Positions 1-64,000 of a stretch of DNA of 64,000 nucleotides are shown here, piece after piece. A model generated the notes under the pieces. The model was not told the origin of the DNA. It did not search any database and saw nothing but the letters and a program-made list of their open reading frames with translations. Every line of letters starts with the position of its first letter. The stretch's first letter is position 1. This DNA comes from Rhynchobatus australiae (Eukaryota): NCBI GenBank assembly GCA_034780895.1, contig JAUZTB010000094.1, positions 2,023,246 to 2,087,245 on the forward strand. Reading direction: 5' to 3'. Made by a program: the position numbers and the translations under genes.

Positions 1-129
1 CAGACAGTGAGAACCTCGACAGAGGGATGTGGGAGTTGTGAAATGCAGAGTAGGAAGACAGCCCAGCAGGTCAGGCTAGGCATGTCCTCCTGAGAGAGAA
101 AAAAAGGGGGAAAGAAAACAACAAACAAG

Positions 130-540
130 CTGAGCCAATATCACAGATGGACAACTGATACCTGTCTGTATCAAGTTACCTGAAGTTGTAGAATCCAGTA
201 TTGAGTCCAGAAAGCTGAAATGTGCCCAGACAGAAGATGAGGTGCTGTTCCTCAAGCTTGCGTTTGGCTTCGTTGTAACAGCATAGGAGGCCAGAGCAGG
301 AGTGGGATGGGGAATTAACATGGCAGACAACGGGAAGCTCAGGGTTTCCCCTGCGGGTGGAACTTGGGTATTTCACAAAGCCATCACCCAATCTGTGTTT
401 GATTTCTCCAGTGTAGGGGAGACCACGGTGACCACCAAATGCAGTACACTGGGTTTGAAGAAGTGTAAGTGAATCACTGCTTCACCTGGAAAGTCTGTCT
501 GTTTAGCTCCCTGGATGGTGGGAAGGAAGAAGTGAAAAGG
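130..540 (-). mobile_element. Penelope-like element fragment (GIY-YIG endonuclease region), degenerate
   Basis: The reverse complement parallels the + strand element that follows (FQVKQ.FT, YTGE.K.RLGD-like segments). Confidence 0.65.
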
Positions 541-544
541 CATG

Positions 545-1535
545 TGTTGTTGTAGGGATTGCTCTCTCCGCAACTCCCTTGTCCACTCATCTCTCCCCAC
601 AGATGACCATCCCGGCGCTTATCCCTGCAACTGCACTAAGTGCTACACCTTCCCCTACACCTCCTCCCTCGCCAGCATTCAGGGTCCCAGACAGTCCATC
701 CAGATGAGGCAGCACTTCACCTGTGAATCCTCAGTGTCATTTATTGGATCCAGTGCACCCGGTGCAGCCTCCTCTACATTGGTGAGACCCAATGCAGACT
801 GGGTGACCGCTTCGTCGAGCACCTTCATTCCATCTGCCACAAAAGCAAGGATCTCCCGGTGGTCACCCACTTCAATTCCATATCCCACTCCCACACTGAC
901 ATGTCTATCCATGGCCTCCTCTACTGCCACGTTGAGGTCAGATGTAGGTTGGAGGAACAACACCTCATATTCCACCTTGGGAGTCTCCAACCTGACGGCC
1001 TCAACATTGATCTCTCTAACGTCCAGTAATCCCCCTCCCCTCTTCTCCCCCTTTTGTCTTCCCTCATTTCTGTGGCCTCCTCCCCCCTTCTCTTTCCCTT
1101 CCCCTGCCCTCATGACCTGCCTATCTATTCCCCACCTCCTCCCCCCTTTATTCCATGGTCCACTGCCCTCTCCTACTGGATTCCTTTTTCTTCAGCCTTT
1201 GCCTCTTCTACCTATCACCTCTCAGCTTGACTTCTTCCCCCTCTCACCTGGACACCTATCACCTGCCTGCCACTTCTTGCTAACAGTTTGTTTGGTATGT
1301 ACCCTTGCCTATTGCAAACACTTTGAAGGGTCATTGACCTGAACCTAACCCGTTATTTTTGCTCCACAGATGCCTCCTGACTTACTGTGAGGCCACAATC
1401 TTACCCCAGTTTTGAGGAAGGGTCCCTGACTCGAAACATTAACTGGTTTCTCTTTCCACTGATGCTGCTTGACTGGCTGAGTTCTTCCAGCATTTCTATT
1501 GTTTCACATTCCAGTATCTGCGGTTTCATTTGTTT
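545..1535 (+). mobile_element. Penelope-like retroelement 3' part with pyrimidine-rich tail and two tandem terminal modules
   Basis: Frameshifted GIY-YIG motifs: PCNCTKCYT...QGPRQSIQMRQHFTCES, then C.RC.LLYIGETQCRLGDRFVEH in a shifted frame. Terminal modules gaagggtc..gacc/tcgaaac...cagatgctgc at about 1325 and 1415. Confidence 0.8.
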
Positions 1536-1939
1536 TCCAAACAAGCTGAACAGACTTACACTCTCAATTTGTCGTTGGGACTGTTCAGGTCGGCGTATTA
1601 ATCCCATTTGTGTTTCAAAGGTGCTGTGAAAGTAACTGAGGCGTGCTGAGTGGCACCTGAGGTGAGACCACCGAAACTGTTGACCACCCTCTTTTGTCTG
1701 CAGCAGTCAGGATCAAAGGGGCTGTCCAGGGCTGGCTGGAAATGTGATTATGGAGGACTGAACTGGGGATTAAAAGTTAGATTTTAAAACGATGAACTTG
1801 GTGTGATTGTGCGAGGATTGACTTTTTAAAACAAGTCTGAATTTTAGATTCGCCGATATTATGGTCATTAATGTTTATTGCTCTGAAACCAGCATTTTAA
1901 AACCCCCTGGGCGTATTTGTAAAATAAAAAATGTGGTTC

Positions 1940-2060
1940 CCGAGGTCACAAAATCACGTCAGACGTGGCAAGTGTAGGATTTGGCGGGATTTCTTGTAGG
2001 ATGCCATTCTGGGGGCGGGGTGTGTATGTGAGGGGAGAGGGGGAAACGTGCGGTGCTAAA
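1940..2060. promoter_or_regulatory. Promoter-like motif cluster
   Basis: TCACGTCAGACGTGG (ACGT cores) at about 1954-1968, E2F-like TTTGGCGGGA at 1980-1989 and GC box GGGGCGGGG at about 2012-2020, in a repeat-free, CpG-retaining stretch. Confidence 0.4.
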
Positions 2061-4059
2061 ATTGCCTGCAAAGCTTGACCATCCTTTCGTTTTCCCTAAT
2101 GCCTACGTGTTGATTTGTTTTGTATACCTCTGCAAGGGAGGCATGTGAGGGAATTACTGAACACAGCCATGTGAGGGAGCTGAAGTAACTGCTACATCTG
2201 TAAAAGGAAAGGTTGCAAACAATAAGAATTTACAGTCAACCGTCTATTATTGAATAACTTTCGATCAGAGATAGAGAGAGGGGGAGGGAGAGAGAGCTCA
2301 GATCACGATTGTAAAGCATTCCTGGGATGCTAGAAGGAGTTTGCGGTGTCAAAAAACAGCAATGGAGTTGCAGAATCTCTGGCTAATCCTGGATAATCCA
2401 CATCCCCCACAGCGCCAGGCTGTGTAACTCCTCCAAACCAGAAGCACCGGTAATGTCATTAGAACTCGTAAACAAAAAAAATACACAAGTCTAGCTAAAC
2501 ATAAACTAATTTTGAAAAATGAAAATTCACAAAATATATGTGGTCCTTGTCAAAAGGGGATATTGGAGACTACTACATATATTTTGTGTATTTTCATTTT
2601 CAACGCTATTTTCCTGGAACATTTGCCTCATTTTTTATGGATTCGCGTGCTTTCAGAGCGACCCTCTCCTCACCCCACAGCTCTCAAAGGTTTTAGTCAG
2701 TTAAGGCTAAATTATTCTGTTGGTAAATACGCCCCCACTGTGAAATTGAGCCAAGAAGTCTGGGGAAGTCATGAATTTTATTTCTGATCTATACCGCTTT
2801 CGATCAGGCGACAGAAACAGTGAGCCGGACAGAGGACACATTATACGAGCTCCCACTATGCATCAATTTGAAGCGACCTCTGCTGGGCAGTATGCAGTCG
2901 GACGCCGGGCGAGCACAAGTTCTGTTGCTGCTGGGATGCCCCATTAATGGAGGATGGCAGATGGCCCATGAAGGGTGGTCACTTGTACCGAGCACAAGAA
3001 GGCTATCAGTTGTGTGTGGAACTAGAACCCAGCAGGAATCAATAGCAGCAAGGGGAGATAGCTGTGAAATGGTGAAAAAAATCCACCACCCACTCTGCCA
3101 AATAGTTTTTTTACACGTGGGAGTCTAACAGAGTGTGGGGGTGGGTGAGCGGGGGAGGATGTAGAGATCTGACAATTAGGTGATCCTTGCTCAATCACAC
3201 CAGATGCCTCCACACTAGCTGTCAATGGAGTGTGGTGAGACTGAATTTGCTTACAGTAAATTCAGCACAGACCACACATCGATACTGACAAGGAGTGGCT
3301 AGTTGAATCACTGGGACAGTTAGGGACCTACTTTCTCTCACTTTCTCTACAATCCTGTAATACAGTCTCGGGTTCAGATATTCTCCCAATCGTTCCTTAT
3401 TGTATTTCTTTATGTCCTCTCTCTGAAAATTGCGCCTTTTAAGGAAAATAAAAGATGAAAGAAGCGGAACTACCTGTTTCTCTATAAAAGTCTGCAAACG
3501 TCCCAGATAGGGAGGGTACGTTTTTCAGACTAGTTATCTTTCTGTAAGCGCCGGTCCCTTTCAAACATCCTAAGAATGAATTAAAATGAAGAGGCCACTT
3601 TTGTGTCACTTTCAACAAAAAACAAAAGTAAATAAAGTACAAATTGATAATTAATGAAAATGGTTAATTTAACCATAGGGCCTAATTTAAAATAAAATTA
3701 TATTTGCATAAAACATTTGACAATATTACAGGTTCCACGTTAGTGAACATAACGGAACTGTAATCAATTAAAATAAAAATATGAATCTGACCATGTTCAC
3801 AAGTTTATTCTAATTCATATTTAATGTAATTTCTAAATATAGTTTATGTACATTTTGATTGTGATTTTCTCTATACATAATTTAAAAAATATTAATATGA
3901 ATATATTAATAGATGGACTATAAAGTTAAAAGGGAAAATGGAGGCATTTAATTGCATAATTATGAAGGTTGTCGCGATGTGGAGCAGCGGAGGATGCTGT
4001 ACTATGGCTGCATGTTAATGAGTAGATGGTAATCTTTCTTTACAAAGTCAAATTTATGC

Positions 4060-4500
4060 AGATGATGCTGTGGGTCAGAGCTGACTGACGTCATTAGTCT
4101 CAGCCACCTGCCTGAAGAGGGGGTGAAACTGACTCGCTGCGAAATCCACCAAACTTTGCCATTTCGGGTTGGTCGTAGAGCTCCGCGCCCGGCTGGGCAT
4201 GAGCTGGATGGCCAGGTGAGTGATATGACCTGGCTTCTTCCTCTGATCAGGCTTTAAAACCCCCCTTGTGTCGGGCCCGCAGCAGTTTGGGGATCAGCGT
4301 GCGTGCGTGTGATTGCTGTGCAGTTTTGTATCTTTTTTTCTTGTGCTTGTATCACTTCCTCCTGCGGCCGGCTCCTGGGCATCCCACTGGGTCTTAGAGT
4401 CCGCTCACTCAAACACATACAAAAAGAATCCGCAGGATCCTAGTAACCGGCATGTTCGCCTGGCGTATCAACTAACATTCATTCTGGACGTTTTGGTACA
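4060..4500 (+). promoter_or_regulatory. CpG-rich putative promoter and non-coding first exon of BAZ2A, donor at 4215/4216
   Basis: Palindromic CRE TGACGTCA at 4086-4093, dense CpG and a consensus donor CAG|GTGAGT. Confidence 0.5.
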
Positions 4501-4819
4501 CGAATAAATACAGACTTAAATATACATAAGGTTTATTTTGCTTATATTTTCATTAACTGGAATACGATTGCTTGAACTTTGCAAAAGGGAGAGATGTCGA
4601 GTTGGCTTGAGATAGTGAACCGTATCATTGATCATCCTTACAGTCATCTGCAGGGAGATTTTAACCAGTATACAGTTGTCAAAGTTGGATCCTAGTAAAT
4701 CACAGTAATGTTATTGTTATACCTAGCCTTTCACATGGGTTGGAATCAAAAAAAGTTTAATTGCTGTGAAATTCCCAACGCATTTTCTGCTCCCTCAGAT
4801 TGTCACATGAGTTTAGAGA

Positions 4820-5100
4820 TCGAAAAATACAGCACAGAAGCAGGCCCTTCAGCCCACTGAGTCTTTGCGGACCATTAACCGCCCATTTTTACATTGATCT
4901 TACACTGATCCATTTCATTTTCCCATCTTCCCGTAAACTTCCCCCAGATTCTCCCACTCACCTACGCTTTTGGGGACAATTTACAGCGGCCAATTAACCT
5001 ACCAATCCACACAACTTTGGGATGCAGGAGGAAACCCACATGGTCACAGGGAGAACATGCAAACTCCACACAGACAGCACCTGAGGTCTTGATTGAACCT
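4820..5100 (-). mobile_element. tRNA-head SINE with CR1-like tail (shark/ray HE1-like)
   Basis: acagcacagaa.caggcccttcagccc tail plus gggagaacatgcaaactccacacagacagcac body. Related copies at about 18300-18590, 24360-24530, 41660-41830 and 52595-52890 (-) and 25830-26150 (+). Confidence 0.8.
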
Positions 5101-8100
5101 TGGTAGTTCATATATCTTTAACTTAATCAGTCTATTTATCATGAATAAATGGGGTTGACATTAGTTGAGAAACAGTGCAGATACTTTGAGGAAACAAGTG
5201 ATTTCTTTTGTTAAAGGAAAGAATAATCCAAGTTACCCAAAAGCAAGATACTACAGTTGCTGGAGATCTGAAATAAAAATAGAAATGGTAGGACTTCCGT
5301 GCTTACAAGACTCTGGGATTTTTAAAGGAAAACCAATTTAGTGAATTGAGAGCGGTGGGGTTATGCATTTCGTACCTTGGCCACTTCAGTATCAAGCGGA
5401 GTGCAAGATGTGAAATGTTGGTGATTAGTAACATTGGAGTAGGTGTGTAAATTGATGCCAGCCTGACTCAGAGCAGTGGGACAAGAAATGGAGAAAATGC
5501 TTGCTGGTGGGTGAGGCAACATCTGTGCAGAGAACAACAAGAGGTAACATTTCAGGTTTTGCATAAGAAACATTGAAGGTGCATCCACCTGAAATCTTGC
5601 CCCTTTTTCTCCCCCACCCACTCTCATAGATGATGCTTCAAGCATTTTCTGTTTTTAATAATATTCCTCCAACATCTGCACCATTTTGCTTCTGTTTTAT
5701 ACCTGCCAATATGGCTGACTCTGAAGTGGTCCAGCATTCGGAATGGACTAAAACTTGGTACTGATTTCTCCTCCTCTGAGTGAAATAGCTAAATAAGTAG
5801 CTGTTGATAATTGAATACATTGGGTGTTGCCTCCAATACACTTGCAATTGGAGGAAACTCTTTGGACAAGGAAATGAGCGCAAGGGTAGGAAATTCTGGG
5901 GCATTTTGTTTAGCCGTGGAATCACAGAGCTCTAGGGGCCCTCATCTTATTCCATCAAAAGGGCAGCTGCTGCAAAATCTTTGCTAGTGCCCCCTTCACC
6001 TTCTTCCATTCCCCTATACCCCTCTCCCCCACCACACTGGTCATTAGCAGCTCATTAGGATGGTTGGTAGTTTTACAGCAAGTTAGGCAAACTCCTGGAG
6101 GGTACATCACATAACCTCCTGCCTCCAGCCAGCACAGCCCTACCTTTGGTCACCCAACACACCCATCCTCAAGAAGTACCACCTCCCTGGGCTAATTGGA
6201 CAAGGAATGGACTCGTCCCGAACTGATTGGATGATTCTTCACTGTCAATCAACAGCCTTTCGTCCAATGACTTTGAATTTTCTAAGCCAAAGGGTCTGAG
6301 GAAGCTGTTTTCAATCCCCCATGATTTTTCTCCCAGTAGTGTTTTGGACAGTTAGCAGCCTGAATTACTGCTCAAGGTCACCTTTTTTTTGGCATGTAAG
6401 CTTGAGATCCTGGGTGGCACTGCTGTCCCCCACATGGCATCCAGGTGGGGTGGTTTGCACCTGGCATGTGTATTAGGGGAGCTGCACCCCAAGGAGGAAG
6501 CAAAATTTAGTGGAGAGTCATTGTGGGCAACATCCTTTAGTGGCCTTCCTGCCCCCGTGGCCAGGAGTGGAACATGGCATGTCGACAGCCAAGAGGAAGG
6601 AGAAAAAATTCCTCAAGCTCAAGTACACCATCAAAAACCTCCTAGAATTCGAACTACCATTTGCAAGATATTTATCACTTGTTTAAAACAACCAAGTTAA
6701 CCCTTAAGGCTCTAGCCAATGTGTTTGTTATGCTGATGTTGTGGACTTTCTACCTATACACCTCAGTGAGNNNNNNNNNNNNNNNNNNNNNNNNNNNNNN
6801 NNNNNNNNNNNNNNNNNNNNNNNNNNNNNNNNNNNNNNNNNNNNNNNNNNNNNNNNNNNNNNNNNNNNNNNNNNNNNNNNNNNNNNNNNNNNNNNNNNNN
6901 NNNNNNNNNNNNNNNNNNNNNNNNNNNNNNNNNNNNNNNNNNNNNNNNNNNNNNNNNNNNNNNNNNNNNNNNNNNNNNNNNNNNNNNNNNNNNAGCTTAT
7001 CCTATGTGGGAATCTTTGGAGAAATAGTCAAAGGGATTCCATATGGAAATGTCAGCAGGCTTGGTTGCTAATATTTCAGTGTCATTCTGACCTGAAAGAG
7101 GGATGGGGGGTGGGGGTTCTTCCCACTGTTATTCCCACTGCTATTCTACAAACATGGAAACAGATCTGAGCAAGAACATACAACAATACTGAGGGCAGGC
7201 AGCTAGGGAACTCCCACTGCACTCAGGCTTTGCACCCACCGTAACTAAAATTCACCTCAAGTGTCTCTTACCCTGTCATCAATAGCTTTTAGTGAACCTT
7301 TAATGTAAGGGCAAAAACAATGGCTTTGACAAGTGTCCTTTGTTTCTTATTGCAGTGAATAACACTAGAAATGGGCTGTCCAAGTGGTATTAGCATGTAA
7401 AGGAATGGTATTGAACTGCTGGACCAGAGAACGATGGTAGGCAGATTGATTCTGGTGTCAATTACACTGCTGTGAGAGTCACAAGGGACTTGTACACCTC
7501 TTCAGTGGCCAGCTTCACAGTAACTAATGGTGGCTGCGCAAGGTGCACACTTGTCCAGTTGGCTGGGGCCATACTTAGTGTAAAGGGTGGCAAAGAGGAG
7601 TCACTGAGGGTAAAATACCTTTCAAAAGAGAAAGAAAGTCACAACTAACACAAAATAAATTAGTTATCACTTCTTTTTCTGGTGCTCAATGAGCTATAGA
7701 TTTGCATAGAACCACAAAGAAAATGGGTTGTGTGCACCTTGCCCCTGTTTTTGTCATGGTGACCATGCCAGGGCAGAGGGGGAGGGGAAAATTTGCACAG
7801 AGGTCAAAAGGTAAATTCTGTTCTTCCTAGGGAAACACCTTTAGAAGTTGCAAAGTTTATGGCTCAGGGCACTTTCTAGTGAGGCTCCCTCAACACCAAG
7901 TCAATAGAAGAGAAAACAGCATGGAGTAGGTGTGGAAAGGGCTGCTCAGAAGGAAGGGAACTGACAACTTTCAGATTTTGATATCTCCTACCGATGCTAC
8001 ATAGGTGCCTGTGGTATGTCTTAGAGCAGAGCATAAACAGGCTAGGATTCTGGCAGGGTGTGTCATAAACACNNNNNNNNNNNNNNNNNNNNNNNNNNNN

Positions 8101-8240
8101 NNNNNNNNNNNNNNNNNNNNNNNNNNNNNNNNNNNNNNNNNNNNNNNNNNNNNNNNNNNNNNNNNNNNNNNNTTAACCCATAAATCTGAGAGTCTCTTGT
8201 ATGTGGAAGTAAACTGTCCTCTTGCTTTTTTCCCCCACAG

Positions 8241-8301
8241 GCAAATACATGCGTAGAAGAGTAACTGACGAAAGCGAGTTGCGCATTCCACTGCAATACG
8301 G
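8241..8301 (+). CDS. BAZ2A: BAZ2A exon, start of TAM/MBD: (x)KYMRRRVTDESELRIPLQYG
   Basis: Acceptor tttttcccccacag and donor GG|gtaatt. Matches the BAZ2 motif RRR...E.R.PL..G. Not in the ORF track in this frame. Confidence 0.9.
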
Positions 8302-10242
8302 GTAATTTTCTTGATGTTTATTAAGGCTGTGAGATACAGAGGCCAGGCCACATTTGCTGAAAGCACTGGGAGCCCTAGGCAGTTCCTATTGAGAGCAACT
8401 CGCACCAGAGTCAGGTCTTCAGTAAAAGCAAGTCCAACCACTGCCCAGATCTCCATCTCTACCAGGTCTTGGTCTTGGACCAACTGAAATCCCCAATTGT
8501 AAATGTCGTGGTCTTTTCCTCAATTTCCTAACTTTTCCAGCTTAGTGTTTTCTGTGTCTTTTGCTGGCTCTATCCCTGTAACCAGTCCAGTGTCTTCCTT
8601 ATGTTAAATCTTGTTATAGTTCTTTGATAGACTTCTTTTAGGAAGTCTTGGCCAGATAATAAACCAAGTCAGTTCCTTAAGCTTGATAACTGGAACATTG
8701 CGGTAACATTATTCTTGGCTCGCTAATACTACTCAGTCTCTGATCAAAAGCAGTGAGCCTTTGTTCCTTGGCTGTGGAACATAGTACATTGGCACTGCAG
8801 TCTTGAATTTGATTGGTCTTGTTTCTACACCTATCTCCACACTCCACTTTAGGCTTGGGCAAGAAATGCTGACCTTGCCAGCAACCCGCACATCCTGTAA
8901 GTGAATAGAAATAAGATGCTTCACCTACCTGATACTGTATAATTTCAGCTTTTCCTAGTCATTTCCTATCACCCAAGCCTTCCCATAATTACATGAGGTA
9001 TCACCTGCAAATCCTTGTCTAGTTCTGAAATCTTCATCAATATTGGATTTGTCCTGGCATCATTTAGAAGGTACCACTTTCTCATGTTCTACTGTAAGAA
9101 CCATCCCGCACTTCAAAATAATTCACTGCGTGAAGCGATTTGAGGCAATCTGATGTGTTGTGGCGCTATATAAATGCAAATGTTCTATCTGATTTTCTCT
9201 GCGCTAAATTTAGAGCATTGATTAACACCATTGCATGAAATTCCTGTCTGCTTTTTTTTTGTGATCTGCTGAAAATCAACATGTTAACAGAGGAATCTGA
9301 CCTCCACTATAGTTGCAGATCCAAAGGAAGTGGGCTCCATCCAAGGGGCCTGTTTCTTGTCCAAAGTAATGCTACTGTGCCCAGTTAATGAGAGTGCTGA
9401 ATATTAGCAGTGACCCCACCTTCCTTTGTCTTTCTCCAATCTTAAAGTAAAACCCCCAGGATCCTGCCTCTCCTCTGACATACCTTGGGGACCTTGCCAT
9501 CAGTGATTCATCATTTCTTTCACCTGCAAAAGACCATCCTTCATGTCTTACCAGCAATGTATGACCCATTGTTGCTGAGCCCTGAGCCCAACCCTGTTCT
9601 CACGAGATCTTTACCCATGTACACTTTCCACTGGGGCTCCCTCAACAGTGCTCAGGAGCAGGACCCCTGGCTGCTGCCTTTCTTTCCTTCTTTAACCCAG
9701 GGGTTCTGAGGGAGTACTACCTCCCTCAGCTAAGACCAGATAATTAAGCGCAAATTTATCTTAGGTACTCATTACTATGGAGCCAATTTGATGCCAAGCA
9801 GCCCAGATTCTTCATACTTCATCAGGATCCCACTATCAGTTGCTATCTTGCACTCAACTTATTGATGCTCTCTGGTGACTCAATTGGATGTGACTTCACA
9901 GTTCAAAGCCTGGTTCCCAGCAGTTCAGTATCTTTGGCTCGTAAGCCTTTATAGGATCCTATGGTCTTCCTGAATGATGATGCCCCCTTCAATGATTTTC
10001 TTATTTCATGGAGCTGCAGCTTCTCCCATCTCCAAGGTCTAACCTATTTCTGTGCATTTCTGTTCCCAATAAAACTGCTATGTAAAGTGGTTTCANNNNN
10101 NNNNNNNNNNNNNNNNNNNNNNNNNNNNNNNNNNNNNNNNNNNNNNNNNNNNNNNNNNNNNNNNNNNNNNNNNNNNNNNNNNNNNNNNNNNNNNNGTGGT
10201 TTCACTGCTTTAATTGTATTTGCTTGCCACACGTGCGTGTGT

Positions 10243-10289
<47 letters not shown>

Positions 10290-13200
10290 TTGCTTTTGTG
10301 GTTGAAGATGTGCTTGCTACCATGGTTCAATGGGGAACTGCTCTCTGCTCAGCCTGCGCCAACTCTGCCAACTTTCCAATTGAGCTCGGCACAGACCAGG
10401 CATCACCTCTGAACCACGTGGCTCGGTATCACATTGTGCATAGTGTTTCTCAGAGGTGGCATTCCCCGGATGATTCTTTACTGCCTGTTGCCTGGAATAA
10501 AGATGTGTTAGCTCAGGGTTTTCTCATTAGCGTGCCCTGTACAGCTTTGGAATGGATTTGATGGCATTGCCCCTGCTGTTCCTCTATGCCAGGTTCAGTA
10601 ATCCCTCCTGGCAGCAGTCCCAATGGAAATGGAAGCCACGTTTTCAGACTGCTCCTCCTCTTCCTCCAGCACCTCTCAGCACGTTCCTGTCAACAACAAA
10701 GATGGCTCCAAAGTCAGTGACTTACCCAGTTGCCACCTCTCTCCCCACCAAGGAATCTCTGCCTGTGAGACCCCAGCGGGGAGCATAAAGAAGAAAACCT
10801 TTCCCTTTCTAATTGCAAGTAGTCTGCACTGAAAACTGCTTCCTGTTCAAACTGCTGGTGCTCTTGAGTTGCTGCTGGTGGTGTCCTTGGCCATGCTTAC
10901 TCTGCTGGTCTGGCCTCTCTGCTGCCTCAAGCTTGCTCACTATTGGCTGCCTGGTTCCCATTGCAAAACCCAGGTGGTCTGACCTTAAGTGTGAACCCCG
11001 GTTCCTCTGATGTTCCACCCTTTCCCAGGCCAAAGCCCGGACATTGCTGACCTTCAGCCCATGTCCAGATCCACATTTCCAGTCACCGGTCAATTCTGTA
11101 CCATCTCACTTCTCTGGCTGATCCCAGCTTTTTCTCCCCTGCCTCCCGCATACTCCAGTGGTCTGGTAACCCCTCTCCAGGCCTTAAGTGTCAGACTGAG
11201 CTCGGGTCTGTTTCGGGACTGTGAAAGGACCTTGAAGCCCCGTGCAGCTTATTCTTATGGTTTGTATTAAACTCTTCACTTTGACCTCTGTTTGACTGTG
11301 GCATTTGCAGTTTTTCCTGACCAGTGCCCGAACTCTCGTCAGGACAGCCCTTTGACTTAAACCTCCCCACACACTTCACTTATTTCCCGTTTGACCTGAA
11401 GGATCGACCTCTATGTCCCCCTGCGCATCCCCCCCCCCCGACCTCCCCCACATTCCCCTAATCTCTGATTGTCACTGATATCATTCCTCTTCTCCTGCAG
11501 ACACATAGTGGTCGGTGCCTTTGAACGCTGCGCTCCCCCCCCCCCCCCCCCCCCCCCCCCCCCNNNNNNNNCATGTGCCTCGCCCTCCTCATGCTTTCCA
11601 GCTGATCATTAAAACCTACTCGCCCCTTCTAAGAACATAAGAAACAGGAGCAGGAACTCTATCAATCTCTATTTTAATTGTATTTAGTGACTGAGCTCCA
11701 CAGCCCAATACATCTCCACTGTGCCCTTTGTCCCAGGCTGGGCACCACATCCATCTCACTACCTTCCAGACCCCACACCACCATTCTCCTCCTCTCCCTC
11801 ACGATCATCACCTTTAATCCTGGGGATTCATGAACAAGCCCTCATCCAAAGTCACCTTGGAGCACAGGAACAACCCAAACTCTGTGCCTCCACCATCTCC
11901 ATCTTCATATTTAACAATTAAACTCTGAGTTTGTGGACTCATTTGACCTGTTCCCCTCCCACCCTGGGTGCCTATTCCACCTTCAGGCCATCCTTTATTG
12001 AATTCACCTTGACCACAAAATTCTCTACCTGCTTCCTCAATCCCCTCTCAACTTTCATCACCACCCTCTTGTCACTGCCCCCAGTACCCTTGAAGCCATC
12101 AGTCTCTCTTCGAAACAGTGTTTGGCCTCTCCCACTTTCTCCAACAACTGCCCTGTCTCCCCACTTGCTTTCTAAAGTCTTAGAGCACACTGATATCTTG
12201 GAAATATATTCCCACCTATCCTTGCCTGAGATCAGCTACCACCCAGGCTCAGGTCAAGCTCACATGACTTGGTCCACCATTTGAATTCCTTTGCTGCCTT
12301 CAGCACCATTCTCCTCTCAGCTCCTAATTCCTCGACATGTAGCTCTCTCGAACTACCTAAATGAGATTAAGACTTGCTCCAATGCTGCCCTTTCATGACT
12401 CACCCTACACCCTCCAGAAGCAGTAGCTCACCCAGATTTCTGTGGCCTGTATCCCCCTGCACAAGGTTTGGGAATCTCTAAGATCTTTGCTCTGATCCAC
12501 TGGCTCTCTGATTTTAGAGTGCCCCATCTGTCATGACCTTGTTCTACCTTTGCAGAGTGATCTACTCTGGCCAAATGCCCCTGTGTGTGCCCTCCCTCTG
12601 CTCCTCCATGATCTGGTTACCACATACTACTGAGTGAACCTGAATTTCGACCCTGAATCCACCTGTCCCGCTACCTCCCTGGTCTCTTTTCCAAAGCCTG
12701 CTTAAAACCCCTAACCCTTCAACTGTGTTTGACTGCCTTTCTGCCTTCCTTCACTTCTCATTGTGTAGCTTTTTCTCAGTAACATAAGGAGCTCTGTGAG
12801 GCCTTTCCGCATTGGGAGAGTGCTGGAGAAATGTAGGGGATAGTGCTGGTAAAATCTCACTTCCAGGAGAACAGAGGTGGCCCTGTGGAAAGGTGGTGAA
12901 ACAGAATCAGCAAATTGTTATGGTACAATTGTTATCGTTCAGCCCATCGACTCAGTGCCAGCCCCTGCCAGAGCAATCCCATCAGTCCCATTTACCAATG
13001 GCCCTGAGACTATCCTCTCTCCAGTCCATGTCTAATCCTCTTCTGACGGCCAAGATTGACTCTGTTTTTCTCCCTTCCTTCAGGCAGTAAGTTCCCGATC
13101 ATCGCCGCTCTCCATGTAATGACTTCTTCCTGCATCCTCCACTTTATCTTTTGCTCTTCACTTAAAATCTATGCACCCCACCGCTAATGAGAACATTTCT

Positions 13201-16200
13201 TTCTGGCTATCCTGTCTAAACCGGTCACAATTTTGTCCCCTGTATCAAACCTGCTCTCAACCTTCTTTGCTCCAATCGGAATAATCCCAGTTTCTCCAGC
13301 CTGACCTTGGCGTGGAAATCCCTCCTAAACAAAACAGTAAATCTTCTCTGCACCTTCTCCAGAACCTTGTCCTTCTTAAAACACAGTGACCAGAGCTGGG
13401 CACCAAACTCCAATTGCAACCTGAACAGTGTTGTGTAAAAGTTCAATGTAACCTCTCTGCTTTTGTACTCTCTTTCTCTAGTCACACCCAGGATCCCATG
13501 TGCTTTATTAACCACCCTCTCAACATATTCTGTCACATATGTACATGTAAACTCTTTGTTCCTGCACATCCATTGGCACTGTGCCACTTGGTCTGCATTC
13601 TCTCACGCTGTTCCTTCAGCCAAAGTGCGTCATGCTTTTCTACTAAATTTCACCCTCCACTTATCTGCTAGCATGGGCAGAGTGGGCCAAGTGGCCTCAT
13701 TCTGGGCCATTGAATCTGTGAAGTGGAGGCAAAGAAGCCAATTCCTTTCACCTCAAGAGGGTCTGTCCTTGTCCAGCTGCTTGCTGTTGGTTGTAGGGTG
13801 ACCTCAACAGAGGCCAGAAGGCAGCCTGCCTGCCCAATCCCCTCAGCCAGGACCACTGCGTGATTCAGAGACACATCACGGTGAAGGAAAGAAAATGATG
13901 AATGACTATTTTGAAAATAAGTTTCACTTTAAATTTTTGACTTCCAATTAATGAAGATACTGTCTTTGTCAGGTGGAAACGTGAGATCAGAATAAAGACT
14001 GTGGGAAATCGTCTGCATGGGGAAACCACCTATTATGCTCCCTGTGGAAAGAAGTTGCGTCAGTTCCCCGATGTTATTAAGGTAATTACTCTTTTTAAGG
14101 AAAAAACCCCTACTGTATAATGTGATTAGGTATCTGGTGTATAAGATCTCAACTCACCTTTGGGAGATCCCACTGTAAAGGCGTTTATTCCTGTCTGCCT
14201 TTCTCCTTCCTCTCCTGAGAACACTATCTTCTGATTGGAATGGGGTGCTGTCCCTCTTAATTCTTACCAGTGCTGTTTTTTATCCATGAATCCCAGGGCA
14301 GAGGAAGGTGGTGGCTATTTGAAGGCAGTAGGTTTTGGGGAGTGCACCCAAGCTGGGATGCTGCCTCCGCCCAAGAACACCAAACCTCCTGAGGTCATTC
14401 GCTATCAGAAACAGGAACAGGGATGGGTCTCCCTCCCCCTTGGCCTGGGAATCACATCACTAGGATTTTTGCCCAACTTGGCTCTGGTGACTGGTTCAAT
14501 ACAGTGTTGGGTGTGCTGGGTCATGGGGAGAGTTGCTTTCATGGTTTCTGGACCTTGGACGTTTGTGCACGTAATGAATAGAAGGTGCACAGCCCAGCAC
14601 TGGAAAGCCCTGGCTTCAGTCCTTGACCTAAGATGGTTGCTTTCAGCCAGGGCACCATAGATGGGCCCCAACACCATCTATCTCCCCACCACTAAGCTCT
14701 GCCCTCTGTGTTAGCAAGAGGAAAATTGGCTTGGACCCACACTCTGCAAGGTGCTGGGTGAGGAGAGCGCTGGGCATCTTTAATATCATCCTGTGATCAC
14801 CACTCTGGGCTTGGATATAACACACTGACCAGGGCACAAGAGGGCAGGCAGCACCCAGGAAACTGGGCTGCAGCCAACACAGAGTCATGGTCTCGTGAGG
14901 AAGAGATGCCAGAAAAATTGTGGAAAAATAAAGTCATTTTTCTTGAAAAGGCAGTTTCATTCCAGGGAACATTGTTCTACAATAGGCCAGTAGGCCATTA
15001 GTTCCCACCCTTCTTTTGAATTCTAAAGAATTTTTTTATGTGGGCAAACAGATACTGATCTCTGAGCATGATTGTTGCAAAGTATGCCAGGCCTGCCAGT
15101 CAGTCAGTCCAATTTATATTGTTGCCCATGCCATGTTGCTCTTTCATTGCCAGGAAGGGTGGGGGCAAACTACAGTATACCTTTTCACCCTCACTAGTAC
15201 AGCTGTTCTTGGCAGTTCAATCACTGCCCAGGTATGATTTTGCTTCGTGATTGCGAGGCACTCTCGTGTAATGGCGGTGGCAGGAATCAATGAGAATTTC
15301 CCAAGAGGCTGCCTTGTTCAGTTGCTGACATTTGACGGAGATTTATTAATGAGTCCAACACCGTGTGGCTCCGAAGTCTCGGATTCCCTTCATCCATCAT
15401 ATGCTTCACTAAAGAGAGTCCAAACCTTATTAGTGATGGAAAAGTATTTCAGTATCTTTCCACTCATGACAGCCTTCCCTAAGGAGGTCACTTGGCCTTG
15501 TAATTTTAAATTGTAATGTAGCAAGGTATTTTAAACCTTGGGGTTTACACTTTTACAAACCATAGAAGCTCTTTCATGTGAGAATCCTAACAGCACTGAG
15601 TGAGAGAAGTCTGATACAGTTAACCCCAAGAGACACCTGCTACCACTTTGCCACCTTAAGTCAACCCACACAAACACTCAATCGGAAATTGATAAAGGGG
15701 ATCATTTTTGTTTTTCAGTACCTGATCCGAAATGAGATAACAGAACTCGGTCGGGAACATTTCAGCTTCAGTCCCAGGATGAATGTGGGAGAGTTTTTTG
15801 AAATGAAAGAAAATCCTGAGGTTTGTATCACCTTCTGGTCTGGAACAGAAAGTATTCCCTCGAAACTTGTCCGTAGACAGCAGGGCTAAACACACTGTCT
15901 GGCATCAGTGCTAGCACTCTGCCTCCAAAATCCAGCTCCATTGGTGTCCGTGGAATGAATTCTGGGAGCAGAATACAAGCACCACCTCTATCATACCACA
16001 GCAATTTCTAGGCAAACAACTTTCACCTGAGTCTCAGTGTCTGCTTCCAATTCTAACTAAAATTTGAGATTAGAACAAGCTGCTGGGAAAAGAGCTTTTA
16101 CACCACTACTGTTCCCCAGTGTTTTGGGTATGGATGGAGGGGTCTTCACTCAAGATTCAGCCCACACACCTTTGTGATTTTGCTTAGGGGACTTGGAGGG

Positions 16201-19200
16201 TGGTGGGGGGTGGTAACTGCTAACCCTCCCTCTCTCCTTATGTCGAACCGTTTGCCTTTCGACTGCATCTGTCAGGATTAAGAGAAAGGAATGTCAGGAC
16301 TAATGGGAGTGCCCCCAGATCCTTCCAGTCTCTGCCCAGCCCATTGTCATTGCAAACCACTGGCATCCACCTATAGATCACACCTTAAACAAGTTGTATT
16401 TTATACACAGACAAAAGCCTGTTTCCTCCCGCCATGTGTCCATATGAACCAGCGATCTCTGTCTGATTTCTTCAGGGTGACCAGTGGTACAAGCTCAGTG
16501 CTGAAGAAACCCCTTTGCGGATTCAAGCTATGATGAGCAGACGGGGACGGCCGCCAAATTCCAACAAGCAGTGGGTCCAGAAACTGTCCCTGCTCAAGCG
16601 GGGTAAAGGAAAATCACGAAAGACCAGGACAGTGACCCTCCTTGACAGCAGTGATGCCAAACTCATGAAAAAACTTGAACAGCAAGGTACAATCTTATTC
16701 CATTCCCTTTCTGAAAAGAACAAATCCCTTTGTGAGGTCCTCCACACTTCTATTTACTGCTTTCCACGCCACTCAAACTTTAATTCCCCATTTTCTTCCT
16801 TTCTGCTCCTGTAGCTCCTTGACCCATGTTGTGGTAGCTCCAGGGTCCTGGTGCCCGCCTGGTTATTCTTCATTTGTGCGTTTACACCATGGATTCTGTT
16901 CTCATCACACTACCACACCCATGCATGTCAAAGTAACTGGTGCACTGGCAGCTGGGCATCCAGATTTTTTTAACCCCTCACTAGCACAAGTGTCATTGCA
17001 CCCTCCTGTTGCTAGGTAGGTTGACGCAGTCCCATACGAGGTTGTTCACTGAACCACAGGAAGATGTCCTCCTCTTCCTGGTCTCTCCCTTGGTCACTTC
17101 CCATTCCCCATTTGAGAGCACAGGGGAACATCCTGTTCCCAAGCTTTTCCCACCTTGAGTGGAGCAAACAGGCTGCCTCACTTCACCATGTCCTTTGGTG
17201 AAGTGACTGGGAGATGATAGCACTGTGCATTCTGTGTCAGTAGATCGTGGGTTCAAGTTGTACTCCAGAGCTGGGGAGCAAGAATCTGGGCTGGTACACC
17301 CAGCGCAGTACCGTGGGAGTGCTTCCTTGTTAAACTGAAGCCTGTTCTCTCGGGTGGATGTAAAATGTCCCATGGGACTTCTCAAAGAAGATCGAGGGAG
17401 TTCTCCCCAGTGGCCTGATCCTTATCTATCCCCCATCACCAAAACGGATTATCTGGCCATTATCACTTTGCTATTGGGGGGAGCTTACTGTGTGCAACTC
17501 ACTTGCCAAGTTTCTTACAAAAGTGACCACACTTCAAAAAGTGCTCGGTTGGCTGTGATGCAGTTTGGGGGCACATAGAAAGGTGCTGTAGAAATGCATG
17601 TTCCAATACTTTCACTGGGCAGGCACGGTAGTGTAGCAGTTAGCATAATGCTATTACTGTCACAATGTTGAGCAAACTCAGAACCCAAATGCGGCACACT
17701 GATACAAGACTGGAGTCAGGATACTTCCTCAGGACAAACACAGGCAGTAACTGGAANNNNNNNNNNNNNNNNNNNNNNNNNNNNNNNNNNNNNNNNNNNN
17801 NNNNNNNNNNNNNNNNNNNNNNNNNNNNNNNNNNNNNNNNNNNNNNNNNNNNNNNNTTATGCTAGGCCCCTGATGGGGCTCAGGTGTGTATTGTTATGTA
17901 ATCAGTCCAGCATGGAATCCACGTGCTGGACAATAAGGCATTAATGGAGCCAAATTGAGGGCCAGAACTCAGAACCATGACAATTACAGCACCTGTAACC
18001 CGGGTTCAATTCCCACCATTGTCTGTAAGGAGTTTGTACATTCTCCCCATGTCCGCGTGGGTTTCCTCCAGGTGCTCCAGTTTCCTCTCATGTTCCAAAG
18101 ATGTATGGGTTAGGAAGTTGTGGGTGTGCTACGTTGGCGCCAGAAGAGTGGCGACACTTGTGGGCTGCCCCCAGAACACTCTATGCAAAAGATGTATTTC
18201 ACTGTATGTTTTGATGTACATGTGACTAATAAAGGTATCTTATCTTATCTTACAGTCAAAATCTTTGCGTCCAACCAACCTCCTGCTTATTAATTAGCAT
18301 CACACAGCACAGAAACAGGCCCTTTGGCCCACTGAATCAGTGCCTACCATCAACCACCCATTTACACTGATCCCATTTTATTCTCCCCACACTCTCATCA
18401 ACTCCCGCAGACTCTACTCCTCACCCACATATTGGGGTCAATTTGCAGTGGCCAATTAACCCTCATGTTTTTAGAGTATGCGGCACCAGGGGAAGCCCAT
18501 GCAGTCACGGGGAGAACATGCAAACACCACACAGATAGCGCTGGAGGTCAGGATTGAACCTGGGTCACTGGATCTGCACCTCTGTGCCCCCCCAGTTACT
18601 CTAACAGATATTTGTGCCAGCCTCCTGATTACAAGTAGCATCCTTGCACCAGATATTGGGGTGTATCAAACATCCTTCACCCACTTCACGCTTTGAATTT
18701 AGTGGAGCAACTGAAGTGAGGGAAGGGAGCCACTGAAACATGTCCTGTGATGCCTGGATGTAGGCCTGGCAAGGACACCCACTGGTACATGGCAAGACTT
18801 GAAGCTTTCAATTTACAAACTGTTCATTTCTATTGAAAAATTAAATGGTAAGCAAGGGCATTTTGGTGGAAAAAGAGTTATCTTTGGACCTTTCTTTGGA
18901 GAATTCCTCTAAAGATCCCACATGACCCTGTCTATTGATGCAAGTGCTGAGTATCTATGTCACCCTCAGTCACAAATCCCTGTGGAAGTCACCACACGAG
19001 GAGTGCATGGCCGTGTGCCAAATAATATTGCCCTCTGTGATGCCGACTGTATCTGCTCTTGTTCCTGTTTTCTGTTTTCCTGCTTGCAGCTCCATAAACT
19101 CCTGTCAAGTGGGGTTTTAACATGCCAGTCATAGGTCAGATTCTGGCTAATCCTGTGGGATTTCTGCTCATTTATGAGACTAAAGGACTGACTGTAGAGA

Positions 19201-20611
19201 GGCTCCCTCAGGGTTTTCAATAATGGATTCTTCTGCTCTCTGTTCAGCATTTCGCCATGAAGCCCCATAAACAGGTTATTCTATAGTTAAGGCTAATTTG
19301 AATTATGCTTTGGCCTTGCTGAAGCAGTGCTCACATTTTATTGCATTCATCTGCATCCTGATTGTCTACAACATTAGCAAGGCGATTAGGGGTGAGGTAC
19401 TTGCCAGAGGGAGGGGCTATTGGGTGTAGCCTCCTCTCCCTTTCAGTTTATCTTTACAAGGCTGGTGGCAGGGCGTCACTATTCGAGGGCTGGCAGCAGG
19501 TGAAGTACCCACCCGAGCAATGAAGGTCAATCTTCGCCCATCTCCCCTGTTCCTGCACCCCAGACAGACCTTTAGCATTTTGCCATAGGGAACATTTTGT
19601 GTTTGTCAGTCCAGGGCACGTTGCCCAATTTGTATGGGTGGTTGATCTGACCCCAGTCTCTCAACTCCCACTGTGCTAGACCTGAATATTGCCACACCAG
19701 CCATCCTATTTTTACAGTTAGTTTGGACACGTAGTAATGGAAAACTGATTGATTAATCCAGTTCTCTTTGTGATTTAACTTTTAGCTGTTCTGAATCCAA
19801 AAGAGACGCAGATACTGAAAGCATTGATGAATAAATTGAAGCAAAAGGTATTTGAAACTGGAAACCTCATTAAAGCCTTGTTAGAATTTAGTCAGTGGGG
19901 GGACTGGATGCAGGTGGTGGGTTTGAGTGTAGCCCAACCAACAAGGGGAAAGGGCCTTCTCTCACTCCAACAGCTACATGAAATGCGTTTGGGTGGGTGT
20001 TTGATGCAGTTACCTGGAGACTTGAGTACGTTGGAAATGAAATGTAATTGGGTGATAACAAACATTAATTGGCTAAGTTTGTCAGAGACTGCAAGGCCAG
20101 TGTGTGTGGTGAACTGCCACACTGACTGATGTCCGAATATGTCTGACCTTTCCTGAGTCAGAGAAAGCTCTTATTTGAATCGAGCCTGCGTCGGCAAGGT
20201 CCCAACACTGAGTTCAAAGTGGTAAAATTTAGATCCATTGGTTCCCATCCCCCTTCAGAGCTTTGAAGGGGAACAGGAGGAGGCCATTCAGCCCCATTGG
20301 CCCTGCTTAATAATGCTGTGGCTGGTCTATACCACTGATACTTTCACATCCCTTGCTACCCCTATCTGTGCCGTGCCAGTAGTTGTATCCAGTAGCATGG
20401 TCAAAGTGATATTGCACGTTGGCACAAGGATATCCAATCAAGCACACTTGAGAAAGTGCCACCTTGCTGTCTGACTCCCCTAATGGTTCAGTTAGTCAAC
20501 GTAGCCTGTCGCAAAGCAGCAGAATTCTGGAGCTTCCAGGTTCTGTGCTGACCTCAAATGGGGTAACAGCAGGAGGGCAGTAAAATTGGCTAATGTTCTC
20601 CCTCTGACGAA

Positions 20612-20652
<41 letters not shown>

Positions 20653-23600
20653 CATGCCTGTGTGAGTGTGCCCCTGGTGAGGTCCACCATCTGAACTGTC
20701 CAGTGTGTGACACAGAAAGAGTGCCAGGCAAGGCACCGGCAGCTGTACAGTGGTGGCATGAGCACCTTCAGCAAGGTGAGAAAGGTTGAGTGAAAAAAGG
20801 TTGAGCAATACCCTGCTAACTTTGCCTTCTTTCCAACAGGGGCCAACTAAGATGCAAAAGGCAAACAGGATGAAAGAGGAGAAGGAGATGAAGAGGCAGC
20901 AGAAACTGAAGCAGCAGAGACTGCAGCTCCTGCACGAGATGAAGAAACCCACCGAGGACCTGTATCTGACTGATCACAAGGTAGTCATTCAGAGCAAAGA
21001 GGGGCCACAAAGTAACTGTCAAAGGAAAGGTCCATGGTAGCAATCTGTTTTATCTAAGACACCATATATACAATTTATCCCACAAATGTCACAACTTCAA
21101 GATGTGTCCATCAGGTAGTCAGTGTCACAGAGCCATTCCACTGTATAGGGATTGGAGCTTGGTTCTGACATACACATCATAAGAAGGGTGAACCTTCAAT
21201 TCTTCCATGAAATATGTGAGGGAATACCTGAAGCCTGTTCTTATGCCCACACTGGTACCTTGGGTTTGATCAAAGAACGTGGTATGAAGTGGGAATCAAA
21301 ACTGCTGTCATTATGGTTGATGCAGATGAGTGTCACAGGCAGTGTAAGTGGTGGGCCAGTAGACAACACTGAGCTTCTGAGTCAGAAAATTTGAATTCAA
21401 GTCCCACTTCAGAGATTTGAGCTCAAAATTCTATTCCATGCAGTGCTGAGGGGGTGTCACACTGTGGGAGGGGCAGTACTGAGGGAGTGCCACACTGTAT
21501 CGTGGGAGGGGTGGTACTGAGGGAGTGTCGCACTGTGGGAGGGGTGGTATTGAGGGAGTGCTGCAATGTGGGAGGGCAGTACTGAGGGAGCTCTGCACTG
21601 TGGGAGGGGCGGTACTGAAGGAGCACTGCACACTGGGAGGGGTGGTACTGAGGGAGGGTCACACTGTGGGAGGGGCAGTACAGGGAGGGTCACACTGGGA
21701 GGGGCAGTCCTGAGGGAGGGTCACACTGAGGGGGGAAGTACTGNNNNNNNNNNNNNNNNNNNNNNNNNNNNNNNNNNNNNNNNNNNNNNNNNNNNNNNNN
21801 NNNNNNNNNNNNNNNNNNNNNNNNNNNNNNNNNNNNNNNNNNNCACACTGGGAGGGGCAGTACTGAGGGAGGGTCACACTGAGGGGGGCAGTACTGAGGT
21901 AGGGTCACACTGGGAGGGGCAGTACTGAGGGAGGGTCACACTATGGGAGGGGCGGTACTGAAGGAGTGTCACACTGTGGGGAAAATCAGGTGGAGGGAAG
22001 AGATCTGTTTAATTTTGCCCCAACTAACTAACAATATGGTAACAGATGCTATAATAACTTGGCTACAGTGTGTATGGAAGTCCAGTAAAATAATATCTAC
22101 TCCTGGCATTTTTGTGTTTGCAGCCTCTACCAGAGTTTAACCGCATTGCAGGCCTGGTCCTTTCCGGCCGTGCCTTTTCGGACTGTCTCACAGTGTTTGA
22201 GTTTTTGCACACCTACGGCAAGGTGTTAGGTTTCAATGTCCTCAAAGACATGCCTACCCTGAACACACTCCAGGAAGGTCTGCTGAACGTTGGGGACACA
22301 GTGGGCAGTATCCAGGACCTGCTGATTAAATTACTCCACATTGCGATAGTTAATCCAGGATTGCCTAATCAATACCAGGTACGGATCCTGAAGCACTGCT
22401 GAATGTCTTGCAATCTCTCCACCAAAGCTACACAACGGAAAGTGTAGTGGCACAGATAGAACATTAGTTGATGGTCTTGAAAAGTGGGCCAATGGGTGTA
22501 GCTTAGAGGGCTTGAACTTCATTAACTACACAGAGGTACGGTGTTTGGCAAGCAGGGAGAAGGACTATGAAAGACTTCAGGACATAGACAGGTCGCCCAT
22601 CTGTTTTATGTAGAGGAATGTGAGGTAATGTATTTAGACAGATGTACACTCATTGTGAAGTGGGTGGATCATCCAAATAAGCAGAGAGACCAAGAGATTC
22701 AGAGACATAATTCACTGGCAGTGTGTGGGCAGGTAAAGTCATTTTGTAGTTTAGAAATAGAGGCACGACACACAGTGATAAAAATGGATAATGAGGTTGC
22801 AGAAGATGATGGTGAGGCCACAGCTGGAGTGCTGCGTGCAGTTTTGGCCCTTTCTGGAAAGGATATTAGAGCACAGAGACAGATTCATTGGGATAATCCA
22901 AGAGATGGAGACTGTAAGGAAATACTTGAGATATGGATTTGCACAGATGCAGAGGAGGCTACGAGGGGATTTGACTGAGTTTTTAAATGATGAAGGGTAT
23001 TGAAAGGAAAGGCACCGCTTATTCCTTCTGAGAATTTTCAAATCACAGCGTCAAATCCCTTTGCAATCTCTGTAACAGCCAGCACCATGATCCTCCCACT
23101 CTGCAAACAAACTCTGTTTCTCTATCACTGGCCTTAAATACAACACCCGCCTCCTTTTACCTGCACACCCCACTTCCTCCCCTGATTCTGCTTCCTCCCA
23201 CCTCGTTTTAAAACCTACTTCTGATGAAACTGTTGATCCCTGCTCCCAGGTGCATGTGCAGATTAAGGAGATTAAACAGGTTAAAGACACACACAATGCA
23301 TGTAATGTAATGGTGCGTGAGTGTTAAATATAGACCCCAAAAGCGGTCTGATTTGAATTCCCACATGTGCCCCTGACCCTTTCTAAATTCTCCTCCTGTT
23401 ACCAGTAACACCTCTCTGAAGCACCTTGAGACATTTTCCTGCATGAGAGGTGCTTTACCAATGCAAGTTGTTGTTGTGTGAGTCAGCACTCACAAACCCT
23501 TTCCAGAAGAGGGAGGCAATGGAATGGAACGTCACCTTTCATCAACTTCCACATTAGAAAGATGAGCAAGGGTTGGAAGATTATGTTCCAGGGCAACAGC

Positions 23601-26600
23601 ACCTCAGTGTGGCACTGTGAACAGAACAGCGAAGGTTCTTCAACACTAACCAGCCCACTAGCTGTGAGGAGGTTAGGAACACCTCATAAATGTAAAAAAT
23701 GGCACATAAATGTCTTTGTCTCTGTCTTTAACCTTCCTGTGTATAAAACACTGCAGCCTTTTGGAAGCAGACTTCATTCTGTGTATGATCCAATGCCAGC
23801 ATATGTGCAGTTCTGTATGCAGCACTCTCCACAGGCTGTTATTCTCCATGTAACCCATTTCCCCTACCTGCTGTGCACCCCATGTGTTATCCCTCTGTGT
23901 AATCCCTTCACAGTAGAACCTTGCTACACTGTTGTGGTGTTAGACTGGGAAATGCATTGACTGATAAATAATATATGTTACCTTCATGTGCTGTTTGTTT
24001 CAATGGTTCTATAGTTCACAGCAAGTAATAACTAATCCATTCCTTTACTTTACTAGTCAATTACACTTCTAAGGGAGCGAATCCGTGATGTTCAGATCAC
24101 CAGGAATAATGTGTCAGAAGTACTACGGATTTTCCTGGAAGCTTACGGTGTGGAAACAGAGCTATGTGAAAGTCTGAAGAGCAAATCGTTCCAGGCACAC
24201 TCTTCTGAGAAAAAGGCTTCGGTGCTGGCCTTCCTCGTCAATGAGCTGCTGGAAAACAGCTTGGTCATAAGGTAAGTGATGAATATGGGGCGTGCTTCCC
24301 CTATAGCAAGAACTGCTTAAACACCCAAACAAAAAGCCTAGCCAGTTAGCCATAGGGTGATAGAGCACAGAAACAGGCCCTTTTGCCTGCTGATTCCATG
24401 CCGACCATCAACCACCCACTAATTCTACACTGATCTTATCTTATGCTCCGCACATTCCCATCAACTCAGATTCTATCCCTCACCTACACGTTAGAAGTAA
24501 TTTGCAGCAGCTAATTAACCTACCAGTGATTGCGTGATAGAGTTGTACATCACAGAAATAGGCCCTTCAGCCCACATATCCATGCTGACCATTGTACTTA
24601 TCCATACTTGTCTCATTTACCCACCTTTTTTGTCAGTAGCCTTCTATGCCCTGGTGATTCAAGTGATTACATACCCTTGGGATATGGGAGGAAACCAGAG
24701 CACCCAGGGTTTCTTGACGTGCTGAGTTGGTTGGTTGTTTCTTCTCTCCTAGTTCTGGAATGTGGCATCAGAACTCTAGGAACATAGTTTCTTCACAAAT
24801 GTCCAGGGCCGATTTTTCCACTTTGTCTCAGAGTCGATGCCAAGACATTTGAGATGAAGAACTGATCCGAGTAGGAAACTGAAGGTATGAACCTGTATCT
24901 GGTGAGATAGGAAGTACCAAGTCAGCCTGGACCACAGTCTTGGTTGGTTGAGGGGCAAATTTGTAAGGTGCTTGCCCTCTGAACCAGTGAGTGGGAATGG
25001 ACAACCTAAAAGAAAACACATAATCAGGAAAAATAGAATTCAAAGACAGCGTATATAATACACATTCAAAATCCTATGCTATTAAAGCATGTCTCTCTGT
25101 TTGCTTTAACTCGGTGTAGGGAAATTGATAAAAACCTGTGCCAACGAGCCAACATTCGGAAGAACAAGTGGATTGTGGATGGCAAACTCAGGAGGTAAGG
25201 CCTCATTCTGAAGCAAAATAAATGTAACTTAAAGAATGAGACACCAAATAGTGAGGGTGTGTCTGTAGTCTGTGTGTTTGTCCACACGTGTGTGACCACA
25301 TCAGATTGGCTTTGGCTATGATGGCCTCCACTGCCAACGTACATTCACCAGATGTGAATTATTTGCACCTATGCTCTGGCCTAAAGTTGCAGGATGTGAG
25401 ATGAAAAAAGTAGAAGGTGGGGGTCTTTTTGGTTTCTCTGCATGCACCAGCTGGCATTGCCTTTCCATGCCTGCCTAGCTCTGCCAAGCTGCTGAAATTG
25501 GTATACTATTAACAGGGCACTGAAGTGAAAGGCTTTTCTTTTTGGTCTGAATTTCTCCTGGTTATTGGCAGGTTACGGAGAACTCTGGCAAAGAAGAGAG
25601 GATTTGAAAAGCTCAAAAGCATCATGGAAGACAGGCGGCGGAAACAAGGAATCAGTTCTGAAGTCGACCACACCAGCACATCTGTGGGCAATGGGGACGA
25701 AGAGAGGGTGAAGGAGTGTACCAGAGGCAAATCGTCAGAAAAAAAGACTGAAGGAATTAAGACGGTAAATGACATTTCAGGCTTTTTTCATCACCTTTGT
25801 ATAACTTCCCTTCTGTGCCATGTATACTCCAACAGGGTGGCACAGAGACGCAACTGGTGGAACCACTGCCTCACAGTGCGAGAGAACCGGGTTCAATCCT
25901 GACCTCTGGTGCTGTCTGTGTGGAGTTTGCACTTTCCCCCAGGTGCTCTGGTCTCCTCCCGCATCCCAAATATGTGTGGGTTGGTGGGTTAATTGCTCAC
26001 TGTAAATCATCCCTAGTGTGGTGCAATCTGGGGGAAGTTGAGGGGAATGTGGGGAGAATAAAACGGGATTAATACGGGATCAGGATAGGTGGGTGCTTTA
26101 TGGTCAGCATGGACTCAGTGGGCCAAAAGGCCTGTTTCCATGCTGTATGACTCAAACGACATCCATTTATAACAGACCATTTACTGTAGCAAAACAGAAG
26201 TAGCTCATATGTGAAATGTGATTGTCAGGACTGTTAGCTGGCATTGTGTGCGAAAGATAGCAGTGTTCCTGCCCACATTAGTCTCTGCATCCTCTCCAAC
26301 ACACGTAATTCATTCAGTGGAAGCAATATCCATTCATACAGAGCATTTAATGTAACACAATGTCCCCGTGGGATTTCATGGCAGCATTTGTCAAACAAAA
26401 AAGTTGGTGCCATACCACAGAAAGAGCTCTCAGGGCAGATGACCTTCAGCTTGGTCAAAGCGGTAGGTTTTAAGGGGTTTCTTTAAAGGAGGAGAGAAAG
26501 AGCTGGAGAGATTTGGGGAAGGACAGGCAGTTGCCACTGGTGGAAACAGGATAATTAAGAGATCAGAATGAGAGGAGCACAAAGCTATTGGACCATTATA

Positions 26601-29600
26601 GGGCAGGAGATAGGCTGGGACAAGACCAAAGGCACATTTAAACAAGCCTGACAATTTTAAAATTGTGGCATTGTTTTACTGGGAGCATCTGGTGAATGGA
26701 ANNNNNNNNNNNNNNNNNNNNNNNNNNNNNNNNNNNNNNNNNNNNNNNNNNNNNNNNNNNNNNNNNNNNNNNNNNNNNNNNNNNNNNNNNNNNNNNNNNN
26801 NGGTGAGTGGTAGAATCGTGGGGGAGTTGTTGGGAATGCGGGGAGAATAAAATGGGATTAGTTTAGGATTTAAGGGATTTCTAGGAGGGGTGGGGGGAAG
26901 AGAGGGGAGAGAATTCCAGGGCAGGGCAGATGCCACTGGTGGAAACAGGATAATTAAGAGGTCAGAATGTGCTATGGTTAAGTATAGTAATTTCTAGGGT
27001 CAGGACATGTTCGACACAGCTTTGTGGCCCAAAGGGCCTGAATTGTGCCGTAGTTTTTCTATGTTCTATGTTCAGAATGAGAGGAGCACAAAGCTATTGG
27101 ACTATTATAGGGCAGGAGATAGGCTGGGACAAGACCAAAGGGATATTTAAACAAGCCTGACGATTTTAAAATTGAGGCGTTGTTTTACTGGGAGCATCTG
27201 GTGAATGGAACAGGGTGTGAGATAGGACCCGGGGCAGCAGCATTTTGGGTGACCTCAGGGTTACAAAGGGCGGAGCGAGGGAAGCAGGCCAGCAGAGGTT
27301 GGACTAGCAGAGCCTGGAGGGGACAAATACACGGCTGAGGAGGGGGCACAGACTGGTGATGTTATTGAGGTGGAATATCCCTAACAGAAACAGTAATTGA
27401 AGGAGCATCTCCCCCTTGGCCAGGGGGAGTGATGTCACTGGCCACATAATCTAGACCGAGCTTTTAACATCAGCCTCCTCTGGCGTAACAGGCACTGGCT
27501 CTGCCACTTCATGACGCAGTTTGTTGGAGCCTCAGCTCTTACAGACATTGTGGAAAATTGTTTATTAACAGCTTTATTAATATTAATTCTTTCCCACTAA
27601 ATGGATTAAATGTATTGGAGAGGATGCGGTGACTAATGTGGGCTGGAACACCAATGTCTCCATTTACTTGAAACCAGTGAACAGTCCTGACAATCAGGCT
27701 TCACATGTTGGCTGCATTTGACATTCATATTAAAATAGGTCAATTCATTTAATTAAATCATAATATTTAAAAAAAATATGCATTCGTGCTCTTCAAGGTA
27801 AAGGACATCAGGACTAGTAATGGAAAATTATTCATTTCATGCACAGTCTCAGCATCACTCAGTCCCAGGGCAAGGATGTGGGTCAGACACATGGTGAAGC
27901 TCCTTCCGCACCATCTTGTCACACACTCCCAGGGTCAGACACACAGTGATGCTCCCTTTTCACTGTCCCATCACACACTCTCAGGGTCAGACACAGGGTG
28001 AATCTCCCTCCACACCATCCCATCACACACTCCCAGGGTGAGACACAGTGTGAAGCTCCTTCTATACTGTCCTGTCTCACACTCCCAGGGTTAGACACAA
28101 AGTAAAGATCTTTCTATACTGGAGACACAAGAGACTGCAGATGCTTGAATCTGGAGCAAAAAACAAGGGACTACACCTCTTCCCACTCTACTGTAAGGAT
28201 GCCATCCCTTTCTCCCAGTTTCTACTGCATCTGCTCCCAAGATGAAGCCTTCCATTCCAGGACATCTGAGATGTCCTCTTTTTTCAGGAAGCATGACTTC
28301 CCTTCTACTGTGGTTGATGGAGCTCTCACCTGCACCTCCTCTACTNNNNNNNNNNNNNNNNNNNNNNNNNNNNNNNNNNNNNNNNNNNNNNNNNNNNNNN
28401 NNNNNNNNNNNNNNNNNNNNNNNNNNNNNNNNNNNNNNNNNNNNNNNNNNNNNNNNNNNNNNNNNNNNNNNNNNNNNNNNNNNNNNNNNNNNNNNNNNNN
28501 NNNNNNNNNNNNNNNNNNNNCTTTCCACCTTCTGCTGAGACCACTCTGTGATCCCCTGGTCTGCTCATCCCTCCCTATCCACCCCTCCCTGACCCCTGGC
28601 ACTTTCCCCTGCAACTGTAGGAGGTCCAACACTTGTTCTTATGCCTCTTTCTTCACCTCCATCCAGTGACCTGAACAGACCTTACAGGTGAGGCAAATTT
28701 TCATGTGCACTGCCTCCAACCTCATCTACTGGTGCTCCCGATGTGGCCTTCTCTATATCGGTTTGTAGAACATCTGCGCTCTGAATGGCCATCCCAAGCT
28801 CCTGGTTCAACTCCCCTTCCTGTTCCCACACACTCCCAGGACATGGTTTAGACACTGTAAAGCCCTGTCTGCATTGTTCCAACACAGACTCCCAGGGCAG
28901 GGACAGTACGGGTGGGACACCAAGTAAAGCCCCCACAACATTGCCCTGGTAGTGTATAATAGGACAGAGATAGCATAGGTCAGATGCAGAATAAGGTTCC
29001 CTCTACACTTTTAGTGCAGGGTCAGTACAGGCTAGACACAGAGTAAAGTTCCCTCATGTTGTCCCGTCACACACTTGCAAGACAGGTGCAGCACAGTTTA
29101 GATACAATATAAAATCTCTGTTTACATTGTCATAACAAAGTGCCCAGTTAGGATGTTCCTACCTCTGCAATATTTTCCCACCATGGACATTTATCCTTTG
29201 TGCTGTAGGAATGAGTGTAAATTGCCTTCAGAGCTCTCCCTCCCTTGATGCTCAGTGTTGGGCAGTGTGGATGGTGAATGGCACAAGCTGCTTCTTTGGG
29301 CTCCTGCATATGGTACAGAGAAAGAGAAGGGCTAAAGATTAACAAACACAAACCTTTAGCACTGTAATTGTTTCTCAAAGCTACGTATACATTGATGTGA
29401 ATATTTATTCCTGTTGTAAATGTCTGTGTTTCCCCATCTCAGGAGCATGAACAGCTGTCTACCAGTGTGTCTGAACTAAGCTGTCAGATTGAGAAGCTCA
29501 GTAAGGTGAGTGAATGTAGAATGTACCAGCTCAGCAGCAGGTCATTTATCCCTTTAAATCTGTGTCTCTGTTTTACAGTCTTCACATGAGCAATGTGTTT

Positions 29601-32600
29601 TAATCCCAACCTCTTGCTTGCTTGTCTTTTAATATTCCTCAAGAATGTTTATAATTCGCTCTTTAAACTAGTCAAGACTCTGCTTTGGATACACTCGGTG
29701 ACTTGAGAATTCTGTGTCCTAAGCTCCCAGTCCAGTGGAACTAACACTACTGTTTACTTTCGCTGATCTTGCTAGTTTATCAGATCAACCATCAGCCTTC
29801 CAAAAGCAGAAAAACAGCCACATCTTCTCAAGCTGCCCTTTGTAACAGTAATCTGCCACCCCCTGATAATGACCTGGGTCATTCTCCATTGATTCTATAT
29901 CCTTCCTATAATGGGGGCCTCAAAAGTTCACCCTGTATCCCAGCTGCAGCCTAAGGCCTTGGGGCAAGTTAAACATCACTTCCATGCCTTTTTATTCCTT
30001 GGACTAAAATTGAGATTTGTTCCTTTTTCCCTCTGAATTATAACTTTTATTGACCAACAGACAAGTTGCTTCTTTTCCATCTGAAATATCCTTTCACTTC
30101 CATCCTCTATGCATGTGCTCGCCAGTCTTCCCACATCACATGCTCATTACCACAAGGTGCCAAATCATAAGCAAATTTGTTTTTTTTTTCACCTTAAATG
30201 TCAACCCAGATCAATTGCATATACCATGAATGAGAATAGATCTGACACACAGCCCTGACAGACACTGCTCACCATATCTCAACACTTGCCTTTATTCCTA
30301 CATCTTGCTTTTAGCATACTGACCACCTCTTTCAAACAGCTATTTACTATATGTTTATATTTTGTTTTTAACATGGAAACAAGTCCCAAGATGCTTCACA
30401 GGAGTGCTAACAAACTAAATCTGACACTGAGCCACATGATTTGCTCAGGAAGGTTATGAAACATATGGTCAAAGAAGGAGATTCTACACAGAGGAAGAAG
30501 GAGGATGGCAGGGCTGGAGATAGGGTTGGCCAACAGCACAGAGGGATTTTTAAACAAGGCTGAGAGTTTTAAACAAGGCTGTAGGTTAGCAAGCACAGGG
30601 CTGCTGGGTGATGAGTCGAGTTAAGACACAGGCAGCAGAGTTTTAGAGATTTGAGTTTACTGAAGGTAAATTCCTGGCTGGCCAGGAGTGTGTAAATTCT
30701 ATGTGCTGTAATCAAGAGCCTCTTGAAAGCCTTTCTCTTCAGCATGTGTTCAGCAGGTGTCCGTCAGTGCTCCCCAGACACACACATGTTGAATTTGATC
30801 TCTTTTGCCTCCAGACCGCTTTCTCCACCTTGTAAAGTGCTCAGATATATTGCCCTGAGTATGCAGGAGCTCAATAGCACTATATGTCACTGCTGTTTGG
30901 TAACGATTGCCACAACTGCTTGTTTCCATAGCGACAAATCTTTTTTGCACGGAAGCTGCTTCAATTCTCTCAGAAACTACGTGCCTTGTTATTGGGGCGG
31001 GACCGCTTCAGGCGTCGCTACTGGGTTTTTCCTCACCTTAGTGGCGTGTTCGTGGAAGGTTCTGAGGAATTGGCAGGTAAGGCTCAGAATCCTTGCACTT
31101 CTGCGAGAGATGGTTCAGTCACAGAGAACATACAGTTTCTGTTCCAGGGAAGCTCCCGTCTTGACACTCAGAGCATTAGAAGCGAAGAATGCCATTGGCC
31201 TTTTTCTACTTCCTAATGACTTACTGTACCTGCACGTTAACTTTCAGTGATATGTATGTAGGAATACCCAGGTCCCTCTGATCACCAACACCTTTCCTTT
31301 TCTGAGACACAAGAAATTCTGCAGATGCTGGAATCCCACCACACCAACTGGGCAGTGNNNNNNNNNNNNNNNNNNNNNNNNNNNNNNNNNNNNNNNNNNN
31401 NNNNNNNNNNNNNNNNNNNNNNNNNNNNNNNNNNNNNNNNNNNNNNNNNNNNNNNNNACCACACCAACTGGGCAGTGTAAATTCAAGTACCGAAATAAAT
31501 CTGGAATAAAATGCTTGTGTCAGTAATGGTGACCCTGAAACTTCAGGGTCTGCCCTTTAGAATTAGAGTTGTACCATACAGAAACAGGCTCTTCAGTCCA
31601 CCACATCCATGCTGTCCCTGCCCCTATCCCCACCAATCCCATTCACCCGCATTGGATCCGTAAGGGGAAGAATCATGCTATTTTTCCAGATGAGTGAGCA
31701 GTGGCTAACTCTTAATCTCCCCTGAAATAGCCCAGAAAGACACACTGTTCAACGTTAATGGAAAACAAATAAAGCTGCAGATGCTGGAATCTGAAACAAA
31801 AACAGAAAATGCTGGAAGAATTCAGCCAGTCAGTCAGGCATCTGTGGAAAGAGAAACCAGTCAACATTTCAGGTTGAAGACCCTCAGGAAGGGTCCCTGA
31901 CCTGAAGTGTTAACTGTCTTCTCTTTTCACAGATATTGCTTAACTGGCTGAGTTCTTCCAGCATTTTCTGTTTTTGACACTGTTCAACACGTTAATGTTA
32001 AGGACGGATACTAAGCACTGTGGAACCCATTCAGACTGTTGTGGTGTAACTCTGATGACGCCTTGTTGCTGTTGCTCTCCACCAGCCACTGAAGAGGGGA
32101 ACGTGGAAAAGAACCAGCCCCAGCATCTCGAGAGCGTCCCAGTTAAAGTGCACGTGGGTGATACGCTGAGTGTGAAACCCAGCACTCCGGTTAGGCCAAA
32201 GGATGACCAGCGAAGGAAGTGCGAGGCCAACCCGGCTGCCCTGGAAAGCCCAAAACGGCAGCAGGCAAGCGTCAAATGCGGCAGCGGTTTGCAGCAGGAG
32301 GCACCTCCTGCTAGCCAGCCTCACTCGAACCTTGAACAGTTGGCTGTGTTCTTAGCGTGGCTGAGCGTCCTGCAGAATTCTGTGTCTGACCTCTCCATCC
32401 CAACACCTCAGTGCAGCACCAGCAAAGACAGCCTGGCTGCCTTCTCCCCGGAGGTCCTGCTGGCCAGCAACCGCAAGCTGTTTGATCTCAGCGTTCCAAA
32501 CTCAGAACAAAAGGTCAAGGACTGTGCTGAGAAGCAAGGGCAGTGGTTCAGCCTTCTCCCTAGAATCCCCTGCGACACCTCTTCTGTTACCCAACTCCCA

Positions 32601-35600
32601 ACTTATCCACAACCAGCACTACAGCATCAGTCCCACTTTGTGGACTCGGATCCAAATGGACTGGACTGTGGTCCACTGCAGCCGCCTGCCGCTGCACAGG
32701 TACGTGGTTTGTTTCCTTGGGTTGGGGAGGCCAGGAAGGAGGTGGATCTTAAACTTGGATGTTGGAACGGTTCGTGTGGTCAGGTTGGCTGCATTCAGCA
32801 CACCCTTTTGCCCCTGAGTCTTGACTGGAAGATGTGCCGATTGACATCTGTCAAGGTGCCAGATGTGGGCCACCTCAATCCAGTTGGAGACTGAGCCAGA
32901 CCTCAGCACCATGCGAGAATCGCAACAACTGCAGATGCTGGAAACCTGAAATAAAAACAGAGAATGTTGGAAACACTCCGCAGGTCAGGCAGCATCTGTG
33001 GAGAGAGAAACCAGTCAACGTTTGAGGTCTGGGACCGGGCATCTTCAGCCAGGCATCCGGACAACCCTGTTCAACTGGGCATCTTCAAGCTTCACACGCA
33101 TCTGTTTGTTGCTCACTTCATTCACCTTTCCTCTCTCTTGCAGCCATTTACGGAGGCCCCATTTGATACACAGTTCATAGACCCTCTGATCCTCGACCCT
33201 GCTTCTGGGACCTCAGGCTCCACCTTTCCCCAAGCTAAAACCCCCACGACCAAGGAAAAGGTCAAGCCTCATCCGACTGAAGGCCTTCCTCAGGCTGAGA
33301 GTCCTTGGCCGTGGATACCTAAACGACGTGGGCGGCCATCAAAATTCCTGAAGGAGTTCAGTCAGTGCCAATTGAAGCCAATTCCACCAGGTGAGATTTG
33401 TTGGGAGTGTTAGGGCTCCCACCCAGTCAGGTTTTGTTAGGGGAGAAATATGTGGAACATGCCTCAGGAAACCTTGTGTTCTTGTTCTGCTTTTAACCTT
33501 TGACAGAAAAATCCATGGTCAAAAAGGCTGTTTTATAAAAAGTGGATCCTTTACCAAAACCCCCAAGTGATTACATGGATCATCATTCCCACAAAGTACA
33601 AGTCTTGTGTTAACCGTAAATTTAATCTTTATGCAAACCCATTTACCTCTTGAATACTTCAATATTACCCATACCCCACATCCATCAATGTGGCCCTACC
33701 ACTCTTCTCCCTCTTTAACTCAACCCACACTGACTCTGTTTGCGCAAGTGAAGAATAGTTAAGATGTAATTTAATTTTGGTGCAGAAACAGTGTCATAAA
33801 GAGTGAGATATTTGTTGATTGTTTTGTGGATGATTCTTGACATTAAATTACAGCCGTTCACTTACTTGCAGTCACTTGTTGATTAAAATAAATCTTGGTT
33901 TCCCTAAAATGACAGAAAATTGTGCTAAGGACCAGTAGGGTACAGTACTAGACAGTCATTAACCAGGCAATTGATATGATATAATGCTGCTGTTAAGCCA
34001 TACTCTTTGGCTAATGAGCCCATATGATAGGGGTAATTTTGCATGTCTCTGTTCTAGCATTAACCAGAGAATGAGACCGAGGCAGGGGAACTGTTATCTG
34101 CACTCATAACTGTTGAGGTCAAGGCTGTAGGCTGCAAGTGGAACCTTACAAACTGATTGTAACCATCAATATTAATTGAATTACTTGCATACCTTGAGCA
34201 CCTTCCACCACCACAGGATGTCCCAAAGCACTTCACAGGCGAGGAAGCACTTTTTGAAGTGTTGTAATGTCAGAAATGCAGCAGCCAACTTGTGCACAAC
34301 AAGCTCCCACAAACAGCAATGTAATCAGTTTTAGTGATCGAAATGCAAAATACTATACTGAAATCTGAAATAAACACTCAGCAGGTCAGGCAGCATCTGT
34401 GGAGAGAGAAACAGAATCAACAATTAGTACCTGACCTGCTGAGTATTCCAGCATATTTTGTTTTTATCTCCGTTTCACTGATGTTGATTAAGGGTAAGTG
34501 TTGGCCCCAGGACACTGGGGAGAACTCTTCTGCCTGTCTTCAAAATAATGTGTTGGGTTCCCTTATCTCCTGTTGAGAGTTTAGTATTTCATTCAAAACA
34601 CAGCCCCTCCAACAGCCTTCCCCCACCAACCTTAGCAGGGGATTTGACGCTGTAACCTCTGCAGTGGGCTTTGAATCCACAAGGTTCTTTTTCAGCCTGC
34701 TTGTATGTAATTCCTGGTTCAACTTTCCTTCACACATAGTTGCTAATATTTGTTATAAAACTCCATGCTCTGTGAGCACCAGCAGAGGTGATAAGCCGTT
34801 ATATAAATCAGTTATAAAACCTGTTTGCTGTTCAGTGTTGCTGTGAAATTACAGAATATTTCACAAAAAAATTGTTGTTTCTTTAACCCACTTTGCTTGA
34901 ATGATTTTGGTCCATTCGGTAAAGCAGCCAAACTCAAAGCTTTGTACCAAGCCCACCACTGCAGATCCATGTTGTTAGAACTCACTCTATTGGATGCCAG
35001 TGGTAGTGCAGCTCTTTAACATGTTGCCAGCTATCTTTGAATTGATGGTAAATCCACCCACTTAATATCCACTTAGTATTTCTCTCAAGCGAAATTTGGC
35101 TTTGGCTTTTAAAGGATTTTTTTTTCTACGGAAATAAATATTTAGTATGCTTAGAAACCACAGTAGGACTATGTGGAACATCGCAATTACTGGCTGAACT
35201 TCCGACAGTATTTATGTCTCATTTAAACACATTGAAACATCAACACTGAAACCAGACAAAATGCAGACACTGTATGTGTAATGTCAAAAGTCCATCTGAG
35301 TCTCTGTGAACACTTTTCTCCACCAGAAATAGTCTTTAATGTCTCTCCAAAATTCCACTTTTGCTGGAAAAGGAAACTGGATAAATGCTTAGTGGAGGAA
35401 AAGTTTATAGGACTGTGGGTGAGCGATTGGGATTAGGATTCATTTGTCGACTCAAGGAGCCAGTACAGGCACAATGAGTCAAATGCCCATCTTCCCAGCT
35501 GTCTAATTGTATGAGTGCAAGATCATCTTTCCTGTAGGCAAAGAGTCACCCTGTACACTCATATTGTCTTTGATGCCTGAACTGTACAGCTTGGAAATTA

Positions 35601-38600
35601 TACAGTTCCTGCCTGTAACAATGACGGCTGTCACTCCTAATCTCACTTGAAAATACATTAGCTCCAGCAAGGCCCTTCAAATATTTCTCTAGCTGTAACA
35701 GTCAACAATCAAATGAGTCAGGAATCTCCACAACTTAATTAGCCCACTATCTGAAGGCATCAGCTTGCTGTGCTCAGCCTTTCATTCATCCTGGGTGTCT
35801 GAAACCTGGGCAGCTGCATTTGGTTTTGCAAACCAGCCTGCTTACAATTTAAATCGCTCATGCAAGCTTTGGAATTGAATGGTTACATCTCAAAGCCTGT
35901 ACCACGATTAGAGGAGCACGGATCTGGAGCTGCACTCTTACTAATCACATGTGGTCTTGTGTCTTTTGTAGAGATGCAGAAAGGCTGGTGGCACATTGGC
36001 AGCCCTGAGGAGCTGAATTGCCTGCTCAAAGTGCTTCATCCACGGGGGATACGGGAAAAGGCCTTACACAAACAGCTCCTCAAGCACATGGACTATGTCA
36101 ATCAAGCCTGCATGAGGGATAACACAGGTAGGGCTCTGTGTCTCTGATTACTGGACAGGATTGTATAAATCTGTAGTAAAATAACTCATTCAAACAGAGA
36201 GGTTTACTCTGACGGTAAAAGGTGATGTTTTCTCAATGAGAGAACATAGAACAGTACAGTACAGGAACAGGCCCTTCAGCCCACCACATCTGCGCTGACC
36301 ATAATGCCAATTTAAACTAATCTCATCTGCCTGCACACAGACTAGATCCCTCTATTCCCTACCTGATCATGTGCCTGTCTAAATTCCTCTTAAACATTGT
36401 TTTCGTAACTGCCTCTATAACCTCCCCTGGCAGCCCATTCCAGATACCTACCACTATCTGTGTAAAAAAAAAATCTTGCCTTGCTAAACTCCTTTAAACT
36501 CTCCCCTTCTCACCTTAAACCTATGACCTCTTGTACTTGACACTTCCACTCTGGGAATAAGACACTATCTATCCTAATCTGCCTCTCATAATTTTATAAA
36601 CTTCTATCAGATCGCCCCTCAGCCTTTGACTCTCCAGAGAAAACAATCCAAACTAGTCTAACCTTACAGCTAATACACTTCAATCCTAGCAATATCCCGG
36701 TAAACCTCTTCTGCACCCTCTCTAAAGCCTCCACATCCTTCCTATAGTGTGGAGACCAGAAGTGCACACAGTGCTACAAATGTGGCCTAAACTCCATGTG
36801 CCATTTCTCCATCCAATTTTCCAGCTGATTGTACCCTGCTGTATCCTTCCACAACTTTCCTTGTTATCCTCAACTCCACTAATTTTCGAGTCATCTGCAA
36901 ACTTACTAAACAGACCACATAAATTTTCATCCAAATCGTTAATAAATAATCACAAACACCGAGGACCCAGCAATGATCACAGACCTCCAGCTGAGATTCA
37001 ATGGGTTACTCACCCTTCTGGCTTCTGATATGCAGACCTGGACATTGAATGTTAGTAGCTTATTTGACTGGGGAGGGCCCAGTCCTGAATGTAGTAAATG
37101 TGCACACTATACACCAGCCAGGAAGCAATCAGAAGCTAAACATGTGGCTGATTTTCTCTTGACCTAACAGTGTTGAGTGCATTGTAGCCCTGCCTCAAGT
37201 TTGTTAACCTGACTTATGTCCCTGTTTTCTTCTCCTGCTCAGATATCCTCTTCAGCAACAATAACGAGGAACAGCTAGTTACCAAGGAAATGGTGGAGAA
37301 CTGGAAACCAGAGAAGTGGGCGATTTTAGCTGACCTCGAGGTCCTTCAGTACCTTGAGGAACTGGAACAGAGGGTGATATCTGCCAGTCTGCAGGTGGAG
37401 GTGCTGACAAACACTGTATATTACCAAATGGAGATCAACCAGTCACACACTGACTGACACTGGGCCAGCACACACTGCCCTCACCCTTCCCTTGCACCAG
37501 CACATAGGCCTAATTGATTCAGAATTCTCTCTTCCACAGTCAAAGTTGCATCAGTGTCACAGTAGTGCAGCTGGTGGAGCTCCTTTAACCCAGGTTCAAT
37601 CCCAACCTCTGATGGTGTCTGTCTGTGTGGAGTTTGCACATTCTCCTTGTGACCATGTGGATTTCCCCCCGGTGCTCCGGTTTTATAAGAGATATCTTTT
37701 AGTCACATGTACATTGAAACACACAGTGAAATACATCTTTTGCGTTGAGTGTTCTGGGGGCAGCCCGCAAGTGTTGCCACGCTTCTGGCACCAACATAGC
37801 ATGCCCACAACTTCCTAACCCATACGTCTTTAGAATGTGGGAGGAAACCGGAGCACCTGGAGGAAACCCACGCAGACACGGGGAGAATGTACAAACTCCT
37901 CAGTTTGTCTGCTTTATCACAGAGTATCACATAGCAGACTGATGTAAGAAACAGAAAGTTGTAATAGTAGGGGATTTTAACTTCCCACATATTGACTGGG
38001 ACTCCCACACTGTGAAAGGGCTGGATGNNNNNNNNNNNNNNNNNNNNNNNNNNNNNNNNNNNNNNNNNNNNNNNNNNNNNNNNNNNNNNNNNNNNNNNNN
38101 NNNNNNNNNNNNNNNNNNNNNNNNNNNAGACAGTGGCCGGAATTGAACCTGGGTCGCTGGCGCTGTAATAGTGTCATGCTAACCGCTACACTACCGCCCC
38201 TGTTCTCTCCCACATACCAACGACGTGCGGGTCGGTGGGTTAATTGGCTGCTACAAATTGCCCCCAGTGTGTGGGTGAGGGGTAGAATCTCGGAGGACTT
38301 GGAGAATGTGAGGAGAATAAAATGGGATTAGTTTAAATGAGTGATGGATGGTCAGCACAGACTTAATGGGTCGAAGGGCCTGTTCCCGTGCTGTAAGATT
38401 GCATTGCTTCCAACACGGCCACAACTCCCCTTTTATTTTGAACCTTTTTTTGACATGGCAAAATGTCCCTTGGGACTTCCCAGTTGAGTGTTGGACATCG
38501 GCAGAAGGAGCAGCAGAGATATGGCCACAAACATGGTCACCAGGAGAATTTTGAAGGCGAGGCAAGATGGAGCCATGTGGGAGGGAGTTCCTGACCGTCT

Positions 38601-41600
38601 CAAGGAGGGTGGCTGAATGAGGAATGGGAAGGTGTGAGAGGGAGAAACATTGCTGCTGGATCAGAGGGGAAGGGTGGGTGAAGCAGGGGAGAGTCCACCA
38701 AGGTGGCTTCAAACTCGCCAGTGATGAGCTGCAGGAAGTTCAGCTTCAACCAGGCCATGTCCAGAGACTGGGCACAGTGAAGAAGACTCAGATTAGCACC
38801 CAGCAGGAACTTGGACGGGCAAATCCTTTGGAAAGGCGAAGGGTCGAGGCCCTTGGTGATCTTTGCTAAAGGGCTCTTGTAACCAAGTTGAAGAGTCAAG
38901 TTGTCACCCCCATTGAAAGATCAAGACCCTTCGAGATGTTTGCAAGATCACTGACCAGCCTCATGGTCTAATTAAAAAGGACAAGACACATGATGACCCA
39001 CCTGAAGGTTCAAGACCAGTGGTCAAAAAAAAGATAAGGTAAATGGCAATATTGTGGTTAGCTGACCCCAGCAAGGATTTTAACAGCCTGTGCATTGTAG
39101 GGATGGCAGAATTTCATGGTTCAGTGCCCCAGGGAAGAATTTATTAGAACAGGAGATGCTGCTATGCTGTCAGGACCCACAAGAAAATAGGAGCAGGCGT
39201 AGGCCACTCGGCCCCTCGAGCCTGCCCTACCACGCTGCTCTATGCTGACCTCAGCTCCTCTTCTGTGCCAGTACCCCATATCCCTCAATTACTTAATCTT
39301 TCAAATATCTTCTCCTTAAATATTTCTAATGATCCACCCTCCACCAGCCTTAGAGGCAGAGAATGCCAAAGATTCACCACCCTCTGTGGGAAGAAATTTT
39401 TACGCACCTGTTTTAAATGACTGGCCCCTTGTGTTTTAAGCATGTGCCTTTGTCTGTGACTCTCCCACTAGTGAAAACATCCCAACATCTACGTACCTGG
39501 CCAAACCCCCTGAGGATCTTGTATGTTTGAATAAGGTCACCTCTCATTCTTCTGAACTCCAAGGAATACAGACCCAAATTATCTAGCCTCTCTTGATAGG
39601 ACATTCCTCTCATCCCTGTAATTAGCCTGGTGAATCTCCTTTGGATTGCCTCCAATGCTACTTTATTCTTTTTTACAAAACTGTGCATAGTATTCCAGGT
39701 GTGAGTCTGACAACCGGAGACACAGCTGTTAGAAGAAACAAACAATCTGCTGGAGGAACTCAGCATGTCGAGCGGCATCCGTTGGGGGAGCAGAATCATT
39801 GATGTTTCAGAACCTGAATCATCAGCAGTTCCTTCCCTCCCCACAGATGCTGCTTGACCCGCTGTGATTCTGGCAACTTGTCACTTCCTGAAATGATAGA
39901 ATGGAATGGGCAGCAGACTATGGAGAGCTGCACTTTTGTCACATTGTGTGGACTTAAAAGGACAAATGCACGTGCTGAATGCAACGCTCAGCACTTGCGT
40001 TTGAATGGGCAACTGGAGACCTCAGCAGGGTGTGAGCATTGTCTTTGATTTGTCCAGGGCTGGTCCTGTCCAGACACCGATTCCACCCGTGACGACCTGG
40101 TGTACTTCGATCAGAAGTGCCTGACCTCCACTGAAGGCAAAGTGAAAGGCGAGGAAGAGATGGAGCTCATGCGGAGAAATAACAACCCCCTGGATTTAGC
40201 CGTGAGCCGCCTGGCAACATTGGAGCTGAACATAGAGCGGCGGTATCTGAAGGAACCGCTCTGTGCCCCCGCCACAAGGAAACTGGAGACCACAGCAAGT
40301 AAAGCTGCTGTCAAGGGTGGCTTCGAGACTGAAGTGAACAGGTAATCTACACTGTCACGGAGTAATACAGCATGGAATCAGGCCCTTCGGNNNNNNNNNN
40401 NNNNNNNNNNNNNNNNNNNNNNNNNNNNNNNNNNNNNNNNNNNNNNNNNNNNNNNNNNNNNNNNNNNNNNNNNNNNNNNNNNNNNNNNNNAAATTGGAGA
40501 ATTATTGAAAGGGGATCTATATCATGTGAAAATATTGAATAAATGGACTCCAAATATCTTCAAATTTCAGCGAAGGATCAACAGTACCACTCCTAATTTT
40601 TTTCCAAGTTTAAACATGATATAGTTTGAGAACCATTTACCCCCGTTTGCCCCATATCCCTCGAAACCTCTCCTATCCATGTACCTGTCCAAGTGTCTTT
40701 TAAATGTTGTTATTGTACCTGCCTCAACCACTTCCTCTGGCAGGTCGCTCCATGCACTCACCACCCTCTGCGTGAAAAGTTGCCCCTCAGATCCCTTTTA
40801 AATCTTTCCCCTTTCACCCTAAATCTATGCCCCCTAGTTTTTAGTTCCCCTGCACCGAGTTTTTGATTCACTGCAATACCTAGCTACATTCTAGCTTGAA
40901 TTTCCTAACTTGGTGTTGACCTTGAGGGATCCCACTGCTTACGGACAATATGGAAACCTCTCTGCGGTTTCTTCTTACCTAATGCAGGATAACGTGGTTT
41001 GAAGAGTTCTATGCCAACCCCCACCACTACCCTAGCTTGGACTGACACTTGGCCTTCATTGACAACTAGAATTTTAAGCAGATCAGTTGTTGGGACCACT
41101 GCAGAGGGGGACAGACCACTACTGAATTGTCTCCCTCGCCAACTGGCAACCACCGCCCCACCCCTGCCAAATACAATCAAAGACAAATTTCTCTTGGCAG
41201 TTTGTTGGTGCAGGGAAGTTCTGAGCTGGAATGGAGTCCTTGCCTCCCTGAGGTACACACACTCGCTTCCCAGCAGGGGCACTGGATACTGACCCGGACT
41301 GGTGACCTTTCTCTCTCACTAACCCTGGGCTTCTGAAGCCCACTCTCCCTGGAGACCAGCAGCCAACCATGTCCAGTCTGAAGGGCTCAGTACCACACCC
41401 AACCAATAAGGCTATCAGATAGCCTGGAAAATGTAAATCCCATGGCCTCCATTTACATTGAGGTGAAGGTTTATTTACTTTTGAATTCTGGAATATGAGC
41501 AGTCAACACAGAACTGATCAGCCCATCAAGTGTGTGTTGTCCATCAAGCATCTCTGCTTTTTCTCCCCACTTTCCCCATCAACACCTCCCACCCCCCCAT

Positions 41601-44600
41601 CATACTCCACCCTGGGGCAAGGGGATGGGGTGGGGAGAATTGATGGGGAATGTGGGAAGAATTAATCCACTGACCCACTTGTCTTGGGTGGAAACTAGAG
41701 CACCCGGAGGAGACCCACATGGTCACAGGGAGAACACATGCAAACTCCACACAGGCAGCGCCGGAAGTCGGGATTGAACCTAGGTCTCTGGCGCTGTGAG
41801 GCAGCAGCTCTACCCCCTGTGCCACTCTGCTGCCTCAGGTTCACCTCAGTGAAGGGGGAATCATTAACCTGCCATCTCTGGGTCTTCCAATTGGTTGTGC
41901 GCTGTGACAGTTACACCACTGTGGGCGGCAGACTGTGAACACTCATTGCTTGAGGGGCTTTCTTTGTGTCTGTTGCACAGCAATGAAGGTTCGATCCCTC
42001 CTGGACTGAGCTTGTGGCGGGAAACCTTGCTGAAGTGCACAAACGCTGCTCAGGTATTCATGTGCATCCAGCAGCTGGAGAAGTCCATCGCTTGGGAGAA
42101 GTCTGTTCTGAAAGTGGTAAGTCTGATAAATCAGTCCTTTAGTAAATGCAATTTGTCTAAATATCTACCTAATACATATGTTGCATCCACCTCCCCGTCT
42201 GTTGCCACCTCACTGCCCACCTGTCTTTCTGGATCCCATCTATTTATCAACAGCATCTGTCTGTCTGTCAGATTATGCTCCCTCTGCCTCCCCTCTCTTT
42301 CTCCACCTTCCCTCTCCCTCTCTTAAATATACTTGTTTAGTTCCCTACCAAAATGGCATCTGGGCTTGCATTGTGTTTCCAACACCTCCTGGTTATGTTC
42401 CCCCCTTCCCCTCAGGAGATCCACTGAGCTCTCCCTTCAGTCTGGCTGANNNNNNNNNNCCAACACTCAACAGGCCAGCTCCCCAGGGCAGGCTGGAGTC
42501 TTCCTCTGCCCACTGCTGTGCGTGATGTTGTACTGTGGTGAGCCGTGCAAGGGGATACCGTTTAATGTTTCAGGTTTGGTGCCCCCCATCAGAACTGGGA
42601 AAGAGAGATAATAAAGGTAATTTTAACTTACAGAAGGTGTGGCAGAGGAATGGATGGGACAAAGGGGATATCTTTGATTGGGTGAGACAAGGGCAGTAGG
42701 GTTAATGGGACAGTTGGAGGGTGAGTACATTTTCTATGTCTAGATTATGTGTTGTGGGACATGCCCAGCCAATAGAGAGAGAAAAACTGAGCCAAAATCA
42801 TGACTTGGAGCAGAAACAGCCAGTTCTGTTATGGACAGAGAAAGCAAATTGCCTGGCCAATGTGTTACCCCACATTGTGTCTCTTTAAAAAAATCTGTTT
42901 AAAAGCACTCTGAAAACTGTGGGAAGCCTCTATTGGGTGCATGCAGCATGCAGGGTCTCTGTACTCAGTCCTGATTCCAAAGCATAATGACAGTCCTTTT
43001 AAGGGTCACAGCCAAACCCAGGTGAAAACAGTAAAGCAGTGCCCTTTTCTGCCTTTATTTTGCAGTCATGTCAGATCTGTCGAAAGGGAAACAAAGATGA
43101 TTTGCTGCTGCTGTGTGACAACTGTGAACAGGGCTGCCACACCTTCTGCCTCAAGCCCAAGATTGTTGAAATCCCTGAGGAGGACTGGTTCTGTCCAATC
43201 TGTGTCAGCAAGGTACGGAGTACCAGTCTATGTCTGAATATCTTCCCAGCATCAGACACTGATTCATAATATAAACCTTTCTGAAGAGCACTAAGAATTA
43301 CTGGATTTCTTTATTGCTGGAACATCCAGTTCAGTACTCACCACCCTAGCTAACTTAATCGACAGCCCCACACAAAGGCTTCTTCCTTGCCCCCTCTCCT
43401 AAAGGTAGGGGCCCGTAACTGTGGAGGTATCCTGGCTAGTTATTGCCGTCCCTTCAGAGCCAAGGAGCGTTGGAGGGAACTAACGGGGTTAACACAGCCC
43501 AGACACTGCAAATCTTGTGCCGTGCATTCTCACTACAATCTGGGCCAGCTCTCCATGCAGAGAGCTGAGACAGTGAATGCAGAGCAGTGTACAAGCAAAC
43601 TCACCTGTAGAAGCAAGCACACAACTGCCTCTTTCACCGAGTTTACAGTCTAGTGACCCGTTTACATCTGGTTAGCTTAATTTTTGGCAACTCTTCTGCA
43701 CCTTGCTCCCTCTGACACACAACAAGCAGTGTGTTGGTGGGCTTCAGCCAACAGTGTGATGGGCACTCAAGGGTGGTGCGGGAACAGCTGAGGTATCTCC
43801 ACTCACCATCTAACATGTTGAGACAGACCCACTGCAGTGGAGGGGGATTGCAACCGATTGTGTGTGGTGCCGGTCACTGACAGGTTTTGTCTTGTTTCCA
43901 GGCGAACAGCCAGTCTGTCAGGCCTAGGTTGTCACGGAGTAAAATCAAGCAGAGAAGAAACAGGAAGCATCCTGCAAGAAAGGTTTGTGACATTGACAGT
44001 TTTGGTCCACTGTTTTTGAAAATACACGATGAAGAAAGGTCGAGATTATCTATCACCAGGAATGTTGACGTCACCGTGGTGAGCAGAGGGGTCCTGTGTA
44101 TGTGGGGACCATCTGGGCTCACCACATTGGGCGCGGTGGTGACTGTGGGGTCACCATAGCGGGCGTGGGGTTCACTGTGGGATCACCTTGGACTCACCAC
44201 AGCGGATTGGGAGACACTGACGAGTTTTGTCTTGTTTCTAGGCAAACAGCCACTCTGTCGAGCCTGGATCATTACCAACTAAAGGCAAGCATAGAAGATA
44301 CAGGAAGCGTACCGAAAACAAAGTCAGTAATGCCAGAGGTGTGGAATACTGCTCTGGGAAAAGGAGAAACAAAAAGAGGAGTAACTCCCTGTCACCTGGA
44401 AATGCACCTGCTACCAAGAGAAGGAGAATCTCAATCAAAAATGATCCAAAGGACCTTGCACTGTGCGAGTAAGTTCCAGCACAGAAGGAGCCTTGGTCTG
44501 GCCCGTCTGCTCCCTGACTCACTGCTGCTGCTTTCACTGATTCCATATATGTCCCTGGGTGTTAGCAGAATACTGATTACCTTCTCCTGGGTTTTGCCCC

Positions 44601-47337
44601 TCTGCTGAAGGTCTTGCCTTGGTGTGCTTTGGGTCCAGAGCACAAAACCTTAGAGGCACGGTGACATCTTGCCAACACCGACCCCAGTGTCCCGACTAGA
44701 ACTGAAGCATGGAATTCTTACGCTGCATCAGAACCACTCCCTGCAAATTACCCTCCCTCCCATCCCTGTCTGATTCCCACCTGATTGACCGTATCTCCAC
44801 CATGGATACAAGAAGTCAGTTTTGGGTCATTACTGCTCTCTGCATAAATAATTTCTCTCACACTTCCCCCTCCCCTTGTATCACTTAGCCAAAATACTAA
44901 ATCTGTGCTCACTAATGGAAATAGCTTCCCTCAATTTCGCCTGTCTAAACCAGGCTTCATCTTGTCCACCTCCGTCAGATCTCCTCTCAACCTTCTTTGC
45001 TCCAGGGAGGAGCACCCCTTGCTTCTCCCCTCAAAACTGGCAGCTGAAATCCCTCAATCCTGTAAGTGTTCCAGTAAATCTCCTCTGCAGTCTCTCTGGG
45101 ACCTTCACGTCCTTCCTATAATGTGGTGACCAGAATTACCTGTCTTTTACACCGGTTCAGTGAATGTTTGTACTCTATGCCTCTATTTATAAAGTCTGGG
45201 TAATCCAGTCTTCCCCAAAGCAGGGCATGCAATCCACTATCAGTGTGCATCCTGCTCAATCTGAGACTAATGCCGATCATTGTTCCCTGCAGGGTTATCC
45301 TCATGGAAATGGAATCCCACGAGGACGCCTGGCCCTTCCTGCACCCTGTCAACCCACGAATGGTGCCTGGTTACAGAAAGGTCATCAAAAAACCCATGGA
45401 CTTTTCCACCATCAGGGGCAAGCTCATTGAAAGGAAGTGAGTATCGTTGCCTTGAAGCTCAGTGACGGCTGAAGGTTGGCGAGAAGCACTCGAGTGAAAG
45501 GGAGTTGGGTGGGGCTTTTATTTCAGCGTGGGGGGGAGGTGGGTGGTGTTTAACAGGAAGAACCTTTCGTGCTTCTCATTGTGCATATTTGTGGCCAGAA
45601 TACTTCAGAAGTCGGTGATGGTGCTGGGCCTGGTGTTTGGATTTTATTTTCCTGATAAGATCCACACATGGAAAGGAGCATTCTTCCAGAGCACTCATTC
45701 CTCCTCAGAGCCTGGGGTTGGTCAGGTGGGCTAAAAACTGTCCCAAATGGCTCTGCCCCATGCAAGATGATGTATCAGGAGAGACTAGGGTTCCATGTGA
45801 AATACAAATACATAGAGGCAGTTTCTCCCTCCCAACCACTCCCTTGGGTGCTAAGTTAGAGGCTACAAATACTTTAAAGAAAAAACAGATTTTGTATTTC
45901 TGAACTTTGAGGCCATTTTGCGAATGAGTCAACAGTAACTTGCATGGAATGAATCTCTGTCGAATCAGATCTTTTGGTTCCATATAAACCCGACACATGA
46001 CAGAATAAAGATCAGTTCAAAAGAAGACTGCCACCCATGTTTTCCAAATTTATTGAGTGTGATCTGCCTGGGATTACTGACCACTGTGAGTGCTCTTTAA
46101 CTCCCATGTGTGGAAAGTTGCTTCACCTTGAAGGTAATTTTCAGTCAGATTTTCCTGATAATTGGAAATGCCTGATTGGGGGAAACAGCAACAGTGTAAA
46201 TAAAAATCAAAGTCAAAGTTGAGTTTATTGTCATATGTACAAGTCCATGTGTGCAAAGGTGCAATGAAAAACTTACCTGCAGCAGCATCACAGGCACACA
46301 GCATCAGAGACACAACATTCACAGGAAAATCATAAATTATACGTGAATTATACACAATTTTTACAAGGAAGAACACAATTAGAAAAAAAAAGTCCATTTT
46401 AGTGCTAAGTGATCAAAGTGGTCATCGTGTTGCTAAACTGTAGTGATTTAGGGTTGTGCCAGTTGGTTGAAGAACCGAATGGTTGAAGGGAAGTGGCTGT
46501 TCCTGAACCTGGTGGTGTGGGGACTTCAGGCTTCTGTACCTCCTGCNNNNNNNNNNNNNNNNNNNNNNNNNNNNNNNNNNNNNNNNNNNNNNNNNNNNNN
46601 NNNNNNNNNNNNNNNNNNNNNNNNNNNNNNNNNNNNNNNNNNNNNNGTGGGGACTTCAGGCTTCTGTACCTCCTGCCTGATGGTAGCTGCGAGAAGATGG
46701 CCCGGCCCGGATGGTGGGGATCTTTGATGATGAATGTTGCCTTCTTGAGGCGGCGCCTCCTGTAGATGCTCCTGATGGTGGGGAGGGGTGTGCCCGTGAT
46801 GTATTAAGCAGCCTGTGTGTCACAACTGAGTTCATCTCAAGTCCTGTTGAGCGGCAGTGTGTCTGGTCTGTAAATGTGAGCCAAGCAAGTGTCGGTTTGT
46901 GCTTCCTATTGTCTGCCCACGCACACCCTTCTACCAGAGGCACTGCTTTATTGCTTACAGGTCTGCAGCACTAACACCAGTCCTTCCTCCCTGACAGTCT
47001 CACTCAGCTTGGACCAGGGTTAAAGCACACACTTCCCTGCTCTGTGTGGCTCAGCACTGGACTGGGCAGTGGACCTGCAGACAAAGCCACAAACTACACA
47101 GAGCTGTGGAGTGGGATAGAGGGAGGGCTGACAGCTGTTTCTCAAAGGGTACTAACTTTTTTAACCTGCCCTCTCCTGTACAGATACACAAGCTGCAAGG
47201 AGTTTGCTGCGGACGCTCATTTGGTGTTCGATAACTGCCTGAACTTCAACGAAAACAGCTCCGAGATTGGGCAGGCAGGGAATGTCATGAAGAAGTTCTT
47301 TGAGAGTCGATGGGCTGAGTTTTATCATTCGAGTTAG
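8241..47337 (+). CDS. BAZ2A: BAZ2A/TIP5 (bromodomain adjacent to zinc finger domain 2A), spliced gene span with 23 coding exons in the window
   Basis: Manually joined exons have GT-AG sites and matching phases and give one open frame (3972 nt from ATG 8249 to TAG 47337). Domain order is TAM/MBD, AT-hook, DDT, WHIM1/2/3, PHD, bromo. BAZ2A-type motifs are REHFSFSPRM, EMKKPTEDL.LTDH, RKNKWIV, LHPRGIREKALHK, ILMEMESH and FFESRW.EFY. Confidence 0.93.
10245..10287. repeat. (CA)n microsatellite
   Basis: Direct inspection; explains the HTHTHT and VCVCVC ORFs. Confidence 0.98.
12950..13680 (-). mobile_element. CR1-type LINE 3' fragment
   Basis: ORF 13225..13587 carries CR1 RT C-terminal motifs (EYKSREV.L..Y..L.R.QLE...[19 protein letters not shown]). 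Confidence 0.88.
13973..14081 (+). CDS. BAZ2A: BAZ2A exon, TAM/MBD: WKREIRIKTVGNRLHGETTYYAPCGKKLRQFPDVIK
   Basis: Acceptor tctttgtcag and donor AAG|gtaatt; MBD-fold signature. Confidence 0.93.
15719..15820 (+). CDS. BAZ2A: BAZ2A exon, TAM: YLIRNEITELGREHFSFSPRMNVGEFFEMKENPE
   Basis: Acceptor tttttcag and donor GAG|gtttgt; lies within ORF 15578..15889. Confidence 0.93.
16476..16686 (+). CDS. BAZ2A: BAZ2A exon, end of TAM plus AT-hook 1 (GDQWYKLSAEE...RRGRPPN...DAKLMKKLEQQ)
   Basis: Acceptor gatttcttcag and donor G|gtacaa; phase 0 to 1. Confidence 0.92.
17205..17600 (+). mobile_element. Deu-domain SINE (SacSINE1/AmnSINE-like), degenerate
   Basis: tRNA-like head (gtgggttcaag), Deu core (ggtggatgtaaaatgtcccatgg...gggagttctccccagtg..ctg) and L2-like tail (aaggtgctgtagaaatgca). 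A reverse copy lies at about 34190-34690. Confidence 0.7.
17620..18250 (+). mobile_element. tRNA-head SINE with (tatct)n tail, interrupted by an LTR-type insertion
   Basis: ggcacggtagtgtagcagttagcataatgctattac...agcacc..acccgggttcaattccc..., ending taataaaggtatcttatcttatctt. A reverse copy lies at about 37690-38195. Confidence 0.85.
17658..17982. mobile_element. LTR-type insertion (solo LTR or collapsed element) with 5-bp TSD ATTAC
   Basis: Ends TGTCA...TGACA; ATTAC at 17653-17657 and 17983-17987; splits a SINE cleanly; has an internal N gap. Confidence 0.8.
19786..19847 (+). CDS. BAZ2A: BAZ2A exon: AVLNPKETQILKALMNKLKQK
   Basis: Acceptor aacttttag and donor AAG|gtattt. Phase 1 to 0 is needed to bridge the flanking exons. 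Confidence 0.8.
20613..20649. repeat. (TG)n microsatellite
   Basis: Direct inspection. Confidence 0.98.
20840..20980 (+). CDS. BAZ2A: BAZ2A exon, coiled coil ending EMKKPTEDLYLTDHK
   Basis: Acceptor ttctttccaacag and donor AAG|gtagtc; conserved pre-DDT motif. Confidence 0.92.
21440..21980 (+). repeat. G-rich minisatellite, unit about 31-33 bp (cacactg[t]gggaggggcagtactgagggagggt)
   Basis: More than 10 visible tandem units; an N gap inside the array means the true length is unknown. Confidence 0.95.
22124..22378 (+). CDS. BAZ2A: BAZ2A exon, DDT domain (PLPEFNRIAGL...AFSDCLTVFEFLHTYGKVLGF...LQEGLL)
   Basis: Acceptor tgtttgcag and donor CAG|gtacgg; ORF 22112..22402. Confidence 0.95.
22560..23040 (+). 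mobile_element. CR1-type LINE fragment, degenerate
   Basis: MVRPQLECCVQFW...[10 protein letters not shown] motif in ORF 22791..23003. Confidence 0.8.
24057..24271 (+). CDS. BAZ2A: BAZ2A exon, WHIM1 (NVSEVLRIFLEAYG...KASVLAFLVNEL)
   Basis: Acceptor ctttactag and donor AG|gtaagt; translated by hand. Confidence 0.94.
25120..25194 (+). CDS. BAZ2A: BAZ2A exon: EIDKNLCQRANIRKNKWIVDGKLRR
   Basis: Acceptor ggtgtag and donor AG|gtaagg; conserved motif. Confidence 0.92.
25572..25764 (+). CDS. BAZ2A: BAZ2A exon: LRRTLAKKRG...KKTEGIKT
   Basis: Acceptor ttggcag and donor ACG|gtaaat; ORF 25525..25902. Confidence 0.88.
27860..29140 (+). repeat. Degenerate minisatellite, unit about 50 bp (cacactcccagggtcagacacag..gtgaagctcc...), split by a Penelope fragment
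   Basis: Tandem units at 27860-28120 resume at about 28825-29140. Confidence 0.75.
28125..28825 (+). mobile_element. Penelope-like element fragment
   Basis: CSQDEAFHSRTSEMSSFF...PGTFPCNCRR..TC motifs (ORF 28145..28669), homologous to the element at 545-1020. Confidence 0.8.
29443..29505 (+). CDS. BAZ2A: BAZ2A exon: EHEQLSTSVSELSCQIEKLSK
   Basis: Acceptor ccccatctcag and donor AAG|gtgagt; QIEKLSK motif. Confidence 0.92.
30932..31076 (+). CDS. BAZ2A: BAZ2A exon, WHIM2/WSD (LGRDRFRRRYWVFPHLSGVFVEG)
   Basis: Acceptor tttccatag and donor G|gtaagg. Confidence 0.95.
31761..31975. mobile_element. Fold-back (palindromic) Penelope-terminus-derived mini-element with about 20-bp flanking direct repeat
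   Basis: Arms aaaaacagaaaatgctggaagaattcagccagt and actggctgagttcttccagcattttctgttttt; acactgttcaac(ac)gttaatg on both flanks. Confidence 0.75.
32086..32699 (+). CDS. BAZ2A: BAZ2A large linker exon (contains QWFSLLPRIPCD)
   Basis: Acceptor ctctccaccag and donor CAG|gtacgt; ORF 31974..32894. Confidence 0.88.
33144..33390 (+). CDS. BAZ2A: BAZ2A exon with C-terminal AT-hook (PKRRGRPSKFLK)
   Basis: Acceptor ctctcttgcag and donor G|gtgaga. Confidence 0.92.
35972..36127 (+). CDS. BAZ2A: BAZ2A exon, WHIM3 (EMQKGWW...LHPRGIREKALHKQL)
   Basis: Acceptor tcttttgtag and donor G|gtaggg. Confidence 0.95.
36240..36990 (-). mobile_element. CR1-type LINE 3' fragment
   Basis: SKFADDSKI RT motif (ORF 36722..36934) and the typical tail catagaacagtacag.acaggaacaggcccttcagccc. 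Confidence 0.88.
37243..37400 (+). CDS. BAZ2A: BAZ2A exon (…DLEVLQYLEELEQRVISASLQVE)
   Basis: Acceptor ctcctgctcag. The donor is either GAG|gtgctg (37400) or CAG|gtggag (37394); both are in frame. Confidence 0.88.
39180..39700 (-). mobile_element. CR1-type LINE 3' fragment
   Basis: ALEAIQRRFTRLI.GMRGMSYQERL..LGLYSLEFRRMRGDLIQTYKIL in ORF 39413..39844. Confidence 0.9.
40058..40341 (+). CDS. BAZ2A: BAZ2A exon (GWSCPDTDSTRDDLVY...NNPLDLAVSRLATLELNIERRYLKEPL)
   Basis: Acceptor tttgtccag and donor AG|gtaatc. Confidence 0.94.
40630..40850 (-). mobile_element. CR1-type LINE 3' end fragment
   Basis: W..LPEEVVEAGTITTFKRHLDRYM motif. Confidence 0.85.
41981..42116 (+). CDS. BAZ2A: BAZ2A exon (…LWRETLLKCTNAAQVFMCIQQLEKSIAWEKSVLKV)
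   Basis: Acceptor tgttgcacag and donor GTG|gtaagt; SIAWEKS motif. Confidence 0.95.
43066..43212 (+). CDS. BAZ2A: BAZ2A exon, PHD finger (C4HC3 intact)
   Basis: SCQICRKGNKDDLLLLCDNCEQGCHTFCLKPKIVEIPEEDWFCPICVSK; acceptor ttttgcag and donor AAG|gtacgg. Confidence 0.96.
43902..43982 (+). CDS. BAZ2A: Putative 81-nt symmetric cassette exon ANSQSVRPRLSRSKIKQRRNRKHPARK, a duplicate of the 5' part of the next exon
   Basis: Acceptor ttttgtcttgtttccag and donor AAG|gtttgt; phase 0 to 0 with no stop; clearly paralogous to 44242-44322. Confidence 0.65.
44242..44468 (+). CDS. BAZ2A: BAZ2A exon, PHD-bromo linker (ANSHSVEPG...PATKRRRISIKNDPKDLALCE)
   Basis: Acceptor ttttgtcttgtttctag and donor GA|gtaagt; ends in the DL..CE start of the bromodomain. 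Confidence 0.92.
44800..45230 (-). mobile_element. CR1-type LINE fragment
   Basis: FINRGIEYK motif and an aatctcctctgca.tctctc block shared with the other CR1 copies. Confidence 0.75.
45293..45436 (+). CDS. BAZ2A: BAZ2A exon, bromodomain (ILMEMESHEDAWPFLHPVN...YRKVIKKPMDFSTI)
   Basis: Acceptor tccctgcag and donor AA|gtgagt; WPF shelf and PMD motif. Confidence 0.96.
46205..46800 (-). mobile_element. LINE 3' end (Rex1/L2-like), with gap
   Basis: aagtcaaagttgagtttattgtcat tail and ctgttcctgaacctggtggtgtgg block typical of this repeat class; family assignment is tentative. Confidence 0.6.
47184..47337 (+). CDS. BAZ2A: BAZ2A last coding exon, bromodomain C-terminus (…VFDNCLNFNENSSEIGQAG…FFESRWAEFYHSS*)
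   Basis: Acceptor tcctgtacag; the acetyl-lysine-binding Asn (FNE) is retained; stop TAG. Confidence 0.96.
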
Positions 47338-48478
47338 AGTGTCACCAGGAGGTCAGGGGAAAAGGAAATGGTATAGATCATGGTAAAACCCAATAACACT
47401 GCCTCTCACCACTGAAGCTCTGTGTGACTTGGTGACTGCTTAGATTGGAAACAACACAGGTTTTGGCAGTTTCTCTTGGCTTTCTTTGGATTTCAATCCT
47501 TGGTATTTTTTAAACAAAAACCTATCTTCAATGTGTCAGACTTAGCTTTTAGGTGCCGAGGTTGAATATATGGAGTATGGATATGACAATGAGGAATGTA
47601 CTGTAGATCTCCCAGTACCACTTGGCTTTGCTGGAGATCACTATAGTTAAACAACAATTGGTGTAAAGCCACCACTCATTAGTTTCACTAAAGGGTGAGA
47701 ATAAGATGCTTAACTAGGAACATGGCAAATTAATTATATTGTTCATTACAGTTCCTCAAATTCATTAATTAGTGCTGACTGGGATTTAAAACTACACACT
47801 CTCTTCCTCCTGGGCTGGTTATTCATGTCACTTTGTCACACCAGGAGCTTTCACTGAATTGTTTGACACTGGTCCTTTCCAACCCAAGAGATTCACTCAT
47901 TTCCCCATCGAAACCTTGTTGAAGATGACTTGTGAAGTCGATATTGTATCACTGTCAGGGGCATGGCAGGCCAACATTTGTTTAGTCTGAACTGTGTGAT
48001 CTTTGCTTTCATATTTGAGGAAGTGCAGGGGCTGGAGAGAAGGCAAACCAAATGTAACAGCCAAGGGCTGTGTGCCATAGACATAGTTTGACTCTAACTC
48101 ATGTTGTCTGAGGTCATTGCAGGAAACATTCCACCTCCCTGAAGCAGCAGCCTCCCAAGATCCCATCCAAAACATTCCAGAGACTCGCCAAATCTTTCTT
48201 TTGGTCTGACCCTCTCTCCCCTCCCCACCACCCCCAGCCTTCCCAAATGATACAGACATCCTCACTCACAAGTAAGATAAGCAGTACAAAGAGATGAAAG
48301 GGATATATTTACCAGTAGGCTCGGATTTCGCTATTATCTATTTATATTTGTGTCATTTAGTAAATATTATTATTTATGTTTTATGTCGTAGTTTTGCACT
48401 GAGCTACAGTACTGTACTATGTGTTCAAGGGCAGTCTGAAACAATGAGTTCCCAATCTAGGCATCGGAATGGCGCCCT
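47338..48478 (+). other. BAZ2A 3' UTR (3' end not determined; runs into an N gap)
   Basis: Repeat-poor sequence after the stop, with AU-rich tatttat tracts at about 48330-48390. Confidence 0.6.
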
Positions 48479-50849
48479 NNNNNNNNNNNNNNNNNNNNNN
48501 NNNNNNNNNNNNNNNNNNNNNNNNNNNNNNNNNNNNNNNNNNNNNNNNNNNNNNNNNNNNNNNNNNNNNNNNNNNNNNNNNNNNNNNNNNNNNNNNNNNN
48601 NNNNNNNNNNNNNNNNNNNNNNNNNNNNNNNNNNNNNNNNNNNNNNNNNNNNNNNNNNNNNNNNNNNNNNNNNNNNNNNNNNNNNNNNNNNNNNNNNNNN
48701 NNCACTCTTAACAGTGAATAGAAGTTAGCCAAAAGAGAGAACAGTGCATTGGCACCTAACAGGGACTCTCATACTGAATCACACACAGCCTCCTCGTCCC
48801 TCAGAGCACTCACTACAATAGATTCAGTACTCATTTCGTTGAAGGCCAGCCTGCAGCAGTGTTGCAAGCACTGCATTCACAGGGGGCCTCAATGCAATGG
48901 TCTTTGGCACTGTGCAACTTGTTGCCAATTATGTTGTGTACCAGTGACAGGTTGTTGGAAAGGGAAGCAGGTTTCGGAGGAGCAGTGAATGAGTGTGCAT
49001 CTGGAGATTGTATATGGACTGCTCATGATAGGTGATGTAAAATGCAAAAGATGTGACTGCATTGTCTGTCACCTGCTGTGGAGTAGCCATGTTTGCAGTT
49101 AACATGATTAACCTTGTGCCAGACTGTGTTTATGATCATGTTTGTGGCAATTGATGGTGATTGAACAATTCCTCTTATTTTATAAGGGAGACAAAGAAAG
49201 CAAATACTTTTGAGTTTGTAAGTGGTAACTGACTGCTGTGCTACTCCCTGCAAAACTAAATATAGCAAATCAGAGTGAAAGAGGAGAGAACGAGTCTTTC
49301 AATTGGTCAGTTTCAGGGCAATGTCTGGTTACAAGGGGTAGGTTAGCCTTTGACCTTTCACTTATCAGAACCAATGCCTAAATCCAGCCCAAAGAATATC
49401 CGAAAATAAAAACTGCAGATACTGGAAATCTGTAATGAGAACAGGAAATGGAGTCATAGTCATACAGCACAGAAACAGGCCCTTCAGCCCAACTTGTCTG
49501 TGCTGACCAAGGTGCCACCTAAGCTGGTCCCATTTACCTGCGTTTGATGCTGGGAACACTCAGCAGACTGGGCAGTATCCATGGAGAGGGAATCAGTTCA
49601 TGTTTCAGGCTGAATTGAAGACCCTTCTTCAGAACTGGGAGAGAAAAACTGGGAGTATTAAATTGCAGAAAAAGTGGAGAGAGGAATGGATAGGAAAAAG
49701 GGAATATCTGTGATAGGGTGAAACTGGGTCAAATGGGTTAATGTACCAGTTAGGAGCAGATTATGCTGTCTGTGTTATGTGTAGCTAACAGCAGGGCTGT
49801 GGGACATGCTGCTTAAGGTTTCCATTAGCTCAAAGCCTTCAAATTGAGATTGCATAGCCTTAACCCAATCCCCAACAGACAGGGGCCCACAGCACTACAT
49901 TAACAATCTCACACAGCCAGGCAATGTGCAAAATGGAAAAATCCCATTGGTGTAGTTTGGAGACCTTTGGTGTAAGGTACATTCTCACAATCCTGCTAAA
50001 ATTAGGCAAAATCTCAGCAGAGAAAGGTGGAATATCTGGTTGTTGGACCCACTGGTCTGCATCCTGAAGATGCCTTGGGCATAGAAAACAGATGTAACAG
50101 CCCTGAGGAACCCTCACAGAGGACCTGATGTAGCAGCCTCCTCTCCCTTCAATAAAACCAGGAAGTGCATCTGGGGCTAATGTTTCCGATCGATGAAACT
50201 TCTTCGGAGCTAATAAATCAGGTTCTCATGAAAAGATATTGACCCAAAATGTTCCTCTTTCCTCCGACACTCTGTTTCTGTTTTTTATTTCAGCATCTGC
50301 AGTTGTTTGGTGTTCAATTACTCTCTCCCTCCACTCTGGCTCCAAGCATCTACCTGCTGCTCTTCAGTGGAACTGTGATTCTGATCTCTGGGGCCCTGCG
50401 CTCATGGCTGAGCCCTTCCAGCACCTGCAGGCTGCATCCTGAGATCAGAATCTTCCTCGAAGCCTTCCATGCATTCAGGATGAAATATGTCCCAGAAGGA
50501 AGGAGAAATAACTTATTCTCAAACACTATCAATCCTTGCACAGAAAACCCAAAGGAAATAATATTTGAAATCATTAATTTAAGTCAATATGGAAATTAGG
50601 ACAGTGAGTCAGTCATTTACACAGGGAACAGACTGGTCTATATAGGAAGAATCCATTCCATTATTCCTTTAAGCAAAGGAAGCACCTTTATATTTAACAT
50701 TTGTCATTGCTACAGTTTTATAATGTTCAATTGCTTTGTGACTGACAATTTGTTTCAATGTTATTTTTTAGGACCAACAACCTTCCTCAAAGGGAGTTAT
50801 TAAACGAGAGAATCACTCTGAATCATGCTGTGATGGGTGTTGTAGCGGG

Positions 50850-51620
50850 ACATAGGAAAAGTTCACCAGATTGATTCCTGGCATGGAGAGAGATTGTTCT
50901 GTGAGGAGATTAAGCAGACTGGTCCCATACACGCTGGAGTTTAGAAAAATGAGAGATGGTCTCATTGAAATGTACAAATTCTTACAGGACTTGACAGATA
51001 CAGGAATCAACCTGGTGAACCTTTCCTGTTTTGCTACATTCCCTGCTTCACAAGAATATCCTGTTTTAGGTAGAGGGAAAAGACTTGTAGGGAATATTTC
51101 AGATGTAGTCTCACTAGGGCCCTATATAATTTTAGTAAGGCTTCTGTACTCTTGTGCTCAAACCCTCTTGCAACAAAGGCTGACATGTCATTTGCCTTCC
51201 CACTGAACCTGCATGTTAACTTTCAGTGATTCAGAGCTCCCTCTGAACACCACTACCTTTCAATCTTCCATCATTTTAAAAAAGAATGCACGTTTTTATT
51301 TTTTTCCACTAAAGTGGATGACCTCCCAATACATTCTATCTGCTACATCCTTGCCCATTCACTTATCTGTCCATATGTTGGTGCTGGAAGCATGGTGACA
51401 CTTGTGGGCTGCCCCCAGAACACTCCACGATGTACAGTACATGTGACGAATAAAGCTATCTTACCTTGTATCCCCCGAAGCCCCCCTGCATCCTCCTCAC
51501 AGCCCACACTGCAATCCAGCTTTGTATCATCACCAAACTTGGATATATCACTCTTGATTCCTTTGGCCAATTCATTGATACAGAATGCAAGCAGCTGGAC
51601 GCAATACCCAATCTCTGCAG
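50850..51620. mobile_element. CR1-type LINE pieces in opposite orientations, with a nested SINE tail (about 51375-51465)
   Basis: + piece YTLEFRKMRDGLIEMYK; - piece ISKFGDDTKL. Confidence 0.8.
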
Positions 51621-53659
51621 CAGCCAATATTTTTAGAATACATAGTAAAGGGCCACTAAACCAGTAGACGCAGTCTTGGAAAGGTTAAAATATTTTGAGA
51701 ACTCAAACCCTACAAAATTTTGGTAATGGAAAAGCAATGGAAGCTTGTCTCCAGGTACTGAGGGCAGTAACAGTAGAGCAGCAGGAAGCACTGAGCTTTC
51801 TTTATTTAAAGAATGTTTTCTTTGTCTTCCTCTTCCGTACGTTTATGTAACTCATGATGAAAGCTGATCATCTTATAAAGTAGCAGACAAGAAGCATTTA
51901 GTTTCTGCTCTACAGCCCAGGTGAAGGCATTGTCAGTCCTGGCGTCTACCTGCACTTCTTGACTTTTGGATCTCCTGGGTCCTTAACTGGTGTTTTAACA
52001 AATGGAAATGTACCACACTTGTGTGCACACACATACACGACATTTAATAAAGGCAGAGTGGGAAGGGAACCATCCTGTTCTCAAACACTATTAACCCTCA
52101 CAGAGAAAACCCATGAAAAATATTTGAAAACATGGAAATTAGGGTAGTGGGATCGGTCATTTACACAGGGAACAGACTGGTCTGCATAGGAAGAACCCAT
52201 TCCTTTATTCCTTTTACCAAAAGGAGCACCCTTTTATATGACATTTGCTGTTGCCACTGTTTTATAATGTACAGTTTTTTTGTGACTGAAAGTTCATTTC
52301 TTTCTATATATTTTTAGGACCAACAACCTTTCTAAAAAGAAGCTATTAAAAGAGAAAACCTCTTTGAATCGTGCTGTGACGGGTGTTGTAATGCAAGTGC
52401 AACTGTAGAATATATTGTGAGTTAAATAAAGTTACATTATACTGAGAAGGTGGTCAGGGCTTCGATGTTTTGAATTTTATTCCTTGCATCATTTGTTCAT
52501 TTATCTCAATGATATTACGCGGGTATAAATTGAATAGGCTGGGTCTTCCATTGATTGTCATGAATTTGCTAGTCACCTCTACCTGGAGCCTGCATACAGC
52601 ACAGAAACATGCCCTTCAGCCCACTGAATCCCTGCTGGTGATCAAGCACCCATTTTTACATTAGTTCGATCCTAACCCATTTTATTCTCCCCACATTCCA
52701 ATTCAACTACCCCCAGATTCTACCACTCACCTACACATTAGGGACAATTTACAGCAGCCAATCGATCTTCCAACTTGCATATTTTTGGGATGTGGGAGGA
52801 CACCAGAGCACCCGAGCGAAACCCATGCGGTCACAAGGAGAACATGCAAACTCCACACAGACAGCACTGGAGGCCAGGATTGAACACAGGTCTGGAACTC
52901 TTAATAAACACGGGAAAGATTACGCTGCAGCTGAACTCCCCTCAGCTAGGGTTCACAAGGTGAGCTGCTATTGACCACTTTTAATACACATCTGACTTTC
53001 ATTTGGATTTATTTTGATGAATTCCATTTATTCAAAAATATTCAGTGGTTGGTTCTGAAGTGAATTGGTACTGTTTTCCACTGTCACTAGAGCAACTGTT
53101 AGGAATCTGACCATTTAGAACACTCTGTCCTACCTTTAACCAGCTGGAGATTTCGAACTGTGCAGCACACTCCAGCAACTTTTCCAGCTTCCATGTTCTG
53201 TTATATCAACCCCTAATAATCCCCCCTAAGTGGTGGCCATCAGGAAACATCCAAGTTTTTTAGATTTTTACAGGAGTGTCATTTCATTAAAATCTAATCC
53301 TTTCAATGTTAACTGTAAAAAGAGAAACTTTATTCTTCCAGGACAGTCAAAGTGTAGCTTCGGATTTATATATCATGATGGTAAAGGCAAAATATCCCAA
53401 GCAACACCGGCTCTTCCCGCACATGCAACATGAAATAGATTAGTTCATTATAAATTGGTAAGCTGTATCAAAATAGAAGTGACAATTACTTTATTTTTAC
53501 AGAACACAAACGGGCCATTGAGCCTTTGATGTCCACGCCTTATCCCACTTTTCCCTTCATCCTATACAATGTCAATGTACATGAGTGAGGACAGGAGTAG
53601 CAGAAAGCCATGGAAGAAGTTTGGGGCTCTGATGAGCCAACCCTGACTTTTAAATACCA

Positions 53660-54060
53660 AAGGTTGACCAGACTGAATTTTGGAAGGGCATGACAGTCAT
53701 ATGAGGAAAAGTTGGGTTGACAAGGCCTAAATTCACTGGAGTTTAGGAAAACGAAAGGAGATCTCGTTAAGCTGCACACATTTCTGACAAGGCTAGATAG
53801 ACAGGCTGTTTCTCCGGCTGGGGTGTCTAGAACCAGGATTCACAGTCTCAGGAAACAGGATTAGACATTCAGGATGGGATCAGGAGGCATTACTTCATCC
53901 AGGGGGTTGGTGAACCTGCAGCATTCTCTGCCACAGAAGATGAGGGAAGCAAAGTCGCTGAATATGTTTCAGAAGGAAGGTAGATTTCCGGACGCAAAAA
54001 TTGCGATAGAGGATCAACCAGGATTATAGTGAACGGCAGAATGGGCGACTCCTGCTCCTC
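53660..54060 (+). mobile_element. CR1-type LINE 3' fragment
   Basis: aggttgaccagactga...tatgaggaaaagttg...ctggagtttaggaaaacgaaaggagatctc...gggcgactcctgctcct. Confidence 0.75.
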
Positions 54061-54169
54061 CATTCAAAACATAAAACCTGCAGTTGCTGCAAATTTAAAA
54101 CAAAACAGAAAATGCTGGAAACGTTCAACAGATCGGGGAACAGCTCTGAAGGGAGAAGCAGATTTCACG

Positions 54170-54830
54170 CCTTAGGTCCGGGACCACTGGGCAGCCGGTT
54201 CCCGGCCGGGACACCGACTGGATCCTCCCGCTGGCCGTTGTCAATCAGCAGCCACTTCCTGTTCCGGCGGGGTGACCTCGGAGCTGCTCTCCCCTGCTCT
54301 CGTTCGGTAACTGAGTCGCGAGACACGGCGCGTGGNNNNNNNNNNNNNNNNNNNNNNNNNNNNNNNNNNNNNNNNNNNNNNNNNNNNNNNNNNNNNNNNN
54401 NNNNNNNNNNNNNNNNNNNNNNNNNNNNNNNNNNNGTGGGTCAACGGCCGCCGTCCGGCTCCGGGCTCCCGCCTCCCGCAACGGCCGCCGTCCGGCTCCG
54501 GGCTCCCGCCTCCCGCAACGGCCGCCGTCCGGCTCCGGGCTCCGGGCTCCCGCCTCCCGCAACGGCCGCCGTCCGGCTCCGGGCTCCCGCCTCCCGCCTC
54601 CCACAACGGCCGCTGGCGGGTACTTGCTGGTCCTCACCGGGTCGCCCGCAGCTCCTTGGACCGATACCGAGGACCAGCATCTGGGCCCGGGGTGGGAGTT
54701 AGCACAGCCCGTGGTCCCGTCCTATCGCCCACTTCACAGCCACGGGCTGGGTGGGGCGGCCGGTCTGCGGGCAGCAGCGGCGTGGTGGTGGCGGGACGAG
54801 GTGCCCATGTCTGAGACCCACGGAAGTTGG
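54170..54830 (+). promoter_or_regulatory. CpG island: COX14 promoter and non-coding exon 1 (about 54250-54306)
   Basis: Very GC- and CpG-rich; tandem ETS/GABP-like sites CACTTCCTGTTCCGG at about 54253-54267; donor TCG|gtaact at 54306/54307. Confidence 0.7.
54442..54615 (+). repeat. GC-rich VNTR, 37-bp unit caacggccgccgtccggctccgggctcccgcctcccg, in COX14 intron 1
   Basis: At least 4 visible units with 7-bp sub-repeat slippage, next to an N gap. Confidence 0.95.
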
Positions 54831-55219
54831 AACAATCTCGGTCACTTCCCTGCCTTTTTTGTTAGCTGCCACTAAATTCAACCAGCATGACATCATGTCC
54901 AGTAGTGTACGTCTGCTGTCTGCCAGGTTCATGGTTTACGGTGGGGTGTAGGTGAGGGTGCAGGAAGGAGTTATGTTGCCTTTATTCTAATCATGAACGT
55001 TTGCTTTTAAGGTTTGAACAGAGAGGAAAACAATTCCCTGCTGTCATAGAGGATTTGCATTTGAAAGGTACCTTTAAGACTGTTAAAACCCTGTTTACAT
55101 GTTGCAATGCTATATGTATAACAAGTAATATTTAAATCTAGATGGTAAGGATAATCTTTGATTAAAATGCTTTAGTAAAAGGGTATTACAATCTAAAACG
55201 TTTGGGAGCCTTTGTTATT

Positions 55220-56510
55220 GAGTCATAGAGTTGTACAGCACAGAAACAGGACCTTCAGCCCACCATGTCCATGCTGACCTTTTTGCCCAGCTACACTAAT
55301 CCCATTTGCCCACATTAGACCCATATCCTTCTGTGCCTTGCCTATTTAAGTGCCTATCTAAATGTCGCTTAAATGCAGTGAATATATCTGACTCCATCAC
55401 TTTCTCTGGCAGCAAGTTCCAGATACTAACCGCTCCCTCTGTTTTAAAAATTTACCCCTCAGATCCCCTTTAAAACTCCTTCCCCTCAACTTAAAACCAC
55501 TTGTTTTGGTACCCCTACCATGGGGGAAAAGTTCTATCTACCTCGTATAATTTTAAATATCTCTGTCAGGTCACCCCTCAGCCTCCTTTGCTCCGGAGAA
55601 AATAAGCCAAACCTGTCCAGTGTTTTGCCATTACTAAAGTCCTCCAATCCAGGCAACATCCTGGTGAATCTCCTATGCACTCTCTCTAGTGCAACCATAT
55701 CCTTCACTTAGTGTGGTGACCAGAACTGCACACAATACTTCAAGTACAACCTAACTAGTGTTTTGTACAGTTACAACATGGTGTCCCAACTTTTTTATTC
55801 TCTGCCCTGATCTATCAAGGCAAACATGCCTTATACCTTCTTCACTTCCCCTATCTACTGTGTTGCCGTTTCAGGAAACTATGGACTTGGGCCCCAAGGT
55901 CCCTCTGTTCATCATCATTCCTTAACAACCTATCATTTATTGTACATGTCCTAGCATTTATGACTTTGCAAAATGCATCACCTCACACTTGTCAGGATTA
56001 AATTCCATCAGCTGATGCTGTGCCCAACTTTTCATTTGATCTACATCCTGTAGTGGTCTTTGACAACCTTCCTCACTATCCACAGCACCATCAACTTTCA
56101 TGTCATCTGCAAACTTGCTAATTATACCTCCTACATTCACATTCAAGTCATCAATATTTATCACAAATAACTTACAATCTTCTTAGTTACCTTCTCAAAA
56201 CATTGAATTAGTAGGGCACACAAAGCCATGCTCTCTATCCCCAATCAGCCCCTGCCTTTCCAAATGTAAATAAATCCTATCCCTTAGGATTTTCTCCAGT
56301 AATTTTCCTATCACTGACATAAGTTCACTGGTCTGGCTGCCCTTTTTAAATAAAGACACAACATTAGCTACCTTCCAGATTTCTGGTACCCCTCCTGTGG
56401 CTGAAGANNNNNNNNNNNNNNNNNNNNNNNNNNNNNNNNNNNNNNNNNNNNNNNNNNNNNNNNNNNTGGATAGATCTCATCCAGACTTGGGGATTTATCA
56501 ACCCTTATGT
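55220..56510 (-). mobile_element. CR1-type LINE fragment including RT core
   Basis: INIDDL...ISKFADDMKV...MEFNPDKCEVMHF in ORF 55958..56164. Confidence 0.9.
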
Positions 56511-57224
56511 GTCCTATGACATCTCATCTGTTCTGTTTCCTTATTTGGATACTCTCTCTATTTGTATCCATGGGCAACATTTGTACGTGGCAGTTGAGAC
56601 ACTCTGGGAGAGCTGCCTTTGTTGGGAGTGGTTGTTGGGGTCATTTGAGTCATTCTGCATACATGTAGGTGCTTGAGTACTATTTCTTCCCCCAGCTTCT
56701 ACACCAAGAGCCACATATGTAAGTAGTGCTCAGCATTGTGACTGAGCACGCTCCAAATGAGAGACTACAGCCCACAGAGTCAGCTAAATACACAGGTACT
56801 CATGTCCATCCCAGGCCACTCCTGGTGACTGGTCAGGTGATGTGACTGCTCCTCACCCTGGGTTCGCGACCATTTTGGTGAAATTGTGCAGGGTATCCAT
56901 ATCTACTTTTCCTTCTGAAATCAGCACCCTGTTTTTGGCTTGAGCCTGACTGATCCTATTTCAGACACCTGCTCCACGGATGTGTTTGTTGGGTTACCAG
57001 TGCATGGTGAAGTTGTGCACCTAATTTCTCACTTGGCACTGAATCCCTTAATGTTCAGAGGAAGTGTGTTCCTGGCAGGTGGAAAGCAAATCAGTAACCC
57101 TTGCCCACCAGAAAAAATAACATATCCCCTCCTTGTTCAAGAACCACAGCAGTTGGGCAAGAGTTTGTTTCAGCCCTTTTCCCCTCCAGCTAAAACTTGG
57201 TGTATGTGTTCCAGATCCATCACC

Positions 57225-57401
57225 ATGGTGTCCTCTAAGAGACTTGCAGACATGGGTTACAAGATGGTTTCTGGCTCAATGATATTACTGACAGTATACG
57301 GTGGTTATCTGTGCAGTCTCCGTGTCTACCGCTTCTTCCAGAGACAAAAGACCTTGAAGGCAGCAGCTAAAGATCAAGCCAGTGAAATAATAAAAGACTA
57401 A
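57225..57401 (+). CDS. COX14: Cytochrome c oxidase assembly factor COX14, 58 aa, single coding exon
   Basis: MVSSKRLADMGYKMVSGSMILLTVYGGYLCSLRVYRFFQRQK... matches the COX14 signature LAD.GYK...SM.LLTVYGGYLCS.RVY. Strong Kozak CACCATGG; acceptor tgtgttccag just upstream (exon starts 57215). Confidence 0.95.
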   Translation: MVSSKRLADMGYKMVSGSMILLTVYGGYLCSLRVYRFFQRQKTLKAAAKDQASEIIKD

Positions 57402-57789
57402 AAGCTGCTCCTGTCCTGGGGAAACACCCTCACTCCCACCCTTTCAGTATGTAAGAAATGAATGCTTCATGTTGTATATCTAGCTACTGGAATTGTGTGA
57501 ATCAACTTTAAAATCTATTTGTTATAAAATGTTTAAATAATTCTGTTGAAAGTGATTTGTTTTGAGCTTTGTGTAGATTCATTTTTATCATGTTCTTTAA
57601 AGCTCAGTGGGCTGTTTCTTCCACAGCCTTTGTACAGAAGTGGTTAGTGATTTGGTTCAATGACCTTACAACACCAGCTTTTGCCAGTTCTCCTGAAAGA
57701 CTCTTGTCAAGTACAGAGGCAGGGCAAGGGGCAGAAAGACATGGATGAAGATTGAGCAAGAGGAGAGATCAAGGTAAATATGGTGGTGA

Positions 57790-58110
57790 TGAGACCAGGT
57801 GAAAACAAACTGGAGCAGTGGTAATCACCTAATATTGTTGAATTTGGATCCAGTAGGTTGTAGTGTGCTTAAGAACAGGTGCTTTTACTGGAGCTTTGAG
57901 CTGCACTACAGTGGTGTCATTTGGAGGGGGGATTGGGAAGGAGAATTGAGTGGCAGTTGACTGGGTGATGTTTGCAGACTGAATGGAGATGGTCCATAAA
58001 GTAGTCACTCAGTTTGGGTTTGGTTGTCCCAGTGCAGAGACCTCATCAGCAGTGCCTACAATAGACAGAATTGGAAGAATAGTAAGACTCCAATAATCAG
58101 CACACTGAGG
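57790..58110 (-). mobile_element. Penelope-like fragment, highly degenerate
   Basis: Resembles the minus-strand fragment at 130-540. Confidence 0.5.
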
Positions 58111-58134
58111 ATTTTGGTGTCAAGAGCAAGTTGG

Positions 58135-59330
58135 AATCATACAGCACAGAATCATGCTGGTCCCATTTGCCTGCATTTGGCCCACGTCCCTCTAAGTCTT
58201 TCCTATCCAAGTACCTGTCAAGTGTCTTTTAAACATTGTAATGTACCTGCCTCAACCACTTCCTATGGCAGCTTGTTCCACATACCCACCACACTGTGTG
58301 AAAATCTTTCCCTTCTAGTTTTAGATTCCCCTACCCTTGGAAAATGACTATGACTGTCTACCCTTAGAGGTTTATAAAATTATGAGGGGCATAAGGTCAC
58401 CCCTCGGCCTCCTGTGCTCTGGTGAGAACAATTACTGCCTATCCAATCTCTCCTTGTAACTACAGCCCTCCATTCCAGGCAAGATGCTGGTGAATCTCTG
58501 TCTTAGCACTCCTGAACGGCTGCAACATGATGTCCCAACTTTTATGCTCAATACCCCTGTCCATATAGGTAAGCAGGCTAAACACTGCCTTCACTACCAT
58601 ATCCAGCAGTGTCACCACTTTCAGGGAGCTCTGCACTTGCAGCCCAAGGTCCTTCTGTACATCACACTCCTGACATCCCTGCCATTTACTGTACACGTCT
58701 GGCCAGTATCAGATGACCCAGTATGCATTACCTCACACTTGTCTGGATTAAATTCCATCTGCCCCTGCTCTACCCAACTTTCCAGCTGATCACCGTCCCT
58801 CTGTATCCTGAGGCAACCATCCTCACTATCTACAACTCCACCAATCTTTGTATCACCAGCAAACTTATCAGACCACAGAATTCTCACTCAAGTATACAGA
58901 TATGACACACAACACAGGTCCCACCACTGGTTACAGACTTCCAGTCAGGAAAACCCCATCCACCCCTACCCTCTGCTCCTATCACTGAGTTCATTTTGGA
59001 TCCAGTTTCCCAAAACACCTTGGATCCCATGTGCCTGAACTTTCTGGACCAGCCTACTGTGTGGGGCCTTGCTCAAGTCCACGTATACCACATCTACTGC
59101 CTTGCCTTCATCAAGTTTCTTCATAACCTCCTCAATCAAATTTGAGCGACAGAATCTCCCCTGCACAAAACCACACCGACTCCCCCAATCAGCCTTTCCA
59201 AGTGATCATAAATCCTGTCCTCAACAATTTTTTCCCAATAGTTTCCCGACTACTGCCTGTAGTTTCCTGGCTTAGCCCCATTGCCCTCCTTGAATGTAGG
59301 AACAACATTAGCTACTTCCAGTATGCACTT
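58135..59330 (-). mobile_element. CR1-type LINE fragment (RT)
   Basis: KFAGDTKIGGVVDSE, DEGKAVDVVYVDLSKA and MEFNPDKCEVMH motifs. Confidence 0.9.
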
Positions 59331-59837
59331 CATGCATAGTTGTCAGGGACACCCAACATCTTGATCCACAGGAGGAGCACACCAGTCCACTGACAGCCAC
59401 TTCTGCCTCCAAAGTGAATACTGGGTTAAAGAGAGAAGACCTCAAGGTCAGCACTTTGACTTCAAACTGGTCATTTCACTGGTTAAAACACTCCTTTACA
59501 CCACTTCCGCTCTCTCCCCCACCCCAACCCCGAGTAGTGCTGGAGTTTCCAGACAAGTGAATGGTATTTCTATTAATACTCCAGTGCAATTCTATTCACT
59601 TTTAAACATATTACAGTGGCATAATGTTCCAGTGAACCCAGCGAGTTTAAAGGGAGCAGGAAATGGAAGCTGATGAGTTTCAGCTTGTCAAAGTGAGCTG
59701 AAACAAGTGCTCCAGTCACAAACTTTCCCACATCCCAGTGTTCCCAAACCAGGCTCTGGCTGCACACCCAGCTGTAGCCTGGACCCCCAGCTCGCACTCA
59801 ACTAAGGAGTGTGACCTCAAATGTGGTCTCTTGCATT

Positions 59838-60230
59838 GCTTAATTAGGGACAGTCAGCATGGCTTTGTGCAGGGCAACTCATGCCTTACTAACTTGATGG
59901 GGGTGATTGATGAAGGTAGAGCTGTGGATGTTGTCTACGTGGATTTTAGCAAGGTGTTTGACAAGGACCCTCATGGAAGGGACATCAGCTTTGTAAAACT
60001 TTGTAAAATTTGGACTATTGCACTGAGTTCTGGTTGCCCCATTATAGGAAGGATGTGGAGGCTTGGAGAAGGTGCAGAGGAGGTTCACCAAGATGCTGCC
60101 TGGATTAGAGGGCATGTGCTATGAAGAGAGGTTAGACAAACTTGGGTTGTTTTCTCTGGAGTGGCAGAGGCTGAGGGGAGACCTGACAGAGGTTTATAAG
60201 ATTATGAGTCATAGATAAAGTAGACAGCTG
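59838..60230 (+). mobile_element. CR1-type LINE fragment with internal deletion
   Basis: LIRDSQHGFVQG.SCLTNL...DEGRAVDVVYVDFSKVFDK.PHGR joined directly to the C-terminal LEKVQRRFT region. Confidence 0.9.
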
Positions 60231-61049
60231 GTCACTTATCAGCAAGGACAGACAGGCTTGAGGCAGGAGGAATCCCAGCAATAGCTGGAGGTCCAGACTC
60301 TACATTGAGGACTAGGTGCAATGTGGGCAAGGGAGATAAAAATATAGCAGCTGTGACACAGGGAGAGCCGGGGTATGGTGGTAGTTGCTTTCAGCAGCCA
60401 AGGTAGATTGGGCAAGTAAGCAGTGCCCTGAGCAGCGAGATTACTGGTGTGAGCAGATCAGAGATGACACTGCTACAAGTTCAAGGTAGTGGGCTGGGCC
60501 TGCCCCAAGGTTTGAACCACTGCTGCAGCCCCTGCTAAAGCAGGAGGGGCTAGGGCAGAGCTTGGGGTAGGGGAGTTGGTGCCTGAGATGTCTAACAAAG
60601 TGAACAGATAGTAATCAGAAAGAGCACTGACTATTTTGACAGCAAGTGCAAAATATGCCTGCCTCTCACCTTGTGACTAAAAGCCCCCACTGGGTAACTG
60701 TTATTTTAAAAAAGTACTGATACAAGTTTTCCTCACTAATTGTCTTGTTAGTCAGGGTCACCCTCTGTCTAACTGCTGGAGGAACTCAGCAGATCAGGCA
60801 GCTTCTGCGGAGGGAAATAATGTTTTGGGTCAAGACCCTTCATTTGATTCAGACCCACTGAGTTTCTCCAACAGTTTGTTTTTTGCTCCAGATTCAAACA
60901 TCTGGAGTCTGTGTCTTGGCCACTGTCTAAATATCTGACCCCGTTGCCAAAGGCAGGTTCTGAAATTACTTTCTTTCTGTNNNNNNNNNNNNNNNTGACT
61001 TAAAGCACTACCTGGGAGTGTGGTGGCTGCACCAGTGAGAGCAGAAACA

Positions 61050-64000
61050 AAAAAGTACAAAAGATTCCATTTAAAATATTTAATGTTTTTATTGCAATGT
61101 ATCCAGTAAAAAAAACATTGAATTAACAAGAAGAACCTCCACCAACACATCCACAGCTTGTCATCGTGCAAACCACAAGTCTGTATTGACAGAAATTTTG
61201 ATGCATTGATTTAAAATGCAAGGCAATTTCGGTACTTTAATTAATAAGGTTGTCCTCCACCCCCCCTAAAATCACTCCTGATGCTAAAGCCACTCAGATC
61301 TAGTCACTGGGGTGTTTGGCTCAGAAGGCAGCATGGAGCCACAAAAACCCTCCTCCAGATCATCTATTGTGCGACAGCCAAGAACGAACAAAAGCTTGGC
61401 CAGCATCTACAATGCAGGATTGGGCTGAATAGAGCACAACAAAGCTGCAAAGTAACATTCTACAGAAATATTAACAGGTCAACACAAGAACAAACCAAAA
61501 CAGGCTACGTTCCATGTCCACCAGAACAAGCTCCATTGCTTCTCCCTACATTAGGCAGCTGGTCACCAACACCACAAGGGAGCATCCAGAATGTCAAAAA
61601 CTGCCCCAAACACACCAGCATGCATTTCATTGGGTGGTGCCATTTGCTCAGACTCCTGAAGGTGCCAACTTTTGCCAGGGCACAGTTCTGCTCATCACAG
61701 TCAGTTTTAGTATCTCCCACACTGGTGATCAATTCTGGGATCTTCCTACTTTATACACTTCCATTATACATCAGGTGACAGGGTCACCAATCAACTTTGC
61801 AGTGTTTTGCTCAAGAGAAAGTACAGTCAGTTCTATCCTATTCTTCCCATTTTTGATCAATTAAAAGAAAATCAGGCACCACTGCCTTGGTAGAGTCCAA
61901 ACCAGTGTGAGAGATGGTACCAGGCTGCAAAAAAAAAAATCAGGGAGAACTTAATTGCTGTAGAGATGTGCAGTGCCAAACCACAGTTATCTACCAAGAA
62001 ACAGCACAGTCAACATTATAACAAGCAAACAGTAGGAGGTCAATATTACACATCACAAACAGTGATCTTGTTCCATTGCAGTATGACTGGTCCAGCAGAG
62101 CATTACAAAAGTTAACAGAATCAATCCATTCAAGGGAATGATAATAAACTGAAAATCTTTTAATGAAATAAGCATTGTTACACAAAGTCACCTTATTCAA
62201 AATGAGATCCAGTTCTAAACTTATTGTATTCCAGCAATTCTCCAGCACAGTCAGAATCCATCAGTCCAAACTCCAGCCCAGCTTTTCCAGCCTGCACATT
62301 TTGTTGTAAACTAAAGCCAGCATCCAGGTCTGTGTAATCCATAAACATAGGAATCCACCTCATTTAAAGCAACATAGCTGTCAACAGGCATTTGAGTTAG
62401 TATCTGTGTCAATGTAGGTACAGGGAGGCACACCACAGCTCAGAACTTGTACAAAGTGGTNNNNNNNNNNNNNNNNNNNNNNNNNNNNNNNNNNNNNNNN
62501 NNNNNNNNNNNNNNNNNNNNNNNNNNNNNNNNNNNNNNNNNNNNNNNNNNNNNNNNNNNNNNNNNNNNNNNNNNNNNNNNNNNNNNNNNNNNNNNNNNNN
62601 NNNNNNNNNNNNNNNNNNNNNNNNNNNNNNNNNNNNNNNNNNNNNNNNNNNNNNNNNNNNNNNNNNNNNNNNNNNNNNNNNNNNNNNNNNNNNNNNNNNN
62701 NNNNNNNNNNNNNNNNNNNNNNNNNNNNNNNNNNNNNNNNNNNNNNNNNNNNNNNNNNNNNNNNNNNNNNNNNNNNNNNNNNNNNNNNNNNNNNNNNNNN
62801 NNNNNNNNNNNNNNNNNNNNNNNNNNNNNNNNNNNNNNNNNNNNNNNNNNNNNNNNNNNNNNNNNNNNNNNNNNNNNNNNNNNNNNNNNNNNNNNNNNNN
62901 NNNNNNNNNNNNNNNNNNNNNNNNNNNNNNNNNNNNNNNNNNNNNNNNNNNNNNNNNNNNNNNNNNNNNNNNNNNNNNNNNNNNNNNNNNNNNNNNNNNN
63001 NNNNNTCTCAGAACGAACCAGTGATACATCCTCTCTGTCTCTGCTGTACATAGGAAAAAAAGCTGGCAGTGCAAGACTGCTTCTGTACAGATATCATATT
63101 ACCTTGGAGGCAGGATATATACCTGTTGTATCGGAGGGAGTACTTTACACCAAATGTACTTCTCCCCACTATAACATTCCCTCAAGAGATCCAAATATGG
63201 TGACCTGCTGCAACCCAATTATTTTCCAGACAGTTATGAATTGAACTGATCCTGAGTGGGTGACATCACCTTCACCAGTGCCCTTTCAGGTTAAAATGCA
63301 GAATGTTCACACTAAGCTTTACATTACAGAACTGAAGTGCCCTCAACCACAGTCTCAGGACTTCCTCCCACCTCTCCATTCAACAATCCACGAACTGGCC
63401 CAGCAGTATTACTTAACAGTTCAGGATCCAGAGTTTAGGATTTGCTACATAAAATCACCCAGAGCAAGATGCTATTGGCTCAGCACACAGCTTCCTCTAT
63501 AGACCTGAAATGGTAGGGCAATTGCGGAATAGTAATTTTTAAAAATCCCATTCATTTTGTACCCCATAATGAAGATTAAAATAAAAAAAATCATTATGAT
63601 ACTCGTGAATGTGATTGCTAAAAAAACCAAAACAACAAAAAAAGCAATCCTGTAGTTTACAAGGGTGGATTATACAGTGGACTTTAAACAGTCCTGTCCT
63701 GAACACACTAATTACTAAAGTTCTGCCTCAACAAGAAATGCAAGTAGAAAAAACAATGGCCAGTTCAGGTTTTGGCCAAGGGTTACATGGTTTCAAGGCA
63801 TCTCCCAAAACCCTTTAAATTGGTCAGCAAAAACAACACCACATTGAAGAGATTTTGGGCAGATTTCAACAATTGTTTGTGGGTCAAACAGCACAGAACG
63901 TTTGTTTTGCTACAGAAAGTCCTTTAAAGAGTCTAAACCGTCACCTTTATGATCATTCCACATTAGGGTCTTTTCTACAGAGTTCAAATTGCAGAAAGCA
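61050..64000 (-). other. Probable long 3' UTR and polyA site of a convergent minus-strand gene (CERS5 by synteny, unverified)
   Basis: AATAAA on the minus strand (tttatt at 61088-61093) followed by a U-rich element. About 3 kb with no recognisable repeats and U-rich tracts on the minus strand. No coding exon seen. Confidence 0.55.

What the first reader, a model, noticed from the sequence alone, without database searches (positions are those of the whole stretch)
43870..44468. Birth of a new exon by tandem partial duplication in the PHD-bromodomain linker
43875-43990 and 44215-44330 are paralogous. They share the acceptor (cactgac..gttttgtcttgtttc[c/t]ag|GC[G/A]AACAGCCA[G/C]TCTGTC) and align over 27 codons without indels: ANSQSVRPRLSRSKIKQRRNRKHPARK versus ANSHSVEPGSLPTKGKHRRYRKRTENK. 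In the upstream copy, the position that reads AAA GTCAGT inside the parent exon has become AAG|GTTTGT, a usable donor. This gives an 81-nt, frame-preserving, stop-free exon with many amino-acid changes and a more basic composition. Inclusion would lengthen and add charge to the linker between the two histone-reader domains, and may add an NLS/NoLS or nucleic-acid-binding patch.
Basis: seen in the sequence. Interest (0 to 1): 0.7.

Follow-up and report, generated by a model that had tools for sequence, protein, structure and literature searches.

The report
Ray-specific extra exon in BAZ2A
In rays and sawfish the chromatin gene BAZ2A carries an extra 81-base exon that sharks lack, likely made by a short tandem duplication whose decayed tail still lies in the new intron; it lengthens a basic linker, likely with little or modest effect on histone binding, and is a new example of a known way to gain exons and introns.

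Summary
The duplication is real and the exon is used. The gene is batoid BAZ2A/TIP5 (tree support 98/99). Spliced contigs from a related organism (3 samples, 1 study) join 43212^43902 and 43982^44242; no skip joint was listed. All 15 of 15 batoid protein models (6 species) carry both copies. All 28 of 28 shark models (9 sets) carry one. Skates were not found, so the date is open between the batoid stem and the stem of non-skate batoids. That part became intron, has decayed (1-nt insertion, stop) and keeps shark-like residues that the live exon has lost. The donor was already latent in the parent's Lys-Val-Ser codons. This is the known route of intron gain by tandem duplication across an intron-exon boundary (potato RdRp precedent). 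The new exon is more basic but has not evolved faster than its twin, adds no classical NLS-like motif, and shows no sign of alternative splicing. It is a clean vertebrate example of modest interest; no functional effect is shown.

The parts
43066..43212 (+). PHD-finger exon of BAZ2A (147 nt, phase 0-0)
   Evidence: Pfam PHD E=2e-12; junctions
43875..43901 (+). Upstream copy of the acceptor (branch-point-like CACTGAC, pyrimidine tract, AG)
   Evidence: 24 of 27 nt identical to 44215-44241; joint 43212^43902
43902..43982 (+). Exon A: extra 81-nt in-frame exon, 27 aa, net charge +11
   Evidence: Spliced contigs of X1-X3; present in 15 of 15 batoid and 0 of 28 shark models
43983..44241 (+). New 259-nt GT-AG intron created by the duplication
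   Evidence: Joint 43982^44242; retention reaches a stop after 85 codons
43983..44064 (+). Intronised relic of the duplicated exon (about codons 28-54), with a 1-nt insertion near 43990 and a TGA at 44017-44019
   Evidence: 39 of 80 nt identical to exon B over 43991-44070; shark-only profile reached in 8 of 3000 shuffles and 2 of 245 window tiles; keeps His, Tyr and Arg shared with all 6 sharks where exon B differs
44114..44187 (.). 32-bp minisatellite, 2.3 copies, in the rest of the new intron
   Evidence: Tandem Repeats Finder
44215..44241 (+). Downstream copy of the acceptor, used by exon B
   Evidence: Joint 43982^44242
44242..44468 (+). Exon B: parent linker exon (227 nt, phase 0-2)
   Evidence: 92% identical to Pristis BAZ2A-like; joint 44468^45293; same phases as the single BAZ2B linker exon
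44320..44328 (+). Latent donor AAA|GTCAGT inside exon B (Lys-Val-Ser codons), the counterpart of exon A's donor
   Evidence: Score 5.5 against 7.8 for exon A's donor on a matrix from 15 donors of this gene
45293..45436 (+). First bromodomain exon
   Evidence: tblastn 98% to P0001; joint 44468^45293

Best explanation
Batoid BAZ2A has an extra, spliced-in 81-nt exon that likely arose when a tandem duplication copied the acceptor and at least the first two thirds of the PHD-bromodomain linker exon and splicing took up a latent in-frame donor inside the upstream copy, and the added 27 basic residues are likely a tolerated lengthening that would at most retune histone binding. Shown: the two copies; the decayed exon relic in the intron; the three junctions in a relative; presence in all batoid and absence from all shark models examined; a single-exon state in the paralogue. 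Inferred: the order of events. The parent exon is phase 0-2, so including a whole copy, or retaining the intron, breaks the frame; the Lys-Val-Ser donor at +81 is the strongest site in the upstream copy and is in frame, which rescued the gene and turned the rest of that copy into intron. Also inferred: fixation before electric rays, sawfishes and stingrays split, near-constitutive inclusion, and weak constraint on the linker's residues. Any biochemical effect is untested.
For: Sequence. Relic. Junctions in X1-X3 and no skip joint in the complete table. Both copies lie on DNA contigs of a second organism, X5. Distribution 15 of 15 against 0 of 28 and 0 of 3 chimaera models. BAZ2B single exon with the same phases. 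The +81 donor is the best of 26 GT sites after the upstream acceptor (7.8; next 4.1). For tolerance: dN/dS between copies 0.78, not different from 1 (17 N, 6 S; Fisher p=0.77); charge per residue 0.21-0.26 in batoids against 0.20-0.23 in sharks; linkers of 10 unnamed BAZ2A-like representatives vary from 80 to 95 aa on a scale where sharks measure 88. Precedent: PMC4974935 and PMC3443670.
Against: No shark or skate genomic DNA could be examined, so the single-exon ancestral state rests on protein models and the paralogue. RNA support is contigs from one study of one related organism, not the window's species; contigs drop rare isoforms, and most protein models are automatic annotations. The relic's significance depends on scoring: local DNA alignments gave p of 0.004-0.7 across three parameter sets, and 372 of 2670 random window segments reached the score under one set. 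Against pure neutrality: exon A stays open and basic (+9 to +11) in all 5 batoid sequences compared while its twin is +3 to +7, and exon B shows dN/dS of about 0.37 on 11 listed changes. The donor matrix includes another GTTTGT donor of this gene, which raises exon A's score.
Confidence: 0.8

Rival explanations
1. Same outcome, larger event: the whole 227-nt exon with its own donor was duplicated, and the upstream copy was later cut back to 81 nt; its 3' end has since been erased.
For: The 340-nt spacing has room for acceptor, whole exon and 86 nt of intron. A minisatellite covers 44114-44187, where the copied donor would lie (about 44129). A whole phase 0-2 copy would frameshift, favouring truncation.
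Against: Identity beyond 44070 is at background (38 of 144 nt) and no donor-like site remains near 44129.
Confidence: 0.3
2. The extra exon is a selected regulatory module: a second, more basic copy of the PHD-proximal histone-mimic stretch that retunes H3 or nucleosome binding, PARylation or nucleolar targeting of TIP5 in rays, possibly under alternative splicing.
For: Charge has split consistently: A +9..+11, twin +3..+7, sharks +7..+8. In human BAZ2B the PHD-proximal basic patch lowers H3-peptide binding about 9-fold and is PARylated (PMC5663869 passages). In mouse TIP5 the linker raises octamer binding (PMC13510838). The exon is kept in all 6 batoid species with models.
Against: No skip isoform in 15 models or. 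No relative-rate test is significant. Charge density of the whole linker barely changes. No new K[KR]x[KR] motif. The two papers disagree on the direction of the linker's effect. All 4 Narcine models lack the PHD exon yet keep exon A.
Confidence: 0.2
3. The two-copy state is ancestral and sharks and chimaera lost a copy, or the ancestor already had an intron after codon 27.
For: No shark genomic DNA was seen; protein models cannot show exon borders.
Against: Chimaera, both shark superorders and bony-vertebrate sequences have short single-copy linkers. In the 27-aa tree the batoid A and B copies group together apart from sharks (78%, weak). The relic continues into sequence that is contiguous coding sequence in sharks. 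BAZ2B has one exon.
Confidence: 0.04
4. The upstream copy is an unused pseudo-exon, a chance likeness or an assembly artefact.
For: No RNA run of the window's own species was available.
Against: Exact GT-AG junctions on both sides in X1-X3; DNA contigs of X5 hold both copies; X4 has one 2,180-nt contig with 0 differences across the region, though it may be the assembly's source; 15 of 15 batoid models include it.
Confidence: 0.02

Closest known systems
Intron gain by tandem duplication across an intron-exon boundary with a cryptic exonic donor: potato RdRp gene PGSC0003DMG402000361 (Ma, Lan and Niu 2016, PMC4974935; abstract and passages seen)
   Same: The duplicated unit spans the acceptor and the start of the exon. 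The new intron consists of formerly exonic sequence of the upstream copy plus intronic sequence of the downstream copy. The donor is a cryptic exonic site and the acceptor signals are inherited.
   Different: This case is a vertebrate, old and fixed across at least three batoid orders. The formerly exonic part is about 80 nt and decayed to about 50% identity. The product gains 27 residues in a regulatory linker.
[quoted passage not shown]
   Same: A latent site in the duplicated segment is used and coding sequence is added.
   Different: This is not the precise AGGT (Rogers, ATP2A1) form, in which a purely exonic segment is duplicated and the protein is unchanged.
Mutually exclusive tandem duplicated exons (PMC9741552, PMC8373072; search listing only)
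   Same: Adjacent paralogous exons with a duplicated acceptor.
   Different: Here both copies are spliced in together, the copies differ in length and phase, and no substitution isoform was seen.
BAZ2A/TIP5 and the basic PHD-bromodomain linkers of BAZ2B and TIP5 (PMC5663869 passages; PMC13510838 parts 1-2 of 5)
   Same: Same gene family and domain order; the duplicated stretch is the PHD-proximal basic part of the linker.
   Different: The batoid linker is 101-103 aa with two copies of that stretch; no binding data exist here for any cartilaginous-fish protein.

Membership tests
Intron/exon gain by tandem duplication across an intron-exon boundary | Tandem copies that include the acceptor and the start of the exon | tested here: met
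   acceptor 24 of 27 nt, exon 58 of 81 nt, spacing 340
Intron/exon gain by tandem duplication across an intron-exon boundary | New intron begins with formerly exonic sequence of the upstream copy | tested here: met
   Relic 43983-44064: (significant in diagonal and shark-profile tests, not in all local DNA alignments)
Intron/exon gain by tandem duplication across an intron-exon boundary | Donor recruited from a latent site in the parent exon | tested here: met
   GT at the same position in both copies; parent site in the top 5.7% of 3471 GT sites; Val-Ser follows codon 27 in 3 of 6 shark sequences
Intron/exon gain by tandem duplication across an intron-exon boundary | The new intron is spliced out | tested here: met
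   Joint 43982^44242, GT..AG, in contigs of X1-X3 (related organism, one study)
Intron/exon gain by tandem duplication across an intron-exon boundary | Intron absent from outgroup genomes | tested here: inconclusive
   Outgroup proteins have one copy and the paralogue one exon, but no outgroup genomic DNA was available
Precise AGGT tandem-duplication intron gain (Rogers model) | Purely exonic duplicate; protein unchanged | tested here: not met
   The duplicate includes intronic acceptor sequence and adds 27 aa
Mutually exclusive tandem duplicated exons | One copy or the other, never both, in a transcript | tested here: not met
   Both copies lie in one contig and in 15 of 15 models
Alternatively spliced cassette exon | A skip isoform exists | tested here: inconclusive
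   None or in 15 models; contigs and annotations miss rare forms
BAZ2A/TIP5 orthologue | Groups with vertebrate BAZ2A, apart from BAZ2B | tested here: met
   the batoid and shark proteins join chimaera, gar, coelacanth and bird BAZ2A at 98/99; the window's exons match P0001, mostly at 82-100%. The window's own sequence was not a row of the tree.
BAZ2A/TIP5 orthologue | MBD/TAM, DDT, WHIM, PHD and bromodomain architecture | tested here: met
   Precomputed Pfam accessions for P0001 (domain names recalled from the accessions); PHD hit on the window exon; the bromodomain exon alone gave no Pfam hit
Histone-mimicking inhibitory linker (BAZ2B type) | PHD-proximal basic patch binds the PHD and changes H3 affinity | not testable with these tools
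   Position and charge fit; binding not measured

The most novel reading that the evidence does not exclude
Rays duplicated the PHD-proximal histone-mimic stretch of TIP5 and then split its charge between the copies: the new exon became the basic regulatory patch while the parent stretch drifted. A gained vertebrate intron, with its exon fossil still legible, would then mark a lineage-wide retuning of how the rDNA-silencing reader engages histone H3.
Probability: 0.2. Interest if true: 0.55.

Novelty: new member of a known kind. Interest (0 to 1): 0.3.

Why it matters
Intron gains with an identifiable source are few (PMC4974935 abstract), and gains are described as rare in vertebrates (PMC3257199 and PMC3151243, start of abstracts only), with the fewest changes in the cartilaginous fish studied (PMC3964593 passage). 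Here the source, the latent donor and the leftover exon sequence can all be read in 600 bases, and the relic keeps ancestral residues that the live exon lost. The exon is also a ready presence/absence marker for placing skates among batoids. It gives a natural length and charge variant of a linker on which two papers disagree (it inhibits or it aids histone binding). None of this is a new mechanism, and no functional effect is shown.

Tried and rejected
Skate orthologues: none recognised in three protein searches or among the 13 top representatives inspected of 150 listed; this is a gap, not absence. No RNA holder was listed as on record; X1-X3 are RNA by guess and were used only after laying, where they show spliced GT-AG joints. 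A skip joint 43212^44242 was not listed (one search hid 7 joints). Extension of the duplication upstream of 43875: background identity (27 of 100; shuffles not exceeded). Extension beyond 44070: background. Faster evolution of the new copy: rejected. Faster evolution of the parent copy: a trend only (best p=0.07 of 30 comparisons). New classical NLS motif: not found; nucleolar signals were not scored. 44060-44220 as a dispersed repeat: only the self match, in a search that skips common words. Pfam found nothing on exons A or B. ORF listing of 47100-64000 showed no obvious neighbouring gene for synteny (not scanned against families). Earlier findings of this scan: none. Literature: no report of this exon found (0 of 20 listed mention BAZ2A; 7 papers, titles unrelated, none read; 10 of 129 listed); subscription journals and supplements were not searched. 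Gao and Lynch 2009 was not held. No structure or complex was predicted, since the linker is described as disordered in the papers read.

Full report
Observation. The repeat finder gives 43875-43984 and 44215-44324 at 76% identity without gaps, far above shuffles (0 of 2000). Exon A is 43902-43982 (81 nt, open, phase 0-0). Exon B is 44242-44468 (227 nt, phase 0-2). They share 58 of 81 nt and 13 of 27 residues. The DNA was found once in the genome.

The gene. Exon B finds only batoid 'BAZ2A-like' proteins: Pristis 92%, Mobula 79%, Hemitrygon 73%. The Pristis protein maps exon by exon across 8240-47334 of the window. A tree of the last 450 residues of 21 proteins places the batoid and shark proteins with chimaera, gar, coelacanth and bird BAZ2A at 98/99, apart from BAZ2B. 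The window is therefore from a ray or sawfish relative and the gene is BAZ2A/TIP5.

Is the exon used? Contigs from three runs of one related organism (X1-X3, one study, about 95% identical in the linker exons; RNA by the tool's guess) join 43212^43902 and 43982^44242 at GT..AG, and X1 and X2 also join 44468^45293. No skip joint is in that table. A second organism's DNA (X5) holds both copies. X4 spans the region in one contig without differences but may be the assembly's source. All 15 batoid protein models from 6 species (Pristis, two Mobula, Hemitrygon, Hypanus, Narcine) contain both copies. Contigs and annotations miss rare isoforms, so 'constitutive' is an inference.

When. All 28 shark models from 9 sets (Heterodontus, Cetorhinus, Carcharodon, Pristiophorus, Heptranchias, two Chiloscyllium sets, Mustelus, Hemiscyllium) have one copy and a 77-aa linker. 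The 3 full-length chimaera models have 71 aa; 5 short chimaera fragments were left out. In this genome the paralogue BAZ2B has the linker as one exon with the same phases, 0 and 2. So one exon is the likely ancestral state, and the duplication falls after the shark-ray split and before electric rays, sawfishes and stingrays parted. Skates, placed as sister to other living batoids by molecular studies (PMC7612883 passages), were not found.

After a 1-nt insertion near 43990 the match to exon B continues on diagonal 339: 39 of 80 nt against 18-27 on neighbouring diagonals, not reached in 10000 shuffles taking the best of 21 diagonals. That stretch was picked by eye, so I tested it independently with a profile made only from the six shark linkers, all 50 columns. 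The intron scores 31.5, reached by 8 of 3000 shuffles and 2 of 245 other window tiles. With 20 columns chosen after the fact it ranks first of 127,882 positions, above exon B itself. At three positions (His, Tyr, Arg) the relic matches all six sharks where exon B differs; at one or two exon B matches and the relic does not. It carries a TGA where sharks have Arg. Local DNA alignments are less convincing: p from 0.004 to 0.7 by parameter set, and 372 of 2670 random window segments reach the score under one set. Beyond 44070 and upstream of 43875 identity is at background, and a 32-bp minisatellite lies at 44114-44187. The duplicated unit was thus at least about 190 nt. Whether it once held the whole exon cannot be told here.

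Mechanism. Exon B is phase 0-2, so a whole extra copy would shift the frame, and retention of the 259-nt intron meets a stop after 85 codons. On a matrix built from 15 donors of this gene, the site at +81 is the best of 26 GT sites after the upstream acceptor (7.8, median of true donors 7.4) and is in frame. The same position in exon B scores 5.5, in the top 5.7% of GT sites in the window (small matrix, and it includes another GTTTGT donor). It sits on Lys-Val-Ser codons; Val-Ser is also seen there in 3 of 6 sharks, while Mobula, Hemitrygon and Narcine exon B no longer have Val there. I infer that this latent donor rescued the frame after duplication and turned the rest of the upstream copy into intron. 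This is the same anatomy as the potato RdRp case, where a duplicate crossing an intron-exon boundary gave a new intron with a cryptic exonic donor and inherited acceptor (PMC4974935, abstract and passages), and it falls under 'imprecise' gain by tandem duplication (PMC3443670 passages).

Function. The linker grows from 77 to 101-103 aa and from net +15..+18 to +21..+27, but charge per residue hardly moves (0.20-0.23 to 0.21-0.26). Exon A is +9..+11, its twin +3..+7, the shark stretch +7..+8. Exon A is as close to sharks as its twin or closer; none of 30 relative-rate comparisons is significant. dN/dS between the copies is 0.78 (17 N, 6 S), not different from 1. Exon B shows about 0.37 on the 11 of 13 changes listed against X1. 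Exon A has no K[KR]x[KR] motif, whereas exon B and shark linkers do. Linkers of 10 unnamed BAZ2A-like representatives range from 80 to 95 aa where sharks measure 88 (3 of 13 rows lacked the anchor motifs). This favours a tolerated lengthening. The regulatory reading remains open: in human BAZ2B the PHD-proximal basic patch lowers H3-peptide binding about 9-fold and is PARylated (PMC5663869 passages), while in mouse TIP5 the linker raises octamer binding (PMC13510838, parts 1-2 of 5). The duplicated stretch is that PHD-proximal part. All four Narcine models lack the PHD exon yet keep exon A, which argues against a role only through the PHD.

Novelty and verdict. I found no report of this exon (open-access library only, supplements not read) and no earlier finding of this scan. 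The mechanism is known. The case is a clear vertebrate example with a readable fossil, in a group where the one genome studied showed few intron changes (PMC3964593 passage). New member of a known kind; interest 0.3.

Noticed in passing
window 43066-43212: The PHD exon is symmetric (147 nt, phase 0-0) and is missing in 4 of 4 Narcine models and in one model each of Hemitrygon, Heterodontus and a Chiloscyllium set. This may be a conserved PHD-less isoform, a true loss in Narcine, or annotation gaps. X1-X3 include the exon.
   Followed up: partly
window 43875-43919 and 44215-44259: The first 45 nt of the two copies are 40 of 45 identical against 42 of 63 for the rest of the exon (Fisher p=0.011, boundary chosen by eye). 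Mobula, Hemitrygon and Hypanus show the same Val-to-Ala change at codon 6 in both copies (site overlap by chance about 0.29). Splice-signal constraint or gene conversion.
   Followed up: partly
window 43898: In X5 the upstream acceptor has T here, as in the downstream acceptor, so the window's C is probably derived.
   Followed up: no
window 44114-44187: 32-bp minisatellite, 2.3 copies, inside the new intron; no other match in the genome search.
   Followed up: partly
window 42560-42860 and 44930-45180: High-copy interspersed repeat fragments, by the depth of unrelated contigs laid there. Decayed LINE-like reverse-transcriptase pieces are suggested by eye at about 50800-51700, 56200-56500 and 59700-60100 (label recalled, not tested).
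   Followed up: no
window 46517-46546 and 46647-46676: Identical 30-nt direct repeat flanking a 100-N gap: probably an assembly overlap.
   Followed up: no
window 54200-54700: GC-rich tandem repeat beside a gap, seen in the ORF listing.
   Followed up: no
P0017 (Narcine): The Narcine models run on past the usual C-terminus with an extra tail of about 25 residues.
   Followed up: no
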